Shown: positions 1 to 64,000 of the stretch, piece by piece
Numbering within the stretch: position 1 is the first letter of the stretch
Layout: each line of letters opens with the position of its first letter
Notes under the pieces: model-generated
What the model was told of the DNA's origin: nothing
The model's database searches: none
Seen by the model: the letters and a program-made list of their open reading frames with translations, nothing else
Virus record (IMG/VR): IMGVR_UViG_2703718819_000006
Source of the DNA: a virus
Lineage: Duplodnaviria > Heunggongvirae > Uroviricota > Caudoviricetes
Reading direction: 5' to 3' (one strand)
DNA length: 64,000 nt
Program-made: the position numbers and the translations under genes

Positions 1-544
1 TGTATATTTCGAACATCTCGGTTCGTTCATCGCCAACATCAAGCTCAGATGCTATAGCGTGGCATTCAGTCGCGAGAGCCGATATTTTCTGAAATAACTC
101 TGCATTATTCACTGTTCGACTCCTGCGGCGTTCTGGTAGTGGCATCCAGTGTGTGACATTGCTAATCAGACCATATTCATTAGTTTGAGGATGGTTGCCG
201 TTATCGTCTCCGTATTTAAGACTCTCCATAAAGCCATAATGCCTATCACCATTAACGCTCACAAAGCCGTAATAAGCAGGTATAACGCCGATCTCACACG
301 TAACCAGTAAAGGAAAACTAGTTCTCCAATTTAGCTCGCCAATTACAGGCATTCGCTCACTACAGCTTATCCAACCATCCTTAGTTGCTGCTGTATTGGC
401 ATAGGCCTTACGGTGCTTCTGTAGCTCTGCTGCAATCGCTCTCACGACTTCAACTGGTGCCCTTGCAGCAAACTCAATGTTGGTGATCAGCTCATTAAGA
501 TATTTCTCGCTTGGGTAGCATTTCTTATTGTTAACGGTGGTCAT
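1..544 (-). CDS. hypothetical protein, 3' part runs off the window start; contains a WMPLPE motif reminiscent of DUF551
   Basis: Open minus-strand frame from an ATG near 544 (TAATG overlap with next gene) to position 1; not in ORF track because no stop inside window. Confidence 0.4.
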   Translation of the reverse strand, partial: MTTVNNKKCYPSEKYLNELITNIEFAARAPVEVVRAIAAELQKHRKAYANTAATKDGWISCSERMPVIGELNWRTSFPLLVTCEIGVIPAYYGFVSVNGDRHYGFMESLKYGDDNGNHPQTNEYGLISNVTHWMPLPERRRSRTVNNAELFQKISALATECHAIASELDVGDERTEMFEIY

Positions 545-732
545 TAGATAGCTCTCTCAACAACAAGCAATTCGTCGTAGTCATAATCCGTTTCGGAACC
601 ATCTGTACCGAACAGAGTCACTTTGTCACCTTCCATCCAGAAAGATTTAACCGCACATCGTTTGCCTTTAGATGTTATGACCACATCACCTGGGATTACA
701 TCTTCAGCGCGAACTTCTACTGTTCTCATCAT
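544..732 (-). CDS. small hypothetical protein (start moved to internal ATG with AAGAGGG RBS)
   Basis: ORF track 544..765; internal MMRTVEV start preceded by RBS. Confidence 0.4.
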   Translation of the reverse strand: MMRTVEVRAEDVIPGDVVITSKGKRCAVKSFWMEGDKVTLFGTDGSETDYDYDELLVVERAI

Positions 733-1147
733 GCTGACCCTCTTTGGTGAAAACGCCTGATGCAATACTGTTTATGATGCTGTCAGTACAGGGAGTAGAA
801 AGCTGGGCATCTCCAGCTATTTTCATGACTTCGACATCCGCATATCGAATACCGAGGTGTATCAGACCTGCTATACCTGACTTAAGTCGAACATTTTCCA
901 TAAACAGATCCTTTTCCCGCTGTTTAACGGTCTCCAGCTCAACACGCAACTTCTCAATTTCGGCAGCCATGTAGTAACCAACCATAGCGAAAGTGGCGAA
1001 AGGGTAGTCAGAATCATCAGGAGATACGGAGGCCATTAGCAGACCATCGTGCATGTTCTGGCTTCCATCAGTGATGGATACCGCATAAGAATCGCTGGTT
1101 TCCCGTTTATACAATACGACGACCGGGTTCTTGATTTTCTCTCTCAT
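704..1147 (-). CDS. hypothetical protein
   Basis: ORF track; ATG start overlaps upstream stop (TAATG). Confidence 0.5.
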   Translation of the reverse strand: MREKIKNPVVVLYKRETSDSYAVSITDGSQNMHDGLLMASVSPDDSDYPFATFAMVGYYMAAEIEKLRVELETVKQREKDLFMENVRLKSGIAGLIHLGIRYADVEVMKIAGDAQLSTPCTDSIINSIASGVFTKEGQHDENSRSSR

Positions 1148-1689
1148 TACGATGCCTCTAACTTGTCTAACTCTTTCAGCCCTTCACGTACCGCGTTCAC
1201 AATGCGTTCCAGATACTGGTATTTCGGGTTTGGTACCGTTGGCCAGTCGGCATACCACGGATCATCACCAAAGAGATTCAGCAGTTTGTTACCGACGCCG
1301 AAACAACAGCAGCTTTCTTTTACGTCATCGGCGTTTTCCGCCTCGTCCCACATTTCACGAGCCAGTACGGCGTCGATTTCTCTCTCTCTTCGTAACTTTA
1401 TGATTTCTGACTTCACGAAAAGCAGATTTGCATCGTTGTCATCGTCGACCGTGCTTAGCAGTTGAGGGTCGAAATTGTCGATTAGATAATCGTTGCTAAC
1501 TCGCTTAATGAACGTCTGCACATCATCACCGCCCATAGCAAACCAAGCCGCAGTCCACGCTTTTCCGTAGCAGGTGATGGTGATTCTTCCCTTACCAGGT
1601 TCGTAGTTTTCAATCATCACTCGAACCGGATCGAGACGCTCCAGCTCTGTCAACACAAAGGAAAGAACATCTATTTTTTCTACCTTCAT
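1147..1689 (-). CDS. hypothetical protein
   Basis: ORF track 1147..1701 begins on GTG; ATG at 1689 has GGGAGG RBS and ATGA overlap with upstream stop. Confidence 0.5.
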   Translation of the reverse strand: MKVEKIDVLSFVLTELERLDPVRVMIENYEPGKGRITITCYGKAWTAAWFAMGGDDVQTFIKRVSNDYLIDNFDPQLLSTVDDDNDANLLFVKSEIIKLRREREIDAVLAREMWDEAENADDVKESCCCFGVGNKLLNLFGDDPWYADWPTVPNPKYQYLERIVNAVREGLKELDKLEAS

Positions 1690-2327
1690 GCAGCCTCCCA
1701 CGCGCTCCAGATCAGCGATTTGTGTTTTTCATAACGTTTGATGTGTACCGGTTTCAGAAGCGCAATACCTTCAGTGACTTTCGCCTTTGCGCTTAATAAC
1801 AACGGGTGTTCTATACCTATCCTCTCCATGTACTCGACAACATCAGCGTTGGCACCAATCTCCTTCCCGTTAAAAAGTACGTCCAGCATCAGCTCTTTCT
1901 CTGCAAGGTAGATAGCTGAAAACTCAGGATCGCGACTCACGATAGAAGAGGTATTGTCGAGCAGGTCAGCCAGCTTGATCATGCGCGTCTGCATGTCGAG
2001 ATTTTGCTCCAGCTCCCGGACATTGATGATGAAACGCTGTATTCGATTGCCGTCTTCTGGCCTTGCAATGTTGGTCAGAGCCTGAACCATTTCAGCTACG
2101 TGATCACCGAAGTGATCACGAACCATCTCTATGGTTACATGGGTGTCTTCGACCACATCATGCAGAAGCGCCGCGATTTGCATCTCCACGGTTCCGTCAT
2201 GCAATGCAACAATCTCTCGGACAGCAACCGGGTGGTTGATGTAGTTTTCGCCGGTATATTTTCTTTTCTGACCAACGCCACCATGAGCGCCAGCGGCGAA
2301 CATATGTGCTTCGGAAATACTAGACAT
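1686..2327 (-). CDS. HD-domain phosphohydrolase, SpoT/RelA-hydrolase-like small alarmone ((p)ppGpp) hydrolase
   Basis: Motifs HPVAV, LHDVVEDT, IKLADLLDN match the HD hydrolase domain of SpoT/Mesh1-type enzymes. Confidence 0.7.
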   Translation of the reverse strand: MSSISEAHMFAAGAHGGVGQKRKYTGENYINHPVAVREIVALHDGTVEMQIAALLHDVVEDTHVTIEMVRDHFGDHVAEMVQALTNIARPEDGNRIQRFIINVRELEQNLDMQTRMIKLADLLDNTSSIVSRDPEFSAIYLAEKELMLDVLFNGKEIGANADVVEYMERIGIEHPLLLSAKAKVTEGIALLKPVHIKRYEKHKSLIWSAWEAA

Positions 2328-2446
2328 TCTTAACTCCGTTGTTTTCTAGTTGTGGTTATTTTCACAAATAAGAAAAGGCAGAAAACAATTTATTTAAGGC
2401 CACAACTTATGGCCTTTATTTATTCACGCAGAAGGATTTGTAGCGT

Positions 2447-2827
2447 CTAATTGCCGGATAAAATGGGGTGAGGTGCTTGCCAGTAGGCTCCACCGTTCCA
2501 TGTGAATCCCATGCGAATAAGAGTGTTTATTGCGGCTTTGGTAGACTCAGATTCGACACTGGCTTTTCGAAACTCTTGAACCTCTTTCGCCAACTTGTAT
2601 GTAATTGTGCTGGGGACGATTGCAGCCCAGCCTTTCTCATGACTGTTAATGACCATCTGGATGTGACCATCCAGAATAGGTTGATTAGGCATGTTATTGA
2701 AAATGTCTGCCTGTTTTTGAATGTGAAGAAAAAGCCTTGCCAGCTCCATTTGCTCACTACGAGACAAGGGATTATCAAGAGGGCTTTTTGCAAAAGCGGC
2801 TATACGCTGTGCGTCAATGCCAAACAT
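2447..2827 (-). CDS. hypothetical protein
   Basis: ORF track; ATGA overlap with upstream gene. Confidence 0.5.
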   Translation of the reverse strand: MFGIDAQRIAAFAKSPLDNPLSRSEQMELARLFLHIQKQADIFNNMPNQPILDGHIQMVINSHEKGWAAIVPSTITYKLAKEVQEFRKASVESESTKAAINTLIRMGFTWNGGAYWQAPHPILSGN

Positions 2828-3531
2828 CAGCGCACCTCACCATCTTTATGGCTGGAGCTAACTTCCGCCATTAAATGTCTGACGTAATCGACAAGAGAGC
2901 CACCTGGTGGAATCTGGCATTCCTCAACTAACTGGAAGTAGATATCCGCTGCATTACGTGTATTGCTACCCGCACATATTCTTTCTTCCCGAAGTGCATG
3001 AAGCTCGTTGATCAAACGGTCACACTCTCCGTTACGCTGATCCACAACGGCCTCAAGCTCTGCGACGCGTTCACCTGGCGTCTTACCTTCTTTGCGTTGG
3101 ATGGTAACGACGAAATCGCCAATTGCAGGGGCGTTGTAATCCAGCTCAAGGTAGTTTTTGGCACCGCTGCGGACGAACTCACCCGCGAACATGGTGGCGA
3201 ACATCGCAGAGGCCACTTCGCCGTTGAAAAGTGACTCCAGATCTAACGGAGTCCCGGCATCAAGAGCCTCTTTTGCTGTATCCATTGCATCCATGAACCG
3301 ATCAAACTCATTGGCGCGCTTTTCCAGGTTTTTCCATTGCTCGCTCCAACGTTTGGCAACGAAGTCTATGAATGTTTTCGCGGATTCATCAAAATTCCCC
3401 TCAAACTTAACGATGCCTTTATCAATAATGATCTGGCCTACCGCATCCTCTGCATAACCTTTCAATGTAAACTTGAAAGGAAAATCAGAATGGCCTGTGA
3501 CGTTAAAATGCTCTAACTGGAGGTTGTTCAT
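2827..3531 (-). CDS. hypothetical protein
   Basis: ORF track; start carries the conserved AAAGGAAAAACACATG leader. Confidence 0.55.
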   Translation of the reverse strand: MNNLQLEHFNVTGHSDFPFKFTLKGYAEDAVGQIIIDKGIVKFEGNFDESAKTFIDFVAKRWSEQWKNLEKRANEFDRFMDAMDTAKEALDAGTPLDLESLFNGEVASAMFATMFAGEFVRSGAKNYLELDYNAPAIGDFVVTIQRKEGKTPGERVAELEAVVDQRNGECDRLINELHALREERICAGSNTRNAADIYFQLVEECQIPPGGSLVDYVRHLMAEVSSSHKDGEVR

Positions 3532-3592
3532 GTGTTTTTCTCTTATCGTTTAGTAACTACATTCTTACACAAATTAGGTAAGTATTTACCTA

Positions 3593-5278
3593 TCATTTAA
3601 CGCGTTTGAAAACGTATACGCTGACTGTGATCCCTGTGTCTTCAAACTCGTTGGTAAACGACTTCCCTCTGGCATAAACGTAATTATCCATCGTCATCCA
3701 GTCCAGTATTGGCGCAGTGCCCGGCAATACTGCTACAAGACGCCCGCCGACTTTCAGATGCCCCAGCGCAGCCAGCGTGTGCTCTCTATGACGACCAAGC
3801 GAGTACGGCGGGTTCATAACGATTTTGTCGAACTGATAACCTACGTTGTCCTCAGACCACTTTATGAAGTCGCAGCAAATCGTGTTCGTATACCCTTTTC
3901 CGCGCAGGATATCAGCGAAGAGAGGTGCGATTTCTATGCAGGTAACATCTTCCAGATCGGCGTTGATATAGGCCAGAAGATCCCCACGTCCGGCTTGAGG
4001 CTCCAGCAGCTTCTCACCAGGCTTCAATTCAGTGGCTCTGGCAACGTACTCAGCAATCAAGCGTGGGGTAGGGTAGAACTGGTGTGATTTTGTATCCGGT
4101 ATTAATCCGGTAGCCACAATCGTATTTAGCGTATGGCCGATCTCATACGGGAACTGCCAGTGCTTTTTCTCCTGCACGCCGCCAATGAAGCTCAGTGTGC
4201 GCTCAAGCTCTTCCACCTGCGACTTCTGGAGAGCTGAATCAGAGAAGTACCATACGCCTTTGTCTTTGCTTAATCGCCCGTCACGAAGCGCAGTGCGAAC
4301 CGGCACGGAGATCGTCTTCTGGATTAACCCGAACTGCTTTGGTGCCCGTGTTTTTGGCGCGGTGCGACATGGCGCGGGGATTGCAGCAGGCATACTGTAA
4401 GCCAGCACCTCATTCAACTTCCAGGCCACGTCAGGATGTATTTCAAAGTGAACGTTGCCGTTCTTGAACATCTTCACGCGCATTAGATTTCCATCGACGT
4501 TCATCCAGTCACCGGTCTGGCAGTCGTTTGCCCGATACGCAGCTGATAGCACCTCAGCAGTGCGGTTGATGGTAATAAATTCTTTGTGCGCGAAGAAATG
4601 AAGCAAGACACGCAGATCGTCGATATAGTCCTCTTTGCGATAGTTCACACTAACGCTGTCCCGCCAGAAATCAGAAATGCAGTCAGCGATTATCAGACGT
4701 TCGCTGAAACCGTTTGTCTTATTTGTCTTGTGCGCAGGACTCAGCGCCTTAAACAAGCCATACACGCGCTCAGAGAGATATTTGTGCCTGTCATTCAGCA
4801 AATTAAGCATCGTGGGTATGACCGTTTCTGCTTTGAACTCCGGTACACCAACGAACTCTTTAACCTTCATCTGGTAGCCGGTTCTGTCAGTTTTGATGAC
4901 TTCCTGTTTGCCCTCTATAAACTGCTCGCGCCACTCATCTCGACGGGAAGCTGGCATGATCAGCAAAACGTTAGTCATGTCCGTGACCTTCCTCCAGTAC
5001 TCGGCCCAAATATTCTGTTTCACCCATTCCAGATCGACTTTATCCAACCAACCTCGATTTAAACGCGAGCGATCTTCATCTGGTCGATGGTTTAGTCTCA
5101 GCAGGCGATTAATCATGTTGTGGCGTTCGTCGCCATAAACGAAGTCGTGTACCTGATACATGAAGGCGATCTCTTTCTCGCACTCGGCCACAATTTCGTG
5201 GATGACGTTCATTTCCTGCCGATAGTCGATAGCAGTGTTTGAGTTGGCATCGTCGATGATGGAAAGGGCTGTATTCAT
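3593..5278 (-). CDS. putative N6-adenine DNA methyltransferase (gamma-class core at C-terminus) with ~390 aa N-terminal domain of unknown function
   Basis: C-terminal motifs FYPTP (motif X), LEPQAGRGDLL (motif I), NPPY (motif IV) in that order; N-terminal part without recognisable motifs. Confidence 0.6.
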   Translation of the reverse strand: MNTALSIIDDANSNTAIDYRQEMNVIHEIVAECEKEIAFMYQVHDFVYGDERHNMINRLLRLNHRPDEDRSRLNRGWLDKVDLEWVKQNIWAEYWRKVTDMTNVLLIMPASRRDEWREQFIEGKQEVIKTDRTGYQMKVKEFVGVPEFKAETVIPTMLNLLNDRHKYLSERVYGLFKALSPAHKTNKTNGFSERLIIADCISDFWRDSVSVNYRKEDYIDDLRVLLHFFAHKEFITINRTAEVLSAAYRANDCQTGDWMNVDGNLMRVKMFKNGNVHFEIHPDVAWKLNEVLAYSMPAAIPAPCRTAPKTRAPKQFGLIQKTISVPVRTALRDGRLSKDKGVWYFSDSALQKSQVEELERTLSFIGGVQEKKHWQFPYEIGHTLNTIVATGLIPDTKSHQFYPTPRLIAEYVARATELKPGEKLLEPQAGRGDLLAYINADLEDVTCIEIAPLFADILRGKGYTNTICCDFIKWSEDNVGYQFDKIVMNPPYSLGRHREHTLAALGHLKVGGRLVAVLPGTAPILDWMTMDNYVYARGKSFTNEFEDTGITVSVYVFKRVK

Positions 5279-5381
5279 AATTGCACCATTAAGAAGTGAT
5301 TTGTTTAATGGTGCAATTATTTCAAAAATGAAAAGGTACTAAATAGAAATAAACAGGCAATCCTTCAAATAAAGGCATTGG

Positions 5382-5996
5382 CTAATCATACTTGGAGGTA
5401 TTTATCACCAGAATTTTGTTTGTATAAATCTTCTTAATATCCCATGTGACATTACCGGAATACCATTGACCGTTATATACTTGGTTTCCAGTTGCACCTG
5501 TCATTGTTACATAGACAGGTCTGTCGTAATCGGTTCGTCTATAGTTATATACCCCAACCATAGCAGGCATTACCGCACATGGATACCCCATATCTATTGT
5601 AAATTGAGGGTCAGAAATAGTGATAAGTTTCGCATCAAGGGGCATCATCTCACCGTGATACACCATTGCGCCTGCGCTGTTATACATGGCAATGCCATAG
5701 CCAGAATGTGGTAACACCATATCAGAAAAAGCATAAACTGTTATTGTTCCGGGGCTACCATTTACCTGATGCAATCTGAGAGCATTGTATCCGTTACTAT
5801 GCTCATGAATAAACATCATGTTCGCCTTATTACTGCTTTTTATGAAGAAAAAGCATGATTTGTTTGATGGGATTGATGTTTGAAAAACAGAACCTTTAGA
5901 TGTAGACATTGTCCCTTTATTAATCAGATTTTGCGGAGTAAATTCTGGACTCATCCACAAACTTCCATCTGATTGAGTAATTGACATCCCGAACAT
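5382..5996 (-). CDS. hypothetical protein, G/Y/N/T-rich, in AT-rich island
   Basis: ORF track 5382..6053 begins on TTG; internal ATG at 5996; low GC relative to flanks. Confidence 0.4.
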   Translation of the reverse strand: MFGMSITQSDGSLWMSPEFTPQNLINKGTMSTSKGSVFQTSIPSNKSCFFFIKSSNKANMMFIHEHSNGYNALRLHQVNGSPGTITVYAFSDMVLPHSGYGIAMYNSAGAMVYHGEMMPLDAKLITISDPQFTIDMGYPCAVMPAMVGVYNYRRTDYDRPVYVTMTGATGNQVYNGQWYSGNVTWDIKKIYTNKILVINTSKYD

Positions 5997-5998
5997 AA

Positions 5999-6280
5999 TT
6001 ATCCCCAGTATGTGTATATGTAAGAACCAAGCCCCGTATATAAATTTGACCAACTAACCGTATTTCCATTAATAGTAACTGTTGGAACAGGTAAATTAAT
6101 GTAGTTGTCGTTGTTAAGAGGCATCAATGACCACACGGCATGTAGCGATTTACCCGGTGGCGGATTGGAGTACGTCTTAGAGCCTGATGACGCAGTAAAT
6201 CGATCAAGAAAAAAAATAGGAGTAAGGAAGCCAGTAACGTTAATTCCTTTATTGTTGTAAATCCCTGTACCGTATGCCAT
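5999..6280 (-). CDS. hypothetical protein, G/Y/N/T-rich, in AT-rich island
   Basis: ORF track; ATG with AAGGA RBS. Confidence 0.4.
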   Translation of the reverse strand: MAYGTGIYNNKGINVTGFLTPIFFLDRFTASSGSKTYSNPPPGKSLHAVWSLMPLNNDNYINLPVPTVTINGNTVSWSNLYTGLGSYIYTYWG

Positions 6281-6335
6281 TTTTCATCCTTGTTTTTTAT
6301 CAACACAATATGGCCGATCATGCGGCCATATCAGA

Positions 6336-6905
6336 TCAATTAGAGCTTTGAAAGGCTTTGTGTGGCTGTGTTGCGAGGTTATGTCGATGGCTTAACTCAC
6401 GCATCATGTCTTCAAGCCGACTCTTTGTGTCGTCGAGTTGGTCGGCCATTGCTCCCAAAAGCTGACGAACGGCCATCGGATCATCGCTGTTTAGTGATGG
6501 CATTTTATAACCCGCCTGAGAAGACATAAGATTGAACGCAGACATCAACATCGTTAGAGAGGATTTAAGCCCAGCAATTTCACGATCTTTGCTGGCAATA
6601 ATCGCCTCACTCTTGTTAGTGTCATCAGTTCGTTGAGTCTCGCTCACCATATCCAAAGTCGCCTGCAACTTATCAGCGCGCTCTTTTTCAGCAAGATAAT
6701 GAACACCGAAATGATGTGCTAAAGCTACAACCTGAGTTGGCTCTTCAAAGGTGGACTCAAAATTAAGTGCTGTAACCACTCTCTCAAATATGGAAACGTC
6801 TTCTATTCCTCGAAGAATGGCTAACATTTTGACCAGTTCATTAGCATCCATTTCTTCGAATAAGGCGTTTTGTTCATCAGCTATCGCTTTGCATTTCTTG
6901 CACAT
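6336..6905 (-). CDS. hypothetical protein
   Basis: ORF track; conserved leader motif upstream. Confidence 0.5.
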   Translation of the reverse strand: MCKKCKAIADEQNALFEEMDANELVKMLAILRGIEDVSIFERVVTALNFESTFEEPTQVVALAHHFGVHYLAEKERADKLQATLDMVSETQRTDDTNKSEAIIASKDREIAGLKSSLTMLMSAFNLMSSQAGYKMPSLNSDDPMAVRQLLGAMADQLDDTKSRLEDMMRELSHRHNLATQPHKAFQSSN

Positions 6906-7202
6906 GTGTTTTTCCTAATGCTTAAACAAGTTGTTTTCTTATTGGCTTTATTGTGATGTGGCATAAAAGGGGAGCAAGCTAAACGTAAAGGTGCAAACTC
7001 TCTATTTCGGTCAACGAAACACAAGGGCCATTTGGCCCTTGTCATTAACACGTTGCTTTACGGACTAGCGGATAAGCGAAGTAGATCGCCAGACCAATGA
7101 GGACGCCATCAGAAATGACAGACATCATCTTTCCCGTAAAATCCACCAACACCGCCATCACCAGAAGAGCAATGACGGTCACAAGCCGGAATCTCTCAAG
7201 CA

Positions 7203-7628
7203 TTAGAGATAAGCATCCAGTGACAACTGAAGCGCCTGTGCGATCTTTTTCAGGGCCAGCTCTTCTTGTTCGCCAATACCGTCTTGGTCGGCAATATCAA
7301 GGCACAGACACAGTACATCTACTGCATCATTAGTCCCGGCCACATCAGCCAGCTCACGTAAAGCCTGGGCATTAGCGCGGCGCGGTGAGGCTTCGTATTG
7401 AGCACGGATATTGGCACTCATTTGGGCAATCTCACCAGCAAACGGAGAAAACGCAGGCAGAGCTGCAATTGTTTTCTCAAGAATGGAAATTTCCTTTGCG
7501 TCGCATGTGCCATCGGCATAGGAGATCATGTACGCGCCCCACACGGTGGCTTCAACCGCATCTCGGTTCTCCATTTTTTTGACCTCGATAACAGCTTTAC
7601 GAGTTTTCTTTTTGAATAAACCTAACAT
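7203..7628 (-). CDS. TerB-like domain protein (tellurite-resistance TerB fold), putative
   Basis: Pattern ADGxxDxKEIxxLxxxI and acidic C-terminal helices typical of TerB-like proteins; assignment from memory. Confidence 0.45.
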   Translation of the reverse strand: MLGLFKKKTRKAVIEVKKMENRDAVEATVWGAYMISYADGTCDAKEISILEKTIAALPAFSPFAGEIAQMSANIRAQYEASPRRANAQALRELADVAGTNDAVDVLCLCLDIADQDGIGEQEELALKKIAQALQLSLDAYL

Positions 7629-7721
7629 GTGCTTTCCTTTTGTTATTTGTTAAAACAAGTTGTTTTCTAGTTACATGAATTGCTTACGAAAAGACGGTCA
7701 ATGCATATGCACTAACAACCG

Positions 7722-7910
7722 TCAGAAATAACCAAGTACCGAACCGACTGGAAAAACAAAAATCCCAACAACACGAGCCAAGGTCATACCAGCCTGAAAC
7801 TGGAGATCACCAGAGCAAACGAGTTTTACAATGTTCGATACCCAACCGGCGACCATAAGGGCAAGAATTGCCAGCCAAATTTTTCCAAAGTGATTTGAAA
7901 ACCAGTTCAT
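7722..7910 (-). CDS. small membrane protein (two predicted TM helices)
   Basis: ORF track; hydrophobic segments. Confidence 0.4.
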   Translation of the reverse strand: MNWFSNHFGKIWLAILALMVAGWVSNIVKLVCSGDLQFQAGMTLARVVGIFVFPVGSVLGYF

Positions 7911-7919
7911 ACAACCGCC

Positions 7920-8414
7920 TTAGTCACAGCATGATCCTGAGTAACTGGATGAACTTGAGGTATCGCATCCACCGTCATCCCATCCAGAGTGACAGGACGC
8001 TCTACTGGAGTGGTGGTAATTGTCGTCGACGGAGGTGTGGTGATGGATGAACCCGGCATCAAAAGGCTCTGGCCGGCTGGAACGGCTACCGTCGCCAGTG
8101 AAACTATAATGAGAACGTAGGCCATTGGTTTCAGCCTCTTTCTTTGAAAATTTTCCATTCGAACTGTCCTTGTTGTTTTTCTCCTTCACTAAAGGCCGTG
8201 TACTTTTCGCTTCGCGTGAAGAACCAGAGGTAACAATCGCCCCCACGTTCGCAACAACTGACGCTTGCTTATCTAAACGTTCATTCAGCAACCGAACGGC
8301 AGTCTCTAGTTCATCAAGACGTGACAGAACACGACCGCTAAATAATTCGGCCAAAATTTGACGTAGTGAACGAGGACGTTTAGTTGCAGAAGTGAAATAG
8401 GTTTGACGTGCCAT
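7920..8414 (-). CDS. hypothetical protein (N-terminal half coiled-coil-like; C-terminal half low complexity and overlapped by a signal-peptide ORF in another frame)
   Basis: ORF track 7920..8414 and overlapping 7907..8158. Confidence 0.35.
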   Translation of the reverse strand: MARQTYFTSATKRPRSLRQILAELFSGRVLSRLDELETAVRLLNERLDKQASVVANVGAIVTSGSSREAKSTRPLVKEKNNKDSSNGKFSKKEAETNGLRSHYSFTGDGSRSSRPEPFDAGFIHHHTSVDDNYHHSSRASCHSGWDDGGCDTSSSSSYSGSCCD

Positions 8415-8559
8415 GTGGACTCCATCCAGTGTCAGAAAGAGTTGCGGCTGGCGATTGCCAGCCGCCTTTCTCGTTCCATCCTGGAACTGTGTCTTACCGA
8501 CACATTGTCATCCTGACGCCGATAAGATACATGATTTAAAATGATAGGTAAACACTTAC

Positions 8560-9153
8560 TTACTGCTTGTTGTAAACAAAACCAATATCTTTCTTGTGAG
8601 GCATATCTGCTGCGGAAAAAGCTGCGATCTTCGCGAGTCGATCACATATTTCATTTTCACGATGCCCGGCGTGACCTTTAACCCACTTCCAGCGAACATT
8701 ATGTCGACTTGCAGCCTCATCCAGACGCTTCCACAGATCAACATTCTTTACCGGTTTTTTGTCAGAAGTCACCCATCCATTGCGTTTCCACCATTTCATC
8801 CACTGTGTCATGCCGTTTTTCAGATACTGGCTATCAGAGTGCAAAATAACGTTGCATGGATATTTCAAACGCTCCAGCCCGATAAGTGCCCCCATCATCT
8901 CCATGCGGTTATTGGTGGTGCTATGAAAACCATCTGAGAACTCGCGTTCCTCACCACGATACTGGAGAACGATACCGTAACCGCCCGGGCCACCCGGATT
9001 TTTAAGGCAAGAGCCATCACTAAAGATTTTCACGGTTTTAAGCTGGGGATTGAACTCTACGACAGGCGTTGTGGGATTGGTGCGGGGGGAATTTTTGTTT
9101 TTGGCTTTTTTGCGAGTTTTTGCTTGCGATCGAGCTGGTGTCTTCGTCGTCAT
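8560..9153 (-). CDS. rnhA: ribonuclease HI
   Basis: Strong similarity to RNase HI (FSDGSC..GGYG, TNNRME, KGHAGHxENExCDxLA); start moved to ATG with AGGAG RBS. Confidence 0.85.
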
Positions 9154-9735
9154 ATAAACTCCTGAATCAAGCGCCGCGCCGATTTTTCCTCGCGCGTGCG
9201 CACACGCGTGCGTGTTAATAATTATTAAAATAAACAAATTACTTCCCAGAACAGGTTTTTATAAACCTGAACTGAACGAACGAAGTGAGTGAAGTTCACC
9301 TCGAACGAAGTGAGAGGTTGTCTTTTCAGGTAATACTCTCCCAGGGAGGTGAGTATAAAAATCTCTCACCAACCTGGTCGTTTCATAACCTGAAAAGTTA
9401 TGGTCTAAGTCTACTGCCAGCTTAGACTTGGGAAGTTATGGATGACAGCACCCCAGAACCGAGATCTTCCCACACTTTATGAAGGGGAGTACTGGATTCA
9501 ACCTCTCGAAACACCCCAGACTCGACAATCATAAAGTGACCCTTGTCTCCGCTCACTTTGGTTCCCCCTTCCCCGACACCTAAACGGCACCAGTTCTACG
9601 CTGGTAGTGAGCTTTTTTAAACCTGACGCCAGTGACGCTTACCCCCACCCATCAGGTCGAGTCTCCAGTCTACGACTGGAAACTATCAGATCTTAGCACT
9701 TACAATTCACTTTATGAATAGTTTGTACTTATCTA

Positions 9736-9990
9736 TCATTGTGATTGATTATTTTCTCTACCATGTAGTTGAACATTCAAGGCAAACACCTCATTGATCA
9801 ACTCACCTAAAAGCTGTTCAACAAGTTCGCGATGCTCGCCAAGATGCAAGCACTTAATTGCCCATTCGTACAAGTTGAAAGCCTGCTCACGATCTTTCAT
9901 CATTTCACGAGCCTGGGCCAGAAAATCGCTCTCTACGAGCGCAACGACATTAGTCGGGTATGACATGTTGGTTTCCTTAAAGTGGTTCAT
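9736..9990 (-). CDS. hypothetical protein
   Basis: ORF track. Confidence 0.4.
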   Translation of the reverse strand: MNHFKETNMSYPTNVVALVESDFLAQAREMMKDREQAFNLYEWAIKCLHLGEHRELVEQLLGELINEVFALNVQLHGRENNQSQ

Positions 9991-10071
9991 AAAATCGATT
10001 TTAAAGCGTCTGGGAAGGGGTTCTAGTGGATTCTGTAGTGATGTTCAGGTCTGGAGTCTCTGATACAAAAC

Positions 10072-10130
10072 AGCCTGCTTCCGTATATTAATAATTAATA
10101 TGTAGTTATTTATATATACAGAAGCAGGCT
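10072..10130 (-). terminator. long AT-rich-loop hairpin (17-bp stem), probable intrinsic terminator; near-identical copy at 58388..58443
   Basis: Arms agcctgcttccgtatat / atatacagaagcaggct; fully paired (one G-U) when read as minus-strand RNA, followed by U-rich tract. Confidence 0.4.
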
Positions 10131-10151
10131 AATTACAGACGCCAGAACAAA

Positions 10152-10745
10152 CTAAGCAACCTTCTTTGATGGTCTTTTTTTCCTGATCACATTCGCAGGA
10201 TCATACCCTCCCAGACTTTTCATGACGTCCAAAGGGATCTTGCTTATAGAGTGCCCAGCGTCCTGACAGAATCCTCGAAAAACAACGAGCATACTGCCAC
10301 CTGGGTTGATGTTTACTTCTACCTGACCCAGATTGACGTCAGGCTCGACAAACGCTACGCGGCCACCAGACAGAATAATCGTCTCATTCGCACACTCTGT
10401 TGCACGCTCATACCACTTTGTATCTAGGGATTGAGGAATTAGCATCACTGTTGTAACTCCGCGAGCCTGCTCACGTATAGCAGCATCAATCCAGGGGGAG
10501 ATTTTGGAGTAGGGTGGATTGAGGAAGGCAATTGTACCTGGCTGTCCCCATTCAGATTTCAAAGCATCACGCTCAATGCCTATGAAATTAGGCAGCTTTG
10601 CGTTGTCCTTGTTGCAGGCAACGTCAACATCAAATGTCACTCCAAGATAACGTTGAATGGCAGAAAACAGCCAATCAGGTGTTCTCCAGAGGTCACGAAG
10701 AGAGTTGTCGCGCTTTCGCTGTTTGATTTTTTCGGCTGCAATCAT
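10152..10745 (-). CDS. phage Dam-like N6-adenine DNA methyltransferase
   Basis: WRTPDWLF, FDVDVACN and NPPYS motifs characteristic of the small phage N-6-adenine methyltransferase family. Confidence 0.7.
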   Translation of the reverse strand: MIAAEKIKQRKRDNSLRDLWRTPDWLFSAIQRYLGVTFDVDVACNKDNAKLPNFIGIERDALKSEWGQPGTIAFLNPPYSKISPWIDAAIREQARGVTTVMLIPQSLDTKWYERATECANETIILSGGRVAFVEPDVNLGQVEVNINPGGSMLVVFRGFCQDAGHSISKIPLDVMKSLGGYDPANVIRKKRPSKKVA

Positions 10746-10812
10746 CTTCTTTCTCGATAGGTAAGTGATTACCTATTTTTGCATTTGATTTTATGTATGG
10801 CAATGAAATAAA

Positions 10813-10853
10813 ACGCGCCAGAAATGCAAACGAGAAGCTCTCTGGCGCGTTTT
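10813..10853 (-). terminator. rho-independent terminator candidate
   Basis: Inverted repeat cgcgccagag...ctctggcgcg followed by U-run on minus strand. Confidence 0.5.
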
Positions 10854-10928
10854 TGTGGTGCTGGGTATGTGATTGGCTTACCCAGCACTATAAAGCTCTC
10901 TATGGGCTTTATTTTCAGTAGGGGAACG

Positions 10929-11738
10929 TCATCCAATAGTGTACTCCGCGACAAACTTCTTAACGATCGGTGATTCTTCGTTCAATGTTAGATTTCCACC
11001 GTCTCTAACGGCAATTCCTGTCGCTGGAAATACAGCCATCATTTGCCCAGCCTGAGTTGACGCAGTGTTAAGCGGATACGGTTTTTCTGGATTGCTCATT
11101 AAAGCAATCTTAATACTATTACTTGTAGCCTTCTTTTCTGTGAGAAGGTGTCTCATGGAAATTACCGTGTAAACACTAATATCTGGACCTCCGCTAAACC
11201 AATTAAGAAGGTTTAATATCTTATCCTTTGCTTTGACAGGCGCGTTATCGTAAGCGTCTAAGAAAATATCTTTTTCTAAGCCCGCTTTATTGAAAAACGA
11301 ATCATCTTTATCACTTAAAGTAAAACGAGGACCTCTTGCAGTACGAGCTTTTTTATTTGTATTGCTATCATTTGACTGTTGAACTTTTAATTCATCATTA
11401 ACCTCAACACACTCTTCAACCTCAATAAATCCCAATTGTTCTGGCTCGTTTTCGGCAGCTTCAACACTTTCAGCGTTAATTACGTTTATAGGCTCATGCG
11501 CTAACTCCAACTCATTTAAAGCGGAGCTGAAATCACCTGCTTTTTCTTCATTGAACAGTTCTTCGGCAACATCATCAGGACTCATGGCTACGCCAGCATC
11601 GAGGCCGAGAAGCAGATCGTCAATATCATCAGTATTTTCAACCTGTGCAGCTTTTTTTACTGGTTCATCAAGTGATTGCAGCATGGCTGTCAGCTCATCC
11701 AGATCATCATTTGTCATTACATTTTCAACCGAACTCAT
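10929..11738 (-). CDS. hypothetical acidic protein
   Basis: ORF track; AAGGAGA RBS. Confidence 0.5.
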   Translation of the reverse strand: MSSVENVMTNDDLDELTAMLQSLDEPVKKAAQVENTDDIDDLLLGLDAGVAMSPDDVAEELFNEEKAGDFSSALNELELAHEPINVINAESVEAAENEPEQLGFIEVEECVEVNDELKVQQSNDSNTNKKARTARGPRFTLSDKDDSFFNKAGLEKDIFLDAYDNAPVKAKDKILNLLNWFSGGPDISVYTVISMRHLLTEKKATSNSIKIALMSNPEKPYPLNTASTQAGQMMAVFPATGIAVRDGGNLTLNEESPIVKKFVAEYTIG

Positions 11739-11896
11739 GTAAGTCTCCTTCTGTTTAGTTGCATTTGCGTTTCGATGGCTACATTTTGACTAAACCTATC
11801 AGGCGGAAAAGTATTAAATACAGGCAGTAAATGATTGAAAGGCGACTGTTCTTTAAAAGAAAGCCTACTTTAAACTTTTTAAAGTAGGCTTTTGTT

Positions 11897-12454
11897 TTAC
11901 ACAATTTCAGAGGGTAATTTAAAAAATCCGTACTTATTACGTGCCTTAAAGAAGCATTGCATCATTAAGTTTGTGTCATATAAGGCACTATGTGCTTTGG
12001 CATGATCGTATATAAAGCCAAGAGAGAAGGCCAACTCTTCAAGGCGGGGACGTTTACCGTCTTCTGTGGCCCAAAATCCCGATAACATAGTATCTATAAC
12101 AGGAACTTCTGGCAGTCTTACTCCATACCCTGAAAACTCGTGTCGAATAAATGGTATATCAAATGCTTCGCCGTTATGAGCAACCCACACACTACATGCC
12201 CCCATATAAGCGCCAATTTCGCTGGCATGATTTGACAACAAAGGTTCAGCTGCGAGCTGTTCCAATGAAATGCCATGAACGGCTTGAGCTTTCGGATCTA
12301 TGTTTCTGCGAGGGTTAAAACGCATCTCCAGACTATCAATATGTCTCTGTGTCTCCAGTTCATAGCGGGTAATTGCGATTTCAATAATTTTATGACCAGC
12401 AAGGAAATCCAGTCCCGTAGACTCGATATCGATGCCTGCAACAATCGTTGTCAT
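11897..12454 (-). CDS. DnaQ-like (DEDDh) 3'-5' exonuclease
   Basis: GIDIESTGL exo I motif, HNGEAFDIPF exo II, C-terminal H/D motif; AAGGAG RBS. Confidence 0.75.
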   Translation of the reverse strand: MTTIVAGIDIESTGLDFLAGHKIIEIAITRYELETQRHIDSLEMRFNPRRNIDPKAQAVHGISLEQLAAEPLLSNHASEIGAYMGACSVWVAHNGEAFDIPFIRHEFSGYGVRLPEVPVIDTMLSGFWATEDGKRPRLEELAFSLGFIYDHAKAHSALYDTNLMMQCFFKARNKYGFFKLPSEIV

Positions 12455-12463
12455 CAGAACTCC

Positions 12464-12883
12464 TTACAACTTCTTAGCGCCCTTAAGTAGTGCGCTACGT
12501 ACAAATTGAGCCGCTTTTTTCAAAGTTTCTTCACTGGTTTCACAGACAATCGGATCTTTCCACTTACCTGACACAGTGTTGAGAATATTGATTTGGTTGC
12601 TATCCAGACAAACAGAGATATAAAGCACCGTGCCACCAGCCAGCATCAAATGCATAGGAAACAGAGGCTTTTTACTGCCTTCACTGAACTGAGACATGGC
12701 GATGTTAATGGCTTCACCCACTTGTGTACCAACAAGCCCCTGCGCAGTTTCGAATATGGCACGAATAGCCAGACGAGCCTCTCGATCGCTCATAAGCGAC
12801 CGGGAATGTTCGTCCGCTACACGAATCAAAGCCTCTGTTGTTTTCCGATCCAGTTCATCTTCAAGCAACATTTCACTAAACAT
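12464..12883 (-). CDS. hypothetical protein
   Basis: ORF track. Confidence 0.5.
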   Translation of the reverse strand: MFSEMLLEDELDRKTTEALIRVADEHSRSLMSDREARLAIRAIFETAQGLVGTQVGEAINIAMSQFSEGSKKPLFPMHLMLAGGTVLYISVCLDSNQINILNTVSGKWKDPIVCETSEETLKKAAQFVRSALLKGAKKL

Positions 12884-12944
12884 TTTTTATCCTTAACCCA
12901 TTTTGAGAGTTTTATTGTCGCAATGTCGAAGAGGCGAACAATTT

Positions 12945-13589
12945 CTAATGAACGGTCACTCGGCCACAGAACCGGTTTTCTATCTTTTCTACAGCGTTAT
13001 CTAGCATTCTCATCACTGATCTGGCTCTTGCTTCAACTGTGCGATACCGGTTGGAAACGACGAAGGTTTGCAGATCTCCCCTTTGCGGATGCAGGTGAAT
13101 TTTTGTCAGTTCCCCGCACATCAACGCATCAATACGAGCGACATACAGACGGTCTAATGATGCTCGTTGTGACCGCAAGTAATCTCGCTCTGAGAGAGCG
13201 ACCACCGGGCGTAGGCCAGCAATGGCGTTAAAGTTTGAAATAGCAGTTTTGTGGCAAAACTTTTCGATATCGAGGGCTAACTCAATACATCGATCTTCAT
13301 TGGTATGGCCGACCAAATCCAACGTGTAGGCCATAACATCAGCAGGTGTGCGATCGATAACAAAGCCTTCAGCACCACGCGTAAGTAGCTCTATATGCTT
13401 TGCTATTTCCATTTGAATCTGAAGCCGCTCATATAGAGGCATAGAATCACCTACTCGAACACCGAGGCGGCTCATCAAACTTCCGACACCAGCATCCACG
13501 TAAGGGATTCCGTAATGTTTGTCGATATATTTAGCCAGGGTTGTTTTCCCACTGCCCTGAGCACCAGTGATCCCAATCCGGTAATCCAT
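12945..13589 (-). CDS. P-loop NTPase, putative nucleotide or nucleoside kinase
   Basis: Walker A GITGAQGSGKTT at N-terminus; position among nucleotide-metabolism genes. Confidence 0.5.
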   Translation of the reverse strand: MDYRIGITGAQGSGKTTLAKYIDKHYGIPYVDAGVGSLMSRLGVRVGDSMPLYERLQIQMEIAKHIELLTRGAEGFVIDRTPADVMAYTLDLVGHTNEDRCIELALDIEKFCHKTAISNFNAIAGLRPVVALSERDYLRSQRASLDRLYVARIDALMCGELTKIHLHPQRGDLQTFVVSNRYRTVEARARSVMRMLDNAVEKIENRFCGRVTVH

Positions 13590-14065
13590 TACGACCTTCT
13601 GTATACGATCTGCGAAAAGCCAGGCTCTTCCTCGCTGGCTCGTTGGGTATAAGCTGTTTCAACAGGCACAAAGCCTAAATTACGCATCATGCTTGCCGGG
13701 AAGAATGCATCGGCGTTTGGCACATCAACGCCGATGTGGGAGAGCCAAATCTCTTCAACATGCGGCATGAATAGCGAGTAAATTTGTTCCCCGCCAATCA
13801 CCCACACAGGCTCTGGTAATCGCAACACATCATCCACACCAGCAGGGTAGAATCCATTTGGTACAAAGCCATGAGAGCGCGTCAAAACGAGGTTATGACG
13901 CTCTGGAAGAGGGCGTTTGAGACTTTCCATCGTTTTACGCCCCATAACGACAGTGGCGTTTTTGGTGAGTCTCTTAAATAGCTTCAGATCGGTAGAACAA
14001 CGCCAGGGCAGTTCGTTCGCTATGCCGATCTCATAGTTACGGCCAACAGCAGCTATCATCTTCAT
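13589..14065 (-). CDS. folA: dihydrofolate reductase
   Basis: MIAAVGRNYEIG..LPW..DLKLFK..T..VVMGRKT..S..RPLP.R.N.VLTR pattern of DHFR. Confidence 0.8.
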   Translation of the reverse strand: MKMIAAVGRNYEIGIANELPWRCSTDLKLFKRLTKNATVVMGRKTMESLKRPLPERHNLVLTRSHGFVPNGFYPAGVDDVLRLPEPVWVIGGEQIYSLFMPHVEEIWLSHIGVDVPNADAFFPASMMRNLGFVPVETAYTQRASEEEPGFSQIVYRRS

Positions 14066-14475
14066 TTGCTCACCTCATAGATGACCGGTCTATGATGAGA
14101 GTCAGCTAAAGCGGCACGGAGTCGAGGATCGTGCACCAGCGCAGCGATAAGCAGATCGCCTTTATGCTCCGCTAATGTGCGCTTAATATGCTTCTCATAA
14201 CTAGTGCTATTCGGTACGAGGTGAAGCCAGTCGTAATCAACACCAAAATCTTTCAGCCATCGTTTAGTGGGCGCTTCAAGAGTTTCAGAGCGGCTACTGA
14301 TAAGCACCACTTCAGCCCCTGAGCGAGCAAAACCACGCAACATACGGCTGGTGGGGAAAATGAGTTCATCACCGGCAATGAATTGGCCTGCATCCGAGTC
14401 AGATACAGATTTACGATGGCTGGTATTTGCCAGCACACCTTCAATTTCGCATAAGACATACATACCTCTTGCCAT
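14062..14475 (-). CDS. hypothetical protein
   Basis: ORF track 14062..14571; internal ATG at 14475 lies directly after the thyA stop. Confidence 0.4.
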   Translation of the reverse strand: MARGMYVLCEIEGVLANTSHRKSVSDSDAGQFIAGDELIFPTSRMLRGFARSGAEVVLISSRSETLEAPTKRWLKDFGVDYDWLHLVPNSTSYEKHIKRTLAEHKGDLLIAALVHDPRLRAALADSHHRPVIYEVSK

Positions 14476-14476
14476 A

Positions 14477-15580
14477 TCACACCGCCACTGGAACCTTGAT
14501 CCACGGTAGAGGGGCATAGCCAAGAATAAGAATCTCGTCCCATTTGAAATCATCCAGCTCAGACCATTCATTAGGGAATATAACGACCGGATCTGAATGC
14601 TCTGGAGCCTGTCGTTGCATTAGCTCACACACACCTTCCATGTGGTTGTTGTACAAATGCACGTCAAAGCCAAAATGCACAAATGCACCGGCCATGTGAC
14701 CCGTAATCTTCGCGAGAAAATGAGTGAGAATGCCATAGCCAGCAATATTGAATGGCATACCAACAAAAGTGTCTACGCTACGCTGTACGAGGCAGGAGTT
14801 GAGGATGCGTTTGGGGATTCCAAGTTCATCCAGTTCAGTTTCAGTAACACTGCCGTCCATCTCCAGATCGTATAGCATCTTGGTGTAGATAGACTCATAA
14901 CCGAGGCGACTGTGTTGAAGACCAATGTCAGTTGCCATCGTTAAACGGGTTTCAAAATCCAGTTCACGACTCCACAAAGAGAAGACAAAGTGGCAAGGTG
15001 GCAGTTTCATATCCTCAAGCTCGCCTACGTTCCATGCGTTAAGCATGATGCGACGATCGGTAGGGTTCGTGCGCAGTGTATCGACAATACGCTGTAGCTG
15101 ATCGATTTCACGGGACAGCACTACGCGATCTTCACTGATACCCAGGTATCCCTCGACTTTGTACCCGCGTTCACGGAAAGTAGCGATCTTGCTCAGATAT
15201 TCACTATGGCTCACGATGCGGGTATCTTCCCATCGACGCCACTGCTTACCGTAAACCGGCCCCAAATCGCCATTCTCATCGGCCCATGCATCCCAAATCT
15301 TAACGCCGTTATCCTTGAGAAATTGGATGTTGCCCGTGCCTTTCAGATACCACTCAAGTTCGACAAGCAGTGGCTTAAGATTTACCGCCTTTCCAGAAAT
15401 AAGCGGCACAGTCCCACCAGTAAGCATGTAGTAAGAGGGAACGTAGCAGGTGCTTAAAGTACCAGTGCCTGTGCGATCATCAGCCTGCACGCCGCTTTTA
15501 AGCACCGTCTCAATAACTTTTGCATACGATGCGTTTGTTACCTGACCGTTCGTATGCTCACGATTCAAAAGGAGTGACAC
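14477..15580 (-). CDS. thyA: thymidylate synthase (ThyA type) with ~50 aa internal insertion
   Basis: DRTGTGT, PPCH active-site motif, GMPFNIAGY; ORF track start 15607 is GTG, a GTG at 15580 has better GAGG RBS (start uncertain). Confidence 0.8.
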   Translation of the reverse strand: MSLLLNREHTNGQVTNASYAKVIETVLKSGVQADDRTGTGTLSTCYVPSYYMLTGGTVPLISGKAVNLKPLLVELEWYLKGTGNIQFLKDNGVKIWDAWADENGDLGPVYGKQWRRWEDTRIVSHSEYLSKIATFRERGYKVEGYLGISEDRVVLSREIDQLQRIVDTLRTNPTDRRIMLNAWNVGELEDMKLPPCHFVFSLWSRELDFETRLTMATDIGLQHSRLGYESIYTKMLYDLEMDGSVTETELDELGIPKRILNSCLVQRSVDTFVGMPFNIAGYGILTHFLAKITGHMAGAFVHFGFDVHLYNNHMEGVCELMQRQAPEHSDPVVIFPNEWSELDDFKWDEILILGYAPLPWIKVPVAV

Positions 15581-15663
15581 AAAAACCTCACAAAGATAAG
15601 TAACCACTTATTCATTAAGTGAGTTTACATTTATTGAGGGAACAAGGCCAGATAGATAAAAAA

Positions 15664-15682
15664 ATGGTGGCCATAGGCCACC
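15664..15682 (-). terminator. rho-independent terminator
   Basis: tggtggcc ata ggccacca hairpin followed by U7 on minus strand. Confidence 0.65.
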
Positions 15683-15751
15683 AAAAACGAATAGTTGTTT
15701 CAGAAATTTAACGCGCCAGCGCAATATACACAGATAGATAACTACCTACAA

Positions 15752-16621
15752 TTATTTTTTGATCATTCCGTACATTGCTGAGGCTTTAGCTTGCTCAACA
15801 AAGGAGGATAAATCGACATCACTATAGGTTGGAGACTTCAGAATCTTTCCATCGGAAATTCGAAAACCGATCATCTTATCGGTGCCATCAGCATGGCGAA
15901 ATCCCAGGTCAGAAGAGTCGTATTTGCAGTTGGCCACAGCATGGCGACGCTCTTCGGCATCTGCAGGCCATAATTTTGTCATGTTGGACCGATGAATTTC
16001 GCCAACCAGCTCGACGACATTGATACCGAGAAAATCAGCCAGTCGATAAGTCATCATGCACGCCACATAGATTTTGTTCATTACACGGCGCAGTTCCTGA
16101 ATCAGCTCAGAATCCTTAACAGTCTTCTTCTCAAGTTTATCTGCCAGCTCTTCGAGCATACATGACGCCTCACGAGCTTCCTGAAATGGCATTGCCATAT
16201 CATCGAAAACAGTGTTACCAGGCACAAAAATTGTCTGCATAAAGCGATCAATGCTCTGTTCCTGCGTGTAATAAGTCATGCCGGTAGAAATACCACCTTT
16301 GATGGCGACCATCGTACCAACACCAACGTATAAAAAGTCGGCCATTGCATCCAGCAGTTGCTCAATATCCCCATTCATTGCGGCTGGAATACCTTCCACT
16401 ACAGCTTCTTCATGAATCAGGCTTGCACGGAGACGAAGCAGCTCTGGTGTCGGCATAACGCGTCTCGGATGCTGGAAGAGTTCATGAAACTGATCGACCA
16501 TCTTGTAAATACTTTCAGTGGCTACACCATGGCCTTCATGCAATTCATATGGTTCTGGCTTAAATCCAATGAGTCGATCGGTGGCAAGTTTCAGGTGGTC
16601 AGTCAGTTTGGTAAAGTTCAT
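15752..16621 (-). CDS. putative all-alpha NTP pyrophosphohydrolase (MazG or dimeric-dUTPase-like), uncertain
   Basis: Acidic EExxE-type helical motifs; location between thyA and nrdB; weak assignment. Confidence 0.4.
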   Translation of the reverse strand: MNFTKLTDHLKLATDRLIGFKPEPYELHEGHGVATESIYKMVDQFHELFQHPRRVMPTPELLRLRASLIHEEAVVEGIPAAMNGDIEQLLDAMADFLYVGVGTMVAIKGGISTGMTYYTQEQSIDRFMQTIFVPGNTVFDDMAMPFQEAREASCMLEELADKLEKKTVKDSELIQELRRVMNKIYVACMMTYRLADFLGINVVELVGEIHRSNMTKLWPADAEERRHAVANCKYDSSDLGFRHADGTDKMIGFRISDGKILKSPTYSDVDLSSFVEQAKASAMYGMIKK

Positions 16622-16698
16622 GCTAGTTTTGTTCCTTCTTAATTCTTGTGATCCATTGTGGCCCAGCGTTGCCAGGCCACATAATGCTTTGTATCGGT

Positions 16699-17841
16699 TT
16701 ACAGGTCTGCAAACTGGCTTAGAGAAGCCTTATCCACGGTAGAATCGATCTGACCTACCAGATATGTGCTTTGCTCTGCCTCTTGTGGTGCAATTTGCAG
16801 TGTGTCGGTTAACAACCACTTGTTCATCCAGACCAGCGGATCAGTGGTAACTTCTGGAAATAAAGCCTTCAGGCCAAGACGATTCATAGCCAGATTGGTG
16901 CGGTATTTTACATAGGTTTTGAGAATATCCGCGTTTAAACCAATCATCGAACCGTCTTTGAAGAGATAGTCGGCCCAGTTCATTTCTTGTTCGGCGACTG
17001 ATTTCATGGTGTCGTAAATGACGTTTTCTTCATCAGCAGCAATCTCTTTCCACAATAAACCTTCGCGACCGGTACGCATGAAGCGGATCATGCGTTCAGT
17101 TCCTTCGCAATGCAGAGCTTCATCACGGGCAATAAAGCGCATAATTTTGGTGTTACCCTCAAGCAACTTCCGTTCACCAAAGGCAAACGTACATGCAAAA
17201 CTTACGTAGAAACGGATCGCCTCAAGCGCATTAATGGACACCAACGTGCGGAAAAGCTGACGATGCAAAGGGTATGGCTCCCAGCCATATTCATTTACGT
17301 ACAGACGCTCAAATTCCTTCTCACCTAACGACTGGCGCTCGCAGGTCATCCCATAAAGCCTGTCATATTCAGCAGAGATACTGATCGCTCGGTTGATGAT
17401 TTCTTCATCCGTAACAATACCGTCAAAAACAATACTCGGATCGTCCACCATGCCACGAATAATGTGGGTGTAGCTGCGGCTATGGATAGTCTCAGAGAAA
17501 GACCACGTTTCAACCCACGTTTCCAGTTCAGGAATAGAGATAAGCGGCAGCAGCGTTGCATTTGGACTACGTCCCTGAACTGAATCGAGTAACGTTTGAT
17601 AACGGAGATTGCTCAGAAAAATGTGACGTTCGTGGTCCCGCAGCTTCGTGTTGAAGTCGATACGATCGCTCGAAATATCAACTTCTTCCGGCCGCCAGAA
17701 GAAAGACAATTGACGTTCAATCAACTTTTCAAAATCACGGTATTTTTGCTGATCGTAACGTGCCACGTTGACAGATTGTCCGAGGAACATAGGCTCTTTG
17801 GTTGCATCATTAGCACCCAAACGGAACGTTGAATATGACAT
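16699..17841 (-). CDS. nrdB: ribonucleotide reductase class Ia beta subunit
   Basis: Near-collinear with enterobacterial NrdB ([42 protein letters not shown]). Confidence 0.95.
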
Positions 17842-17947
17842 GTGTTTTTCCTTTTTCTTTTTTGGTGCGTTTAAACAAGTTGTTATCTTATGTGTTTAAA
17901 CAAGGCTTACAAATCAAAGAGAAGGTGGGGATATCCCCCACCATATG

Positions 17948-20263
17948 TCAGATTTTGCAGGCTCCGTCGCACTCATCTTCTGGCTCGACGGCTACAGCTT
18001 GCGTCAGTGGATTCTGCGGTTCGTCGTCATCACGCTTTCCTGCCCCATCTCTGGTGTTGTGGTAGTAAAGCGTTTTAACTCCCATCTTGTAGGCGAGAAG
18101 CAAATCTGACAGTAGCGTCATCATTGGGACTTTATCGCCTTCAAAGCGAGAAGGGTCATAGTTGGTATTGGCTGAAATAGCCTGGTCAAAGAACTTCTGG
18201 ATGATCGCCACCTTTGTCAGATAGCCGCGGTTGTCCGGCATATCCCACAGGTATTCATACTGTTCCTTCAGTTTTTCAAACTCAGGCACGACCATCTTGA
18301 CGATGCCGTCCTTAGAAGATTTCACTGACACCGGGCCACGAGGCGGTTCGATGCCGTTGGTGGAATTAGTGATCTGGCTGGAAGTCTCGCATGGCATTTG
18401 TGCCGTCAGTGTGGAGTTGCGAAGGCCGTATTTTGCAATACGTTCACGCAGTTCTTCCCACGGCATCTTTAACTCAAAGTTGGTTTCGCCACTTTCGTCT
18501 AATGAAGAACGGTAATGGTCGATCGGCAACTGACCAATTGCGTATTTGGTCTGCTCAAACCAGTCACACTCACCTTTTGCTTCAGCAAGTCGGCAGCTGG
18601 CATCAAGAAGGTAATACTGGATAGCTTCGAACGTTTCATGCACCAGTTTATTGCCAGCGGTATCAGAATAACGAACGCCATTCTTTGCCAGGTAATAAGC
18701 AAAGTTGGTTACACCAATTCCCAAGCTACGACGAGCTTTGGCAGGCACTTCGGCTGCCTCCATCGGATAGTCTTGATAATCCAGTAACGAATCCAGTGCA
18801 GCAACGGCATAGAACGCCACCTCTTTAAGAGACTCCAGTGAACGGATGGCTCCGAGGTTAAAAGCGGATAAAGTGCATAGCGCGATCTCACCGTTCGGGT
18901 CGTCGGTAAATGCCAGTGGACGGGTGGGTAGGGTGATCTCCATACACAGGTTTGACTGGCGAACAGGTGCAAGAGCAGGAATGAAAGCGCCATGCTCATT
19001 AATATGATCGACGTTCGCAATATAAATTCGGCCCGTGGACGCTCGTTCCTGCATCAGAGATGAGAACAGCTCAATGGCAGGTACTGACTTCTTGCGAATT
19101 GAATCATCGGCTTCGTATTTATGGTACAGCTTTTCAAACAGCTCCTGGTCTGTGAAGAAGGCTTCGTACATATCAGGCACATCATGCGGGCTGAACAGAG
19201 TGATGTTCTCGCTTCTGACGAGTCGACGGTACATTAGACGGTTACTCATGACGCCGTAATCAAGATGGCGAACGCGGTTTTCATCAATACCACGGTTATT
19301 TTTCACCACCAGCAGACTTTCAACTTCAAGATGCCAGATCGGGTAAAACGCTGTTGCTGCGCCACCACGAACACCACCTTGCGAACAAGATTTAACAGCC
19401 GTCTGGAAATGCTTCAGGAATGGAATAACTCCAGTATGGGTGGCTTCACCATTGCGGATCTCGCTGCCCAGCGCACGGATACGGCCAAAACCAATACCAA
19501 TTCCAGCACGACGTGAAACGTAGTCGATAATTGCGGCTGAAGCTGCACTAATCCCTTTCAGACTATCGCCAGACTCAATCAGCACACAACTGGAGAACTG
19601 ACGGGTTGGAGTACGGACGCCGGCCATGATTGGTGTGGGCAGAGACAGTTTGAACGTACTTGTAACGTCATAGAAACCTTTGACCATCTCCATACGTGTT
19701 TTGCCAGCGCAGTCGTCTTCCCAATTCTGGAACAGACACATGCCTACCAGCATATAGATATGTTGCGGTCCCTCATGAATCTCACCAGTAACACGGTTTT
19801 GAACGAGGTATTTGCTTTGCAACTGCACCGTAGCTGCATAGCCAAAAAGATCGTCACGTTTCGGCTTAATGTAATTGCCGAGTTCTTCGATCTCTTCAAA
19901 CGAATAATGTGTCAGCAAATCCTTGTCATAAACGCCCTTGTTAACGTTCTTGACAATGTGTTGGTAGAAGTTCGGATAGTCGTAACGACCGAAGGCATCT
20001 TTGCGGATTTTAAAAATGTTCAGGCGGGCAGCCACCTGTGAGTAATTTGGTGCTTCTGGTGAGATCAAATCAGCGGCAGATTTAACCAAAGCCTCATGCA
20101 ACTGGCTGGTGGTCATCCCATCAAAAATGCTGGCCGCAGCTCCCATTGCTACAGCGGATGCGCTTACACCACGAATGCCTTCTACGCCATACATTACGAC
20201 GCGGTTGTATTTTTCTTCGGATAACGGCTCTGTTTGGCCGTTACGTTTTACGATGCTTATCAT
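17948..20263 (-). CDS. nrdA: ribonucleotide reductase class Ia alpha subunit
   Basis: Near-collinear with enterobacterial NrdA (YLVQNRVTGEI, SCVLIE, CSQGGVRGGAAT, NLCMEI, C-terminal CxxC tail). Confidence 0.95.
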   Translation of the reverse strand: MISIVKRNGQTEPLSEEKYNRVVMYGVEGIRGVSASAVAMGAAASIFDGMTTSQLHEALVKSAADLISPEAPNYSQVAARLNIFKIRKDAFGRYDYPNFYQHIVKNVNKGVYDKDLLTHYSFEEIEELGNYIKPKRDDLFGYAATVQLQSKYLVQNRVTGEIHEGPQHIYMLVGMCLFQNWEDDCAGKTRMEMVKGFYDVTSTFKLSLPTPIMAGVRTPTRQFSSCVLIESGDSLKGISAASAAIIDYVSRRAGIGIGFGRIRALGSEIRNGEATHTGVIPFLKHFQTAVKSCSQGGVRGGAATAFYPIWHLEVESLLVVKNNRGIDENRVRHLDYGVMSNRLMYRRLVRSENITLFSPHDVPDMYEAFFTDQELFEKLYHKYEADDSIRKKSVPAIELFSSLMQERASTGRIYIANVDHINEHGAFIPALAPVRQSNLCMEITLPTRPLAFTDDPNGEIALCTLSAFNLGAIRSLESLKEVAFYAVAALDSLLDYQDYPMEAAEVPAKARRSLGIGVTNFAYYLAKNGVRYSDTAGNKLVHETFEAIQYYLLDASCRLAEAKGECDWFEQTKYAIGQLPIDHYRSSLDESGETNFELKMPWEELRERIAKYGLRNSTLTAQMPCETSSQITNSTNGIEPPRGPVSVKSSKDGIVKMVVPEFEKLKEQYEYLWDMPDNRGYLTKVAIIQKFFDQAISANTNYDPSRFEGDKVPMMTLLSDLLLAYKMGVKTLYYHNTRDGAGKRDDDEPQNPLTQAVAVEPEDECDGACKI

Positions 20264-20336
20264 GTATCACCAAATAAAGAGGGCCACTAAATATAGTGGC
20301 TCATGTTAATAGATAAGCACTTACCTATCAATGAAA

Positions 20337-20906
20337 TCAAATGAGAGACTTAAGAACATCGCGCACCTGGCGGAACTGATCTGTTTGCATACCGGTATGG
20401 ATGGCAGCCACCGCATCAGCCAAATGTTCGTTTTTGTTCACGAGAACATCCTGTCCAGATTGCTTACGACGCAGCCACGGTGCTTTAGGGTGTTTTTTCG
20501 TAGCCCACTGGATAATCTCTTCTTTCGATGTAGTAAGTTTATTGCCGACAAAATGCTTGATTTCGTTTGGAGTAACCTGGATCAATGGCTTATCCACACA
20601 CGCAAGTACACCGATACAAATACCGTAAGACGTCTGCGAACGAGAGTTTTGGCTCCCAACCGGTAGCTCACAAAAAACCATATTTGCCTTATCAATGATT
20701 GGCTTCGCAACACGCCATATTTCACTGGCTCGGCGCAGATCGTCACTGTTCACACGAACGGTCTTTTTGTTACTCCCCGCTTTAGTCTCAACAAGAGTAA
20801 GGCCGTGAATCTCAAGTTCGTCCGTCTCAAGGTCTAAAGTGCCCACAGCAAGCCCAAAGTTGCTCATTGAGGGATCAACACCAACTACGCTGATTTTTTT
20901 ACTCAT
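20337..20906 (-). CDS. RuvC-like Holliday junction resolvase, putative
   Basis: N-terminal GVDPSMSNFGLAV resembles RuvC catalytic motif I; AAGGAGA RBS. Confidence 0.55.
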   Translation of the reverse strand: MSKKISVVGVDPSMSNFGLAVGTLDLETDELEIHGLTLVETKAGSNKKTVRVNSDDLRRASEIWRVAKPIIDKANMVFCELPVGSQNSRSQTSYGICIGVLACVDKPLIQVTPNEIKHFVGNKLTTSKEEIIQWATKKHPKAPWLRRKQSGQDVLVNKNEHLADAVAAIHTGMQTDQFRQVRDVLKSLI

Positions 20907-20915
20907 ATAGTCTCC

Positions 20916-21659
20916 TTACCATGTTCCCCATATAGGGTTTTCCAATAATCTCGCCTCCAACGAATTGGCTACTATTGCCGTTTGCAACGTTGGTTGGGGA
21001 TAGTTTGCAAAGTCTGAATACTCATTTTCCTGCGTGACACGTTTATCTGCGGCATGTTTAACACCACTTGCTATGAAATGACGCATGATGCCCAACAGCC
21101 TCCGACTGTCTGCACTATCGTTTGCTAAAACATGAGGGAGCTGAAGTTCGATTTCTACCATTTCTCCATACTTACCAACAAACTGTAGTTTGTCCGCACT
21201 GTACTTTTTATCCCTCCTTTGGATAAGGAAACCAGTAAAAGCATCACCTGGCGATGCCAAACTATCCACCCGCTTATTGGCAAGTCGAATAAGGTTCGTG
21301 AAAGCCATACAGTGATGCGCACCCATTCCCCCAAAGAACCCTTCGCTATTAATGTTAAGATCTTCAGTTTCATGGGATGCAATAAACCCAGGCCCGACGT
21401 TGGGAAGATATCCCCCCTCAACAAAAGGATTAATCAGGATCGGCGCAATACATCCAGGTGGTAGTGATTTCAAACTTTGCATCAATGGCGTCTCGGATAT
21501 TAGACCAAGCAACGCGGCGAATTGTACTCCGTCAATATTGTTGCTGCCCCACAGAATACGTGGAGCCGCACCATTGGAAGTATGCCCATTGATCAGTTTT
21601 ATCGACTGCATCACTGCAAATACCTGCAAAAACTGCGAGCGGCTTAATTTAAACGACAT
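20916..21659 (-). CDS. hypothetical protein
   Basis: ORF track. Confidence 0.5.
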   Translation of the reverse strand: MSFKLSRSQFLQVFAVMQSIKLINGHTSNGAAPRILWGSNNIDGVQFAALLGLISETPLMQSLKSLPPGCIAPILINPFVEGGYLPNVGPGFIASHETEDLNINSEGFFGGMGAHHCMAFTNLIRLANKRVDSLASPGDAFTGFLIQRRDKKYSADKLQFVGKYGEMVEIELQLPHVLANDSADSRRLLGIMRHFIASGVKHAADKRVTQENEYSDFANYPQPTLQTAIVANSLEARLLENPIWGTW

Positions 21660-23565
21660 AGCTGCGCCCCTCTTTAACTTCCAGCGTAATAGTTTCCCGG
21701 AACCATGACTTCATCTCTTTATGGGAGATAATCAGCACAGTACCTCGCTCGCGAGCTTTGGACTCCAAAATACCCATGAGGCGTTCAAGACCGGCTGTAT
21801 CGAGTGCATCGTCAATTTCGTCGCCGATAAACAAATCGATGTTTTTACTCGCCCGGTTACTAACCAGATCCTGCAATGCCAAAGAACACGCAATGCGAAC
21901 CTTCCGCTTCTCACCACCAGAGAGGGTCTGGAACGACTTACTTGAACCTTTCTTCTGCACACTAATGTTGAATTTGTCGCGATACTCACCTTTTTTAGTG
22001 ACATCCATCGTCGACCACTCAGCAGTAATATTCCCGTCAGACAACGTATTGAGATACTCGGCAGTGCGTGTATTCAGGAAAGGCGTAACAGACGTCAAAA
22101 TATGAGAACGCACCCCGGCAGGAGAGTAGACCTGACGAGCTTTTTCCAATAGCAACGTTTGTTCCTGAATAGCCTTCAACTCATCTTTTAAGGACTTGAA
22201 GGTAGACTTACTGGATACCAGGTTATCTTCGTGTCTGGCGATAAGAGCAATAAACGGATTAATCTCTTTTGATATACGATCGACCTCAGTACGAGCACGA
22301 GTCACAAGAGACTCAATAGCAACAACCTCCTTCTCACGATGACGCAAAGATGAGAGTTGTTTCGTAAGCTCTTCAATCCGGGCAATGATAGCCGTTACAT
22401 CAGGTGTCGTTTTAACAAGGGCAGACTCAATGCTTAACGCCTTCTCAAGATTCGTTTTGTGTTTAGCCATTGCCTCTGCAAGTGTCTTCGCCTGACCAAT
22501 TTCCTGACGTGCTTGTTCAATGAAATTCTCCTTCACCGTTGATAGATCTTCTTCGCAGTAGGCTTTGCCACAAGTAGGGCATGGTGATCCCACTTTAGTA
22601 CCAACCTCTTCTGCTTTGGTCTTAAAATTACGCGCGCGGTTCATTGCATCAGCCTGACTATTTTCTGTAGCGTTGATGCTTGCCCGAATATCAGTTATCG
22701 CACCACGAACTTTGAGCAACTTGGCGTCATGTTCTTCTTTTGAGGCTAACTTTTTGCGCTCACTTTCGATTGCCTTCTCGGTATCACGGATCTGTTCGGG
22801 AAGAGTGCGGATCTCAAGTTCAACTTCCGTTAACTCAACTTCGGCACTGGCCAGCCCAGCCAGGGCATCGTCATAACGTTTAGAACGCTCTTGCTCCCAT
22901 GATTCAGAGGAGGCTTTCGCTGACTCAATTTCTGACTGTGTTGCCTCAATGGTCGAGATTGTCGACTCCAATTTGGTTTTAACCACATCCATACGTGCGG
23001 CAGCTGCATTAGCTCGCTCACGAGCAATAGCGTAGGCGCGTGTCAGTCTGTCAACGCCAGCGGCTTCTTCTACGATGGTTTTGAGGTTTTTGTCGGACAT
23101 TCCAGGTAAATCTGGCATAGCTTCTTGGCTCGCATAGATGGAAGCCATGAAAACCTCTTTAGATGCACCGATCAGACGCTCGACGAACTCTTGCGTCAGC
23201 GCATCTTTGCCTTTCGTCATATCGCCGTCTTCACCACGAACGATAAGCCGATTTTTGAACTCTTTGTGTTTACGGTGACGAATGATCGCATATCTCTTGC
23301 CTTCATCCTCGATGGTTACTGCAACACGACAGTTCTTTTCATGGTCGGTAGACAACACATCGTCACCCTTCACACCATGAGCTGTTTCGCCATAAAGACA
23401 CCACATCAGGCTATTCATTAGCGTTGACTTTCCAGAGCCATTACTTGATGCGGAACTATCATCACTATTAACACCCTGAATGAGTACTAAACCACGCTGA
23501 TCTAACTCGACCTCCGCGCTGGCGATAGCCATAAAATTCTCAACCTGGAGCTTTAAAAACTTCAT
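21649..23565 (-). CDS. sbcC: SbcC/Rad50-like recombination ATPase
   Basis: N-terminal Walker A GSGKST, long coiled-coil, CPTCG zinc hook, C-terminal LSGGE signature and D-loop. Confidence 0.8.
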   Translation of the reverse strand: MKFLKLQVENFMAIASAEVELDQRGLVLIQGVNSDDSSASSNGSGKSTLMNSLMWCLYGETAHGVKGDDVLSTDHEKNCRVAVTIEDEGKRYAIIRHRKHKEFKNRLIVRGEDGDMTKGKDALTQEFVERLIGASKEVFMASIYASQEAMPDLPGMSDKNLKTIVEEAAGVDRLTRAYAIARERANAAAARMDVVKTKLESTISTIEATQSEIESAKASSESWEQERSKRYDDALAGLASAEVELTEVELEIRTLPEQIRDTEKAIESERKKLASKEEHDAKLLKVRGAITDIRASINATENSQADAMNRARNFKTKAEEVGTKVGSPCPTCGKAYCEEDLSTVKENFIEQARQEIGQAKTLAEAMAKHKTNLEKALSIESALVKTTPDVTAIIARIEELTKQLSSLRHREKEVVAIESLVTRARTEVDRISKEINPFIALIARHEDNLVSSKSTFKSLKDELKAIQEQTLLLEKARQVYSPAGVRSHILTSVTPFLNTRTAEYLNTLSDGNITAEWSTMDVTKKGEYRDKFNISVQKKGSSKSFQTLSGGEKRKVRIACSLALQDLVSNRASKNIDLFIGDEIDDALDTAGLERLMGILESKARERGTVLIISHKEMKSWFRETITLEVKEGRSYVV

Positions 23566-23794
23566 ATAACACCTTTGATACCGTGTGTTAGCTTTTGACC
23601 TTCTTTCAATCTGAACTCCGTATGCGCCGGGAAGGATCTGCGCCTCAATACGCCTTTTCTGGTTAACCTTCCAAGATAAAACGCTACGGGATTTCCTTGT
23701 GGCGGGTAGGGCTTGTGAAACATCACCGTCTGGCCTCGTTCAAGTCTTTTCATCGTGATGGCAAAGTCTCGAAAGCTCCCATAACGACTTTGCC

Positions 23795-24880
23795 TCACAC
23801 AGCCTCCGAACTCTCCGCTTCGGTGAGGATTTCCTGACACAAAATATCCAACTTGCTTAGATCAAATCCGCCGTCAGTATCGTGGACAATCTTGCAATAA
23901 GCAGATACCGACTCTCCCAGGCTATCGATTTTGCTGGTTTCCGTTGTGCTTGCTGTCCCTTCCATCATTGATGACTTACGGATGAAGTTGCACACGACAC
24001 CTTTTGCACCCATTGTTTTGAGGATGTTCTGGTACTTAATGCCTTCTTCATCGTTCTCAATTACGGCGCGGAAACGCACGTAGTTGCCGCGAATTTGGTC
24101 ATCGGCAACATAATCTTCCAGGTTAATGAATTTAGGCGCACTGGTTTCGTAGTGACTGAAACTGCCGTCCGGGTTTACGATCATGTAACCAGCCAGAGAT
24201 CCAACATCTCCCCAATTTTGATGGGTCAGCGCACCGACACTGATAACTCCAGGAATGACCTCTTTGTGGTTGTGGTAATGCCCACTAAGCACGAGACGAA
24301 AGCCGATATCCTTTAACTCCTGCGCATCGATACCGACGTCAGGCATTGTTGGAATGGCTTTGTTAATGGATGTATGGATAACAACGTCATGATTATCACC
24401 TTCTACGCTCTTACGTAATGCTTTCAGATCGCTGATAAGCTCCGCATGATTGTTACGCCAGCTAATCAGGTGGACAGTCACATCACCAATTTTTATTGAG
24501 TGTGGGCGTTTGCCACATACGATTACCACGCCGATAGAACTCAGCGATGCTGCTGCGTTGGCGCTATATACTGAATCGTTGGTTTCAAGATCGTGATTAC
24601 CGGCCAGCATTACTACTGTCAGATCAAGCTCGTTGATAATCCACTTGTACGTTTCAGTTACGTAATGCAAAACAGAAGGGGACACAGTTCCTCGGACGTG
24701 AAATGTATCACCGGCAATCAGCATGTACTTACAACCGGCCTTCTTCATGGCGATGGCTGCTTCTTTCGTTGCTTCCAACTGTATTTCAAGTCTGGAGTTA
24801 AGCCCCTCAGCGTTCGTCGTGGAGAACGCATCCCATTTGTGGTAGTGGCAGTCAGAAATGACGCCGTATGGCAAAGTCAT
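23795..24880 (-). CDS. sbcD: SbcD/Mre11-like nuclease (calcineurin-like phosphoesterase)
   Basis: Metallophosphatase motifs DxH, GDxxH, GNHD, GHxH. Confidence 0.8.
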   Translation of the reverse strand: MTLPYGVISDCHYHKWDAFSTTNAEGLNSRLEIQLEATKEAAIAMKKAGCKYMLIAGDTFHVRGTVSPSVLHYVTETYKWIINELDLTVVMLAGNHDLETNDSVYSANAAASLSSIGVVIVCGKRPHSIKIGDVTVHLISWRNNHAELISDLKALRKSVEGDNHDVVIHTSINKAIPTMPDVGIDAQELKDIGFRLVLSGHYHNHKEVIPGVISVGALTHQNWGDVGSLAGYMIVNPDGSFSHYETSAPKFINLEDYVADDQIRGNYVRFRAVIENDEEGIKYQNILKTMGAKGVVCNFIRKSSMMEGTASTTETSKIDSLGESVSAYCKIVHDTDGGFDLSKLDILCQEILTEAESSEAV

Positions 24881-25134
24881 GTGTTTTTCCTTTGTGGTTA
24901 TTTTGATACAAATTTTAAGAGCAATGAGAAGGTAAACAACTATGCATAACGGTATGTTAGGAATGAAACGAGCGCATTAATATACAAAATTTATAAGTAA
25001 GTATATACCTATTTGTTGTGACGCAACTTTGCTTGTCTGTATGACTAAAAATAAGACAGGATCACTGTAGAACGCTATGAGAGCTATTTTGAGGGGGCGT
25101 AGATTCTATCTACGCCAATATACGATCTGGAGGG

Positions 25135-25779
25135 TTACAGCGCGTCAGTGGGCTTTTTACGCGCTGCGTTTATGCTTATGACGCCAGCTTTTGGACGTGG
25201 GTCAACAAGGTTAAGCTCTTCTTCACTGTGGTATTCGAGGTCGAACTCACGTTTTACATGTCTGATGTAGATTGCGGTGAGTAGGCTATCTTTGGTCAAA
25301 AAGTGTCCGTAGGATTTGCGGATCACTTCTTCAACCTTCTCGATTTTCTCACCACCCATGCAGAGGTGATTAAACCGGCTGTGTTTCCGCAACATCTCGT
25401 CAACTGGGCCTGAGTAAACCTTGTCTACTTTCCCAAAACGAATGATTTTTCCTGTATCTGCGGATACAAGGCAAATCAGTTTGTCTGGTGATAAACGATC
25501 TCGCCACGTCACACCTGAACGGAGTGTGTTGAAGTAGGGGGCATCCAATCCGATGATCGGTTTACGAAATGCGAGCAATGGAACGTACCTAATACAACTA
25601 TTCAAATGAAAGTTCACACCAGCCTTATCAAGTTTAATTCTGGTTTCGTAGATCGGGCACTTCGCCGCTATACCGCAGATATCACAAAGTAACTTCTGCT
25701 TATTCAGGTTGGAATTTGATTCGATAGTGTAGGAGCCGTCCTCAAGACGACGAACCCAGCGCGTGCGTTTTAGATCCAT
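25135..25779 (-). CDS. hypothetical protein adjacent to origin
   Basis: ORF track. Confidence 0.5.
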   Translation of the reverse strand: MDLKRTRWVRRLEDGSYTIESNSNLNKQKLLCDICGIAAKCPIYETRIKLDKAGVNFHLNSCIRYVPLLAFRKPIIGLDAPYFNTLRSGVTWRDRLSPDKLICLVSADTGKIIRFGKVDKVYSGPVDEMLRKHSRFNHLCMGGEKIEKVEEVIRKSYGHFLTKDSLLTAIYIRHVKREFDLEYHSEEELNLVDPRPKAGVISINAARKKPTDAL

Positions 25780-25865
25780 AATCGTTTTTTCAGTAGTTAT
25801 TGGCCGATGCTACGATAACTCATTAGGCATACCTTAATCTGCATTTGCCTGTTTACTTATCCCAG

Positions 25866-25874
25866 TTATCCACT
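25866..25874. promoter_or_regulatory. DnaA-box-like sequence (TTATCCACT) next to GATC cluster
   Basis: 8/9 match to TTATCCACA; adjacent repeated GATC sites. Confidence 0.4.
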
Positions 25875-25977
25875 GGATAGATCCAAATAAGAGATCCCAA
25901 GTAAGATCAAATAGAAGATCCAAAGAGATCCCCGATCGCCTCTAGCCGTTGCGGTTACTGGTCTGAAAGGGTGTTGC

Positions 25978-26080
25978 CATCCACTATGGAGAGCAAAGAA
26001 ACCTCTGTAGAGAGCTGAATAACCGCTATGAAGAGTAAAACAACCACTCTGGAGAGCTGTATATATCCACTGTAGAGAGT
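25978..26080. repeat. iteron array A (5 direct repeats of ~16 bp, ~21-22 bp period)
   Basis: Repeats of consensus ATCCACTATAGAGAG. Confidence 0.75.
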
Positions 26081-26238
26081 AGAGCACATTGTCTTTTATG
26101 GATAACTTAATGACTTAATTCTTCATTAACATACTGATATACATAGATATATTTTAAACTCTACTCTTAGTCATGATTCTTATGTCCTTAAATATCCACA
26201 GAAGAGTAGAGTTACCTGTTCTTGAAATCCTCTGATTT

Positions 26239-26247
26239 TTATCCACA
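26239..26247. promoter_or_regulatory. DnaA box (TTATCCACA)
   Basis: Perfect 9-mer in AT-rich segment between iteron arrays. Confidence 0.5.
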
Positions 26248-26357
26248 GGCCCGATCCAGTAATTCAGATCACAAAGAGAACCAAAGAGACCCATAAAGAC
26301 CCAATAAGATCCCCGCCCACCTCAAACCGTTGTGCCATCTGCCTTCAGACATGATCG

Positions 26358-26480
26358 ATATCCACTATAGAGAGCGAATAATCCACTATAGGGAGCAAAG
26401 CAACCACTATAGAGAGGAGAAAAACCACTATAGACGGTAGGATAACCGCTGTGATGAGTGCTACTATCCACTGTAATCAG
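26358..26480. repeat. iteron array B (6 direct repeats) immediately upstream of repA
   Basis: Repeats of (A)ATCCACTATAGAGAG at ~21-22 bp spacing. Confidence 0.8.
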
Positions 26481-26521
26481 CAAAGGCCACCAAAGCCGTC
26501 GAATAACAAGAGACATTTGGA

Positions 26522-27577
26522 ATGAGCGAAAACGGCAATAAAAACATAGCGATCGTTGAAGCATTTTCAGAAACAGATAAAAAGACAGGCGAAGTTGTTA
26601 CGTTGGTTCCTAACACTAATAACACTGTTCAGCCTGTTGCTTTGATGCGTCTGGGCCTCTTCGTTCCGACGCTGAAATCGACATCCAGAGGAAGAAAGGG
26701 GCAAATGGTCTCTATGGATGCCTCTGCTGAACTCAAACAGCTGTCTCTGGCAAAAGCCGAAGGGTACGAAGACATAAGGATCTCTGGCCTTCGGCTTGAT
26801 ATGGATAACGACTTTAAAACGTGGGTGGGAATAATCCACGCGTTTGCCAAACACAAGGTCGTTGGCGATACTGTCACGTTGCCGTTCGTTGAGTTTGTAA
26901 GGCTGTGTGGCATTCCGACCGCCAGGTCATCAGCGAAGTTACGCAAACGCCTGGACAGTTCGCTAAGCCGTATTGCCACAAACACCATCTCGTTCCGTAG
27001 CAAAGGCTCTGATGAGTTTTACGTAACGCATCTTGTGCAAACGGCAAAATATAGTGTCAAGCACGATACGGTCGAACTGAAAGCAGATCCCAAGATTTTC
27101 GAACTCTACCAGTTCGACAAAAAGGTTCTTCTGCAACTCCGGGCTATAAACGAACTCTCAAGAAAAGAATCCGCTCAGGCGCTTTATACTTTTATTGAAA
27201 GTTTGCCGCCTGATCCGGCACCAATATCACTAGCCCGTTTACGCGCCAGACTTAATCTGACAAGTCGCACTATTACTCAGAATGCGACGGTAAGAAAGGC
27301 TATGGAACAGCTGCGAGAGATAGGATATCTCGATTACACGGAAGTTAAGCGCGGAAACTCGGTCTACTTCGTCATCCACTATAGGCGGCCAAAGTTACGC
27401 CAGGCACAAATATCAACAAAAATCGATAATGATGAGACGGAATATAGCCTCCCAGATGAGAATCAAGATGACATTATCGACGTTGTGCCTGACGAAAAAG
27501 AAGGCAAAATGGTCATGTTGAGTAAAGAAGAACTGGCACTTCTCGAAGAGTTGCGCAAGGCAAAGACTCGCAAATAG
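26522..27577 (+). CDS. repA: plasmid replication initiator RepA (P1 RepA family)
   Basis: [42 protein letters not shown] and [12 protein letters not shown] closely recall P1 RepA; flanked by iterons. Confidence 0.85.
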
Positions 27578-27580
27578 CCC

Positions 27581-28060
27581 AACCACTGTAGTTAGTAGTA
27601 AGGCTCACTATCCACTGTAGTGAGCCTTACTTATATCTGTAATTCGCTATCCACTATAGTGAGTATCGTTATCTGTTGATAACCACTGTAGGCAGTAGAA
27701 TGCAAATACTGAATTAAATGTTAGTGATCACTAACACTGATGAAACAAGGGCTGCGAGGTTAGTGGTCACTGGGTATCTTGGAAAATTTACTGTCTATAG
27801 TGGTTGTTGTCGCCCTCATCTTTGAGCGTATCCACTGTGGCGAGTGGATATCCACTGAAAACAGCAAAGGCTTACTCACCATAGTGGATACCCGCTGGAC
27901 ATCTCACTCCAATACTCACCATAGTGGTTGTTTGATGCGAATGAAAGGCTGTCTACTCGCTACAGTGGTTAGCAGATATGTAGGAAGGTTTTGTTACTGA
28001 CTACAGTGGATAATGAGCTGGATACGAATGCGGTGAGCAGACTACTCACCGCAGTGGTTG
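27581..28060. repeat. downstream iteron array (incA-like), repeats in both orientations
   Basis: About 11 copies of CCACTGTAG / CTATAGTGG-type repeats. Confidence 0.75.
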
Positions 28061-28109
28061 GTGCTATTAGTGTATTTTCTTCAACAGACCCCAAAGTGTT
28101 CAGGCTTTT

Positions 28110-28279
28110 GTAGTCAGTTTTCCTGTTTCTGGATCGTACATACGCCATTCACGCCGCTGGTGGACGATATACCCATCTTCACGTTCCAGACGCTCAAGAA
28201 TGCCAGGCTGCTTGAAACCCTTAGCACGCCAGTAGCCGCTTGTTTTCTCGATTTCCAGACCTGCCAGTGTTAATGCCAT
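28110..28279 (-). CDS. small hypothetical protein (55 aa), below ORF-track size cutoff
   Basis: AGGAGG RBS; ATG overlaps stop of upstream gene (TAATG). Confidence 0.35.
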
Positions 28280-28614
28280 TATCCAACCTCCTTGCAGTCA
28301 TCGAAAAGGTAGCTTTGCTGAGAAGCGTGAACGCCATAGAAGCCCTTGTATTTGTTGTATACGAAGTGGTCTTCTCCGACGCCGGTTAATTTGCCATTAC
28401 GGTTTGTGAGATATGGGGATGACAACACTCGATCGTCACGCACAACATAGAACTGGTCGCCGCTGTCTACGACCATCGCTCCATATGGTGCTTTTATGAC
28501 GTCGGTAAGAGCGCCATTCTTAACGTCGGCTACAGACATTTCACACTGATAAACAGTGGTGTCGGCCACAACGATCGAAGAAAGGAACAACAGCGCAAAT
28601 GGGATGGCCTTCAT
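28279..28614 (-). CDS. secreted protein with N-terminal signal peptide
   Basis: MKAIPFALLFLSSIVVA signal-like N-terminus. Confidence 0.5.
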   Translation of the reverse strand: MKAIPFALLFLSSIVVADTTVYQCEMSVADVKNGALTDVIKAPYGAMVVDSGDQFYVVRDDRVLSSPYLTNRNGKLTGVGEDHFVYNKYKGFYGVHASQQSYLFDDCKEVG

Positions 28615-28790
28615 GCTGCCACCTCTTTGATTACATCAAATGCTGAATTAAATACGAGCACGATAGCCAAAGCGTTTATGACTACGTCGTTCACCGGGGA
28701 AAAGACTTTACGAATGACACCAGTGAAAATGCAGTCGATGACAAAAGCTATTGACACGATGAGTAACAAGTATTCAATAAAAATCTTCAT
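28611..28790 (-). CDS. small membrane protein (58 aa), below ORF-track size cutoff
   Basis: Hydrophobic helices; stop overlaps ATG of downstream gene (ATGA). Confidence 0.35.
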   Translation of the reverse strand: MKIFIEYLLLIVSIAFVIDCIFTGVIRKVFSPVNDVVINALAIVLVFNSAFDVIKEVAA

Positions 28791-28829
28791 GATAGGTAGA
28801 TACTAACTTATATAAATTTTACTGTAAAC

Positions 28830-29105
28830 TCACTCAAAAGTGCTGATGCTTAAAATACGCTCAAGATGTGCGGCATCTTCATCACTGATTTGTTGAGTCT
28901 CTTCTACGTACCAACAGTTGCCGTTATGCCAACAAACACCATCATCATCAACCATCACTGAATCAGCGTCATGACCTGTATATTCAACGAGAATACGCTG
29001 GATCAGTGCGTCAGTTTCTTCGTCGTTAAGGCCATCGGCTTTGACCATAAAAAGCGGAAACACGTCATAGACAGTGCTGGTAACGATTCGAACTAAAACT
29101 CTCAT
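28830..29105 (-). CDS. hypothetical protein
   Basis: ORF track; conserved leader. Confidence 0.5.
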   Translation of the reverse strand: MRVLVRIVTSTVYDVFPLFMVKADGLNDEETDALIQRILVEYTGHDADSVMVDDDGVCWHNGNCWYVEETQQISDEDAAHLERILSISTFE

Positions 29106-29160
29106 GTGTTTTTCCTTTTGTGGTTAGTGTTTACTTATTTTGTTAGTTATGAATAGGCGA

Positions 29161-29586
29161 TCAATCATCTTGTTTAGGGAAAAACTGTTCAATAACTCTG
29201 TCAACGGCTGTGTCTATATGGAGTAGATGCCACACAACCATATCTTTGCTCCCCATGCCTTGTGTGAATATCACGTCATACTTACGCCATGCGCAGTGGA
29301 ACCAATATGCTGAGTCATCAATTGGTAAATCCTCTCCCGCCTCTTTGAAGTATTTCAGCAGCATTGCTTGCTCTGCCGTTGGCGTTGGACCTATTTCCTG
29401 AGCGTACATACGGATAAATCGCTGCCAGTCTGTCTCGTCGGTGGTCGGATCTGGTGGATTCATTTCGGCGATAGCGTTTCGTAGCTGATGCGCCCAATCA
29501 GGTTCAGGAAAGCCTTTTGATACTTCATCATCAATAACATCCAGAGCCGCGTTTGCGGCATCGTAGAGTTTCTTAATTGCTGCCAT
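29161..29586 (-). CDS. hypothetical protein
   Basis: ORF track. Confidence 0.5.
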   Translation of the reverse strand: MAAIKKLYDAANAALDVIDDEVSKGFPEPDWAHQLRNAIAEMNPPDPTTDETDWQRFIRMYAQEIGPTPTAEQAMLLKYFKEAGEDLPIDDSAYWFHCAWRKYDVIFTQGMGSKDMVVWHLLHIDTAVDRVIEQFFPKQDD

Positions 29587-29647
29587 GTTTACTTCTCCTT
29601 ATAAATAGGAAAATAATCACCTTTGAAAAAATAAAGCAAAGATATAT

Positions 29648-30037
29648 TCACTCCGATACAAGACGTTTATATGCTTCGATGTCTCGACGTGCTTCACCGA
29701 GTTTTCTTCTTAGGTCCATATTTTCTGATTCAAGTTTTTCAATGTTTTTTTGGTATCGGCCACGATGTTCTTCCCAGGCATCCTGATATGCCTTCATATA
29801 TGTCGTATTAGCCTTTCTTTTTGCCTGACGAACCGCGTGGTGATTTTCTACAAACCAGTCAGGGTCGTTAAATGCTGCTCTTGCGCATTTATACCAATAA
29901 TCGGTTGACTCTCTGTTTAACCAATGAATGGTGATAAATGGTAATCGAATAGACAGAATTTTTCGTTTGGAATCTCGCTCACCAAACATATGCCCTTTTT
30001 TTATCTTTAAACCGAACCCAGGTTGAATTAAAAGCAT
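29648..30037 (-). CDS. hypothetical protein (AT-rich island)
   Basis: ORF track; GAGG RBS. Confidence 0.45.
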   Translation of the reverse strand: MLLIQPGFGLKIKKGHMFGERDSKRKILSIRLPFITIHWLNRESTDYWYKCARAAFNDPDWFVENHHAVRQAKRKANTTYMKAYQDAWEEHRGRYQKNIEKLESENMDLRRKLGEARRDIEAYKRLVSE

Positions 30038-30057
30038 TGTCAGTACCTCAGATGCAT

Positions 30058-30798
30058 TTATGGCAGTAATTCTTTACCGCTTTCCATTTTGGTGATAGAG
30101 ACAGTAGGATCATCGTTAATGCATGATTCTGTGCCTAATGCTGCTAACCCTTTACGCATAACCGTGCCCGCAACATACGCCTCAATCTCCGCCTTTCCAG
30201 ATGAGACAATTTCATCCATTTGTTCCTGCATTAATTCGGTAGCAAAGCACAGATTTTCAGGAAGGTTAGCTACAGCAGATGCTAGTTTTCTATATAGTTC
30301 TTCAAGGTCACGTTTTCCAGCTCTTCCTTTTTTCACAAGTTCACCTAGCTCTGAAACTTGCTGATTAAGTCGATCAATCTCACTATTCGTAGCGGCCTTT
30401 ATTTGATCGTTGAATTTTTGCCGAATACTTTTTTGCTCGGCAATATCATGAACTCTAATTGAGTCTCCAATGGTTTTATATGAAATAGTGCATGGCACAC
30501 CTTCGCCCACTCCAAAACTGCTAACCATAGCAGCCCATTGTGCCTGGCTAAGTCTAATTTCAACTAAAGGCCGTCTATTGCAACTTCTTTGTGGGCGGGT
30601 TCGTTCATTGTCTAAGGACAGTTCCGCCTCGTAAACGCCTATTTCAATATAGTCTCTATGTTCCAGTTCTGAATCAAATAGGCGAATGCCAGTTGTGCTA
30701 ACACGGCTTGTTTTCACAAGACCGAACGCTGGATGTGTTTGAATTTTTTCCCCATGTTTATTAAGGGTCGTTTTTGGTTCTTCAATTTTTCTTTTCAC
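30058..30798 (-). CDS. hypothetical protein (AT-rich island), GTG start
   Basis: ORF track. Confidence 0.45.
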   Translation of the reverse strand: MKRKIEEPKTTLNKHGEKIQTHPAFGLVKTSRVSTTGIRLFDSELEHRDYIEIGVYEAELSLDNERTRPQRSCNRRPLVEIRLSQAQWAAMVSSFGVGEGVPCTISYKTIGDSIRVHDIAEQKSIRQKFNDQIKAATNSEIDRLNQQVSELGELVKKGRAGKRDLEELYRKLASAVANLPENLCFATELMQEQMDEIVSSGKAEIEAYVAGTVMRKGLAALGTESCINDDPTVSITKMESGKELLP

Positions 30799-30844
30799 CT
30801 TATTAACCTCTATGCTTCATGCGTAAAGCTAAATGACAATTTTT

Positions 30845-31669
30845 TTAATATCCGGCGTATTCGTATTCTTCATTTAGACCGTATTCTTGTGGAGTGATAC
30901 CAGGACAACATAACTCAAAGGCGAACTTGCGCCATTTGATTTTTTCTTCTGACGATTGTTTGTTATTCGCCGGTGCAATGTAGTCATATTCCCATTTGCC
31001 GTTGCGAAGTAAAATGAATCCGCAGTTATTGCCGAAGTCTTCGTCTGCATAACGTATTACAAACTCAAGGTGCGGGAACTTTCTAGCCATCGCTTGATAA
31101 ATTGGTTTTGGCATAGACCAGGCTGTTTCAAAGCGAATCACCAACTCACCACCAGTTGCGGCATGTCTTGCAAGACGTTTTTTATAGATTCGTTTTGCAT
31201 ATGCTCGAACGTGTGTATGGCGGAAATTATGGCCGTACTTAATACGTGTAGGGATACGTTTTACGGGCATTTCGATGTTGTAGGCATTCCATTTTGTTCC
31301 CCAATTAGCTCGCGACCAGTCAAACCATGAGTAATAGCCATAGCGACGATAATTCTCAAGCCGCATAAGAGCCTGCTCTTTGATTTTGCGAATTTCCTTG
31401 CGTGTCATTCCTGATTCACGCATAGCTAATTCGATCTGTTCTGGAGTCTTTAATTCACCGAACATGTGGTCGTAAACTGTTTCGCCCGCCATTGCAGAGG
31501 CCATGCGCCTGATATGATTGTTTTCTTCCATTTCTATACTTTTCGGACGTCTGCAAATGGTATTAAAGTCAATTAGACCTTTTTTGTTAGTTATGGCACG
31601 TATGAAATCTAAGCGTTGTTTATTTGTACCACCTATGACTCGGATTTCGTTTGTAATGTGGTTGGGCAT
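30845..31669 (-). CDS. hypothetical protein with conserved WFDWSRANWGTKWN motif (AT-rich island)
   Basis: ORF track. Confidence 0.5.
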   Translation of the reverse strand: MPNHITNEIRVIGGTNKQRLDFIRAITNKKGLIDFNTICRRPKSIEMEENNHIRRMASAMAGETVYDHMFGELKTPEQIELAMRESGMTRKEIRKIKEQALMRLENYRRYGYYSWFDWSRANWGTKWNAYNIEMPVKRIPTRIKYGHNFRHTHVRAYAKRIYKKRLARHAATGGELVIRFETAWSMPKPIYQAMARKFPHLEFVIRYADEDFGNNCGFILLRNGKWEYDYIAPANNKQSSEEKIKWRKFAFELCCPGITPQEYGLNEEYEYAGY

Positions 31670-31728
31670 AATTAACTTAACCTTTTAACAAATTGTTTTC
31701 TTGTGTGTGATAATAACGAGAATAAAAC

Positions 31729-31746
31729 GGCGTCCAACTGGACGCC
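31729..31746 (-). terminator. rho-independent terminator
   Basis: ggcgtcc aact ggacgcc hairpin followed by U-rich tract on minus strand. Confidence 0.6.
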
Positions 31747-31764
31747 TGATCTTCTTAATGAGAG

Positions 31765-32595
31765 TTATTTCACTGTAATGAAAGGAGTGTTAGCCCCTTG
31801 AGTCATGTACTGCGGTAACTGGCCATTCCATTTATTGATGGCTTCCAGCTCCATAACGTTCGGGTTTTGACGCAGAGCTTCACCGCGCAGACGAATGGCG
31901 TCGGCTTCTGCTTGCGCACGAGCACGGATAGCATCAGCTTCACCATTAGCCTGTTCACGTAGCATATTCGCCTCAGCTTTACGCTGTTCAACTTCCTGCT
32001 GACGTTGCAGAGTACGCTGGTTAGCCGTTACTTTGGCGTTGATAGATTCAATGACGGTTTTTGGGTAATCAGGCTTTCCAACCCATGACAGGCTCAGTAC
32101 CTCAATACCAACCGGAGACATCTCTTTCTGAATATCTTTCAGTGCGTTGTCCAGCAATTGCGCCTTACCACCGTCGATAAATGAGTCAGTGGTCATACGG
32201 CTGGCCAAACGGTTTAGAGAGTCGGCAATTTTCTGACGCAGATCTGATTCGGTGATATCGTCTACGCCTTTGCGATAGGTCTGGAACACCGTCGTTACCT
32301 TGTCACGATTAACCAGATACGCAACGCCAATTTTGTGACCAATAGCAGTACCGTCACTCATCTGGAATGTGAACGGCTCGTCGTAGGTCTTCATTTGTTT
32401 GAAGGTCGGGAATACGTAAAGTTCGGTGTTAAGACCTGTCCATTGGCGACCAACGCCAACCACTTCACCGATCCCTTTGTCTTCACCTAATTTGTTTACT
32501 TTGATGCCAACGTATCCAGGCTCCACGCGATCACAGCCAGTAAGACCCATTGTGCAAATAGCCGCCAGAGCAACTGCAAGTAAACCTTTCTTCAT
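31765..32595 (-). CDS. SPFH/band-7 domain lipoprotein
   Basis: Lipobox LTGC after signal peptide; SPFH-like core and Ala/Glu-rich coiled-coil C-terminus. Confidence 0.65.
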   Translation of the reverse strand: MKKGLLAVALAAICTMGLTGCDRVEPGYVGIKVNKLGEDKGIGEVVGVGRQWTGLNTELYVFPTFKQMKTYDEPFTFQMSDGTAIGHKIGVAYLVNRDKVTTVFQTYRKGVDDITESDLRQKIADSLNRLASRMTTDSFIDGGKAQLLDNALKDIQKEMSPVGIEVLSLSWVGKPDYPKTVIESINAKVTANQRTLQRQQEVEQRKAEANMLREQANGEADAIRARAQAEADAIRLRGEALRQNPNVMELEAINKWNGQLPQYMTQGANTPFITVK

Positions 32596-32598
32596 TAC

Positions 32599-32799
32599 TT
32601 ATTTCCCCTTTGCTTTGATTAATGAGTTGATAAACTTACGACCAGCAATAAGACCGATTACAGGAGCACCAAAACCAACGATAACTCCAAACATGACGGC
32701 TAAATCACTCTTGGTAGAAATCAGCGACGGAACCAGTAATCCGTAGATGAGAGCCACTGAAAGGCCTGTGGCTACTGCCAATAGATAGATTTTGATCAT
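32599..32799 (-). CDS. small membrane protein (2 TM), upstream partner of SPFH protein
   Basis: ORF track; hydrophobic. Confidence 0.45.
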   Translation of the reverse strand: MIKIYLLAVATGLSVALIYGLLVPSLISTKSDLAVMFGVIVGFGAPVIGLIAGRKFINSLIKAKGK

Positions 32800-32866
32800 G
32801 TGTTTTCCTATGTGGTTGTTATGTGAAAATGATAAGTAAGTACTTATATATTTTCAAGAAATAAAA

Positions 32867-32887
32867 AAGGCGTCCTGTGGACGCCTT
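32867..32887 (-). terminator. rho-independent terminator
   Basis: aggcgtc ctgtg gacgcct hairpin followed by U6 on minus strand. Confidence 0.65.
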
Positions 32888-32891
32888 GTGT

Positions 32892-35231
32892 TTACTCTTC
32901 TACTGACTCGGTGGGATTGTCTTTTGATCTCCGGTCGTCGATTGCCTGTAAAGCCGCAATGATTTCAGCTAGTGGCTTCTCCCGATACATCTCGACGATC
33001 TGTGATTTGGTGTATTTCTTGTCACCAATTTCTACTCGACCGCTGGCGTTCTTTGGCAGGTATCCTTCTTCCAGCATGTACTCGACGAGCGACTCGATAA
33101 CGTCGAGGCCACGAGTAGGATCGAAGTAGAATTTCCAGGTGCATTTGCCATACGGTGGTGCAACTTTGTTTTTGATGCACTCTGCGCCTACGTCCTGGCC
33201 GATCTTCTCTTTCCCATCCTTCATCACCGATGCACCGAGACGGATGCGCACAGAAGCGTAAAACTTCGGTGAATCGCCGCCTGGAGACGTAGTAGGGTCG
33301 CCAAACATTACACCGATTTTTGTGCGAACCTGATTCAAGAAGATGATGCAGGCGTTGTATTTGCGTGCCCACAAAGCCAGAGTAGGGAAGTTCGCACTCG
33401 TCGCACGAGCCAGCGCCGTATTGTCGTTCATGTTTAGCTGATCTTTGTCTTTGGCAGTGCCTTCAGCCATCTTTTCGAACTTCTCGGCTTTGGAGTTCGG
33501 AACCATAGACGCAAGTGAGTCAGCCACGATACAGATAGGTGCTGATTCAGGAATAAGCTCTTCATCACGTACCAATTTAAGAATTGTGCCGATCAACTCT
33601 ACAGAGTCTTCGAAGGTATCAGGCTGCTTGTATACCCACTGACCGTCATCCTCATCTGCATTCAAACCATTGGCTACAGCCAGGCCAACGTCAAAACTGT
33701 TTTCATGATCGAGGAATACCGCCAGACCATCTTGTTTTTGAGCGGAGATCATCGCTGCTGTTGCAAGGAATGTGTTGTGGCTGATAATCCCGTTAGACCA
33801 GAAAGAGTGTGTTTCCGGCATCGCTACGTCGAACGTTGGTGCTTCACCTTCCTCAATAGCCACGACTTCGTCGTAGAACAAGTTAGAGCCAATTACCGCT
33901 GCCAGTTGTGCAAACAGATGCTCGTTAAAACGATTCTTTCTGCCAATGAAGGAGACATAGATTTCTCGCAGTTTGTCTATTCCGACACGATCGCCGCGGC
34001 CAATAACGTGGTCTACCAGAGCGTAGTCTTCACGGGTGGTCTTGGTGAGCGACTCGTAGAGTGATTTCACTAAGCCGCTGATGTGCGGAACATAGCCTGA
34101 GTAAGTGCGGTCAAAACCAATGTCCCGTTTGGTTGCCACTGATAAACGTGCCGGAGATTCGAAACCAATCGTTGACAGAAAAAGGTCGTAATTAGAGCCA
34201 CTGAATGACAGCCGGTAATATGTATTTTCATAACCCGCGACGTGTTTTTCAGAGATAGTTGACGTAATCCCCAGATTCAGGAGCATGAGGCGAATTTGCT
34301 GTAGCAGCAGCCCACTCGCGCTCACAACCTCAATGCAGCGACCATCATTGACGTGGCATTCCAGCTCAAAGTAGCCGCGAAGGAATGCAATTTGAGCCTC
34401 GCTATTGGCGCGACGCACACTCAACGGAACCTGCTTGCCAGCAGCTTTCTCATACTCCAGACCATATTCTTTAAAAAGCAGCGAACGCACCTCTTTGCTA
34501 AACAGCACATGGTCTTCCGAGCCGTTATGTTTTCTCGTAACTGGCATCTTGTCTGATACCAGCGAAATGAGGCGGTAGTACTCATCCTTGATGAAAGGAT
34601 CTGTGTTAGAAAAATTCACTGAATTTTCAGAGGCCACGTATCCGTCAGCAATTAAATAGCCCATCAGTTTTGCGATATTGGCATCCAGGTGCTGATCGCC
34701 GAATTGATGTGTGCCAACCATTGAAGGAATCGTGTCGCCTACACTGATTTTTTCAGCATGTCGCCAGACGACATTACCTAAGTCGTCAACCACACGGATT
34801 GGGTGACGGAACGTAGCCTCGATATAACCGCCTGATGCCAGCTTAATACGCTTGAATTTGCGACGGTTGTTCCATGTCAGGTGTGAGGTCTTCTCTATCA
34901 CGCCATTTTCATTGATGAGTCCAACGTTATGCTCTACATCGCGAGTAGTGCATGTCGCTTTGTACCCTTCAATCTCAAACAACTCTTTCACTGTTACCAT
35001 TCCACGCTCCGTCAGCAGCATGGTGTCTGCGGTAACACATTTCCCCGCGCTTGGAGGACCGAATACTTCTACGATACGACCACATGGGAAACCGCCATCG
35101 TAACGACCGGAAATAGCTTTGTTTAACGGAGGAAAGCCTGTGTCAATCCAATGAGTTACTTTCTGAATTTCGTCGTTGCTACCGATTTTCTTTTTCAGAG
35201 CAAGTGCCAGTGCGGATTTTCCTTTTGCCAT
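32892..35231 (-). CDS. RecA-like recombinase interrupted by an intein with LAGLIDADG homing endonuclease domain
   Basis: Exteins give GPPSAGK|TFLATAAM Walker A and RecA-like FLDHENSFD, YKQPDTFEDSVEL; insert begins with Cys, ends SHN, contains LMGYLIADGYV. Confidence 0.8.
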   Translation of the reverse strand: MAKGKSALALALKKKIGSNDEIQKVTHWIDTGFPPLNKAISGRYDGGFPCGRIVEVFGPPSAGKCVTADTMLLTERGMVTVKELFEIEGYKATCTTRDVEHNVGLINENGVIEKTSHLTWNNRRKFKRIKLASGGYIEATFRHPIRVVDDLGNVVWRHAEKISVGDTIPSMVGTHQFGDQHLDANIAKLMGYLIADGYVASENSVNFSNTDPFIKDEYYRLISLVSDKMPVTRKHNGSEDHVLFSKEVRSLLFKEYGLEYEKAAGKQVPLSVRRANSEAQIAFLRGYFELECHVNDGRCIEVVSASGLLLQQIRLMLLNLGITSTISEKHVAGYENTYYRLSFSGSNYDLFLSTIGFESPARLSVATKRDIGFDRTYSGYVPHISGLVKSLYESLTKTTREDYALVDHVIGRGDRVGIDKLREIYVSFIGRKNRFNEHLFAQLAAVIGSNLFYDEVVAIEEGEAPTFDVAMPETHSFWSNGIISHNTFLATAAMISAQKQDGLAVFLDHENSFDVGLAVANGLNADEDDGQWVYKQPDTFEDSVELIGTILKLVRDEELIPESAPICIVADSLASMVPNSKAEKFEKMAEGTAKDKDQLNMNDNTALARATSANFPTLALWARKYNACIIFLNQVRTKIGVMFGDPTTSPGGDSPKFYASVRIRLGASVMKDGKEKIGQDVGAECIKNKVAPPYGKCTWKFYFDPTRGLDVIESLVEYMLEEGYLPKNASGRVEIGDKKYTKSQIVEMYREKPLAEIIAALQAIDDRRSKDNPTESVEE
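33774..35039 (-). other. intein (~422 aa) within RecA-like gene
   Basis: Cys1 after GPPSAGK, LAGLIDADG motif, C-terminal HN followed by Thr+1. Confidence 0.75.
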
Positions 35232-35233
35232 GA

Positions 35234-35500
35234 TCAGGCTCCTTTTGTTTCGTTGATTCGTTTTAAAGCGGCGGATTCGTCGAATACAATCGCATCGTGG
35301 TTAAGGTGTTTGGATACACGAGCGAGGATTTTTACGATCTGCTCGCTGACTAATCCAAACTCGCGATCTGTCGCTTTCATTCCGGCAGTGCCTAGAATTG
35401 ACGGCAGTGCGATGACAGCGTACTCACCGTGATAAAAGACAATCTCTTTTGCCAGTTGGGTAGGGGTGGTGGTAGCGCCATTAATAATCGATTTAAGCAT
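35234..35500 (-). CDS. hypothetical protein
   Basis: ORF track 35234..35506 begins on TTG; ATG at 35500 overlaps FEN stop (TAATG). Confidence 0.45.
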   Translation of the reverse strand: MLKSIINGATTTPTQLAKEIVFYHGEYAVIALPSILGTAGMKATDREFGLVSEQIVKILARVSKHLNHDAIVFDESAALKRINETKGA

Positions 35501-36444
35501 TAGCAATACCTTTCGAATGGAAGAACAAACACTTCAAGGTCTTCAAGGAACGAACGGAAATTCAGCTCGTAGCACAGTTGCTCGAATGCTTTCACGTCAC
35601 GATTGCCTTTGATTGTTTCGATTTCGGTAGGCGGAAACTTCGTCTCAATCAGGTTCATTAGCGTGATGTTTCTCTTGAACGCTTCGAGCATTCGACAGCC
35701 TGTTTTCTCGTTGAAGGCATTCTTCGCTAGTTTGTTGAAGGCGGTCTTATGACGCCCTTTATTAACCACGATTGAGCCGTCGTTGATGCCGCGTACCATC
35801 GTTGCGACACTTCCCCATTCATGCAGCAGCTCTTTCGCACCGCCAGCACCAATGCCACCAACACCGCTAATGTTGTCCGAGTTATCGCCTTGTAATGCTT
35901 TTGCTTCCAAAAATGCGCGAGGCGTGGCGAATCCTGTCAGCTCCGCAAATTGCTCAAAATTAACCTGCTTGTTTTTGGCGTCTTCACGCAGGCTTACCCA
36001 GCTTACGTTTTCGCGAACTAACTGAAGCCAGTCGCTATCGCCTGTTAACAGATAGATGTGTTCAACGGTTGGCTGCGGTGCCATGCGGGATACCAGCAGC
36101 CCGGCCAGATCATCCGCTTCTGCATCTTTTGCAATGATTTGGTTAACACCAAGCGCGGTCATCATTTTGAGGATGTATGGCTTCTGGATAGCAAAGCCTT
36201 CCTTCATCTTTTTCATATCAGGATCGTCGTCGCGATTTGCTTTGTAGTCCGGGTAAAAGTCGCGACGCTTGTCACTAAATCCATCCCAAAGAATCATAGG
36301 TCGGGCATGGAGGATGGAGGCATAACGACGGACGTTCTTAACAAAGCCGAAAGCAGCCTGTACTTCCATTTCGCCGTTGTGCAATTTGTCAGATTGTTGG
36401 TGGTAATAACCCAGGCTATTGCCATCTACGAAGAGATAATTCAC
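35500..36444 (-). CDS. 5'-3' exonuclease / flap endonuclease (FEN)
   Basis: LFVDGNSLGYY, EADDLAGLL, GDSDWLQL, GVGGIGAGGAKELL; ORF track start 36495 is GTG upstream of a terminator hairpin, so a GTG at 36444 with GGAAGGA RBS is preferred. Confidence 0.75.
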   Translation of the reverse strand: MNYLFVDGNSLGYYHQQSDKLHNGEMEVQAAFGFVKNVRRYASILHARPMILWDGFSDKRRDFYPDYKANRDDDPDMKKMKEGFAIQKPYILKMMTALGVNQIIAKDAEADDLAGLLVSRMAPQPTVEHIYLLTGDSDWLQLVRENVSWVSLREDAKNKQVNFEQFAELTGFATPRAFLEAKALQGDNSDNISGVGGIGAGGAKELLHEWGSVATMVRGINDGSIVVNKGRHKTAFNKLAKNAFNEKTGCRMLEAFKRNITLMNLIETKFPPTEIETIKGNRDVKAFEQLCYELNFRSFLEDLEVFVLPFERYC

Positions 36445-36464
36445 CGGTACATTCCTTCCAAAAA

Positions 36465-36488
36465 GTAAGGCGTCCGTAGACGCCTTAC
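36465..36488 (-). terminator. rho-independent terminator candidate downstream of SSB gene
   Basis: gtaaggcgtc cgta gacgccttac hairpin followed by U5 on minus strand. Confidence 0.55.
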
Positions 36489-36504
36489 TGGTCACGTAAT
36501 GGGA

Positions 36505-37533
36505 TTACAGAGAGTCCAGCTCTCTCAGTAGATCATCCAGACCTTCATCTTCCACCGCAGATGCTGCGGCTACAGGTGTTGCTGCGACTGCTTCAGAGTC
36601 TTTGACTGATACAGCAACGGCAGCGGAACTTGCCTCTGGTTTAAATTCAGTTTCAACGGCACGGAGGATTTCTTCATCAACCAGACTGGTTGGTTCAGAA
36701 GCCGGTGTGTGCGCGGTTGCTACAGCCGTCGCTCCTTCTGTATGACCAGTGACAGAGCCAAATCCAGGTAGTGCCGCAGCCGATGTTTTCGCGGTTGAGG
36801 AAATTGCTGGTGCAGATGCTGCGGCAGTTGGTGCAGCGATGCCAATCAGACGACCCATAGTGCGAACTGTCGACAGAAGACGAGTTTCATCAGCCTGATT
36901 TGCGTATGCGATCAGATCATGCTGGGTGTTCCAGAATTTATCTTCGATATCGCCTTTGTAGACTTTACGCTTAGGCGAGACGTCATATTTGGTATCGCGA
37001 CCAGAGCCAGTACGTTTAATCAGGAATGCGTAGCCTTCCTCTTTGCTCAGTGGATTGCCGATATCATCAGCGATGTCTTCGGTGATTGCTTTGCAGATAT
37101 CATCGAATACAGTAGACGGCAGCTCGATTAACTGGCATTTCTCAGCATCTGCGAAATCCTCACGAGCAGAAAGAATGCCGTTGACCAGGTAGCGAGGAGT
37201 GGCACGCATTTGACCGATGCGTTCTTCCATTGCTTTGTTACCCTTGTGACGAGCGCGACCTTCCATCACCATTTCGCATAGCTGACAAGCGCGACCGTGA
37301 GTATGTTGCTCACAAATATAAGCGTTGGTTGCTTCTTTACCTTCCTCGTTCTGATACTTAACGTAGTGCATACCGAAAGTCTGGAAGAACTTACCGTTTG
37401 GGTCGTCTTTATTCGGGAAGATGCGGATATAGTTGACGCCGTCTTTTAAGCGAGTCAGATCAACGTTGTTACCACGTTTGGCGGCAATGTCTTCACGAGT
37501 TTTGTTAAGCAAATCAAGTAATGTCTTAGACAT
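36505..37533 (-). CDS. single-stranded DNA-binding protein, T4 gp32-like, putative
   Basis: Zn-binding-like YICEQHTHGRACQLC, Ala-rich linker and acidic C-terminal tail DEGLDDLLRELDSL. Confidence 0.55.
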   Translation of the reverse strand: MSKTLLDLLNKTREDIAAKRGNNVDLTRLKDGVNYIRIFPNKDDPNGKFFQTFGMHYVKYQNEEGKEATNAYICEQHTHGRACQLCEMVMEGRARHKGNKAMEERIGQMRATPRYLVNGILSAREDFADAEKCQLIELPSTVFDDICKAITEDIADDIGNPLSKEEGYAFLIKRTGSGRDTKYDVSPKRKVYKGDIEDKFWNTQHDLIAYANQADETRLLSTVRTMGRLIGIAAPTAAASAPAISSTAKTSAAALPGFGSVTGHTEGATAVATAHTPASEPTSLVDEEILRAVETEFKPEASSAAVAVSVKDSEAVAATPVAAASAVEDEGLDDLLRELDSL

Positions 37534-37650
37534 GTGTTTCTCCTTGTTGTGATTTGGCCGATGGCGCTATGCGCGTTGGGCTTTCGTTCATTCGTGGCTC
37601 TTTCGAGCTGTTAAATGATAGATCAGTGCTTACTTATTATCTATCAAAAA

Positions 37651-38082
37651 TCAACGGGGAGTAATAAAGCGTTCAGAGCCTAATCGCTCTAATTCAACGA
37701 TGGCCATCTTTGACGCCTGAACGATCATGTCTCGGCGATGCGAAAAGGCGGCGACAGCATGTTTGTATATGTCTGCGATGTGCCGTGCTTCATCCAACTT
37801 CTGCCTTTTAGACAGATACTGTGGGTTTGTTTTAACCTTAGCGTCCAGTACAGATTCGTTGAACTTAATGCCGTTCATACTCAAGTTCTTACGCTCTGTG
37901 TCGTATAGCTTTGCTTCAACAGCTTCAAGGTTAAGTTTTGCCTCTGCGACACTTCTTTCTGCATGAGCGAGTTTTGAGCCATACTCCATTAAAAGGCGGG
38001 GTTGTCTACGCCAGACTTCCTCCAGATTGTCTCGGTCAAACTCGAGATCAGACATTATTTTCTCGTAAATATCGGTGATCAT
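37651..38082 (-). CDS. hypothetical protein
   Basis: ORF track; conserved leader. Confidence 0.5.
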   Translation of the reverse strand: MITDIYEKIMSDLEFDRDNLEEVWRRQPRLLMEYGSKLAHAERSVAEAKLNLEAVEAKLYDTERKNLSMNGIKFNESVLDAKVKTNPQYLSKRQKLDEARHIADIYKHAVAAFSHRRDMIVQASKMAIVELERLGSERFITPR

Positions 38083-38207
38083 GTGCTTTCCTTTTTACTT
38101 ATCATCTTATATTGATTATATCATTGTGATGATAAGGCAAGGAGTTCGAGGATAGGGGATATGAGGGGATAAGAGAAAACATGGCCATAGAGGCCATGTT
38201 TATGGGA

Positions 38208-41200
38208 TCACGACTTAATAGTTTCTGCTACGTCGGCTAATATCGCTTCTAGTCGTTCTCCCTCTTCAGGTCTGAAGTAAAGAATGTTGGGGTTAAACCC
38301 GTAAAAGACAGTAACGTCAAGGTCTGGAAGATACTCCTTCCTGCCGACCAAATCGGATGGCTTGTTTTTGTTGTTAAACAATGAAGTTGCCCGGCTGCCA
38401 CACGTCAGCACATAGGTCGGACGCACCAGATTGATCTCTTCACGCATAAAGTCGGTGAACTGGCCGATCTCGTCTTTGGTGTAGTCCTTTTCTTTGTCTT
38501 TAACCTTCTTGCAAACGCCTGTGACATAGAGATCGCCCATGCGCAAATCCCCAGCCGTCAACAGCTTGGCCTTAAAATCGTCGTATCCGTTCTCCATAAA
38601 GTAACCGGTTCGAGCATCATTGCCGTTCGCATTGTCCAGAATGATCATGATTTTCGGCTTAATACCAATGCTGGGGCGGATTAGTTCATCACCTAAGCCC
38701 ATTTCAGCCGCCATCCGCGTCATGAGTACGTTAATCTCAGCCGAACGTTTGGGGTTCATCTCAAACGGACGTGAGGCTTTAACTGCGTCTATGACAAGGT
38801 TTCCCATCAATTCAGCCTGGTCGCGTAGGCGCTCTGGATCAGTTGCTGGCAGACTGCCTGGCTCGATGGATGCAAACGCCCCTACTTTTTGCAGCGATTC
38901 GCGCACTCGACTATTACAGGCACGTTTCTCGACAGCTTCTTCGAATTGCGCAAGTGACTCGAATTTGCCACCAACCTTTTCTCGCGCTCTCATGATGGCC
39001 TGGCAGCCATTCTCAGAACACCCCTTCACAGCAGAGAAGGGCGCATACAGCACCTGGCTGCCATCTTCAAGCGTGCGGATCTCAATTCGGTTAGATGACA
39101 CGTTAACGTCTGGTGGCAATACGCGAATACCATAGGTCAGCGCATCTTTAACCAGCCCCTGGTGTTTATCTTCGCCAAGAATAGTGAGAGCAGCAGCGAA
39201 AAACTCTGCGGGATAATGAGTTTTCAACCACATAGATTGATAGCTGATTAAGGAGTAAGCAACAGAGTGTGATTTGTTGAACTGGTAGGCACCATTCTTT
39301 TCGAATGCGGTCCATATCTCCTTCGCTTTCATCTCTGATAGCCCTGGATGTGACGCTGTAACGCGTACTGCGTTTATAGGTAGTTTTGCGCCGTACTCAA
39401 GTGCCTCTTCGACAGTTTTCAGAGTTCCGTCTTCGCATTTAAAATGTTCCGCACGGTGAATGCGCTGTGTAGTGCCATCTTCCAGCTCAACGTCTATCCA
39501 GCCAGCTTGAGCCTGAACGATGAACTTCTCGCCCATGCTCTTCATTTTTTCCATGTCTTTTTTGCCGATCGCTTTACGAACGCCGTCAGCTTCAGCCATT
39601 GTGAAGCCAGCAAGCAATCGAGTCGCGTTCATCGTCTGTTCCTGATAGAGAATCACGCCATTTGTTTCTGCGGTAAGTTCATCAAGAACGGGGTGTAATG
39701 ATTCCGGCGTCATAAAGCCTTTGGCTACAGAAACATAGTCATCCAACATGCCTGACTGAATTGGCCCCGGCCGGAAGAGCGCAGTCGTAGCAACAACCGT
39801 TTTAAAGCTCATTGGCTCAATTCCACCACCTAAATCTTTAAGCAGCTTGCGCATTGGGCCTGATTCAAGCTGGAAAACACCTTGAGTGTACCCAGCAGCA
39901 AAACCATCCAGCACCTTGCGATCTTCAAGAGAAATGGCATCAAGATTGATATCTTCACCTGTGTTCTCTTTTATGTAGCGTTTTGCACTATCGAGCAAAT
40001 CGAGAGTTGCCAGACCAAGTACGTCCAGCTTAATTAGGCCCATAGCCTCGCAGTAACGCTTGTCAAATGCGATACAACGCGCGTCACCACGGCGTTCAAC
40101 CGGTGTACGTTCTGTCAGAGGAACACCTGCTACGATCATCCCTGCCGCATGTCTACCAAAGCCACGCATAAGACTTTGTAACTTGCAGGCAGCATTGAAT
40201 GCATCAGGGTATTTTGTCGCGTATTTGTCGAGACTTGCCAGTTGTTCGCGCAGCTCCTCCAATGGAAGGCTATCATCCTCGACGTTCTTCAGCTCTTTTG
40301 ATACCGCCATATCTGCGGACTCCACACCATAAATACGAGCGGTATCACGTAGTGCAGAGGCTGCGCCCAGGTAGGTGAAGTTCGGAATGCCTGCAACGTA
40401 ATCTTCGCCGTAGCGTTCATTCAGATACTCGATCACCTCATGGCGACGTGCCTGGCTGAAGTCCAAGTCCGCATCCGGCAAGTCGAGACGCTCAGGGTTG
40501 ATGAAACGCTCAAACAGAAGACCGTGACGGATTGGGTCGACGTTGGTTATGCCTATGCACCACGCCACCAGAGAACCGGCAGAGGAACCACGACCAGGCC
40601 CGACAGGAATGCCAGTTTCACGACTGTGATTCATCAGATCGCGTACCATCAGGAAGTAACCACAAAATCCCAGGCGAGTCAGCGTGTCCATTTCGTACTT
40701 TAGCCGCTCAACATAAACCCTGTTCTCAGAAGCAGGTGGTGTGTAGCCAAACTCTTTTGTGGTAAGACGTTTACGCAGCCCTGCAACAGCCAGTTTCATC
40801 AGCGTTGCAGGTTCGTCGTCTGCCATCTTGGGCAGTGCTGGTGGCAATTCATGCCAGCGCCATGTGCAGGCATCGATAATGGAGTCCTGCGTTGTTGAGG
40901 CCATTGCAGCTGTTACCGGCACATCCATGCGAACGGAGAAGGCTTTAAGCGCCTCAAGGAGATGGCGACGACCATTGATGGCGTTATCTCGCTGGTGGGG
41001 GATACGCAGACGATGCGGCTGGTCGATTTTTATGTTGTTCGTAACCATGTGCGCAATGTCTTTAATGTCTGCATCGTCGATCGATTCGTAATAAGCGGGA
41101 TAGAACGCCACTGGCTCTATTTTCAATGCGCTGGCGACTTTCATCGCCCGGACGTTAATCTGGTCGTAGAATGGGGTAGGGTGCGGATAAACCACACTAT

Positions 41201-41726
41201 AGAAGTTGTCTTTTCCACCCGCTGTAATCAGTGAGCTTATGATTTTTGCAAAATCGTTGCGTTGGAACACGCTACCGATGTCGGAAGTGAGCAGGATGAT
41301 GTTGCCTTTGGCATATGTAGAAACCAACTGTTCGAGCGAGAGACGCGGTACAAAGTAGAACTGTTCTCGTGTGTTGGCCACCGTCATTAGTTCGCAGATG
41401 TCGCGATATCCTTGCTCATTTTTAATTAGAGCGGTAAACGAGTAGTTACGTCCTCGCTCTAATGATTCCATACATCCCTTAGACTCTTTAGCAATTTTAG
41501 CCCGGTACTCGTATGTGGGATCATCAACGATATTTAGTTTCACACCACAAATAACCGCCATGTCGTCACCAGCGGCACGTTGTAGTGGAATAACGCTCGC
41601 AATATTCATGCTATCTGCTGAAATTACAGCGGTGTAGCCAGCTTCTCTGGCAATCTTCACCGCGTTTTCTGCTTTTAGAGCCGACTCCCCAAGTGAGAAG
41701 TCAGTTCGAACCATCAGTGCCTTCAT
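38208..41726 (-). CDS. dnaE: DNA polymerase III alpha subunit-like replicative polymerase (DnaE family, N-terminal PHP domain)
   Basis: 1172 aa; PHP-like N-terminus, GIPVGPGRGSAAGSLVAWC and DIDLDF-type palm motifs. Confidence 0.9.
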   Translation of the reverse strand: MKALMVRTDFSLGESALKAENAVKIAREAGYTAVISADSMNIASVIPLQRAAGDDMAVICGVKLNIVDDPTYEYRAKIAKESKGCMESLERGRNYSFTALIKNEQGYRDICELMTVANTREQFYFVPRLSLEQLVSTYAKGNIILLTSDIGSVFQRNDFAKIISSLITAGGKDNFYSVVYPHPTPFYDQINVRAMKVASALKIEPVAFYPAYYESIDDADIKDIAHMVTNNIKIDQPHRLRIPHQRDNAINGRRHLLEALKAFSVRMDVPVTAAMASTTQDSIIDACTWRWHELPPALPKMADDEPATLMKLAVAGLRKRLTTKEFGYTPPASENRVYVERLKYEMDTLTRLGFCGYFLMVRDLMNHSRETGIPVGPGRGSSAGSLVAWCIGITNVDPIRHGLLFERFINPERLDLPDADLDFSQARRHEVIEYLNERYGEDYVAGIPNFTYLGAASALRDTARIYGVESADMAVSKELKNVEDDSLPLEELREQLASLDKYATKYPDAFNAACKLQSLMRGFGRHAAGMIVAGVPLTERTPVERRGDARCIAFDKRYCEAMGLIKLDVLGLATLDLLDSAKRYIKENTGEDINLDAISLEDRKVLDGFAAGYTQGVFQLESGPMRKLLKDLGGGIEPMSFKTVVATTALFRPGPIQSGMLDDYVSVAKGFMTPESLHPVLDELTAETNGVILYQEQTMNATRLLAGFTMAEADGVRKAIGKKDMEKMKSMGEKFIVQAQAGWIDVELEDGTTQRIHRAEHFKCEDGTLKTVEEALEYGAKLPINAVRVTASHPGLSEMKAKEIWTAFEKNGAYQFNKSHSVAYSLISYQSMWLKTHYPAEFFAAALTILGEDKHQGLVKDALTYGIRVLPPDVNVSSNRIEIRTLEDGSQVLYAPFSAVKGCSENGCQAIMRAREKVGGKFESLAQFEEAVEKRACNSRVRESLQKVGAFASIEPGSLPATDPERLRDQAELMGNLVIDAVKASRPFEMNPKRSAEINVLMTRMAAEMGLGDELIRPSIGIKPKIMIILDNANGNDARTGYFMENGYDDFKAKLLTAGDLRMGDLYVTGVCKKVKDKEKDYTKDEIGQFTDFMREEINLVRPTYVLTCGSRATSLFNNKNKPSDLVGRKEYLPDLDVTVFYGFNPNILYFRPEEGERLEAILADVAETIKS

Positions 41727-41904
41727 GTGTTTTTACCTTTCTGGTTTTTTTGATTTTGTCATTGGGGAAGCCTACGAACTTCCCATGCATCGAAATCGCA
41801 ACTTCTTTTGCTGATTGGTGACAATCGGGCTTGTCTGGACACACCAGACAAGCCTTACCAGTTTCAGAAGCAGCGATAAGAGAGCCGAAACATCCTTTAC
41901 GCAC
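41701..41904 (-). CDS. small Cys-rich ORF filling CobS-Pol spacer (GTG start, no clear RBS)
   Basis: ORF track only. Confidence 0.2.
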   Translation of the reverse strand: MRKGCFGSLIAASETGKACLVCPDKPDCHQSAKEVAISMHGKFVGFPNDKIKKTRKVKTHEGTDGSN

Positions 41905-41906
41905 GA

Positions 41907-43142
41907 TTAACCAAATATTTTTTGAACAACTTCACGAGCCGCTTGTGCAGAAGCTGAAGGGAGTTTGTTAATGAAAGAACGCTCAATACCTGTCACAAAG
42001 TCGCCTCGCATCATTCCAATCTTGGCCGACAACAAAAGTTCACGAGGGCCAATTGGCTGACTAATAAGGTGTTCTTCGTATCCATCGCGAACGATACCGG
42101 CAAACTTAACCATCTTTTCAGCGTATTCATCCACGATGCCTGCATTTATCAACATGTTGATCTCTGCGTCTTTGCTCATGTATTTCACATTCGAAACGAT
42201 GCCAAAACGCGAAAAGTTCGCGGCGTTCTGGATGTTTGTACCCTGGTACAAGCCGGTTTCATCACCAGATCCGTTCGTGTTGCCAGTGCCAATGAAAGCA
42301 AACCGTTCATGCGGAGTAATGCGACGCCATTCTGGAGTCGCCTCTTTGATGACCAACGCTTCACCTTCCAGCACTGGCTGATACACGCCAAGAATCTGTG
42401 GAAACGCAAAGTCGTATTCATCCGCGAGGTAAACCCAGCCATGCTTCATTGCGAGCGCAAGCAAGCCAGGCTCGAAATACGTAGAGCCATCACGCGCCAG
42501 AATTTGCCCCGTAACATGTGCCTCTTCCATTGATGCTGTATGTTGGGCACGGATCAACGGACGATTGAGCAAAGCACATAGCTGTGTAGGCAATGACGAT
42601 TTGCCTGTTCCTGCATGACCCCACAAATAGCCAGGTATGCCAAGTTCAAGCATCATGAAAATGTCTTTGATCAGTTCGAAGTCGCCATATACGTATCCCT
42701 TCTTCACTTCTGGAACGAACTCTGGAAACGGCGTATTGACGTTGACGCTAACCATGAGCGGCGTCCCACGTTTTGTTCCGAGTTCTTTCACCGTTACATT
42801 TAGCAGTTCGTGAGCTGCGACCAGATCTGTCTTGTACTCAACTGTGCCTGTGTAGCCTGGGCTACTGGTCACGCCAGATGATTTGGCCATTTCGCTTTTT
42901 TGCTCGGCACGTTTAGCTTGAATTGCATCAAGTGCCTTTTTCGATAGCGTTGGCTCATCTGGAAACTGTGTTGTGTACATTTTCAGTACGGTGTCAGGAT
43001 CGGCATCTTTTACTGACTCAGGAATGCCCTCGCAATTACCATTGGCTACATGGGACTTAAAATAGTGAAATGATTTTCCGCACCACTTGCAAACAAGGTA
43101 ATCAGAAGGATTTTTTTCATTTTGCAGTGCAGTAGTAGTCAT
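41907..43142 (-). CDS. CobS-like AAA+ ATPase (MoxR family)
   Basis: Walker A GHAGTGKSSL, AAA+ core; paired with vWA protein. Confidence 0.7.
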   Translation of the reverse strand: MTTTALQNEKNPSDYLVCKWCGKSFHYFKSHVANGNCEGIPESVKDADPDTVLKMYTTQFPDEPTLSKKALDAIQAKRAEQKSEMAKSSGVTSSPGYTGTVEYKTDLVAAHELLNVTVKELGTKRGTPLMVSVNVNTPFPEFVPEVKKGYVYGDFELIKDIFMMLELGIPGYLWGHAGTGKSSLPTQLCALLNRPLIRAQHTASMEEAHVTGQILARDGSTYFEPGLLALAMKHGWVYLADEYDFAFPQILGVYQPVLEGEALVIKEATPEWRRITPHERFAFIGTGNTNGSGDETGLYQGTNIQNAANFSRFGIVSNVKYMSKDAEINMLINAGIVDEYAEKMVKFAGIVRDGYEEHLISQPIGPRELLLSAKIGMMRGDFVTGIERSFINKLPSASAQAAREVVQKIFG

Positions 43143-43237
43143 GCGTTTTTCCTTTGTTTTCTAATGAGCGTTCAACTTCTTATATAAATATATCATTAAC
43201 TATCGTAAGTGGTTACTTATCATTAAGGCTGTTTTAT

Positions 43238-45346
43238 TCACTTCAAAATGATACGAGATAGTTCAGTAACTACAGATGAACCAAGACTATCAACGCTCGT
43301 TACCAGGGCATGATTTGAGTAAAATCTCTCCGGTGCGTCAGTCATGATGCCAATTGCCATCAAATCAATGTCAGTCTGCGTTTCAATTTGCTTCGCAACC
43401 GAACGCAAATGAGCGTCAAAACCTCTCCCAACAGCCAACGGCGCGCCATCACTCAGAACAAGCATGATCTTCCTGTCCTCCATGCGACCGGAAAATAACG
43501 ATGCAAGGCTGGCTATGCTTTCACCATCCACGTTATTAAGAAGTGGGAATGTGTAGCCTACGCACCCCATACGTGAGCGAACTTCGCGAGAATTTACCTT
43601 TTCATTCCAATTTTTGATGATAGGTAGCATTAAAGATTCAAAGCGAGAGAACTCATACTTGACAGCCTTAAGTTCTCCTGCCGCCATATGACTACCAAAT
43701 GTAGTGAAGCCGGTGATAATGTTGGGAACATTTATTCGATCAAGGGCATCGGCGATGGTATATGCACTTGCAAGAGCCAATTGTATCGTTATACCACTCA
43801 TTGAACCTGATAAATCAATCACTTGTTGAACACAGGCGTTAACGGCTTTAGATTCTTCTTTTTTACGAAACACGCGATCATCATTCATTGCTAATCTGTA
43901 GATACTAGAACCATGAATGCGCCCCCGACGCTGGCCCGGTATAAACTGAACTCTGTTTCTGCTTGCTATTGCTCGCTCCAGATCTTTTGCCAGCGTCGAC
44001 GAAACACCTGACGAAAGATGCTTTTCAATATATTTGTCGAAGAGCTGGTTGCCTTCAGGAACGATGCGATAGCGGCTGATTGGATATCCTCCTAAATCAA
44101 TATCGGAGAATGTTTTAATAAGCCGTTTGATATGGGCTTCTGCCTGATCAATCGAGCCGATGAAGTCGTATGAGCGATTGTATGGTCTGTATTCGCTTTT
44201 CGAGCTTTCTGTTAACTCGCTTTTAATCGTTTCGGATAGCGCATCTTCTGTCATGCCTCCGACTTCATCTTCCATGCTATCCAACTCCTCTAAAGCCTCT
44301 TCCAGACTCATTTTTGACGGAGTTGGAATGTCTGAAGAGCCGTCTTCTGTCGATTTTCTTTTTTCGTGGTCAGTGGTAAATGATTCTGACGCCGCGTTAT
44401 CAGAAGCACCAGAATCTGATACCTCTTTATCATTTTCTGTATCATCGAATATTGTTTCTGATGATTCAGAATTATCTGAATCATCACTGTCGTTATTATC
44501 ATGTTTGTGCTTACTGTGTGATTCTGATTTGATAGATTTGTGATTATCTACCGCTGAGGGTGTCTCATGATCTTCGTTGTCTTCATTGTTTTCTCCAGAG
44601 GCATCCGTCTGGTCAGCGTCTGAAGGATCGGAAGTTTTTCCCGGAGCTGACTCCTTACCTTTGCTTTCACTTTCAGTGTCTTTGAGGATCTTAGCTATGG
44701 TCGCAGCCACCTTTACACAATCCTCGGTGCAAGACATGTTACGCACGGCCACATCGATACCATGTTCTTTTAATAATGAAATTGGTTTCTCAATGACAGG
44801 CCAATATTCATCCATGAAATCTACGAACGGTGCTTGGCCATCCCAGGCTCTTACAACCGGACAGAGAAAGAAGTTTAGAAAAAGCGCGCGCTGATCTTTG
44901 CCACAATAAGCAATAGCCTCTGAAGCCTTTGGTTTAAAGACTTTTTCGATTATAAGGCGCTGAGTTGCCATCAGATTACGTCTTGTTCCGTTAAAGACCT
45001 GACCCATTTTTCGCTCGATGAACACGTCTTCTAAGGCATTCCATAGCGACCAGGAAGGAACGCGTCCCTTTTCTCTCATTTTGTTGGACACACGAATATC
45101 GGTAAACAAAATGTGAGCAACCTCATGATCGAGAAATCCGCGCACAGCATTCATCAATGCCGGTGTTGCGTTATCCGGGATTGATGGGATGTTTACGAGA
45201 ATTGGCTCTCCATCATCGTTATAGCGTACATAAGCGTCGTCCCCTCGTTCTGCAACAGGGATGTTTTTACCTGAAAGGAGAGCGACTACTCGTTTTACAC
45301 TGTCACGGAAGTCCTGAACCTCTTTGATGGAACGTTTTTTAGACAT
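43238..45346 (-). CDS. CobT-like protein with acidic linker and C-terminal von Willebrand A domain
   Basis: Long D/E/S-rich segment; MIDAS motif DLSGSMSG. Confidence 0.65.
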   Translation of the reverse strand: MSKKRSIKEVQDFRDSVKRVVALLSGKNIPVAERGDDAYVRYNDDGEPILVNIPSIPDNATPALMNAVRGFLDHEVAHILFTDIRVSNKMREKGRVPSWSLWNALEDVFIERKMGQVFNGTRRNLMATQRLIIEKVFKPKASEAIAYCGKDQRALFLNFFLCPVVRAWDGQAPFVDFMDEYWPVIEKPISLLKEHGIDVAVRNMSCTEDCVKVAATIAKILKDTESESKGKESAPGKTSDPSDADQTDASGENNEDNEDHETPSAVDNHKSIKSESHSKHKHDNNDSDDSDNSESSETIFDDTENDKEVSDSGASDNAASESFTTDHEKRKSTEDGSSDIPTPSKMSLEEALEELDSMEDEVGGMTEDALSETIKSELTESSKSEYRPYNRSYDFIGSIDQAEAHIKRLIKTFSDIDLGGYPISRYRIVPEGNQLFDKYIEKHLSSGVSSTLAKDLERAIASRNRVQFIPGQRRGRIHGSSIYRLAMNDDRVFRKKEESKAVNACVQQVIDLSGSMSGITIQLALASAYTIADALDRINVPNIITGFTTFGSHMAAGELKAVKYEFSRFESLMLPIIKNWNEKVNSREVRSRMGCVGYTFPLLNNVDGESIASLASLFSGRMEDRKIMLVLSDGAPLAVGRGFDAHLRSVAKQIETQTDIDLMAIGIMTDAPERFYSNHALVTSVDSLGSSVVTELSRIILK

Positions 45347-45444
45347 GGCTAATCCTTTGTTATGAAAACAAATTATTTACTAGTGTGTTTAATGTAGCAC
45401 TGCGCGAACAGGGAACTAAGCCATTCGCGCAGGGAGAAGAGGGG

Positions 45445-45657
45445 TTAACAGATTCTGACGGCTAAAGACCCGGAGCCGATATTGAGAAGCGTGAAGCGTT
45501 TGTTGTTAAGTTCGAATATAAAGCCAGTTGTGTCATTCACACCAATCTGAATCTGCTCATTCGGTAGATCGGTGAGGATGTCAGCTACACACTCATCAGC
45601 TAATTTCTGTACGTGTCCGATCTCAAGAGCGATTAGGCTGGAAATAGTGGTGTTCAT
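45445..45657 (-). CDS. hypothetical protein
   Basis: ORF track. Confidence 0.4.
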   Translation of the reverse strand: MNTTISSLIALEIGHVQKLADECVADILTDLPNEQIQIGVNDTTGFIFELNNKRFTLLNIGSGSLAVRIC

Positions 45658-45908
45658 TCAATCAATCCATTCTAACTTATACTATGGTAAGGAATACTAC
45701 TAAAATTTATATCAATACTGAATACATTCATATCATATGCAAGTTAATTTTCTTACCTGTTTTGGGCTAATTTTTCTCCGTGCAATGGCCTTTAACCGGT
45801 CTTTTAAGTGCCTATCGAAAAAAATGATAATAGCTTTACAACCCTAACCTTTGATGTAATATCGGTAAGCACTTACCAGAGAGAATTGAACGCGCAAAGG
45901 TTGTAACC

Positions 45909-46295
45909 ATGTCTGATAACAAGATTGAATTTATAGAAAGTCGCTATGCTGCTTTTATCGCAGGGCTGATTGAATCCTCACCTATGAGTCAGGCCCAAAT
46001 AGCCAGACTTATTGGTTATAAAAATGCCAACAACCTTTCTTTAATTAAAAGTGGCAAAATTCCTTTGCCTATCGATAAGGTTCGTCCGTTGGCGCTGGCG
46101 CTGGGTATTGAGCCAAGTCGTCTTATGATGATGGTGCTGGAAGAACGCCAACCTGAACTCGCAGCATTTTTATACAAAGAAGGCACCGCTCCTCTTAACG
46201 AGGACGAAAAACAGGTTCTTGCTGCATATAACGAGCGATTCGGTAAAGAGAAAGGCGCATCACAAAAGGTTGTTGAGGCTATAAAGTCTCTATGA
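45909..46295 (+). CDS. helix-turn-helix (XRE-like) transcriptional regulator
   Basis: HTH segment SQAQIARLIGYKNANNLSLIKSG; convergent with recombinase gene. Confidence 0.6.
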   Translation: MSDNKIEFIESRYAAFIAGLIESSPMSQAQIARLIGYKNANNLSLIKSGKIPLPIDKVRPLALALGIEPSRLMMMVLEERQPELAAFLYKEGTAPLNEDEKQVLAAYNERFGKEKGASQKVVEAIKSL

Positions 46296-47393
46296 AAAAT
46301 TTACACGAATAAGCTCTGTTGATAGACGATCTCCCTTGAATTTGTGGTCAATTTCGTCTAAATCCGGTTGCTCTACGATTGATGCGATGTACGTCGAGAA
46401 ACTTTCTAAGGCGTCTCGCATCTCGTCCATATAATCGTGCCGGTCGTAGACTCGATCTATCCCCTCAAGACTGTGGTTCATGATTTTGCGTGATACCTCC
46501 TGGCTTATGCCTAATGCTGGGAAGTAACTACGCGCAGTACGGCGCAAGTCTCGGGGTGTAAATGGCTCAAGCTCCATCAGTTCTGGTCGTTCCAGAATAC
46601 GACGTAATGCCTGGGCTATTGCCACTTTAGACATAGGAAGGTCTTTCCCGATTTTTTTATTCGAAGGCACGAGCCACTGGCTGCCTTTACCGTATTCGAA
46701 CAACTCTTCAATACATGTGCGCATTAATGTGCTTAAAGGCAGCGAATGCTCACGGGCAGATTTGTTCCTCTTGCCTTGATTCCAAACCCCATGCTTAAGA
46801 TTGAACTCACTTTTTTTAGCCCGCAGTACTTCGTCAGGTCGTCTTGCGGATACAAGACACAGCCTGGCCGCCCATTTTGTACCAGCGCACACATTGAAGT
46901 AGTCCCATATATTCCAGAACACCCATACCTCTGCGTCGGTCAGCTTCCGCTCGCGAGGTGTTGGCTTTGCGCCACCGGCAACTTTGTTAAGTGACATATC
47001 GTTTAACGGTGACACGTCTATCATCCCCTGGAAGGCGCACCAGCTAAGGAACTGCTTCATCAGAGAGAAAACGCGGCGGCCCATAACAATTTTGCCATCC
47101 AGTATTAGTGGGTTGACCAGTTGGTTCACCATGAACCTATTAATGTCACTTACTTTTACATCGGCAATGTGCGGCAAAACATGTATCAAAATACAATGAA
47201 CAGCGATCTCTGGCCGACGTCTTGTTATCAGCAAAGATAAGCGAGTGAATAACATGAATGCGTCCGAGAATCTCATGTCATTGCTGACCTGGGAGATCAT
47301 AACGGCCTGCATTTGAGATGCTCTTTCGAGATACTCAATCGCCTCTTTTGAGGTGTTCTCCGCAGCGCGTGCTCTGTCAAAGCTATTTTTCAT
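46290..47393 (-). CDS. tyrosine site-specific recombinase / integrase
   Basis: C-terminal R..HxxR..Y catalytic pattern (TPRDLRRTARSYF, HSLEGIDRVYDRHDY). Confidence 0.75.
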   Translation of the reverse strand: MKNSFDRARAAENTSKEAIEYLERASQMQAVMISQVSNDMRFSDAFMLFTRLSLLITRRRPEIAVHCILIHVLPHIADVKVSDINRFMVNQLVNPLILDGKIVMGRRVFSLMKQFLSWCAFQGMIDVSPLNDMSLNKVAGGAKPTPRERKLTDAEVWVFWNIWDYFNVCAGTKWAARLCLVSARRPDEVLRAKKSEFNLKHGVWNQGKRNKSAREHSLPLSTLMRTCIEELFEYGKGSQWLVPSNKKIGKDLPMSKVAIAQALRRILERPELMELEPFTPRDLRRTARSYFPALGISQEVSRKIMNHSLEGIDRVYDRHDYMDEMRDALESFSTYIASIVEQPDLDEIDHKFKGDRLSTELIRVNFS

Positions 47394-47491
47394 ATGACAA
47401 TCACCGAGTTACGCCGATGCACTGTATAAGTAAACAGTATATTAGGCATAGATTCTTATAGGATCAAGAGTCAAAGTAACTCATTTTTAGT

Positions 47492-47524
47492 AATGATTCC
47501 ATACATAGTAGGTATGGAATCATT
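47492..47524. promoter_or_regulatory. lox/dif-like recombination site candidate: 13-bp inverted repeats with 7-bp spacer
   Basis: aatgattccatac atagtag gtatggaatcatt, ~100 bp upstream of recombinase gene. Confidence 0.5.
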
Positions 47525-47712
47525 TTAGGTCTAAAATTTAAATCTGTAATATCTATAGAGAGGAATTGCACGAAAACCGATAACCCTTTATAGCGAGGAT
47601 TATTGGTTTATTTTTGTTATGGCGTCGTTGTTCCGCCGGGATTATCAAGTTCGATTTTGAGATTTTGATCAGAGCGTTGGCCCTGTGGGACACTGAAGCT
47701 ATTACTTTTGGA

Positions 47713-48129
47713 TCAGGAGGCGTGAAACTTTTCTGCAACGTCTGAAAAAAACTTTAGCAACCTAGTATCTCTAGCAGACATGCGATCGTGAGCTGGAGTG
47801 ACTAAACCCATCAGCAAATAACGGCCGCTCTCCCACATATGCTCGGTATAGATGAGATAGTGATCTGAGGTTCGATTGTAGTTTTCTTGCCTTGCAGTCC
47901 AAGTTAACTGGTAATGCAAATTTACATGAATATGTTGGACGTTAGCGTCAACGGCAAACGGAGGAAAGTCGAATGGCGCATCCCTACCGAGAAGGTTGGA
48001 CGGCTTACCCGTGGATTTGTAGGTAATGAACTCAGTTTTGAGCTGACTTTCCAGATCAGGATAAACGACAAACGTGGGTTGAAAAAAATCAACCCACGTA
48101 TCTTGACTGTATTCAGCCGTCAATGCCAT
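47713..48129 (-). CDS. hypothetical protein; possible YafO-family toxin-like (weak, from memory)
   Basis: Motifs GRDAPFD, HIHV, RTSDHYLIY, YLLMGLVTPAHD; overlaps upstream gene by 10 nt. Confidence 0.3.
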   Translation of the reverse strand: MALTAEYSQDTWVDFFQPTFVVYPDLESQLKTEFITYKSTGKPSNLLGRDAPFDFPPFAVDANVQHIHVNLHYQLTWTARQENYNRTSDHYLIYTEHMWESGRYLLMGLVTPAHDRMSARDTRLLKFFSDVAEKFHAS

Positions 48130-48668
48130 TTAGCCGCAGCCTTGTTGCCAGTCATCAATAGATGGTTCATGGCAGAAAGGTTCACGCCAGACTCACGCAC
48201 ACAAGAGGTGCGAGTAATCTGATCAATCAGATTTAGATAATTTTTGGCGGCAATACTGACCATTTTAATAGCTTTAAAGAAGGCAAACTCTACAGCGTTT
48301 TTGTCGTAAGACAAAATGACGTCTTTTTCAGGTAACATCAAAACGAAAGATTCTGCGATACCGGCTACATGAATAGTTTGATTCTTAATTTCTTCCGCTA
48401 CATTGATAGCAGCAAAGAAGTCAGTATCAGCATAACGAGCAAGTTCAGCGCGGCTTGCGCGAAGTTCTGTCGCTAGCTCATTAAGGGCTGCTGTAAGATC
48501 ACTGATGTCGGTTTTATTGACTCTAGCGCCCATCTCATAAACCCGCTCTACAATAGTAGGCTGACACGCAACCGCTTTTGGTTGCGGCTGGATACTGGCA
48601 AGAACCAGTGCCACTGCTGCCTGTAAATGCTGGATTTTAAATTTCACGATAGACTCCATTGTCGTCAT
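48120..48668 (-). CDS. hypothetical protein (upstream partner of 47713..48129)
   Basis: ORF track. Confidence 0.45.
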   Translation of the reverse strand: MTTMESIVKFKIQHLQAAVALVLASIQPQPKAVACQPTIVERVYEMGARVNKTDISDLTAALNELATELRASRAELARYADTDFFAAINVAEEIKNQTIHVAGIAESFVLMLPEKDVILSYDKNAVEFAFFKAIKMVSIAAKNYLNLIDQITRTSCVRESGVNLSAMNHLLMTGNKAAAKWH

Positions 48669-48795
48669 TTCTCGACGAGGCGTAGCATTCTACTACTGAA
48701 TCTAACTATAAGCTAAAAAAACTTGGTTGCATATGCGACTTAGACTGCAAAACACGAAATGAAAAATTAAAGGCCGCTTTCACGGCCCTTTAAAG

Positions 48796-49041
48796 TCAAA
48801 GTGTGCTGACATGTGCTGCCAGTTCTGTGTATCCGCCAATCGGTTGACCATCGATCAGCACTTGGGGGATAGTCTCTACCGGTTTACCAACAATTTCACT
48901 TAGTTTTTTCTTGTCGATACCGGCAGTGGTGATGTCTATGTACTCATAATCACCGTAGCCATGTCCCTTTAGTTGCTTCGCCAGCTCGACCGCACGTTTG
49001 CAGTATGAGCAGTTATCTCGTCCGTAGATAGTGATCGTCAT
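48796..49041 (-). CDS. glutaredoxin-like protein
   Basis: CSYC active site in thioredoxin-fold context. Confidence 0.75.
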   Translation of the reverse strand: MTITIYGRDNCSYCKRAVELAKQLKGHGYGDYEYIDITTAGIDKKKLSEIVGKPVETIPQVLIDGQPIGGYTELAAHVSTL

Positions 49042-49388
49042 TGCTTTGCCTCATGCCACTTTTGCTTCAGGAGATAGCCTTCCAGGGGCCAGATTTGATC
49101 GATAGCATCTTTTCGAGCGTACTCGCGACCAACATCAAAGTTGAAGATTTCTGGTCTTACGCACGCAGATTTTCCCGTTACGGTATATCCATTTTTGAGA
49201 ACCATAACGCAGAACGTTAAGAGTTTTAACGACTCATGACCTTTGTCGATATCTGTTTTTGAATTGTAAACAGAGATGAAGTTATCCCCGTGGCTGGCAT
49301 CATATGCAGTGAAATAATGTTCACTTTGAATGAGTTGTTCAATGTGTTCAGGGGTGACTTTTAGTGGTGTGTTCTCTTTGCTGGTCAT
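49038..49388 (-). CDS. hypothetical protein
   Basis: ORF track; ATGA overlap with glutaredoxin gene. Confidence 0.5.
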   Translation of the reverse strand: MTSKENTPLKVTPEHIEQLIQSEHYFTAYDASHGDNFISVYNSKTDIDKGHESLKLLTFCVMVLKNGYTVTGKSACVRPEIFNFDVGREYARKDAIDQIWPLEGYLLKQKWHEAKQ

Positions 49389-49434
49389 TATTTCTTCCTA
49401 CAAAGTTCGTAGACTTGACTCTTTCAGTTGCAAA

Positions 49435-49454
49435 AAAGGGGCCGAAGCCCCTTT
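49435..49454. terminator. rho-independent terminator (bidirectional-looking), closes the tRNA transcription unit
   Basis: aaaggggc cgaa gcccctttt with U-run on minus strand. Confidence 0.65.
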
Positions 49455-49608
49455 GAATTTTGCGCTGAAAAAAGTGTTGCTAGGATGTTAGCAAGCTATG
49501 GTTAAGAACGTCTGCCGTAATTGTCTATCACAGCGTTGAGCGGTCTGGTTTATGTTAGCGGAGTCTTAATCTGGGTGATTAAAAGGCCAAACCGCTCAAC
49601 GCTGTGTC

Positions 49609-49695
49609 TGGCGGAGAGTAATGGAATCGAACCATCATCGCTTGCGCAATGGGACGGTTTTCAAGACCGCTTGAGCACCATGCTCCCTACTCTCC
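49609..49695 (-). tRNA. tRNA-Ser (anticodon TGA), type II with long variable arm
   Basis: Hand-folded: acceptor GGAGAGT/ACTCTCC, anticodon loop CTTGAAA, T-loop GGTTCGATTCC, encoded GCCA 3' end. Confidence 0.7.
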
Positions 49696-50341
49696 AATTG
49701 TTGTGGTGCCGGGTGCCTCCCGGTGTCCTTTGGCTGGTTATCCACCGTGAACGGGGCCACAGATGTCATAAGATGAGCAATATAACCATTTCCCCGCGTG
49801 CGCTTAGCCGCATTCACCACAACGGAAAGAGCATTCACATCTCGCGTGCCGCCACGAATAGCAACTCAGAGAGTCGAACTCTGAAAATGCTCTTACCTGT
49901 TGTGTGCTGTGTCACTCCCTCCGCTATTACCTGGCTTTGCCTCGACCTTTTAGGTTGCGTCCGATGATAAACAGGGCTGTCGGAAATTTGTCTGTGGCAC
50001 AGCGATAAGAGAACTCGATGCATTTAAGCCAAGCCCCATATGGGAAGTTCTCTTATCTGTTGTGCGCTCCGTTTCGTGGAGCTAACGGCGGGTGAACAGG
50101 CCGCACCAGGTTGGACATATTTCAGCGTTATGCTGTTGCAAGAGAGCCAAATTGTGATGGTCGGTGCTGAACTCCGACACAGGGTTGTAGCAAGCCCCGC
50201 AAAGCGCGCACTACTGTAGTTACGGCACATCAGCCTGTGCATTCATCACAATGTTGAGAACACTGGTTGTCACGCGGCAACGCAACATTTATTCATAAAT
50301 TGGGATATGAACCCGTTACGCCAATGTTCTCAATATTATGT

Positions 50342-50417
50342 TGGTGCCGGTTAACGGACTTGAACCGCTGGCCATTCGCTTACAAAGCGACTGCTCTACC
50401 AACTGAGCTAAACCGGC
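50342..50417 (-). tRNA. tRNA-Thr (anticodon TGT)
   Basis: Hand-folded: acceptor GCCGGTT/AACCGGC, D-arm GCTCAGTTGGTAGAGC, anticodon loop TTTGTAA, encoded CCA. Confidence 0.7.
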
Positions 50418-50421
50418 AATT

Positions 50422-50508
50422 TGGTGGGGAGTGATGGAGTCGAACCACCCGAGTCGCAATGACGGTAGATTTACAGTCTACACCGCTACCTCTACGGACT
50501 AACTCCCC
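50422..50508 (-). tRNA. tRNA-Tyr (anticodon GTA), type II
   Basis: Anticodon arm GTAGA-CTGTAAA-TCTAC, T-loop GGTTCGACTCC, acceptor GGGGAGT/ACTCCCC, encoded CCA. Confidence 0.75.
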
Positions 50509-50513
50509 TAAAT

Positions 50514-50588
50514 TGGCGATGGTGGGTGGATTCGAACCACCGACCAGTTGGTTAACAGCCAACTGCTCTACCGCTGAGCTACACCATC
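50514..50588 (-). tRNA. tRNA-Asn (anticodon GTT)
   Basis: Anticodon arm GTTGG-CTGTTAA-CCAAC, T-loop GGTTCGAATCC, acceptor GATGGTG/CACCATC. Confidence 0.75.
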
Positions 50589-51364
50589 AATTCAGCACTG
50601 CCAGTATTTATTACTCAACAGTGCCAATCGCGGCGGTGTTAGTTTCTGCCAGGAAACGCACCGCTACTTGCACTTTCCGTTAGTGCCAGACGTTTTCGAC
50701 TTCGCTCAATAGAAGGCAAAATCTTTAAGTAGATGATGTTTCTGAGGACAGCACCTACTTTGTAATTCATACAATGTGATGTATGGAATCATTTGTTGTG
50801 AAAACAGGCACCAATGGCAACAGTGGTTAAACCTACACAACAATCCTGTCTTCACAACGTTGAGGCCACTACTCCGATTGAATGTTTGCCCAACATGTTA
50901 CATATCAACGCTCGCCGGTATCTCTGTGAATAGAACCTTAGAATTGATAAAAATGTAATGGCCTCAACGTTGTGTGCTGGCTAACCATACCAGCCGGGCT
51001 ACGTCGCCGCTTTTTAACCCAGTATAAACGACATAATTAAACAAAATGACGTAACAGGATGGGCGGTCAGTGGCTAAGAATCCGGGAGTCATATGGAGTT
51101 GAAAATATACCAACCGCCCATTCTGTTACTTCATCGGAGGGAACATGAATGTTCCCTCCTGCGTTCTGCAATCACACTCGCTCAGTGTGTCCCATTTCGG
51201 TAACGAGGCTGGAAACTGACCTCGCTGGTGTTTGGCTTATTAGGCTACTGCCAGATAGACTTCTTCGTTTGCACTTGTATTTAAGTTCAAACAGTCGCGT
51301 CTCAACGAAAACAAAGTCATCTTATACACAAAAGATAAGTAAGTAAATACTTATCAATATGTTT

Positions 51365-51655
51365 TTATTCGGTTGTGACTTTTTTGATCAAGGCCACTCT
51401 ACGACTAGGTGTTCTTGTAATGGTGGCAGTGAATCGTTTCGCTTGGATAGTAATGGTTTCGTTCTCCTTAAGTTGCCCGTAGCGAGTTTCCACCAGGGTG
51501 CCAAGACGCCACAGACCATCATCGATACGTTTATGACTAGCAAATTTAATCAGCAACAGTTTTACGACTAACTGACCTACGTAAAAGGCGAATGCGACTC
51601 CGGCCGCTAAGAAATAGGTGGCCAACCACCATTCCCAAGAAGTTAAATTGCTCAT
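51365..51655 (-). CDS. membrane protein, hypothetical
   Basis: ORF track; N-terminal TM helix. Confidence 0.45.
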   Translation of the reverse strand: MSNLTSWEWWLATYFLAAGVAFAFYVGQLVVKLLLIKFASHKRIDDGLWRLGTLVETRYGQLKENETITIQAKRFTATITRTPSRRVALIKKVTTE

Positions 51656-51804
51656 TTTTTCACCTTTGTTTCATGAACTACCCGATACACACGCTTTCCA
51701 ATGCACAGTGTTTTGGTTTTAAGTTCCTGCTTAATTAAATCACGACAGATGCCGAAGCCGATAAGGAAGCCACCCATAAAAGCTAATGAGATGTATGGAA
51801 TCAT
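51652..51804 (-). CDS. small hydrophobic protein (50 aa); its start codon lies in the repeated ATGATTCCATAC motif
   Basis: ATGA overlaps with both neighbours. Confidence 0.3.
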   Translation of the reverse strand: MIPYISLAFMGGFLIGFGICRDLIKQELKTKTLCIGKRVYRVVHETKVKK

Positions 51805-52016
51805 TTTAACGCTCCTGATTCTACTAATTGCTGTAGCAATACTTTCCCTTTATCAGTTAACTGGTAGTTGGCCGAACACCACGTTTCAGAAACGTTTGCA
51901 ACCAACCCTAAACGCTCTAACTTAGCTCGCGTTTTAGGCTTCCAGTACTCAGGGAACTCCGGCCACTTACTGATTTCATGAAGCGTTTCCTTCTCCCGTT
52001 TACTTAATACGATCAT
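51801..52016 (-). CDS. hypothetical protein
   Basis: ORF track. Confidence 0.45.
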   Translation of the reverse strand: MIVLSKREKETLHEISKWPEFPEYWKPKTRAKLERLGLVANVSETWCSANYQLTDKGKVLLQQLVESGALK

Positions 52017-52179
52017 CCTTAATCTCCTTCAGGGTGTTGGTTATTTCTACAATGCGATAAATACGACCGCGTCTTTCTATAACACCGCTTTTAATGTAGT
52101 CATTGATGCAACTGGACATCACCACAATACCTATGAAAAAACCAACTGCTAAAAATGCAATCATCCAGCCGAGCATCAT
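52000..52179 (-). CDS. small membrane protein (59 aa), below ORF-track size cutoff
   Basis: Start overlaps ligase stop. Confidence 0.3.
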   Translation of the reverse strand: MMLGWMIAFLAVGFFIGIVVMSSCINDYIKSGVIERRGRIYRIVEITNTLKEIKDDRIK

Positions 52180-53498
52180 TCTTTATCTCCGATTCGATCT
52201 TCTGTATCGCGTAAGCAACGCGGCCATTTGAGTCGGGGGTGGCGTAAGCTGCCATCCGGTGTTTTCTCGTGACAATGAACCTCAACAATACGACCACGGT
52301 ACTTCTCTTTGTTGTTCCAGATCTCGTCCAGATATTTATGCTTAATACCGCTCGCACGAACGATGACGCCGTTTTCAAGACGAATAACAATTTTTCCAAG
52401 TGTGTTGGCAAAACCAGAGTCCGGGTCGCCCGGCTCAAAGTCGATAATTTCACCATCTTCTGAATCTTCGTCTTTTAACTTCCACCAGCTGCGGGTACGT
52501 TTAAACTCGTAAACAGAGTTCGGATCTTTGCCCATCTCCCCTTCTTCGTTATCGTCCAGGCGTTTCATGAAGCGTTCGATGAAGTCTTCGTGGCTATGGA
52601 TGATATAGAACGGATGCAGGTGAATGTCTTGTGTGTAGCCTTCACTGCGATCGTTTTTGAACAACGCCACCAGCATAGCCAGGCGCTCTTTCAGCTTCAT
52701 ACCTGTCTTTGCATACTCTTTGGATTTAGCCTGTGCTCGCCATTCCGGTAGGAAGAAGTCAAAAACATGATAAATAGCGCCAATTGCCTGCACGTTCTTT
52801 TTGCGCAATGCAGATACGGACTGGTTAAATGAACCGGCAGTTCCTTCACCATCGAAGAAGATGTGTTTGTGGCCTGAAAGTTTGCCTAATTCGAGCATGG
52901 CTGGCTTTAGGTGATCGAGAGACGTGATTGGATTACCAGTACGAGAAAGGAAGTTAACCTCTTCCTCGTCAACAATAACCTCGCAAATTACTCGCAAACC
53001 ATCGAGCTTAAGACTGCCAATCATCGGCCATTTTGCTTTAGGATTTGGCTTGAAGGGGTATTTGTCGCCTTTTTCTTTATACGGTGACGCCAGCTGCACC
53101 TCGAATTTCGGAATGGGATTTTCAAAAACCTTGTTGCATAGGCTAATCCCAACGCCAGCTTTCGGGTCTTTTAAGAGGAAACGACGGAACACGTCCTGCC
53201 CATCGGCGCACATTGACGCCACGATAGACTCAACAGCTGCTATTGCTGCGTTCCCCGTTAGCTCGCGAGAGGCCAGCTTATTCAGTACATCAATGGCTTT
53301 TTCGTCACTTGGGATGGACTCACTAAGCGGCTCTGCCACTTTGTATTTCTTTACCCCAAAACGGATGAAAGGGTTGAGCATCAATGAAACCATGCTTTGT
53401 TCAAAGTCATCCATGTTGGCCAATGCCTCTTTTTTTGCATTGGTTCCCATAGCTTTCATTTCGTCCAGCTTATGCTTAAGTGCGATCAACTTTTTCAT
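52176..53498 (-). CDS. ATP-dependent DNA ligase
   Basis: Motif I KLDGLR (KxDG), motif III IFFDGE. Confidence 0.8.
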   Translation of the reverse strand: MKKLIALKHKLDEMKAMGTNAKKEALANMDDFEQSMVSLMLNPFIRFGVKKYKVAEPLSESIPSDEKAIDVLNKLASRELTGNAAIAAVESIVASMCADGQDVFRRFLLKDPKAGVGISLCNKVFENPIPKFEVQLASPYKEKGDKYPFKPNPKAKWPMIGSLKLDGLRVICEVIVDEEEVNFLSRTGNPITSLDHLKPAMLELGKLSGHKHIFFDGEGTAGSFNQSVSALRKKNVQAIGAIYHVFDFFLPEWRAQAKSKEYAKTGMKLKERLAMLVALFKNDRSEGYTQDIHLHPFYIIHSHEDFIERFMKRLDDNEEGEMGKDPNSVYEFKRTRSWWKLKDEDSEDGEIIDFEPGDPDSGFANTLGKIVIRLENGVIVRASGIKHKYLDEIWNNKEKYRGRIVEVHCHEKTPDGSLRHPRLKWPRCLRDTEDRIGDKE

Positions 53499-53977
53499 TG
53501 TTGTTTTGCCTCCATATGTTGATCGATTTGCTCATGTGTTTTTTTTGTTGTTTCTTCAAGCAACGCCGCATACACGTCAGTGATCGCTGTTTGTGATGTG
53601 GCGCTCTTCTTAACCATGCTATTAATCGTTACACTGTCACGTTTTCGTTTTAAAGTTCTGGCTTGTTTATTCCGTTCTTCAACCTCCTTAATGAGCGCGG
53701 TCATATCTTCGAAATACAGAGATTCTCCTTTACGAATCTCTTCAACCATCATTTTTAACGCCTTGCATTTGCCTGCTTTGATAGCGGTTGCGCACGACTG
53801 GAATGAAGTTCGAGGAAGACGGTTTTCTTTGAAGGCAAGAATGGTGTGCTGGCAAACGGAGTAGCTGCAATATGCCGACTCACCGTTTATCTTTACTTCC
53901 TCACAACGAAGTGAATAACCATTATTTCCTGAAATAGAGGGGATTTTTGACAAATCAGCTTTCACAACTACCGCCAT
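53495..53977 (-). CDS. hypothetical protein
   Basis: ORF track. Confidence 0.5.
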   Translation of the reverse strand: MAVVVKADLSKIPSISGNNGYSLRCEEVKINGESAYCSYSVCQHTILAFKENRLPRTSFQSCATAIKAGKCKALKMMVEEIRKGESLYFEDMTALIKEVEERNKQARTLKRKRDSVTINSMVKKSATSQTAITDVYAALLEETTKKTHEQIDQHMEAKQQ

Positions 53978-54031
53978 AAATAATCTTGTACTTACCTATC
54001 GTTATTTGCGTAAAAACGACGCGCGGAGAGA

Positions 54032-54808
54032 TTACCAACTTCCCCAGCTAATCATCTTGCGCTGATTGCTTTCTAAGCGATAGGGGGCAAGAAGCTCTGT
54101 GACATGATTGGTGGCGTATGATTTAGCCTCTTGCTCTATCATCGGTAATTCGTTAGCAATCCTGACCACCTTCCAAGCAAATTCCGCCATTACGCCATCA
54201 CATGCCTTCCCAGCATCAATAACGATATGCACCAGATCCAACTGGCTTTTGCACATGTCGCAAAGAGACGCATACTCACTCTCTCTGATTACATTTACGG
54301 CATCATTAGCCCCTTTATTAAGCAAGACTTCCAACAGATTTTTCGGGGTAACGAAATCTGCTTTCAGAGATAATGTCTTTTCACCACTTATCGAACGCAA
54401 GTACTCTTCGTAGTTATTCTTCATCAAACCGCTGCTGCGCATTGCTAGAACTGCTTCTTGAATGGCCGCTTCAATAGTTTCGTCGTTTGAAAGACAAAAA
54501 ACGGTATTTGTGTAGATCACTCTGCCATCAAGCCATGCTCCAACCTGCACTTTAAGACTGAGCGGGTTTTCTTTGCTAATAAAAACAACTAATGCAGAAC
54601 GCCGTGCACAAGAAGGTTCACCCCATACGTGTAACTTAACCTTCAGATAAGGTAGCCCCGGTAGCGGGATCTCGACCAAACGAGTGGCGATATGATCCAT
54701 TGCTGTTTTTACCGCTTTTTCAATGATGTCTAGTCGATTGCTCTCGCTGATTTCTAAACCAGTTTTATCAATGATGTCGCAGGCTAATTTCTGAATTTCG
54801 TCTTTCAT
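54032..54808 (-). CDS. hypothetical protein
   Basis: ORF track. Confidence 0.5.
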   Translation of the reverse strand: MKDEIQKLACDIIDKTGLEISESNRLDIIEKAVKTAMDHIATRLVEIPLPGLPYLKVKLHVWGEPSCARRSALVVFISKENPLSLKVQVGAWLDGRVIYTNTVFCLSNDETIEAAIQEAVLAMRSSGLMKNNYEEYLRSISGEKTLSLKADFVTPKNLLEVLLNKGANDAVNVIRESEYASLCDMCKSQLDLVHIVIDAGKACDGVMAEFAWKVVRIANELPMIEQEAKSYATNHVTELLAPYRLESNQRKMISWGSW

Positions 54809-54886
54809 ACCAACTCCTAGCTAACAGATGAAAGTATTCTCACAGAAAGATAAGTAATCATCTACTTATTTTAAAGGTGATTGTTA

Positions 54887-56065
54887 TCATAGAGCCTTAA
54901 TGCCCAAAACCTTGCTTTGTAACTCCAACTGCTTGGTATACGGTTTTGCCCGATAATAGGCTTTGATGATTTGCTCTGGCGTTGCATCGCCCGGGTCGAG
55001 TCCTTCCTCGCCCAAACACGCCACTTTGACATTAAGACCAATACTGGTCAGTCGCCTGGCTGCGGCCATCGTGTTGCGTATAGCTTGCTTTTCACTATCC
55101 CACATCATGATCACATTACGTAATCCACGCGCCTTGAGCGTCAGGAACGCGCCTAACTGATCTTCTGCATCCTGAGTGGTGTTACCAGATAGATGCATCC
55201 CGAACGTTCCTATCGGTTCCACGTAATCACGTAATGTTTCTTCATCAAAAATAGCTCGTTTAACCCCCATAACATCGAACGCCCCCTCACAGACAACTAC
55301 AGTCTGTTTGCCGACTGCATTATGGCCGTTGTAGAGAAACTTACCTGAAGCTGGAAGTTGCATAGGAAAGAGGTAGCGGCGTTCTGCTGTACCGGTAATG
55401 TCTCGTCCCTGAAATGTCTTCATTACCCCATCCAGATCGTAAACCGGTATCAGTATTCGCATATCGAATATCTGTCCTTTAACCTGATCTGTATACGGAT
55501 CTACATAAGCGTGCTTGCCTTCGACGCAGTATCGTAGGTCAAAATACTTTGCCATTTCAGGCGATATGTTTCGTTCAACCAGATAGTCTGGAAGACGGCC
55601 ATCTATAGGAAGTTCGTAATGACGAGGGAGTGCAAGTGGTCCCTCTAACTCGACTGTGCTTGCAAGCACTATCTCTTCTTTCTTTGGTGTCCACCCCTGG
55701 GAAAGAAGAGCGTTCTGCACATATTCCTCGAACTGTCGTCGTGATTTACCGCTGTAGTGCTTGAGGAAGACCAGCTTATTGAACTGAATCTCTTCGGGAT
55801 GATCACCAGCGAAGCATTTGCCGACGCCACTGGTCAGATTGAAATATACCTTCCAGTTGGAGCTGCCGCATACCGGACACTCCTTGATATTCACTTCACG
55901 ACCGCGAGCACTCACGCCTCCACGTCGATAAACGATACCTTCAGTGTCCAACCATTGTTCAAAATCTAATTCGGTAATTAGCTCTTTCAGCTCGCTCACG
56001 ATAATTCCACTTTTAACAGGCAATATTGTGACCAACCTAAATGTTGATATAACATAAAGGCTCAT
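54887..56065 (-). CDS. DNA primase (zinc-ribbon plus Toprim)
   Basis: CPVCGSSNW..GKCFAGDH zinc-binding region; VVVCEGAFDVMG Toprim; ORF track start 56137 is GTG, ATG at 56065 carries conserved leader. Confidence 0.75.
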   Translation of the reverse strand: MSLYVISTFRLVTILPVKSGIIVSELKELITELDFEQWLDTEGIVYRRGGVSARGREVNIKECPVCGSSNWKVYFNLTSGVGKCFAGDHPEEIQFNKLVFLKHYSGKSRRQFEEYVQNALLSQGWTPKKEEIVLASTVELEGPLALPRHYELPIDGRLPDYLVERNISPEMAKYFDLRYCVEGKHAYVDPYTDQVKGQIFDMRILIPVYDLDGVMKTFQGRDITGTAERRYLFPMQLPASGKFLYNGHNAVGKQTVVVCEGAFDVMGVKRAIFDEETLRDYVEPIGTFGMHLSGNTTQDAEDQLGAFLTLKARGLRNVIMMWDSEKQAIRNTMAAARRLTSIGLNVKVACLGEEGLDPGDATPEQIIKAYYRAKPYTKQLELQSKVLGIKAL

Positions 56066-56146
56066 GTGTTTTTCTTTTGTGGTTTGGCAAAAGAAAAGTT
56101 GTTTCACCAATGAATCAAGCGTGGAGGTGTTCTCCACGCTTATTTT

Positions 56147-57487
56147 TTAGGTAACGTCTAAGATTCGCTCAATGAAGCGCATTTGTTCGAGGTTTTGTTT
56201 AACGCGAATGCTGATCCCTCCCTGCTGGTTACGTGAACCAGCAAAGTAGAGACGAGCCTCTCCTTTCGCTTCTTCTTCTTCGGTTTTGTTGATCGTTATT
56301 ACCAGGTCAGCAATACGTACTTTTTCGATGTTGTCGGCAGCGTGCATCATTGTGGCAACTTCTGACGCGCCACCTTCACGGTTTGTCTGCGATGCCGTGA
56401 TCCCAGCAACGTTATGCTTGTCATAAAGAGCACGTAAATCGGTGTAGATACTACGAATGTTGGCGCGATCATCACGAAGGTCATAACTGGCACGCATCAA
56501 ATCTGCGTAGTCGACAACAACCATGTCAGGCACCATGCCGTTGGCTTTCATGCTGTTAAGCATACGGTCCAGATCTGCCGGTGACATACTTCCTGACGGA
56601 CGCTCAACCACCCACAAACTACCAATCCCCTTCGTGGCTCCCAACTCTGCCAACTTACGATGAACCTCATCGCGCCGTTCCACCAGCTTGGACATTTCTG
56701 TCTCCGACAATCTTGCATCAAAACGGTCGGATAAAATGGTGGTGTGAACCTCCAGCGAGAGATACAGAACATTGTAGCCAGCAAGCGTTGCGTTTATGGA
56801 AAACTCACCCATTGCGGTCGATTTACCGGATTTAGCGAACCCCATGAAGAGCACCATTTCGCGCTTTGCCCAGCCTTTTTGGTACAGCAACCTATCGAGA
56901 AGAGGGAGTCCAGTTGTAATACTGTTTGGTACATACTCCTCTGAAGCCTCATATTCACGCGCTTTCAATCGCTCACTTGCGGAGGTGTAGTAGTCATAGA
57001 TTCCGGTCGCTTCGTTCGATCCAATCTGCTGAACCTTGGCCATGATTGCCATCGCCCCCTGAAAGTCGCCTTTCTCTTTCAGTTCAGCAGCCTTAATCAG
57101 AGCATCATCAAACGCTACACTTTTTGCGAAGGTTGATACCTGGTCAACCATGTACGAGGTATCGGACAATTTTTCTGCAAGAATACGCTTAAACGCAGCA
57201 ACAACATCGGCGAATAGTTCCTCACGGATAGTCTTATCGCGTTTCGCACGCTTAAGCATATCCAGAATTGCAGATGAAGAGGGCGCGCTCTTGTACATAC
57301 GGTAATAGCCCGAAACCATATTAACCAATATGGCATTGGCCGCATTGGCAAACTGGCTAGGCACAACCAGATCTCCCGCACGAGTAAGAAACTCGTGATC
57401 ACGACAAAAATATGCCGTCAGTCTGTTCTGGAAATCTTCATCAAACTCTTCGGACAGCCCGCGTCCTGTATGGCAAAGTTCGGTCAT
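56147..57487 (-). CDS. replicative DNA helicase (DnaB-like, RecA-fold)
   Basis: Walker A GFAKSGKST, Walker B VVVDYADLM, arginine finger region. Confidence 0.8.
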   Translation of the reverse strand: MTELCHTGRGLSEEFDEDFQNRLTAYFCRDHEFLTRAGDLVVPSQFANAANAILVNMVSGYYRMYKSAPSSSAILDMLKRAKRDKTIREELFADVVAAFKRILAEKLSDTSYMVDQVSTFAKSVAFDDALIKAAELKEKGDFQGAMAIMAKVQQIGSNEATGIYDYYTSASERLKAREYEASEEYVPNSITTGLPLLDRLLYQKGWAKREMVLFMGFAKSGKSTAMGEFSINATLAGYNVLYLSLEVHTTILSDRFDARLSETEMSKLVERRDEVHRKLAELGATKGIGSLWVVERPSGSMSPADLDRMLNSMKANGMVPDMVVVDYADLMRASYDLRDDRANIRSIYTDLRALYDKHNVAGITASQTNREGGASEVATMMHAADNIEKVRIADLVITINKTEEEEAKGEARLYFAGSRNQQGGISIRVKQNLEQMRFIERILDVT

Positions 57488-57530
57488 GTGCTTTCCTTTG
57501 TTTTTTAAACAAATTGTTTTCTAGTATTAG

Positions 57531-58271
57531 TTAATTAGATAGGGGATCAATAAACCGCCGTGCTTCTTCCAGTTCTTCTGGAAAGTGGGCGGAAATAAGG
57601 CGCTCTGGAACGATTTCCATTAGCCAGATAGCGGAGAAAATTGCGCGTATGCGCTTGCTGCGAGGGATGGTGCGCAAACGCTCCAGAATCCACTCAAAAT
57701 AGCTTTCCTGAATCGGGTTGAACTGCATGTCTCCCATATGCTTAAAGCTAACCAGAGAGTCATCCAGACGGGTTGTTGCGCGTCTGGCTAATTTCTCTTC
57801 AAATATCTCAATCAGTTCTGGCTGCCATAAATGCTGTGGGCGCGGCAGCTTGTCCCACAGCCGTCGTGCAGCTGCGGAAAGAACGGTGGAGATAAAGTAG
57901 TCGTATGAGCAGCAATAGCGATCCGCAAACTGGCGTGCTTTCCATAGCGACGTTTTATTGGCAGTCGACAACTCCTGATAAGGCAGGCGTTTTAACCCGG
58001 TGGTGAACGGAGCTGTTTCAAAGTGTTCGCGACCGTGCGTCAGCATGATATTTGAGTACTGACGTTTGTATGCCTCCGTAAAAAGACAGGTGGCCATGAG
58101 AGGATGCATGTCGCGGTAATCAAACCACTTCGTCTCGAAGAGTTCAGCCTCGTCTTTACAGCGCGACAAACCAATGTTTTCAGCGACCCACTTGTCCATA
58201 ACAGCGGTATTCCACTCTGTCATGAAGTCGTACTGGTCGTTGTCGATGGTATCGAAAAAGATTTGGCTCAT
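57531..58271 (-). CDS. hypothetical protein
   Basis: ORF track 57531..58280 begins on GTG; ATG at 58271. Confidence 0.5.
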   Translation of the reverse strand: MSQIFFDTIDNDQYDFMTEWNTAVMDKWVAENIGLSRCKDEAELFETKWFDYRDMHPLMATCLFTEAYKRQYSNIMLTHGREHFETAPFTTGLKRLPYQELSTANKTSLWKARQFADRYCCSYDYFISTVLSAAARRLWDKLPRPQHLWQPELIEIFEEKLARRATTRLDDSLVSFKHMGDMQFNPIQESYFEWILERLRTIPRSKRIRAIFSAIWLMEIVPERLISAHFPEELEEARRFIDPLSN

Positions 58272-58387
58272 GTGGCTCACCTGGTAGGTAGTTACTTACT
58301 TATCGCAATGAGCGGATGATAGCGACTGGTGGCAGTTTTTGGAAGTGGAAACGGAAGGGAGTTGTTCTGGTGGTGTCTTTTAAAAGA

Positions 58388-58443
58388 CCTGCTTCCGTAT
58401 ATATTTAATAAGTTACTTATTATTTATATATATACAGAAGCAG
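58388..58443 (-). terminator. long AT-rich-loop hairpin, second copy of element at 10072..10130
   Basis: Arms cctgcttccgtatatat / atatatacagaagcagg. Confidence 0.4.
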
Positions 58444-58555
58444 GCATAACTTGTCGTCTTAGACGCCCAGAAGCTCTACACTTTGAGCCTGTTAAATTGA
58501 TTAAAAACTTATGTGTAAAATAGAACGCATTAGTCAGTAGCAAAGAGATGCAATA

Positions 58556-59323
58556 ATGGACGATTTATCGGTATACGCGAGATCATTGGATAAGGCTAAA
58601 TACTATGTTTACTGTCTCTATGATACAGAAGACAAGATGAAAAGACCGTTTTACATAGGAAAAGGCAAATCGACTCGTTGTCTCGATCACATCAAGTATC
58701 CCGATGACTCTCCCAAATCCATGCGGATCAAAGAACTTTTGGCTAATAAAAAATTAGGCATAGATATACTTCGTCATGGTATGGATGAAACCACAGCCAA
58801 ACTTGTTGAGGCGACATGCATCGACCTTATGGGGGTCGGAGAGCTTACGAATAAGGTACGAGGAAGTGGTTCCATGATGGGCAGAATATCACTGGACGCC
58901 TACCATCACTTAGTGCTGCAAGAGGAAACTGAAATTGCTCCTGAGCACGCCGGTCTTGCCTTCCTGCTAAACAGCACCTACAAGTCAGGAATGTCCGCTC
59001 TGGCATTATATGAAGCTACGCGTGGCGTATGGGCAAAGGTTCCAAGAGACGAGAATCTCAAATATGCCTACGCTACATATGGTGGGCTGATAATGGAAGT
59101 TTATCAGATTGAATGCTGGGTCAAAGCCGGTTCTCAGCAGTACTTTACAAGGGATATAGCTCTTGGCCCTGACACAAAACGTTATGAATTTGTTGGCAGA
59201 ATAGCCGATGAGCATATTAGAAAACTGTATGTAGGCAAATTAATCAAGAAGCCACCAAGCTACGGTAGCCCTTTTGTGAAGGTTGGGGTGGTTAGGACTG
59301 AACATAGTGTTAGCGCGGCATAA
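58556..59323 (+). CDS. GIY-YIG domain nuclease with C-terminal domain of unknown function
   Basis: YVYCLYD...PFYIGKGKSTR matches GIY-(x10)-YIG-R catalytic motif. Confidence 0.6.
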   Translation: MDDLSVYARSLDKAKYYVYCLYDTEDKMKRPFYIGKGKSTRCLDHIKYPDDSPKSMRIKELLANKKLGIDILRHGMDETTAKLVEATCIDLMGVGELTNKVRGSGSMMGRISLDAYHHLVLQEETEIAPEHAGLAFLLNSTYKSGMSALALYEATRGVWAKVPRDENLKYAYATYGGLIMEVYQIECWVKAGSQQYFTRDIALGPDTKRYEFVGRIADEHIRKLYVGKLIKKPPSYGSPFVKVGVVRTEHSVSAA

Positions 59324-59375
59324 AGCTGACACTGTAGTTATGCATTGGCGCAATGTACGCGCCAATGCATAATTT

Positions 59376-59735
59376 TTAACCTTTCTTCATCAACTCTCGT
59401 TTGATTTCATCGGTACGCATCGTGACATCGGCAGCGGTGATCGCCTCATTCAATTTCACGATGTCCTCGATTTCCTGCGGTGACTTCTCTGCCAGATGGA
59501 AAATGGCTGCTCGAATCACGTCAGAACGAGTGAACTTCTCGAAGCGAGGGATGAACTTCATCATCTCCAGCAGTTCGAAGTATTCGTCCTCCAGTGACAT
59601 TGTGCGGCTTTTAATTTTCTCTTTGCCACGAGTCGGGCGTCCCTGTGGTCTGACTGGTTGGCGCAAAGGAGTTGTGTTCTTAGCCGGTGCATCAGGCTCT
59701 TTGCGCTTTGCTAGGTCACCCATTTTCATGGACAT
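59376..59735 (-). CDS. partition protein ParB/ParG-like (small centromere-binding protein), putative
   Basis: Small basic protein immediately downstream of parA with TAATG overlap. Confidence 0.5.
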   Translation of the reverse strand: MSMKMGDLAKRKEPDAPAKNTTPLRQPVRPQGRPTRGKEKIKSRTMSLEDEYFELLEMMKFIPRFEKFTRSDVIRAAIFHLAEKSPQEIEDIVKLNEAITAADVTMRTDEIKRELMKKG

Positions 59736-60403
59736 TATTCTTCTTCCTCCAGACTCAACAGATAATCTACAAATTCTTCAAACTCGGCTTCCGCCTTTTT
59801 GTCGCGCTCGCTACCGGTCATTTCAAAGATAGAACGACCAGACTCTTCCGCATCATCATAGACGTTGCGGTTATATAGATTGACTGGCGCAGACTCGATT
59901 CCAAACGTCTCAACAATCTCTTTAGCCGCCAGAATGCGAGACACTTGTGATGGCAAAGCCGGGCACTGGTTCATGACCGCGCGGACCTTCACTTTATCGT
60001 TTACATTGCGAACATTGTCGATAATAGGATCGATGTCACGTAAAGATTTCAAATCACGACGCTTAGGACGCAGCGGGATAATGATAACGTCAGCCATCAG
60101 CATCGCTTGTCGCTGAATTTCGGAGTCGAAGCCACCAGCATCTACCACTACAAACTCAGCTCTACCCTGAAGCGATTTTAGGTGCTTAATGATGTCATCC
60201 TGAACGTATGCAAAAGGAATCAGCTCAAGGTCTTCGTTCTGTCGACGGTCTTCACACCAGCTCGTTGTCGTGCGCTGAATATCTATATCGGTAATATAAA
60301 CCTTCTTCTTCTTTTTGACTTTCAGGCAAACGGCAATTTGCTGGGCAACGGTGGATTTGCCAGGCCCGCCCTTTGTGCCGCCAACCACAAAGATCTTGGT
60401 CAT
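59735..60403 (-). CDS. parA: partition ATPase ParA
   Basis: Deviant Walker A GGTKGGPGKST and ParA/MinD fold motifs. Confidence 0.8.
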   Translation of the reverse strand: MTKIFVVGGTKGGPGKSTVAQQIAVCLKVKKKKKVYITDIDIQRTTTSWCEDRRQNEDLELIPFAYVQDDIIKHLKSLQGRAEFVVVDAGGFDSEIQRQAMLMADVIIIPLRPKRRDLKSLRDIDPIIDNVRNVNDKVKVRAVMNQCPALPSQVSRILAAKEIVETFGIESAPVNLYNRNVYDDAEESGRSIFEMTGSERDKKAEAEFEEFVDYLLSLEEEE

Positions 60404-60721
60404 TGGAGAGTTCCCTTTGCGTATATAATTATCGTCTGAAACAACTTGTTTTCTTATATGTGATATAGCCTAAATGCCTACGGCTGCGGTGTAAAGGTTA
60501 AATGGTAGGTTGTGATTAACAATTGGCAAACATAGCTTGTATTTGTCTGTTGAAAAAAGTAACAATGACCTCTATATTACAAGTACGGTGATATGCCGTA
60601 CACAATTTGATAATGCACACGTAATGGGCTATAGCCTTTTAAAGTAATTTTTGAGTCGAAAACTCAGTTTGAACAGAGGAGATTGATGGCCTTCCTACAT
60701 CACGGCCATCAGGAGGAATAC

Positions 60722-60991
60722 ATGTCAGCACTAAAAAAGCAGCGCATCGATTTGAGATTAACCGATGACGATAAAAGCATCATCGAGGAAGCTGCCGCAA
60801 TGTCTAACCAGAGCATTACTCAGTTTATGGTTAGCAGTGCATCTGAACGTGCCGTGAAAGTTATAGAGCAACACCGTAGACTAGTTCTGAATGAAGAATC
60901 CTGGAATCTGGTTATGGACGCTATAAGCAATCCTCCGGCACCGAACGACAAGCTGAAACGAGCTGCTGATCGTCTGAAAAGCATGGAGTAG
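60722..60991 (+). CDS. RHH antitoxin of GNAT toxin (TacA/DUF1778-like)
   Basis: KKQRIDLRLTDDDKSIIEEAAA pattern; AGGAGG RBS at internal ATG. Confidence 0.65.
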   Translation: MSALKKQRIDLRLTDDDKSIIEEAAAMSNQSITQFMVSSASERAVKVIEQHRRLVLNEESWNLVMDAISNPPAPNDKLKRAADRLKSME

Positions 60992-60998
60992 TTTACTC

Positions 60999-61520
60999 GT
61001 GGATAATATAAAGATAGAAATTTTCTCTGGAGAGAAAGATTATGATTTGAATGGTTTTGATTGCGGTGAAGAATCACTAAATGCCTTTTTAACCAACCAC
61101 TTAAAAAGGCAGCATGAGGGAAAAATTCTTCGTGCTTATGTGCTTTGCACGAAAGAAGGCAGACCAAAAGTGTTAGGGTATTACACTTTGTCAGGTAGCT
61201 GCTTTGAAAAGGAGTCCTTACCTTCAAGAAGCCAGCAAAAGAAGGTACCTTATCGGAATGTTCCAAGTGTTACTTTGGGTAGGCTGGCTTTGGACAAGTC
61301 CCTTCAAGGTCAAGGATTTGGCTCAATGCTTGTAACACATGCAATGCGCGTTGTGTACAATGCATCTCTTGCTGTAGGCATTCATGGACTTTTCGTTGAG
61401 GCGTTAAATGACAAAGCCAAGGCGTTTTATAAAAGTTTAGACTTTATCCAGCTGGTTGGTAACAACGAGCGTTCTTTGTTCTATCCTACAAAATCTATCG
61501 AAAAATTGTTCGAAGAATAA
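60999..61520 (+). CDS. GNAT-family acetyltransferase toxin (TacT/AtaT-like)
   Basis: GRLALDKSLQGQGFGSML acetyl-CoA binding motif; GTG start 8 nt after antitoxin stop. Confidence 0.7.
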   Translation: MDNIKIEIFSGEKDYDLNGFDCGEESLNAFLTNHLKRQHEGKILRAYVLCTKEGRPKVLGYYTLSGSCFEKESLPSRSQQKKVPYRNVPSVTLGRLALDKSLQGQGFGSMLVTHAMRVVYNASLAVGIHGLFVEALNDKAKAFYKSLDFIQLVGNNERSLFYPTKSIEKLFEE

Positions 61521-61551
61521 TGTACTCCCCTCAAGTGAGGGGAACTTCGCA

Positions 61552-61737
61552 TCACCAACCGCAAACTCTCTCTCCCATCGTATTGTGAAAAAGGATTTGG
61601 CGTTCGGTTTCTTCGGTCATCACATCATTATTGCTGATATAGATAGGCCCAGCTCCATCGCAGAACAATACGCTGGCGGTTTGTGGTTTAATGACGCACC
61701 CACTTATCATACAACTCACGATGAACGGCAGAAGCAT
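61552..61737 (-). CDS. outer-membrane spanin (Rz1-like lipoprotein), overlapping Rz in a different frame
   Basis: Signal plus lipobox MISGC; overlaps 3' end of Rz-like gene. Confidence 0.5.
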   Translation of the reverse strand: MLLPFIVSCMISGCVIKPQTASVLFCDGAGPIYISNNDVMTEETERQILFHNTMGERVCGW

Positions 61738-61939
61738 CTTTCTGACGTATTTTATTGCTCGTCTCATTCACCACTTCCACTGTGCTTTGAAGTCGTTTTC
61801 TGTCTTCCTGTTTTGCCTTCTCTTCCATTGCTCGTCGCGCCGCATTCCCGCCCATCGTGTAAGCGCCGACAAGAACGAAAAGAACGGCAGCCAGCGTAAT
61901 CAAAGCAACTTTTAGCTTTGTCATCAGGCTGCCTAGCAT
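61688..61939 (-). CDS. inner-membrane spanin (Rz-like)
   Basis: N-terminal TM helix followed by charged coiled-coil. Confidence 0.5.
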   Translation of the reverse strand: MLGSLMTKLKVALITLAAVLFVLVGAYTMGGNAARRAMEEKAKQEDRKRLQSTVEVVNETSNKIRQKDASAVHRELYDKWVRH

Positions 61940-61940
61940 A

Positions 61941-62633
61941 TTAGACCATCCCTTTCTGGTGTTTTCTTACCTGCGACCAGGCAATGAATCCGGCCACAAC
62001 AATAGTGGCAATACCGAAGATGATGCGTACTGTATCCCCGCTAGAGATATGGCCTTGTGCCTTATCCATAGCAGCGGAAACCTGCGGCATAACATCGGCA
62101 AGCTGCGCCAGACCAATCCCTGCGGTAACAGTTGCGCCTGCGGTTTCTTTAGTTACAGGAACAGCCTTCACGGTTTTCACCGGCTTAACGACGCCAGCTC
62201 GACGCAGACCTTCCTCAATAACTTCTGCCGCATACCAGGTGTTCAGCGTTTTTAGTGGACCTCGACCATTCTCGTGGCGAATGATTGCCTCAACCAAAGG
62301 TCGAAGGATGTCGTAATCATGCAGATCGATAATCATGTCTGCGGTTACACCAACGGCTTTAGACACCTCATTAATGTAGGCGTCAGTGTTGTTTTCATTC
62401 GGCGGTGCCCAACGTTCAATAACTTCACGAATGGTATCGATACTTGAGCCGTCTTTTGCGCGACGTTTGTCGTGGTAGGTAATTAGAGTCACCGCCAGCG
62501 CACGAATCCCCCAAACAGGGTCTTTAAACGTGCAAAAGCGCGGTTCGTCTGGATTCGCAACTAGACCTTGCCACGGTGATCCTTTGTCAAGATTACCGGG
62601 GTTATTATTACGAATGCCTCTCGGAGTCTTCAT
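61941..62633 (-). CDS. putative endolysin / cell-wall hydrolase with C-terminal TM helix
   Basis: Position between holin-like and spanin genes; GIRNNNPGNL motif; start moved to ATG with AGGAG RBS. Confidence 0.4.
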   Translation of the reverse strand: MKTPRGIRNNNPGNLDKGSPWQGLVANPDEPRFCTFKDPVWGIRALAVTLITYHDKRRAKDGSSIDTIREVIERWAPPNENNTDAYINEVSKAVGVTADMIIDLHDYDILRPLVEAIIRHENGRGPLKTLNTWYAAEVIEEGLRRAGVVKPVKTVKAVPVTKETAGATVTAGIGLAQLADVMPQVSAAMDKAQGHISSGDTVRIIFGIATIVVAGFIAWSQVRKHQKGMV

Positions 62634-62646
62634 CCTTGATCTCCTG

Positions 62647-62970
62647 TTATTGCAGTCCATTTTTTACGCCATACGCGGCTAACCCCAAAAGCAGTGCAGT
62701 GATAATGAACGACGTTATTTTAGAAACAATGCCGCCAAAGAACCCACTGGAGATGGAATCTAACCGGTTAAGGAGTTTGTCCAGATTGGAGTGTTGAATA
62801 CTATGTTGCGCCGGGGTCATATCACCAAAGTAGGTTTTCAGCTGATCATTGACCTCCTGGCCAATTTCTTCACGTAGCTCTTTACCTAATTTGCCAACAA
62901 CCTCCCGAGCAACGATCGCGGCGATACGCTCAACTTGCTCTGTTGTAACGCCCGCCATCTCGTTCGACAT
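62647..62970 (-). CDS. holin-like small membrane protein
   Basis: C-terminal TM helix; GGAGGA RBS at internal ATG; first gene of lysis cassette. Confidence 0.4.
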   Translation of the reverse strand: MSNEMAGVTTEQVERIAAIVAREVVGKLGKELREEIGQEVNDQLKTYFGDMTPAQHSIQHSNLDKLLNRLDSISSGFFGGIVSKITSFIITALLLGLAAYGVKNGLQ

Positions 62971-63107
62971 GTTTCCTCCATGAAAAGTCAAATCGGGATG
63001 GCGGATTTATATCACATTTTACCCCTCAATTGATAGGTATGTACCTGCCTATTTATATTGCAAAACTAATGAGGGCTTGGTTCTAAACTAATCCTCGTTG
63101 AAGTTAT

Positions 63108-64000
63108 TTATTCTTCACGTGAATTTAACTTCGTTTCAAGCTCCTCAACCCTTTTGGTCAATTGCTGAATATGATGAATGAGTGGTACAACCAAACGCTC
63201 ATACATCACTCCTTCAGCGACCATACCATTTGAGGAAATATCTTCTGGAGAATCATTATTTGTTGGTTCACGCCAATGGACATATTGCGGGGCAATCTCA
63301 CCAACCTCTTCAGCAATAAGGCCGTAATACCCCCAATCCTTTCGGTCACCTCGACAAATTGAACGATACCAAACAGGTCTTAATGACAAAAGTTCATCAG
63401 CATATCGATCTTGTAATGTTTCAATATCCTTTTTATAGCGCCTTGAAGAGGTTGAACGCCAAACTGTATTGATACCTGGGTTTGGATCAATGTACATATT
63501 GGCACCGCTAGTAGTTGTGCCAATATCCCATATAGCAAACCCTCCACTACCGCCTGATTTGACAACCAGTGTTTCAGCAATAATATCCAGGTTGCCACTA
63601 TAGCCTGTCAGTGATGATCTGCTTGCATAGGAACTTAGAAGGTTTGTTACCTCTGTTTTCGTGTAAGCATTAAGGTTAGTCGCAGTCAAAGTTATATCGG
63701 CAGAGCCATCAAACGCCACACCAGCAATTTTCCTTGCTGTCTGCAATTTTGTGGCGGTTGCGGCATTACCAGTAGTGTTCTGATTACCAGTTGTATTCAC
63801 ACCAGGGATTGAATCCTTAGCGGTATATACCTGCGCCCACTCTGACCATGCCGCACCTGTGTAATCTCTTCGGGAGCGAATGAAAACCGGCGCATGTGCA
63901 CCGCTCGTACCACTCCAGCCAATAAGCAACTCGCCCTCACCAGCAGCACTCGCACCTTTCATGTGCAATACGTTGCCATACGTGGTCGGGTAGCTATTGT
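63108..64000 (-). CDS. tail fibre protein, C-terminal part with intramolecular-chaperone (S74-like) domain; 5' end beyond window
   Basis: Gly/Thr/Ser-rich beta region followed by SSRRYKKDIETL..LRPVWYR..GLIAEEV chaperone-like C-terminus. Confidence 0.55.
   Translation of the reverse strand, partial: NSYPTTYGNVLHMKGASAAGEGELLIGWSGTSGAHAPVFIRSRRDYTGAAWSEWAQVYTAKDSIPGVNTTGNQNTTGNAATATKLQTARKIAGVAFDGSADITLTATNLNAYTKTEVTNLLSSYASRSSLTGYSGNLDIIAETLVVKSGGSGGFAIWDIGTTTSGANMYIDPNPGINTVWRSTSSRRYKKDIETLQDRYADELLSLRPVWYRSICRGDRKDWGYYGLIAEEVGEIAPQYVHWREPTNNDSPEDISSNGMVAEGVMYERLVVPLIHHIQQLTKRVEELETKLNSREE

What the first reader, a model, noticed from the sequence alone, without database searches (positions are those of the whole stretch)
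49396..50780. tRNA cluster embedded in ~1.3 kb of ORF-free sequence with long inverted repeats: possible additional non-canonical RNA genes
Three tRNAs (Thr, Tyr, Asn) are packed 4-5 nt apart at 50342-50588, and tRNA-Ser sits 650 bp away at 49609-49695. The intervening 49696-50341 has only implausible six-frame ORFs but contains a T-arm-like CAGAGTTCGACTCTCTG with a 5-bp acceptor-like pairing (~49860-49990, minus strand), a perfect 12-bp inverted repeat GATAAGAGAACT...AGTTCTCTTATC (~50006-50060), and a repeated CTCTTAYCTGTTGTGYGCT motif. These look like degenerate tRNAs or other structured small RNAs rather than spacer.
Basis: seen in the sequence. Interest (0 to 1): 0.6.

Follow-up and report, generated by a model that had tools for sequence, protein, structure and literature searches.

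The report
Structured RNA cassettes between phage tRNAs
The "empty" DNA around these four phage tRNA genes is a string of conserved folded RNA units, also found just after the late promoter of phage lambda and its relatives; some look like stretched, degenerate tRNAs, and two genes annotated there in phage P1 are probably not genes.

Summary
Four minus-strand tRNAs sit at the stated coordinates, and the repeats are real. The 646 bp between tRNA-Thr and tRNA-Ser is not spacer. On the tRNA strand it reads as alternating units:

- **Long hairpins (H1, H2, H3)** with about 19-bp stems in a conserved frame, CACAACAGGTAAG...CTTTCCGTTGTG.
- **Closed modules (A, D, C, B).** A, C and B are shut by GYTGTG.../...CACARC stems.

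Module B scores just below Rfam's threshold for the prophage sRNA STnc100 (42.5 vs 47 bits, E 2e-7). Module A has a tRNA-like layout.

The same units follow the tR' terminator in phage lambda, lie between Q and holin in E. coli prophages, and fill the "upl/plp" stretch of P1's ban operon. Across 82 distinct hairpins and 31 modules the stems covary while the interiors are unrelated. U·G pairs place the RNA on the tRNA strand. Real tRNAs occupy the same slots in other phages. P1's Upl ORF fails a coding test.

Most likely these are co-transcribed RNAs cut out by RNase P and RNase III. This is an unannotated variant of a partly known kind. Expression, processing and function were not tested. Interest 0.62.

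The parts
50853..50974 (-).
   Evidence: Inverted repeat I3. Fold z = -6.8 on the minus strand, -4.8 on the plus strand. Found only in close relatives.
50795..50858 (-). U1: 64-nt module closed by GTTGTGAAGACAGG / CCTGTTTTCACAAC
   Evidence: Inverted repeat I4. Listed among closed modules. Conserved in Cyrano and related contigs.
50589..50794 (-). Leader between U1 and tRNA-Asn. It contains several local hairpins, including GGCACTG...CAGTGCT just before tRNA-Asn.
   Evidence: MFE fold. 90-97% identical in five relatives. No covariation available.
50514..50588 (-). tRNA-Asn (gtt)
   Evidence: ARAGORN. Rfam tRNA 75.5 bits.
50422..50508 (-). tRNA-Tyr (gta)
   Evidence: ARAGORN. Rfam tRNA 40.5 bits.
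50342..50417 (-). tRNA-Thr (tgt), with encoded CCA
   Evidence: ARAGORN. Rfam tRNA 69 bits.
50253..50334 (-). H1: long hairpin (ATTGAGAACAYTGG...CCAGTGTTCTCAAC), 7 nt after tRNA-Thr. Its loop holds GGGTTCATATCCC.
   Evidence: Inverted repeat I2. z = -4.3. Eleven distinct homologues in P1-like elements.
50151..50252 (-). Module A: tRNA-like scaffold RNA. It has a closing stem (GTGATG/CATCAC), a D-arm-like hairpin (GCACA GGCTGA TGTGC) and a T-arm-like hairpin (GTCGG AGTTCAGCA CCGAC). The two loops are complementary (GCUGA/UCAGC).
   Evidence: Compensatory changes in the D-like and T-like stems. Family-wide pair counts. ARAGORN -ps80 -i calls 50153-50249 a tRNA with a 10-nt insert. z = -2.2.
50065..50150 (-). 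Module D: three conserved hairpins. The last is T-arm-like (GCTCC ACGAAAC GGAGC, 50066-50082). No closing stem was found.
   Evidence: Eleven homologues at 76-87% identity. 6 of 16 predicted pairs show compensatory change. Matches Klebsiella and Cronobacter phages.
49998..50064 (-). H2: long hairpin of the CAACAGRTAAG...CTTNYCGYTGTG family.
   Evidence: Inverted repeat I6. Member of the 82-hairpin family. The same hairpin follows tR' in E. coli prophages. z = -3.4.
49906..50003 (-). Module C: 98-nt unit closed by GCTGTGCCAC / GTGACACAGC
   Evidence: Closed-module scan. Found only here and in the E. marmotae plasmid, so no covariation. z = 0.2. This is the weakest unit.
49818..49904 (-). H3: long hairpin (CACAACAGGTAAGAGCATT...AATGCTCTTTCCGTTGTG). 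Its loop holds the T-arm-like CAGAGTTCGACTCTCTG (49867-49883).
   Evidence: Inverted repeat I8. Family covariation. The same cargo type occurs in prophages with C-G to U-A changes in the small stem. z = -3.4.
49700..49823 (-). Module B: STnc100-type RNA closed by GTTGTGGTG / CACCACAAC. It ends 5 nt before tRNA-Ser. Its apical segment is variable.
   Evidence: Rfam RF02076, 42.5 bits, E 2e-7, hit at 49673-49845. Sixteen homologues; the closing stem changes U-A to C-G in the P1 group. z = -2.2.
49609..49695 (-). tRNA-Ser (tga), type II, with a short D loop
   Evidence: ARAGORN. Annotated as tRNA-Ser in Cyrano and in RefSeq plasmids. Rfam places it only sub-threshold, under tRNA-Sec.
49529..49606 (-). 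H4: 20-bp hairpin (CACAGCGTTGAGCGG...CCGCTCAACGCTGTG), 2 nt after tRNA-Ser
   Evidence: Inverted repeat I1. z = -11.1. A related hairpin with compensating arms (GCTGAACGG/CCGTTCAAC) occurs in L083.
49432..49451 (-). Intrinsic-terminator-like GGGGCTTCGGCCCC followed by TTTTTT, at the end of the array
   Evidence: Read directly from the sequence. The consensus scan did not list it, perhaps because flanking A and T bases can lengthen the stem and shorten the T tail (my guess, not checked).

Best explanation
The tRNA cluster lies inside a roughly 1.5-kb array of non-coding RNA units (about 49430-50975), all on the minus strand, and the units are most likely transcribed together with the tRNAs.

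**Two kinds of unit alternate.**
1. Long hairpins with about 19-bp stems. The frame is conserved and the interior is free to vary. They abut tRNAs or tRNA-like modules within 2-7 nt.
2. Closed modules. Most of them have tRNA-like ends: an acceptor-like closing stem, a D-arm-like 5' hairpin, and a T-arm-like 3' hairpin stacked on the closing stem. In many family members the D-like and T-like loops pair with each other. The middle is hypervariable.

Module B belongs to, or sits next to, the prophage sRNA family STnc100/PasD. Module A is a more tRNA-like relative.

**Origin.** The array is a mobile cassette block. The same units make up the late-operon leader of lambdoid phages, lambda included, and the "upl/plp" part of the P1 ban operon.

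**Proposed mechanism (inferred, not shown).**
- RNase P cuts at each tRNA 5' end. For module B this also sets its 3' end.
- RNase III cuts the long stems. This separates the units and creates the 5' ends of the modules.
- The released tRNA-shaped scaffolds are stable small RNAs. Their variable segments act by base pairing, as reported for PasD, or act as decoys.

**What is shown:** homology, structure conservation, strand, and lack of coding signal.

**What is inferred:** transcription, the nucleases involved, and the trans-acting function.

**Confidence by step.** The overall figure of 0.6 is for the whole picture.

| Step | Confidence |
|---|---|
| Structured non-coding RNA on the minus strand | about 0.9 |
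| Homology to lambdoid late leaders | near certain |
| tRNA descent of the modules | about 0.6 |
| RNase III processing | about 0.5 |
| Trans-acting base pairing | about 0.4 |
For: **Homology.**
- The 646-bp spacer is 90% identical, in pieces, to the P1 upl/plp region.
- Single units match many temperate phages and the Q-holin gap of E. coli prophages.
- Lambda itself has the hairpin plus a closed module right after tR'.

**Hairpin structure.**
- There are 82 distinct hairpins.
- The seven distal stem pairs are kept in 76-82 of 82, with many compensating arm classes.
- One position is U·G in 62 of 82. It would be C·A on the other strand, so the constraint is on RNA of the tRNA strand.
- The 75 loop interiors fall into 25 unrelated groups.

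**Module structure.**
- In 31 modules, 97.6% of cells are paired.
- 12 of 24 pairs show changes on both sides, against 3.2 in shuffles (0 of 500 reach the observed value).
- This includes 3 of 5 pairs of the loop-loop helix.
- Modules A and D show compensatory changes.
- Module B's closing stem covaries.

**Link to tRNAs.**
- True tRNAs start 2-3 nt inside the hairpin's 3' end in four loci.
- A hairpin starts 4 nt after tRNA-Thr in 25 cases, and 5 nt after it in one more.
- Every tRNA measured sits on the same strand as its hairpin.
- Modules in L127, L101 and L081 are called insert-bearing tRNAs at default settings. Window module A is called one at a relaxed setting.

**Rfam.** STnc100 E 2e-7. 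The model's 5' end aligns inside the 3' half of H3, as expected if cleavage of the hairpin makes the sRNA's 5' end.

**Not coding.**
- Window versus P1 in the upl frame: 10 nonsynonymous against 2 synonymous codon changes. Differences by codon position are 1/8/6.
- Distant homologues carry stops and indels, and homology breaks inside the ORF.
- No Pfam family matches.
- In nearly all listed RefSeq and PLSDB rows no feature is annotated under the match. PLSDB's gene tables are incomplete.

**Literature.**
- PasD and STnc100 lie next to Q and the holin. PasD binds targets in RIL-seq (bioRxiv 10.64898/2026.05.13.724894).
- STnc100 RNA was detected by RT-PCR (PMC12370729).
- RNase III sites in the lambda late transcript are the subject of Daniels et al. 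1988 (title seen as ref 49 of PMC7547250).
Against: - No expression, end-mapping or nuclease data exist for this element or for P1.
- No sigma-70 consensus promoter lies in 49300-51700, so transcription must come from further upstream or from a non-consensus promoter.
- The position of the lambda RNase III sites could not be read (the paper is not held). Equating them with this hairpin rests on my memory of that paper.
- Module B is below Rfam's gathering score and is not recognised as tRNA-like by ARAGORN. Modules C and D fold no better than shuffles, and C has no homologues to test.
- The loop-loop covariation rests on about three independent sequence classes.
- A close relative, Cyrano, has Ser-Thr-Asn adjacent with no array at all. 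The array is therefore dispensable for the element.
Confidence: 0.6

Rival explanations
1. The units are decayed tRNA genes and recombination scars with no function of their own. At most, the hairpins are passive processing or insulation signals for the real tRNAs.
For: - T-arm-like fragments are scattered through the loops.
- Presence or absence is mosaic among close relatives, and Cyrano lacks the whole array.
- Homology breaks fall at the GTTGTG/CACAAC junctions, as expected if these are merely recombination joints.
Against: - Stems are kept by compensatory change across unrelated interiors and across phage groups. That implies selection on structure, not drift.
- The frame sequence is nearly invariant while the interiors differ completely.
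- STnc100 and PasD family members are detected RNAs, and PasD has partners in RIL-seq.
Confidence: 0.2
2. The array is a cis-acting leader. Its folded RNA controls stability, antitermination or translation of the downstream genes on the same transcript (here Gp49-family and GrxA; in lambdoid phages the lysis genes). It does not yield trans-acting small RNAs.
For: - In lambdoid phages the units always lie in the 5' leader of the late operon, between tR' and the holin gene.
- In the window they lie inside a run of minus-strand genes.
- RNase III cutting of leaders is a known way to set mRNA stability (general knowledge).
Against: - In the window a terminator-like hairpin with a T-run (49432-49451) separates the array from the next gene.
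- The units move between quite different operons (late leader, P1 ban operon, this phage-plasmid). That fits self-contained RNA genes better than a leader tuned to one downstream gene.
- The hypervariable interiors are hard to explain for a cis element.
Confidence: 0.15
3. The stretch encodes small proteins on the + strand, as annotated in P1 (Upl, 63 aa; Plp, a putative lipoprotein of 125 aa).
For: - P1 GenBank and RefSeq records annotate upl and plp, with predicted promoters.
- A 59-aa ATG ORF homologous to Upl stays open in the window.
Against: - Substitutions in the upl frame: 10 nonsynonymous against 2 synonymous. The last 67 nt are invariant even at third positions.
- Distant homologues have stops and frameshifting indels, and only parts of the ORF are homologous.
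- The Upl start differs in the window. Most of plp is absent from the window, and in P1 it overlaps tRNA-Thr.
- No Pfam match.
- Almost every listed RefSeq or PLSDB row shows no feature under the match.
Confidence: 0.04
4. The inverted repeats act at the DNA level. They could be cruciform or single-strand hairpins used as recombination or integration sites that shuffle cassettes, and the RNA would be irrelevant.
For: - The junction motif is palindromic as a pair (CACAAC...GTTGTG).
- Cassette content differs between near-identical backbones.
- A tyrosine integrase gene lies 2.2 kb away.
Against: - Stems tolerate U·G pairs that would be C·A on the other strand (62 of 82 at one position).
- Minus-strand folds are more stable than plus-strand folds for 7 of 9 units.
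- Orientation relative to tRNAs and to transcription is fixed in every measured case.
Confidence: 0.06

Closest known systems
STnc100 (Rfam RF02076) and PasD, prophage-encoded sRNAs of Salmonella and pathogenic E. coli
   Same: - Module B aligns to the whole STnc100 model, including the GGUGAAU... start and the CACCGGGAGGCACCCGGCACCA end.
- The family lies next to Q and the holin in prophages. That is where the window's units have their homologues.
   Different: - The score is 42.5 bits, under the cut-off of 47.
- Here the RNA sits in a tRNA operon of a phage-plasmid and ends 5 nt before tRNA-Ser.
- The tRNA-like architecture and the preceding hairpin are not part of the published description. 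The Pas preprint attributes nearby tRNA-like sequences to integration sites.
Late-operon leader of phage lambda, downstream of tR' (reported RNase III processing sites; Daniels et al., Virology 1988)
   Same: Lambda 44787-44934 carries the same hairpin frame (GCACAACAGGTAAGAGCATTG...CAGTGCTCTTTCCGTTGTGC), followed by an 85-nt module closed by GTTGTGCTG/CAGCACAAC.
   Different: - Lambda has one hairpin and one module and no tRNA. The window has five long hairpins, five modules and four tRNAs, in a different operon.
- That the mapped RNase III sites lie in this hairpin comes from my memory of the paper and was not verified.
P1 ban operon segment: tRNA-Asn, tRNA-Thr, 'plp', 'upl', tciABC, tRNA-Ile, ban
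   Same: About 90% identity over H1, A, D and B. The tRNA order and strand are the same.
   Different: - P1 has an extra hairpin and module after tRNA-Thr, and lacks H2, C and H3 of the window.
- P1 records annotate the stretch as two proteins on the opposite strand.
T4 tRNA cluster with co-encoded stable RNAs (species 1 and 2, rnaC/rnaD), with RNase III involved in processing the cluster (from memory)
   Same: Small stable RNAs of unknown function encoded among phage tRNAs and released by the tRNA-processing machinery.
   Different: No sequence similarity was tested or expected. The T4 RNAs are not known to be modular or hypervariable.
GOLLD and ROOL, large ornate RNAs found next to tRNAs in phages and prophages
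   Same: Structured non-coding RNA next to phage tRNA genes.
   Different: - No Rfam match to either family, even at E up to 10.
- Here the RNA is a chain of small independent units (60-130 nt), not one large fold.
tRNA-like domains used as scaffolds (the tmRNA tRNA-like domain; engineered tRNA scaffolds for RNA expression; from general knowledge)
   Same: An acceptor-like stem stacked on a T-arm-like hairpin, a D-like element touching the T-like loop, and foreign sequence where the anticodon arm would be.
   Different: - ARAGORN finds no tmRNA. Only weak tmRNA hits appear in relatives.
- There is no consistent CCA end. The closing stem has 9 bp and the loop-loop contact is a 5-6-bp helix, not the tRNA elbow.

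Membership tests
Canonical tRNA | Cloverleaf recognised by ARAGORN at default settings or by Rfam RF00005 at its gathering score | tested here: not met
   For the spacer units, ARAGORN default finds nothing in 49696-50341. Rfam tRNA gives no hit there even at E up to 10. Module A is called only with -ps80 -i, and module B not at all. The four annotated tRNAs do meet the feature, with Ser by ARAGORN only.
Canonical tRNA | 7-nt T loop and anticodon loop, 7-bp acceptor stem followed by a discriminator base and CCA | tested here: not met
   Module A's T-like loop is 9 nt and B's is 5 nt. The closing stems are 9 bp, and the trailing sequence is AAUU or AAC, not CCA.
STnc100 (RF02076) | Score at or above the Rfam gathering threshold (47 bits) | tested here: not met
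   42.5 bits, E 2.1e-7, full-length model match at 49673-49845 on the minus strand. The P1 homologues score 33-42 bits. This is a significant relative, not a curated member.
STnc100 / PasD | Encoded in the late region of a lambdoid prophage near Q and the holin | tested here: not met
   Here it lies in a phage-plasmid tRNA operon. Homologous units in other genomes do lie between Q and the holin.
STnc100 / PasD | Expressed, Hfq-associated, base-pairs with target mRNAs | not testable with these tools
   Only literature on other members is available.
Lambdoid late-leader hairpin (proposed RNase III site) | Sequence frame CACAACAGGTAAG...CTTNCCGTTGTG with a stem of about 19 bp | tested here: met
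   H3 and H2 match the frame. The lambda copy is at L007 988-1063. H0, H1 and H4 are a second frame (CACARCGTTGAG...) with the same design.
Lambdoid late-leader hairpin (proposed RNase III site) | Cleaved by RNase III in vivo | not testable with these tools
   The Daniels 1988 paper is not held. Only its title was seen.
GOLLD / ROOL | Match to the Rfam covariance model | tested here: not met
   No hit at E up to 10 in 49300-51100.
tmRNA | tRNA-like domain plus a tag-peptide reading frame, detected by ARAGORN or Rfam | tested here: not met
   ARAGORN finds no tmRNA in the window. There is no Rfam tmRNA hit in the window.
P1 Upl / Plp proteins | Reading frame conserved under purifying selection | tested here: not met
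   10 nonsynonymous against 2 synonymous codon changes. Distant homologues carry stops and indels. Plp is largely absent from the window. No Pfam match.

The most novel reading that the evidence does not exclude
Temperate enterobacterial phages, including lambda and P1, may carry a recombination-shuffled library of RNA cassettes built on two fixed frames. One frame is an RNase III-type stalk hairpin. The other is a tRNA-derived scaffold held in an L-shape by a D-loop/T-loop kissing helix. Each frame would present a hypervariable payload. The host's tRNA-processing enzymes would excise the cassettes, and the payloads would act as programmable antisense guides or decoys in phage-host or phage-phage conflict. 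That would amount to a natural "tRNA scaffold" expression system.
Probability: 0.25. Interest if true: 0.8.

Novelty: new variant of a known kind. Interest (0 to 1): 0.62.

Why it matters
- **Annotation.** About 1.5 kb of "empty" DNA becomes defined RNA units. Two long-standing P1 genes (upl, plp) look like misread RNA genes.
- **One architecture for scattered observations.** STnc100 and PasD sRNAs, the unannotated gap between tR' and S in lambda, and tRNA morons in late leaders are tied together by hairpin-plus-tRNA-like cassettes that move between operons and phage types.
- **A route for sRNA evolution.** If the modules really derive from tRNAs, they show how new regulatory RNAs arise from tRNA genes while keeping the ends that the processing enzymes recognise.
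- **Easy to test.** The idea can be checked in the best-studied phages with standard mutants.

Tried and rejected
- **Large phage RNAs or tmRNA.** Rfam finds no GOLLD, ROOL, YrlA or tmRNA in the window. Weak tmRNA or YrlA hits in relatives are just T-arm or tRNA echoes.
- **Protein coding.** Upl, Plp and the minus-strand ORFs were rejected.
- **Payload pairing.** I tested whether each hairpin's variable interior is complementary to the variable interior of the module that follows it. The mean longest complement is 5.51 nt for true neighbours and 5.50 nt for shuffled partners, so it is not.
Built from the 49867-49883 T-arm and a 5-bp acceptor, it spans two units and competes with a covarying stem. 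The pairing partner is not conserved in relatives with the same hairpin.
- **Genome-contig scan.** The 15-mer query gave almost only chance matches. Three loci contained the real hairpin, one of them from Serratia, so taxonomic spread was not established.
- **Literature.** Searches for the conserved sequences, for lambda late-leader RNase III sites, and for tRNA-like lambdoid sRNAs found nothing beyond the Pas preprint. The P1 genome paper, the Daniels 1988 paper and the lambda review are not held.
- **Promoter.** No sigma-70 consensus promoter was found near the array.
Full report
**Observation.** ARAGORN finds four tRNAs, all on the minus strand: Ser(tga) 49609-49695, Thr(tgt) 50342-50417, Tyr(gta) 50422-50508 and Asn(gtt) 50514-50588. 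Rfam confirms Thr, Tyr and Asn at gathering score.
- a perfect 12-bp inverted repeat at 50004-50015 / 50046-50057;
- the direct repeat at 49885-49908 / 50045-50068;
- larger inverted repeats at 49529-49606, 50244-50343 and 50853-50974.

The T-arm-like CAGAGTTCGACTCTCTG is at 49867-49883.

**Context.** The window is a phage-plasmid.
- The spacer is 99.5% identical over its full length to Escherichia marmotae plasmid NZ_CP146383.
- The flanks match phage Cyrano and CMS-2020a.
- The neighbouring genes (integrase, GrxA, Gp49-family, DNA ligase, DnaB-like helicase) run on the minus strand, like the tRNAs.
- In Cyrano, tRNA-Ser, Thr and Asn are adjacent with no spacer. The 646 bp between Thr and Ser, and tRNA-Tyr, are therefore additions.
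- That 646 bp is about 90% identical, in pieces, to the part of the P1 ban operon annotated as upl and plp on the opposite strand.

**Anatomy.** Read on the minus strand, the region is a chain of units:

| Order | Unit | Coordinates |
|---|---|---|
| 1 | H0 | 50853-50974 |
| 2 | U1 | 50795-50858 |
| 3 | leader | 50589-50794 |
| 4 | tRNA-Asn, Tyr, Thr | 50342-50588 |
| 5 | H1 | 50253-50334 |
| 6 | module A | 50151-50252 |
| 7 | module D | 50065-50150 |
| 8 | H2 | 49998-50064 |
| 9 | module C | 49906-50003 |
| 10 | H3 | 49818-49904 |
| 11 | module B | 49700-49823 |
| 12 | tRNA-Ser | 49609-49695 |
| 13 | H4 | 49529-49606 |
| 14 | terminator-like GGGGCTTCGGCCCC + T6 | 49432-49451 |

- The H units are long hairpins.
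- H2 and H3 share the frame CACAACAGRTAAG...CTTNYCGYTGTG.
- Modules U1, A, C and B are closed by GYTGTG.../...CACARC stems.

**Where else the units occur.**
- Single units match many temperate phages of Klebsiella, Salmonella, Cronobacter and Enterobacter.
- In E. coli chromosomes they match the gap of about 1.1 kb between the antiterminator Q and the holin gene of lambdoid prophages, in the direction of late transcription.
- Phage lambda has, straight after the tR' terminator, the hairpin GCACAACAGGTAAGAGCATTG...CAGTGCTCTTTCCGTTGTGC. An 85-nt module closed by GTTGTGCTG/CAGCACAAC follows it. No gene is annotated there.
[quoted passage not shown] I recall the sites lying just past tR' but could not read the paper.

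**Hairpin family.** A pattern scan of viral contigs gave 120 loci, with 137 instances and 82 distinct hairpins.
- Beyond the bases fixed by the search pattern, the next seven stem pairs are kept in 76-82 of 82 hairpins. Arm classes compensate each other: GAGCATTG/CAGTGCTC, GCTGCTTG/CAGGCAGC, GTTATTTCAC/GTGAAATGAC, GCCAAATCG/CGATTTGGC, GGGTA/TACCC.
- One position is U·G in 62 of 82. That is a mismatch on the other strand, so the constraint acts on RNA of the tRNA strand.
- The 38-60-nt interiors are unrelated: 75 interiors fall into 25 groups that share no 8-mer. Some hold T-loop-like hairpins.

**Modules.** The unit after a hairpin nearly always starts GTTGTGGTG and ends CACCACAAC.
- In the commonest type the 5' end forms a D-arm-like hairpin (GCGC AGGCUGAU GCGC).
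- The 3' end forms a T-arm-like hairpin (GCCGG AGAUCAGCA CCGGC) directly abutting the closing stem.
- The 30-180-nt middle is hypervariable: 90 interiors fall into 55 groups.
- On an alignment of the ends of 31 modules, 97.6% of cells pair. 12 of 24 pairs changed on both sides, against 3.2 in shuffles (0 of 500 reach the observed value). Sliding the register destroys the signal.
- The D-like and T-like loops are complementary and covary: GCUGAU/AUCAGC, ACUGAU/AUCAGU, GUCGA/UCGAC, and UUGCUA/UAGCAA in L058. This suggests a kissing helix where a tRNA has its elbow. It rests on about three independent classes, so I rate it moderate.

**Window modules.**
- **Module A** has this layout (GCUGA/UCAGC). 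Its D-like and T-like stems show compensatory changes against L077 and L287.
- **Module B** is the STnc100 type: Rfam 42.5 bits, E 2e-7, gathering score 47. Its closing stem changes U-A to C-G in the P1 group, and its apical segment differs completely between homologues. I saw no loop-loop complement in B.
- **Module D** has three hairpins, with 6 of 16 pairs compensated.
- **Module C** occurs only here and in the E. marmotae plasmid, and remains weak.

**Link to tRNAs.** Real tRNAs occupy the same slot.
- tRNA-Arg or tRNA-Gly starts 2-3 nt inside the hairpin's 3' end in four loci.
- A hairpin starts 4 nt after tRNA-Thr in 25 cases and 5 nt after it in one more. In every measured case the tRNA and the hairpin are on the same strand.
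- Modules in L127, L101 and L081 have canonical D and T arms inside the GTTGTGGTG...CACCACAAC frame. ARAGORN calls them insert-bearing tRNAs at default settings.
- L061, L095, L256 and window module A (50153-50249) are called only at a relaxed threshold. Module B is not called.

There is thus a graded series from tRNA to STnc100-type RNA. I read this as descent from tRNA genes (probability about 0.6). Convergence on tRNA-like ends, because the same enzymes process them, is the alternative.

**Coding test.**
- The Upl-like ORF stays open in the window (59 aa).
- The 15 differences from P1 fall 1/8/6 on codon positions, giving 10 nonsynonymous against 2 synonymous codon changes. The last 67 nt are invariant.
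- Distant homologues carry stops and indels. Homology breaks inside the ORF at the D/A boundary.
- Most of plp is missing here, and in P1 it overlaps tRNA-Thr.
- No Pfam match.
- Almost every listed RefSeq or PLSDB row has no annotated feature under the match.

I conclude that upl and plp are probably not genes.

**Mechanism (inferred).** The array is transcribed with the tRNAs from an upstream promoter; none was found within 49300-51700. RNase P cuts at tRNA 5' ends, which also fixes module B's 3' end 5 nt before tRNA-Ser. RNase III cuts the long stems. The Rfam STnc100 model begins inside the 3' half of H3, as expected if hairpin cleavage makes the sRNA's 5' end. The excised scaffolds then act through their variable segments.

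The literature offers partial support. PasD, a reported structural relative of STnc100, has RIL-seq targets. STnc100 has been detected by RT-PCR, but its function is unproven.

**Also checked.**
- Folding z-scores are better on the minus strand for 7 of 9 units.
- The hairpin interiors do not pair with the neighbouring module's interior.

**Novelty.** STnc100 and PasD are described, and the lambda RNase III sites are reported. Three points were not found in Rfam 15 or in the searchable literature:
- the hairpin family as a unit with covarying stems and free interiors;
- the tRNA-like scaffold with a loop-loop helix;
- their alternation with tRNAs as movable cassettes.

The Pas preprint mentions nearby tRNA-like sequences but attributes them to integration sites. 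I rate this a new variant of a known kind, interest 0.62.

Noticed in passing
Upstream of tRNA-Asn lie a 20-bp-arm hairpin (H0) and a closed module (U1). Downstream of tRNA-Ser lie another 20-bp hairpin (H4, z = -11) and a terminator-like hairpin with a T-run.
   Followed up: partly
L001 (phage P1, NC_005856) 2661-3230 = record 69472-70041: The annotated P1 genes upl and plp lie antisense to conserved RNA modules of the ban operon and fail a coding test. They are probably annotation artefacts.
   Followed up: yes
L007 (phage lambda) 988-1135 = lambda 44787-44934: Lambda carries one hairpin and one closed module of the same families directly after tR', in a stretch with no annotated gene between orf-64 and S.
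   Followed up: partly
window 49609-49695: tRNA-Ser(tga) does not reach the Rfam tRNA gathering score. Its best match is the tRNA-Sec model (44.6 bits, below the cut-off of 47). It has an unusually short D loop.
   Followed up: no
L078 28-104: An Rfam isrJ match (60 bits) lies directly upstream of a hairpin at 117-190. This would fit IsrJ being the short terminated late-leader transcript of a prophage, like lambda 6S RNA or StxS, but I did not test that.
   Followed up: no
L081 3848-3912 and L031 264-330: The int-alpA RNA motif (RF02996) lies about 140-300 nt upstream of a hairpin and tRNA-like module in two viral contigs.
   Followed up: no
window 49998-50003 with 49906-49915; L001 P1 module B: The GYTGTG at a hairpin's 3' end can pair either with the CACAAC at the hairpin's own base or with the CACARC that closes the next module. 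In H2/C the U-to-C change is compensated only in the downstream partner. In P1 both partners compensate. Alternative or sequential folds seem possible.
   Followed up: partly
L032 (IMG/VR contig of 108 kb) 8689-9512: A sister element has the same Asn-Tyr-Thr...Ser layout, but the slot before tRNA-Ser holds a kissing-loop-type module instead of the STnc100-type module B. The spacer is 490 bp rather than 646 bp. This is cassette replacement at a fixed position.
   Followed up: partly
L001 module B homologue (P1); window 49740-49790: The variable apical segment of the P1 version of module B is pyrimidine-rich (UUAUUUCUCCUUGUUUCC), like an anti-Shine-Dalgarno seed. The window's version (UUGCUCAUCUUAUGACAUCUG) is unrelated.
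   Followed up: no

Follow-up and report, generated by a model that had tools for sequence, protein, structure and literature searches.

We find that a 64,000-nt window of viral DNA (IMG/VR record IMGVR_UViG_2703718819_000006), belonging to an E. coli SSU5-like phage-plasmid with 97-98% identity to phage Cyrano, carries a family of 22-bp palindromes between its genes, with the consensus GATARGTAAGT|ACTTACYTATC. These dyads are probably dispersed double-stranded DNA operators for an XRE-type repressor encoded at 45909-46295, which would silence the virus genes in the plasmid state. We found no description of the motif in the literature on SSU5, phage-plasmids, operators, palindromes or XRE proteins, nor any of lysis-lysogeny control in SSU5-like elements.

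Allowing at most five mismatches to the 22-mer, 15 sites occur in the window, compared with 0.05 expected from 100 Markov shuffles; at six mismatches or fewer there are 16, with 0.52 expected from the shuffles. The half-site GATARGTAAGT, with at most one mismatch, matches 10 times against an expectation of 1.64, a count reached in 0 of 100 shuffles. A first, sequence-only reading of this DNA had proposed an intergenic dyad family at 15 or more sites, and these counts bear it out. Fourteen of the 16 positions it listed hold real copies, some of them shifted by a few bases, while the remaining two (43203-43222 and 45866-45882) are weak, with seven mismatches each, and one good copy (9716-9737) had been missed. 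Although 85.6% of the window is coding, all 15 strong dyads are either intergenic or reach no further into a gene than its stop codon. With the threshold relaxed to seven mismatches, 25 of 29 sites are intergenic (binomial P = 1e-17). The same reading had held that the proposal would fall if the motif were not enriched in intergenic DNA or did not keep its position in related elements; we observe the opposite on both counts, and the relatives described below are likewise enriched. It had also described arms separated by a variable spacer of 2-6 bp. The motif is better seen as one unbroken palindrome of 22 bp, in which the centre (AGTACT, itself palindromic) is less conserved, and apparent spacers of 2, 6 and 10 arise because TAAGTAAGT has a 4-bp self-similarity.

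Several properties of the motif bear on what reads it. Its halves are equally conserved (624/737 consensus matches on the left and 608/737 on the right), giving it no polarity, and its flanks are also symmetric (aaaat...atttt). The arms can pair at 80.3% of positions, which is exactly the shuffled mean (80.3%, with 269 of 500 shuffles equal or higher), and hence do not covary. The distance from dyads to start codons and -10 elements also varies. Since the arms lack covariation, the halves are symmetric and the spacing is not fixed, the sequence evidence points to a dimeric DNA-binding protein as the reader, rather than to an RNA hairpin, a terminator or a promoter element. A host regulon motif can be rejected, as a search of 185,579 species genomes returned the exact 20-mer only 13 times, each time as a single copy and in unrelated taxa. 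The Fur box, the OxyR motif and NarL heptamers resemble the dyad only in part. Tyrosine-recombinase core sites (8-6-8 geometry, with an integrase gene adjoining the repressor gene) were also considered but rejected by argument, because around 25 symmetric sites would scramble the genome, yet the lineages share gene order. The centres of the half-sites lie about 13 bp apart, which is unusual for lambda-type repressors; HipB operators have a similar half-site spacing.

Some of the dyads lie over promoter-like sequences. The copy at 20308-20329 (three mismatches), between a RuvC-like gene and nrdA in a four-lineage alignment, occupies the spacer between the two boxes of TTGATA-N17-TAACAT, a promoter in which the dyad's GATA forms part of the -35; a conserved hairpin and T-run come next, at about 20281-20302. 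At 28791-28812 (four mismatches), where the dyad abuts the ATG of a 59-aa gene, it contains the -10 of a TTTACA-N17-TAGTAT promoter that is conserved in a three-lineage alignment. The dyad at 10756-10777 (three mismatches) lies 10 nt upstream of the ATG of an adenine methyltransferase gene, and a sigma-70-like TTGCCA-17-AAAAAT site (10803-10775, minus strand) ends within it; the dyad would therefore cover the transcription start. The copy at 3573-3594 (three mismatches; GATAGGTAAATACTTACCTAAT in the sense orientation) overlaps the stop of a DUF4942 gene 41 nt upstream of an Ead/Ea22-like start. It is followed by a conserved extended -10 (TGTAAGAAT), and dyad and -10 are kept as a block in SSU5 and Klebsiella.

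The best copy, at 51334-51355 (GATAAGTATTTACTTACTTATC, two mismatches), lies 9 nt past a gene stop and aligns across lineages; downstream of it come TATAAGAT and then a conserved non-coding block and a tRNA cluster. Two further copies overlap stop codons: that at 8543-8564 (four mismatches; orthologues at 79903 in SSU5 and 28893 in Klebsiella) overlaps the stop of an RNase H gene, with the next gene 128 nt downstream, and that at 9716-9737 (five mismatches, PWM score 13.2) overlaps the stop of a small gene, one of its halves being good and the other degraded. Others directly precede genes, as at 15595-15616 (five mismatches), 14 nt upstream of the ThyX start (orthologues at SSU5 72510 and Klebsiella 36727), at 53979-54000 (five mismatches, one strong half), 1 nt upstream of the start of a 160-aa gene, and at 58283-58304 (three mismatches), 11 nt upstream of the start of a 246-aa gene and directly before its ribosome-binding site. 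Between an ASCH-domain gene and sbcD lies the copy at 24992-25013 (four mismatches), and between a RecA-like gene and a small membrane-protein gene that at 32831-32852 (three mismatches; orthologue at SSU5 55694). The dyad at 37617-37638 (four mismatches; orthologues at SSU5 52174 and Klebsiella 54009) lies 12 nt past a UvsY-like stop and 83 nt upstream of a gp32-like SSB gene. That at 54849-54870 (five mismatches) is separated by 16 nt from the primase stop before it and by 40 nt from the gene that follows, and has TGTGAGAAT on its downstream side, and that at 63032-63053 (four mismatches; orthologues at SSU5 27473 and Klebsiella 81193) lies between tail-fibre and holin genes, 61 nt upstream of the holin start. 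Finally, two overlapping weak copies (43183-43221, seven mismatches each) occur between CobT-like and CobS-like genes; the Cyrano site at 45279 scores 13.8.

The motif is also conserved well beyond this window. SSU5, two Klebsiella plasmids and Cyrano carry the same motif at matching positions, with 22-27 sites per genome, and most of these are intergenic (20/22 in SSU5 and 25/27 in Cyrano). The core is unchanged at the 38 sites (37 intergenic) of a relative from Sinorhizobium. In a relative from Acinetobacter there are 33 sites (30 intergenic), which follow a related variant of the motif, TCAGTCAGT|ACTGACTGA. Despite protein identities of only 37-59%, dyads occur at common gene junctions: between terL and the portal gene, on either side of the capsid gene, and ahead of a ParB_N gene. 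In Cyrano, they are found at the terL-portal junction, past the capsid gene and between tail genes. Within alignments, the dyad stands out as a conserved block while its flanks diverge. Cyrano's accessory region (84.6-105.1 kb) contains no dyads, and none precede repA, parA or the toxin-antitoxin genes either. In SSU5, which was lytic when isolated, a deletion of around 3 kb has removed the repressor gene; the dyads are retained.

The proposed binder is a 128-aa protein of the XRE/Cro-CI helix-turn-helix type (45909-46295, plus strand), a putative prophage repressor homologous to CYRAN_45. It matches the Pfam families HTH_19 (18.9 bits) and HTH_37, both below the gathering threshold, and a profile search of the PDB matched the XRE-type domain 2kpj (E = 0.028). 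A single-sequence AF2 model has a pLDDT of 73, and all of its 50 best Foldseek matches in the PDB are XRE helix-turn-helix proteins (probability up to 0.99, with weak E-values). The predicted fold is hence that of a Cro/CI-type helix-turn-helix protein. Homologues exist in Acinetobacter (E 4e-26) and Sinorhizobium (hhalign 98.8%), and in the Enterobacteriaceae, Acinetobacter and Sinorhizobium lineages alike the gene adjoins an operon of a small ORF, CobT, CobS and DnaE. We found the repressor in 863 plasmid records, with genus counts matching those of plasmids bearing the family DnaE (985 records). The first gene of the CobT-CobS-DnaE operon (45448-45657, minus strand, 70 aa) is divergent from the repressor gene, has no Pfam match and keeps its place in E. 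coli, Acinetobacter and Sinorhizobium alike. Judged by position, it may be the repressor's Cro-like counterpart.

In every lineage examined, the predicted repressor promoter carries dyads or partial dyads. In the window, a partial dyad (TATCGGTAAGCACTTACCAGAG, 45860-45881) lies 27 nt before the repressor ATG, just downstream of a promoter-like TTTACA-N16-TAATAT site. It has seven mismatches, keeps only the inner 14-bp core (GGTAAGCACTTACC) and is a candidate weak autoregulatory operator. E. coli, Salmonella, Yersinia and Klebsiella all keep this partial dyad at -48 to -51 relative to the ATG, amid flanks that diverge. At the same promoter, a divergent Klebsiella plasmid has two half-dyads, Acinetobacter has four clustered sites (23526-24368), and Sinorhizobium has sites at 1686 and 2295. 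In all lineages whose half-site is TAAGTAA, the recognition-helix region reads KN(A/P/Q)N..; Acinetobacter, whose half-site is TCAGTCA, is alone in having KRPN.. there. However, this correlation is loose, since in the main Klebsiella group the helix differs somewhat (KNPNILSLIKKGR) and the motif does not. We infer that this protein is the binder from its synteny, from covariation at essentially one residue, and by elimination of other candidates.

Published RNA-seq of the Cyrano lysogen and of macrophage samples (PMC9928086, S1 Table) allowed us to look at expression around the dyads. In the lysogen, the repressor is expressed at 95.75, compared with a median of 9.8, and genes downstream of dyads are near background (PMC9928086, S1 Table). 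Expression drops across the orthologues of the dyads at 24992-25013 (from 31.5 to 7.5), 53979-54000 (43.7 to 8.8) and 58283-58304 (54.6 to 6.2). Such step-downs are seen at gene pairs 30/31, 34/35 and 64/65, although ordinary terminators could equally account for them. CYRAN_34, a gene directly past a dyad, reaches a moderate level in the lysogen (43.7). Dyad strength showed only a non-significant trend with macrophage induction (rho -0.32, P = 0.16).

Taken as operators, the dyads would work as follows. A repressor dimer would bind RATARGTAAGT|ACTTACYTAY at intergenic sites numbering around 25 per genome, of which the window contains 15. Some dyads lie over sigma-70 promoters, in registers that take in the -35 together with the spacer, or the -10, or else the start of transcription, and repressor bound there would prevent initiation. 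Others fall in gaps within operons that are too short for a promoter; at these it would most likely form a roadblock or insulator that stops read-through from plasmid-maintenance genes. The replication, nucleotide-metabolism, structural and lysis genes would in this way be kept silent in the plasmid state, and the partial dyad past the repressor's own promoter would provide negative autoregulation. Both repression upon binding and the block to elongation at dyads within operons are steps that we infer. More tentatively, and with rather more doubt than belief, we propose that this silencing is ancient and shared by the SSU5 superfamily from Enterobacteriaceae through Acinetobacter to Sinorhizobium. 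A small dimeric XRE repressor might then act on 25-40 symmetric palindromes at nearly every operon junction, serving both as an operator system and as an orientation-independent roadblock or insulator, and thus as an independent Gram-negative counterpart of stoperators. In Acinetobacter, the specificity might have been re-tuned from TAAGTAA to TCAGTCA, alongside replacement of Asn by Arg where the recognition helix begins.

Of the other explanations, the one that survives best, although we consider it unlikely, is that a different phage protein binds the dyads during the lytic cycle and coordinates lytic transcription or DNA organisation. This could be a Cro-like protein, an unrecognised activator, or the ParB_N proteins. 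Two ParB_N proteins are also conserved in all lineages, with a dyad immediately upstream of the first ParB_N gene in Cyrano (105106), Acinetobacter (75797), Sinorhizobium (73541) and Klebsiella (NZ_CP097685.1, 79080), and the dispersed palindromic sites of KorB and SopB are a known precedent for a ParB-type binder. Macrophage transcripts rise just past some dyads (gene pairs 11/12, 55/56 and 59/60), and SSU5 keeps its dyads without the repressor. However, in CYRAN_119 and CYRAN_120 we detected the ParB_N domain only and no helix-turn-helix, and their lysogen expression is 4.99 (the detection floor) and 9.5, respectively, which weakens the case for ParB as the dyad binder. An activator is ill-suited to the variable register, for example to a dyad inside a promoter spacer or over a -10. 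As for SSU5, it seems to have lost the repressor module only recently, since plasmids closely related to it (99% identical) still carry that module. A Cro-like protein would normally share the repressor's operators, and therefore complements repression by the XRE protein more than it competes with it.

Promoter elements, operators and processing sites had all been offered as functions for the motif, and the operator is the one that the evidence favours: the motif is symmetric with no covariation between its arms, it overlaps promoters in different registers, and a partial copy sits at the repressor promoter. It is this varying register to promoters and starts that favours an operator over an activator site or promoter element. 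It seems improbable that the dyad is a promoter element peculiar to the phage and recognised either by a phage sigma factor or by an RNA polymerase that depends on an activator (as with P1 Lpa or Mu C/Mor). Such an element would fit the -10-like hexamer found 6-12 nt downstream of about half of the window's dyads, the scarcity of canonical sigma-70 promoters (14 vs 31 expected in positions 1-20000) and the sigma factor encoded by the Sinorhizobium relative. Yet such hexamers are as common on the antisense flank (3-8 sites, vs 6-8 on the sense flank), the conserved promoters differ in register from site to site, the motif has no polarity, and the annotation of the enteric genomes includes no recognisable sigma factor or RNA polymerase. 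For several dyads, which lie 0-15 nt from an ATG or in intra-operon gaps of 26-50 nt, a downstream start would be impossible.

It is more doubtful still that the dyads are selfish or neutral REP- or MITE-like repeats that pile up in non-coding DNA with no regulatory role. Short palindromic repeats do spread in some genomes, and this one is hard to fit within genes, as on either strand two of its three frames are interrupted by stop codons. However, the same junctions are occupied in lineages whose proteins are only 37-59% identical, the dyads are conserved where their flanks have diverged, the 20-kb accessory region is rich in intergenic gaps yet dyad-free, and no RAYT-type transposase is annotated. 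Least credible of all are RNA hairpins, acting as processing or stability elements or as weak bidirectional intrinsic terminators: many dyads do lie 0-40 nt past a stop codon, with symmetric A-rich and T-rich flanks and a perfect consensus that could form a 9-bp stem, but arm pairing is no higher than in shuffles, A-C mismatches are frequent at the R/Y position, the loop would be a self-complementary GTAC, conservation across around 25 copies per genome and across genera is of sequence rather than pairing, canonical GC-rich terminator hairpins directly follow several dyads, none of the dyads in positions 1-20000 was called terminator-like, and Rfam gave no match to them.

If the dyads are indeed operators of the XRE repressor, the two together would make up the regulatory code of a family that includes S. 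Typhi pHCM2, Y. pestis pMT1 and hundreds of E. coli, Klebsiella, Enterobacter and Acinetobacter plasmids, and would predict which elements are homo-immune. This would also explain the lytic behaviour of SSU5, and would provide a defined operator-repressor pair for engineering or curing SSU5-like plasmids. The change of specificity in Acinetobacter, if real, would define immunity groups among clinically widespread plasmids carrying resistance genes. The symmetric sites would also be useful for testing how RNA polymerase is stopped from either direction.

The closest functional analogues are the C1 operators of phage P1 and the stoperators of mycobacteriophage L5, although the dyad family belongs to neither. 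Like P1, the element is a plasmid prophage with a genome of around 100 kb, in which one repressor would control many lytic operons through scattered operators. However, P1 C1 is a 283-aa protein unrelated to XRE repressors, with asymmetric 17-mer operators (ATTGCTCTAATAAATTT) at promoters, whereas the dyad is palindromic and of another sequence, and its candidate repressor matches only HTH_19 and HTH_37 in Pfam. The late operons of P1 are controlled indirectly through Lpa and have no operators of their own. Dispersed palindromes are also found in plasmid RK2, where KorB (of the ParB family) has 12 palindromic OB sites, and in N15, where SopB has dispersed centromere sites. These share with the dyads a location on a plasmid or phage-plasmid, a variable distance to promoters and, on the operator reading, a role in global repression. 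KorB and SopB, though, have a helix-turn-helix DNA-binding domain and a ParA partner and act in the plasmid state, unlike the ParB_N proteins here, which have no detectable helix-turn-helix and are silent in the lysogen.

A 22-bp repeat in 16-20 mostly intergenic copies has also been described in the enterobacterial siphoviruses T1 and Stevie (PMC4319613). That repeat (VWATAGCAYKWWTTGYTAAAAV) is unrelated to ours, being asymmetric, co-oriented with transcription and of unknown role in strictly lytic phages (PMC4319613).

The likeness to L5 is closer. The repressor of L5 and other cluster A phages, gp71, has an operator and about 24-30 stoperators and blocks both initiation and elongation (PMC9283540; PMC5712189), and D29 is lytic, having arisen by deletion from a temperate parent (PMC5712189). 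The dyads similarly occur as tens of copies of a short motif throughout the genome, nearly all in short intergenic gaps and also in late operons. Stoperators are characterised by more than 20 dispersed intergenic copies, and Cyrano has 27 dyads, of which 25 are intergenic (15 dyads lie in the window). SSU5 here corresponds to D29 as a lytic derivative without a repressor, and SSU5 keeps its sites. The two systems nevertheless differ in design. Stoperators are asymmetric 13-mers oriented with transcription, while the dyads are symmetric 22-bp sites with no polarity. Gp71 is a monomer with an N-terminal helix-turn-helix and a Stoperator domain, while the candidate here is a 128-aa XRE-type protein. 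If our reading is correct, the SSU5-like elements would thus represent a second, independently evolved case of genome-wide repressor sites within operons.

The 64-kb window shares 97-98% identity with Escherichia phage Cyrano (pLF82), CMS-2020a and PhiR41_1, and about 80% with Salmonella phage SSU5, and is hence part of an SSU5-like phage-plasmid. Its orientation is opposite to that of the Cyrano record, which puts most genes on the minus strand. The window contains lysis, par, toxin-antitoxin, replication, recombination and nucleotide-metabolism genes, as well as repA, a tRNA cluster and an integrase/repressor module. Lambdoid ea22/ead/eaa-like genes at 1-2400 match their counterparts in HK140, N7, Emek and Stx phages with 93-98% identity; judging by sequence, the phage-plasmid has acquired these lambdoid accessory genes by mosaic insertion.

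The sequence-only reading listed 16 places with an intergenic dyad whose arms were separated by a variable spacer of 2-6 bp. When all were read, 14 held a clear copy, those at 43203 and 45866 were weak or partial, and a good copy at 9716-9737 was missing from the list. Aligned in sense orientation, the copies form a continuous 22-bp palindrome, (G/A)ATA(A/G)GTAAGT followed directly by ACTTAC(C/T)TAT(C/T), flanked by one A-rich and one T-rich stretch. The variable spacer is only apparent, arising because the centre is less conserved and TAAGTAAGT has a 4-bp self-similarity; the true spacer is 6 between 8-bp outer arms, with secondary peaks due to this self-similarity at spacers 2 and 10. The 11-mer half-site occurs 10 times in the window with at most one mismatch (1.64 expected), and the 22-mer 15 times with at most five (0.05 expected) and 16 times with at most six (0.52 expected). 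The claimed intergenic placement was borne out: all 15 strong copies (at most five mismatches) are intergenic or touch just a stop codon, in a window that is 85.6% coding, and 25 of 29 copies with at most seven mismatches are intergenic (P = 1e-17). On both strands, two of the three reading frames of the motif contain stop codons, which partly explains its avoidance of genes but not its enrichment.

Relatives were scanned with a matrix made from 13 window sites. This gave 22-26 sites in SSU5 (20/22 intergenic), 27 in Cyrano (25/27), 22 in Klebsiella plasmid CP052220.1, 26 in the more divergent Klebsiella plasmid NZ_CP097685.1, 33 in Acinetobacter baumannii plasmid NZ_CP143349.1 (30/33) and 38 in Sinorhizobium plasmid pLM21S1 (37/38). 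The A. baumannii plasmid, which is only distantly related (DnaE ~39% identical), has a related yet distinct palindrome, aaaaTCAGTCAGT followed by ACTGACTGAtttt, at sites including the terL-portal junction and the two flanks of the capsid gene. In pLM21S1 (59% GC, DnaE ~37% identical) the consensus is TAAGTAAgyrcTTACTTA, and the half-site skeleton xATxxGTxAGT is common to the superfamily. In complete genomes, dyads are also found in the structural module, namely at the terL-portal junction, downstream of the capsid gene, between tail genes and upstream of the holin; none lie in the Cyrano accessory region (84.6-105.1 kb) or at the promoters of repA, parA and the toxin-antitoxin genes. Given this conservation across relatives, the dyad system is old and conserved in the SSU5-like phage-plasmid superfamily.

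Other repeats and non-coding blocks were also seen. Another palindrome family, AAACAAnTTGTTT (AGAAAACAAnTTGTTTwA on the sense strand), occurs at 6924, 7653, 57507 and 60439, some 20-35 nt upstream of the minus-strand start codons of a 189-aa gene and the TciA-like, DnaB helicase and parA genes. CP052220.1 has 10 copies and NZ_CP097685.1 has 13; a further regulator may act at this palindrome. Two copies of a long inverted repeat, CCTGCTTCCGTATAT...ATATACAGAAGCAGG, are present in the window (~58388-58444 and ~10074-10128), with a degenerate dyad in the AT-rich loop, and two in SSU5 (near 33472 and 78318); it could be a strong terminator acting in both directions or a site for another protein. 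The non-coding block 51250-51333, just downstream (sense) of the 51334 dyad and upstream of the tRNA cluster, is almost invariant in E. coli, SSU5 and Klebsiella; it has no Rfam match and could be a small RNA or tRNA-operon leader. A ribosome-binding context, AGGAAAACACATG, recurs at many gene starts (e.g. upstream of 32799 and 3531), 14 times in NZ_CP097685.1. In pLM21S1, the alphaproteobacterial relative, a -10-like element, CGCTATAA, lies upstream of many dyads, and a sigma factor gene (6449-7090) sits between the CobS-like gene and dnaE.

The most likely reading, which we think fairly probable, is that the dyads form a family of dispersed operators read by the prophage repressor, a 128-aa protein (45909-46295, plus strand) with a Cro/CI-type helix-turn-helix fold; binding, repression and roadblocking are all inferred. 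At promoters the repressor would occlude transcription initiation; within operons, dyads would serve as insulation or roadblocks. The protein is 48% identical to an Acinetobacter protein (E = 4e-26) and homologous to a Sinorhizobium one (hhalign 98.8%), its gene always adjoins the small-ORF/CobT/CobS/DnaE operon, and 863 plasmid records contain it, distributed among genera in the same way as the family's DnaE. Every lineage has dyad material at the repressor's own promoter. In every lineage that has the TAAGTAA half-site, the recognition-helix region starts KN; Acinetobacter alone has KR there, and each of its half-sites carries C in place of two A's. The main rival, that another phage protein reads the dyads in lytic growth, seems doubtful to us. 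Cyrano and Acinetobacter share only four plausible DNA-sequence readers, namely this XRE-type repressor, two ParB_N proteins and TerS, but the ParB_N proteins have no detected helix-turn-helix domain and are at the detection floor in Cyrano lysogen RNA-seq (PMC9928086 S1 Table). Outside the window, Cyrano CYRAN_98 (19312-19701 of its record), a 129-aa stand-alone S24 (LexA/UmuD-like) peptidase, is strongly expressed in the lysogen (148 vs median 9.8); as the repressor lacks a cleavage domain, CYRAN_98 could connect the SOS response with induction.

The sequence-only reading allowed for promoters or operators, and only the latter fits well. Promoters recognised by conservation vary in register relative to the dyad: at nrdA it fills the TTGATA-N17-TAACAT spacer, at a 59-aa gene the -10 TAGTAT lies within it and the ATG abuts it, at an Ead-like gene a conserved extended -10 follows just downstream of it, and a promoter-like site at a methyltransferase gene ends inside it. 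Such variable register over core promoter elements is operator behaviour, unlike that of activator sites or promoter elements. That the dyad is itself a promoter element is unlikely: -10-like hexamers starting 6-12 nt away occur equally often on the antisense and sense flanks. Dyad-to-ATG distances run from 0 to over 100 nt, and some dyads sit inside 26-50 nt intra-operon gaps. Consensus sigma-70 promoter-like sites are under-represented in window 1-20000 (14 vs 31.2 expected), with only 4 of the 14 on the sense strand.

The suggestion of RNA processing sites was not supported, and an RNA-level role is unlikely. Across 67 distinct sites, 80.3% of cells in the proposed 9-bp stem are paired, equal to the mean of 500 column shuffles (269 of which reach at least this value); arm covariation did not exceed the control, and G-C, A-T, G-T and A-C combinations at the R/Y position follow independent assortment. 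Both halves are equally conserved, no polarity relative to transcription was found, and the centre is also palindromic, which an RNA loop would not need. These results point to recognition of the dyad in double-stranded DNA form, by a protein with two-fold symmetry. No dyad in window 1-20000 scored as terminator-like, Rfam gave no match besides tRNAs, and canonical GC-rich hairpins directly follow several dyads. At 20281-20302, a hairpin with a T-run, conserved in four lineages, lies between the nrdA promoter-dyad and ribosome-binding site; the predicted transcription start is inside its left arm, so it could terminate upstream read-through and pass nrdA-promoter transcripts. Dyads are orthologous across the enteric genomes and are the block that is conserved in intergenic alignments, and a selfish repeat is an unlikely reading.

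In Cyrano lysogen RNA-seq, the proposed repressor is at 95.75 (median 9.8), genes downstream of dyads are near background, and wherever the gene upstream of a dyad is expressed, its level drops across the dyad to that of the next gene (54.6 to 6.2, 43.7 to 8.8, 31.5 to 7.5) (PMC9928086 S1 Table); ordinary terminators could contribute to these steps. Comparison of SSU5 41776-42761 with window 45400-47400 reveals a deletion of about 3 kb in SSU5 relative to close plasmid relatives, owing to which it lacks the integrase and XRE repressor module. On sequence grounds, this loss may explain why SSU5 behaves as a lytic phage. It parallels mycobacteriophage D29, described in PMC5712189 as a lytic deletion derivative of a temperate parent.

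Our literature search, motif strings included, found no description of this dyad family. Functionally, the system resembles the C1 operators of P1 and the stoperators of L5, but it lacks the defining features of both: those sites are asymmetric and oriented, whereas the dyad is symmetric, and the candidate repressor belongs to a protein family unrelated to the P1 and L5 repressors.
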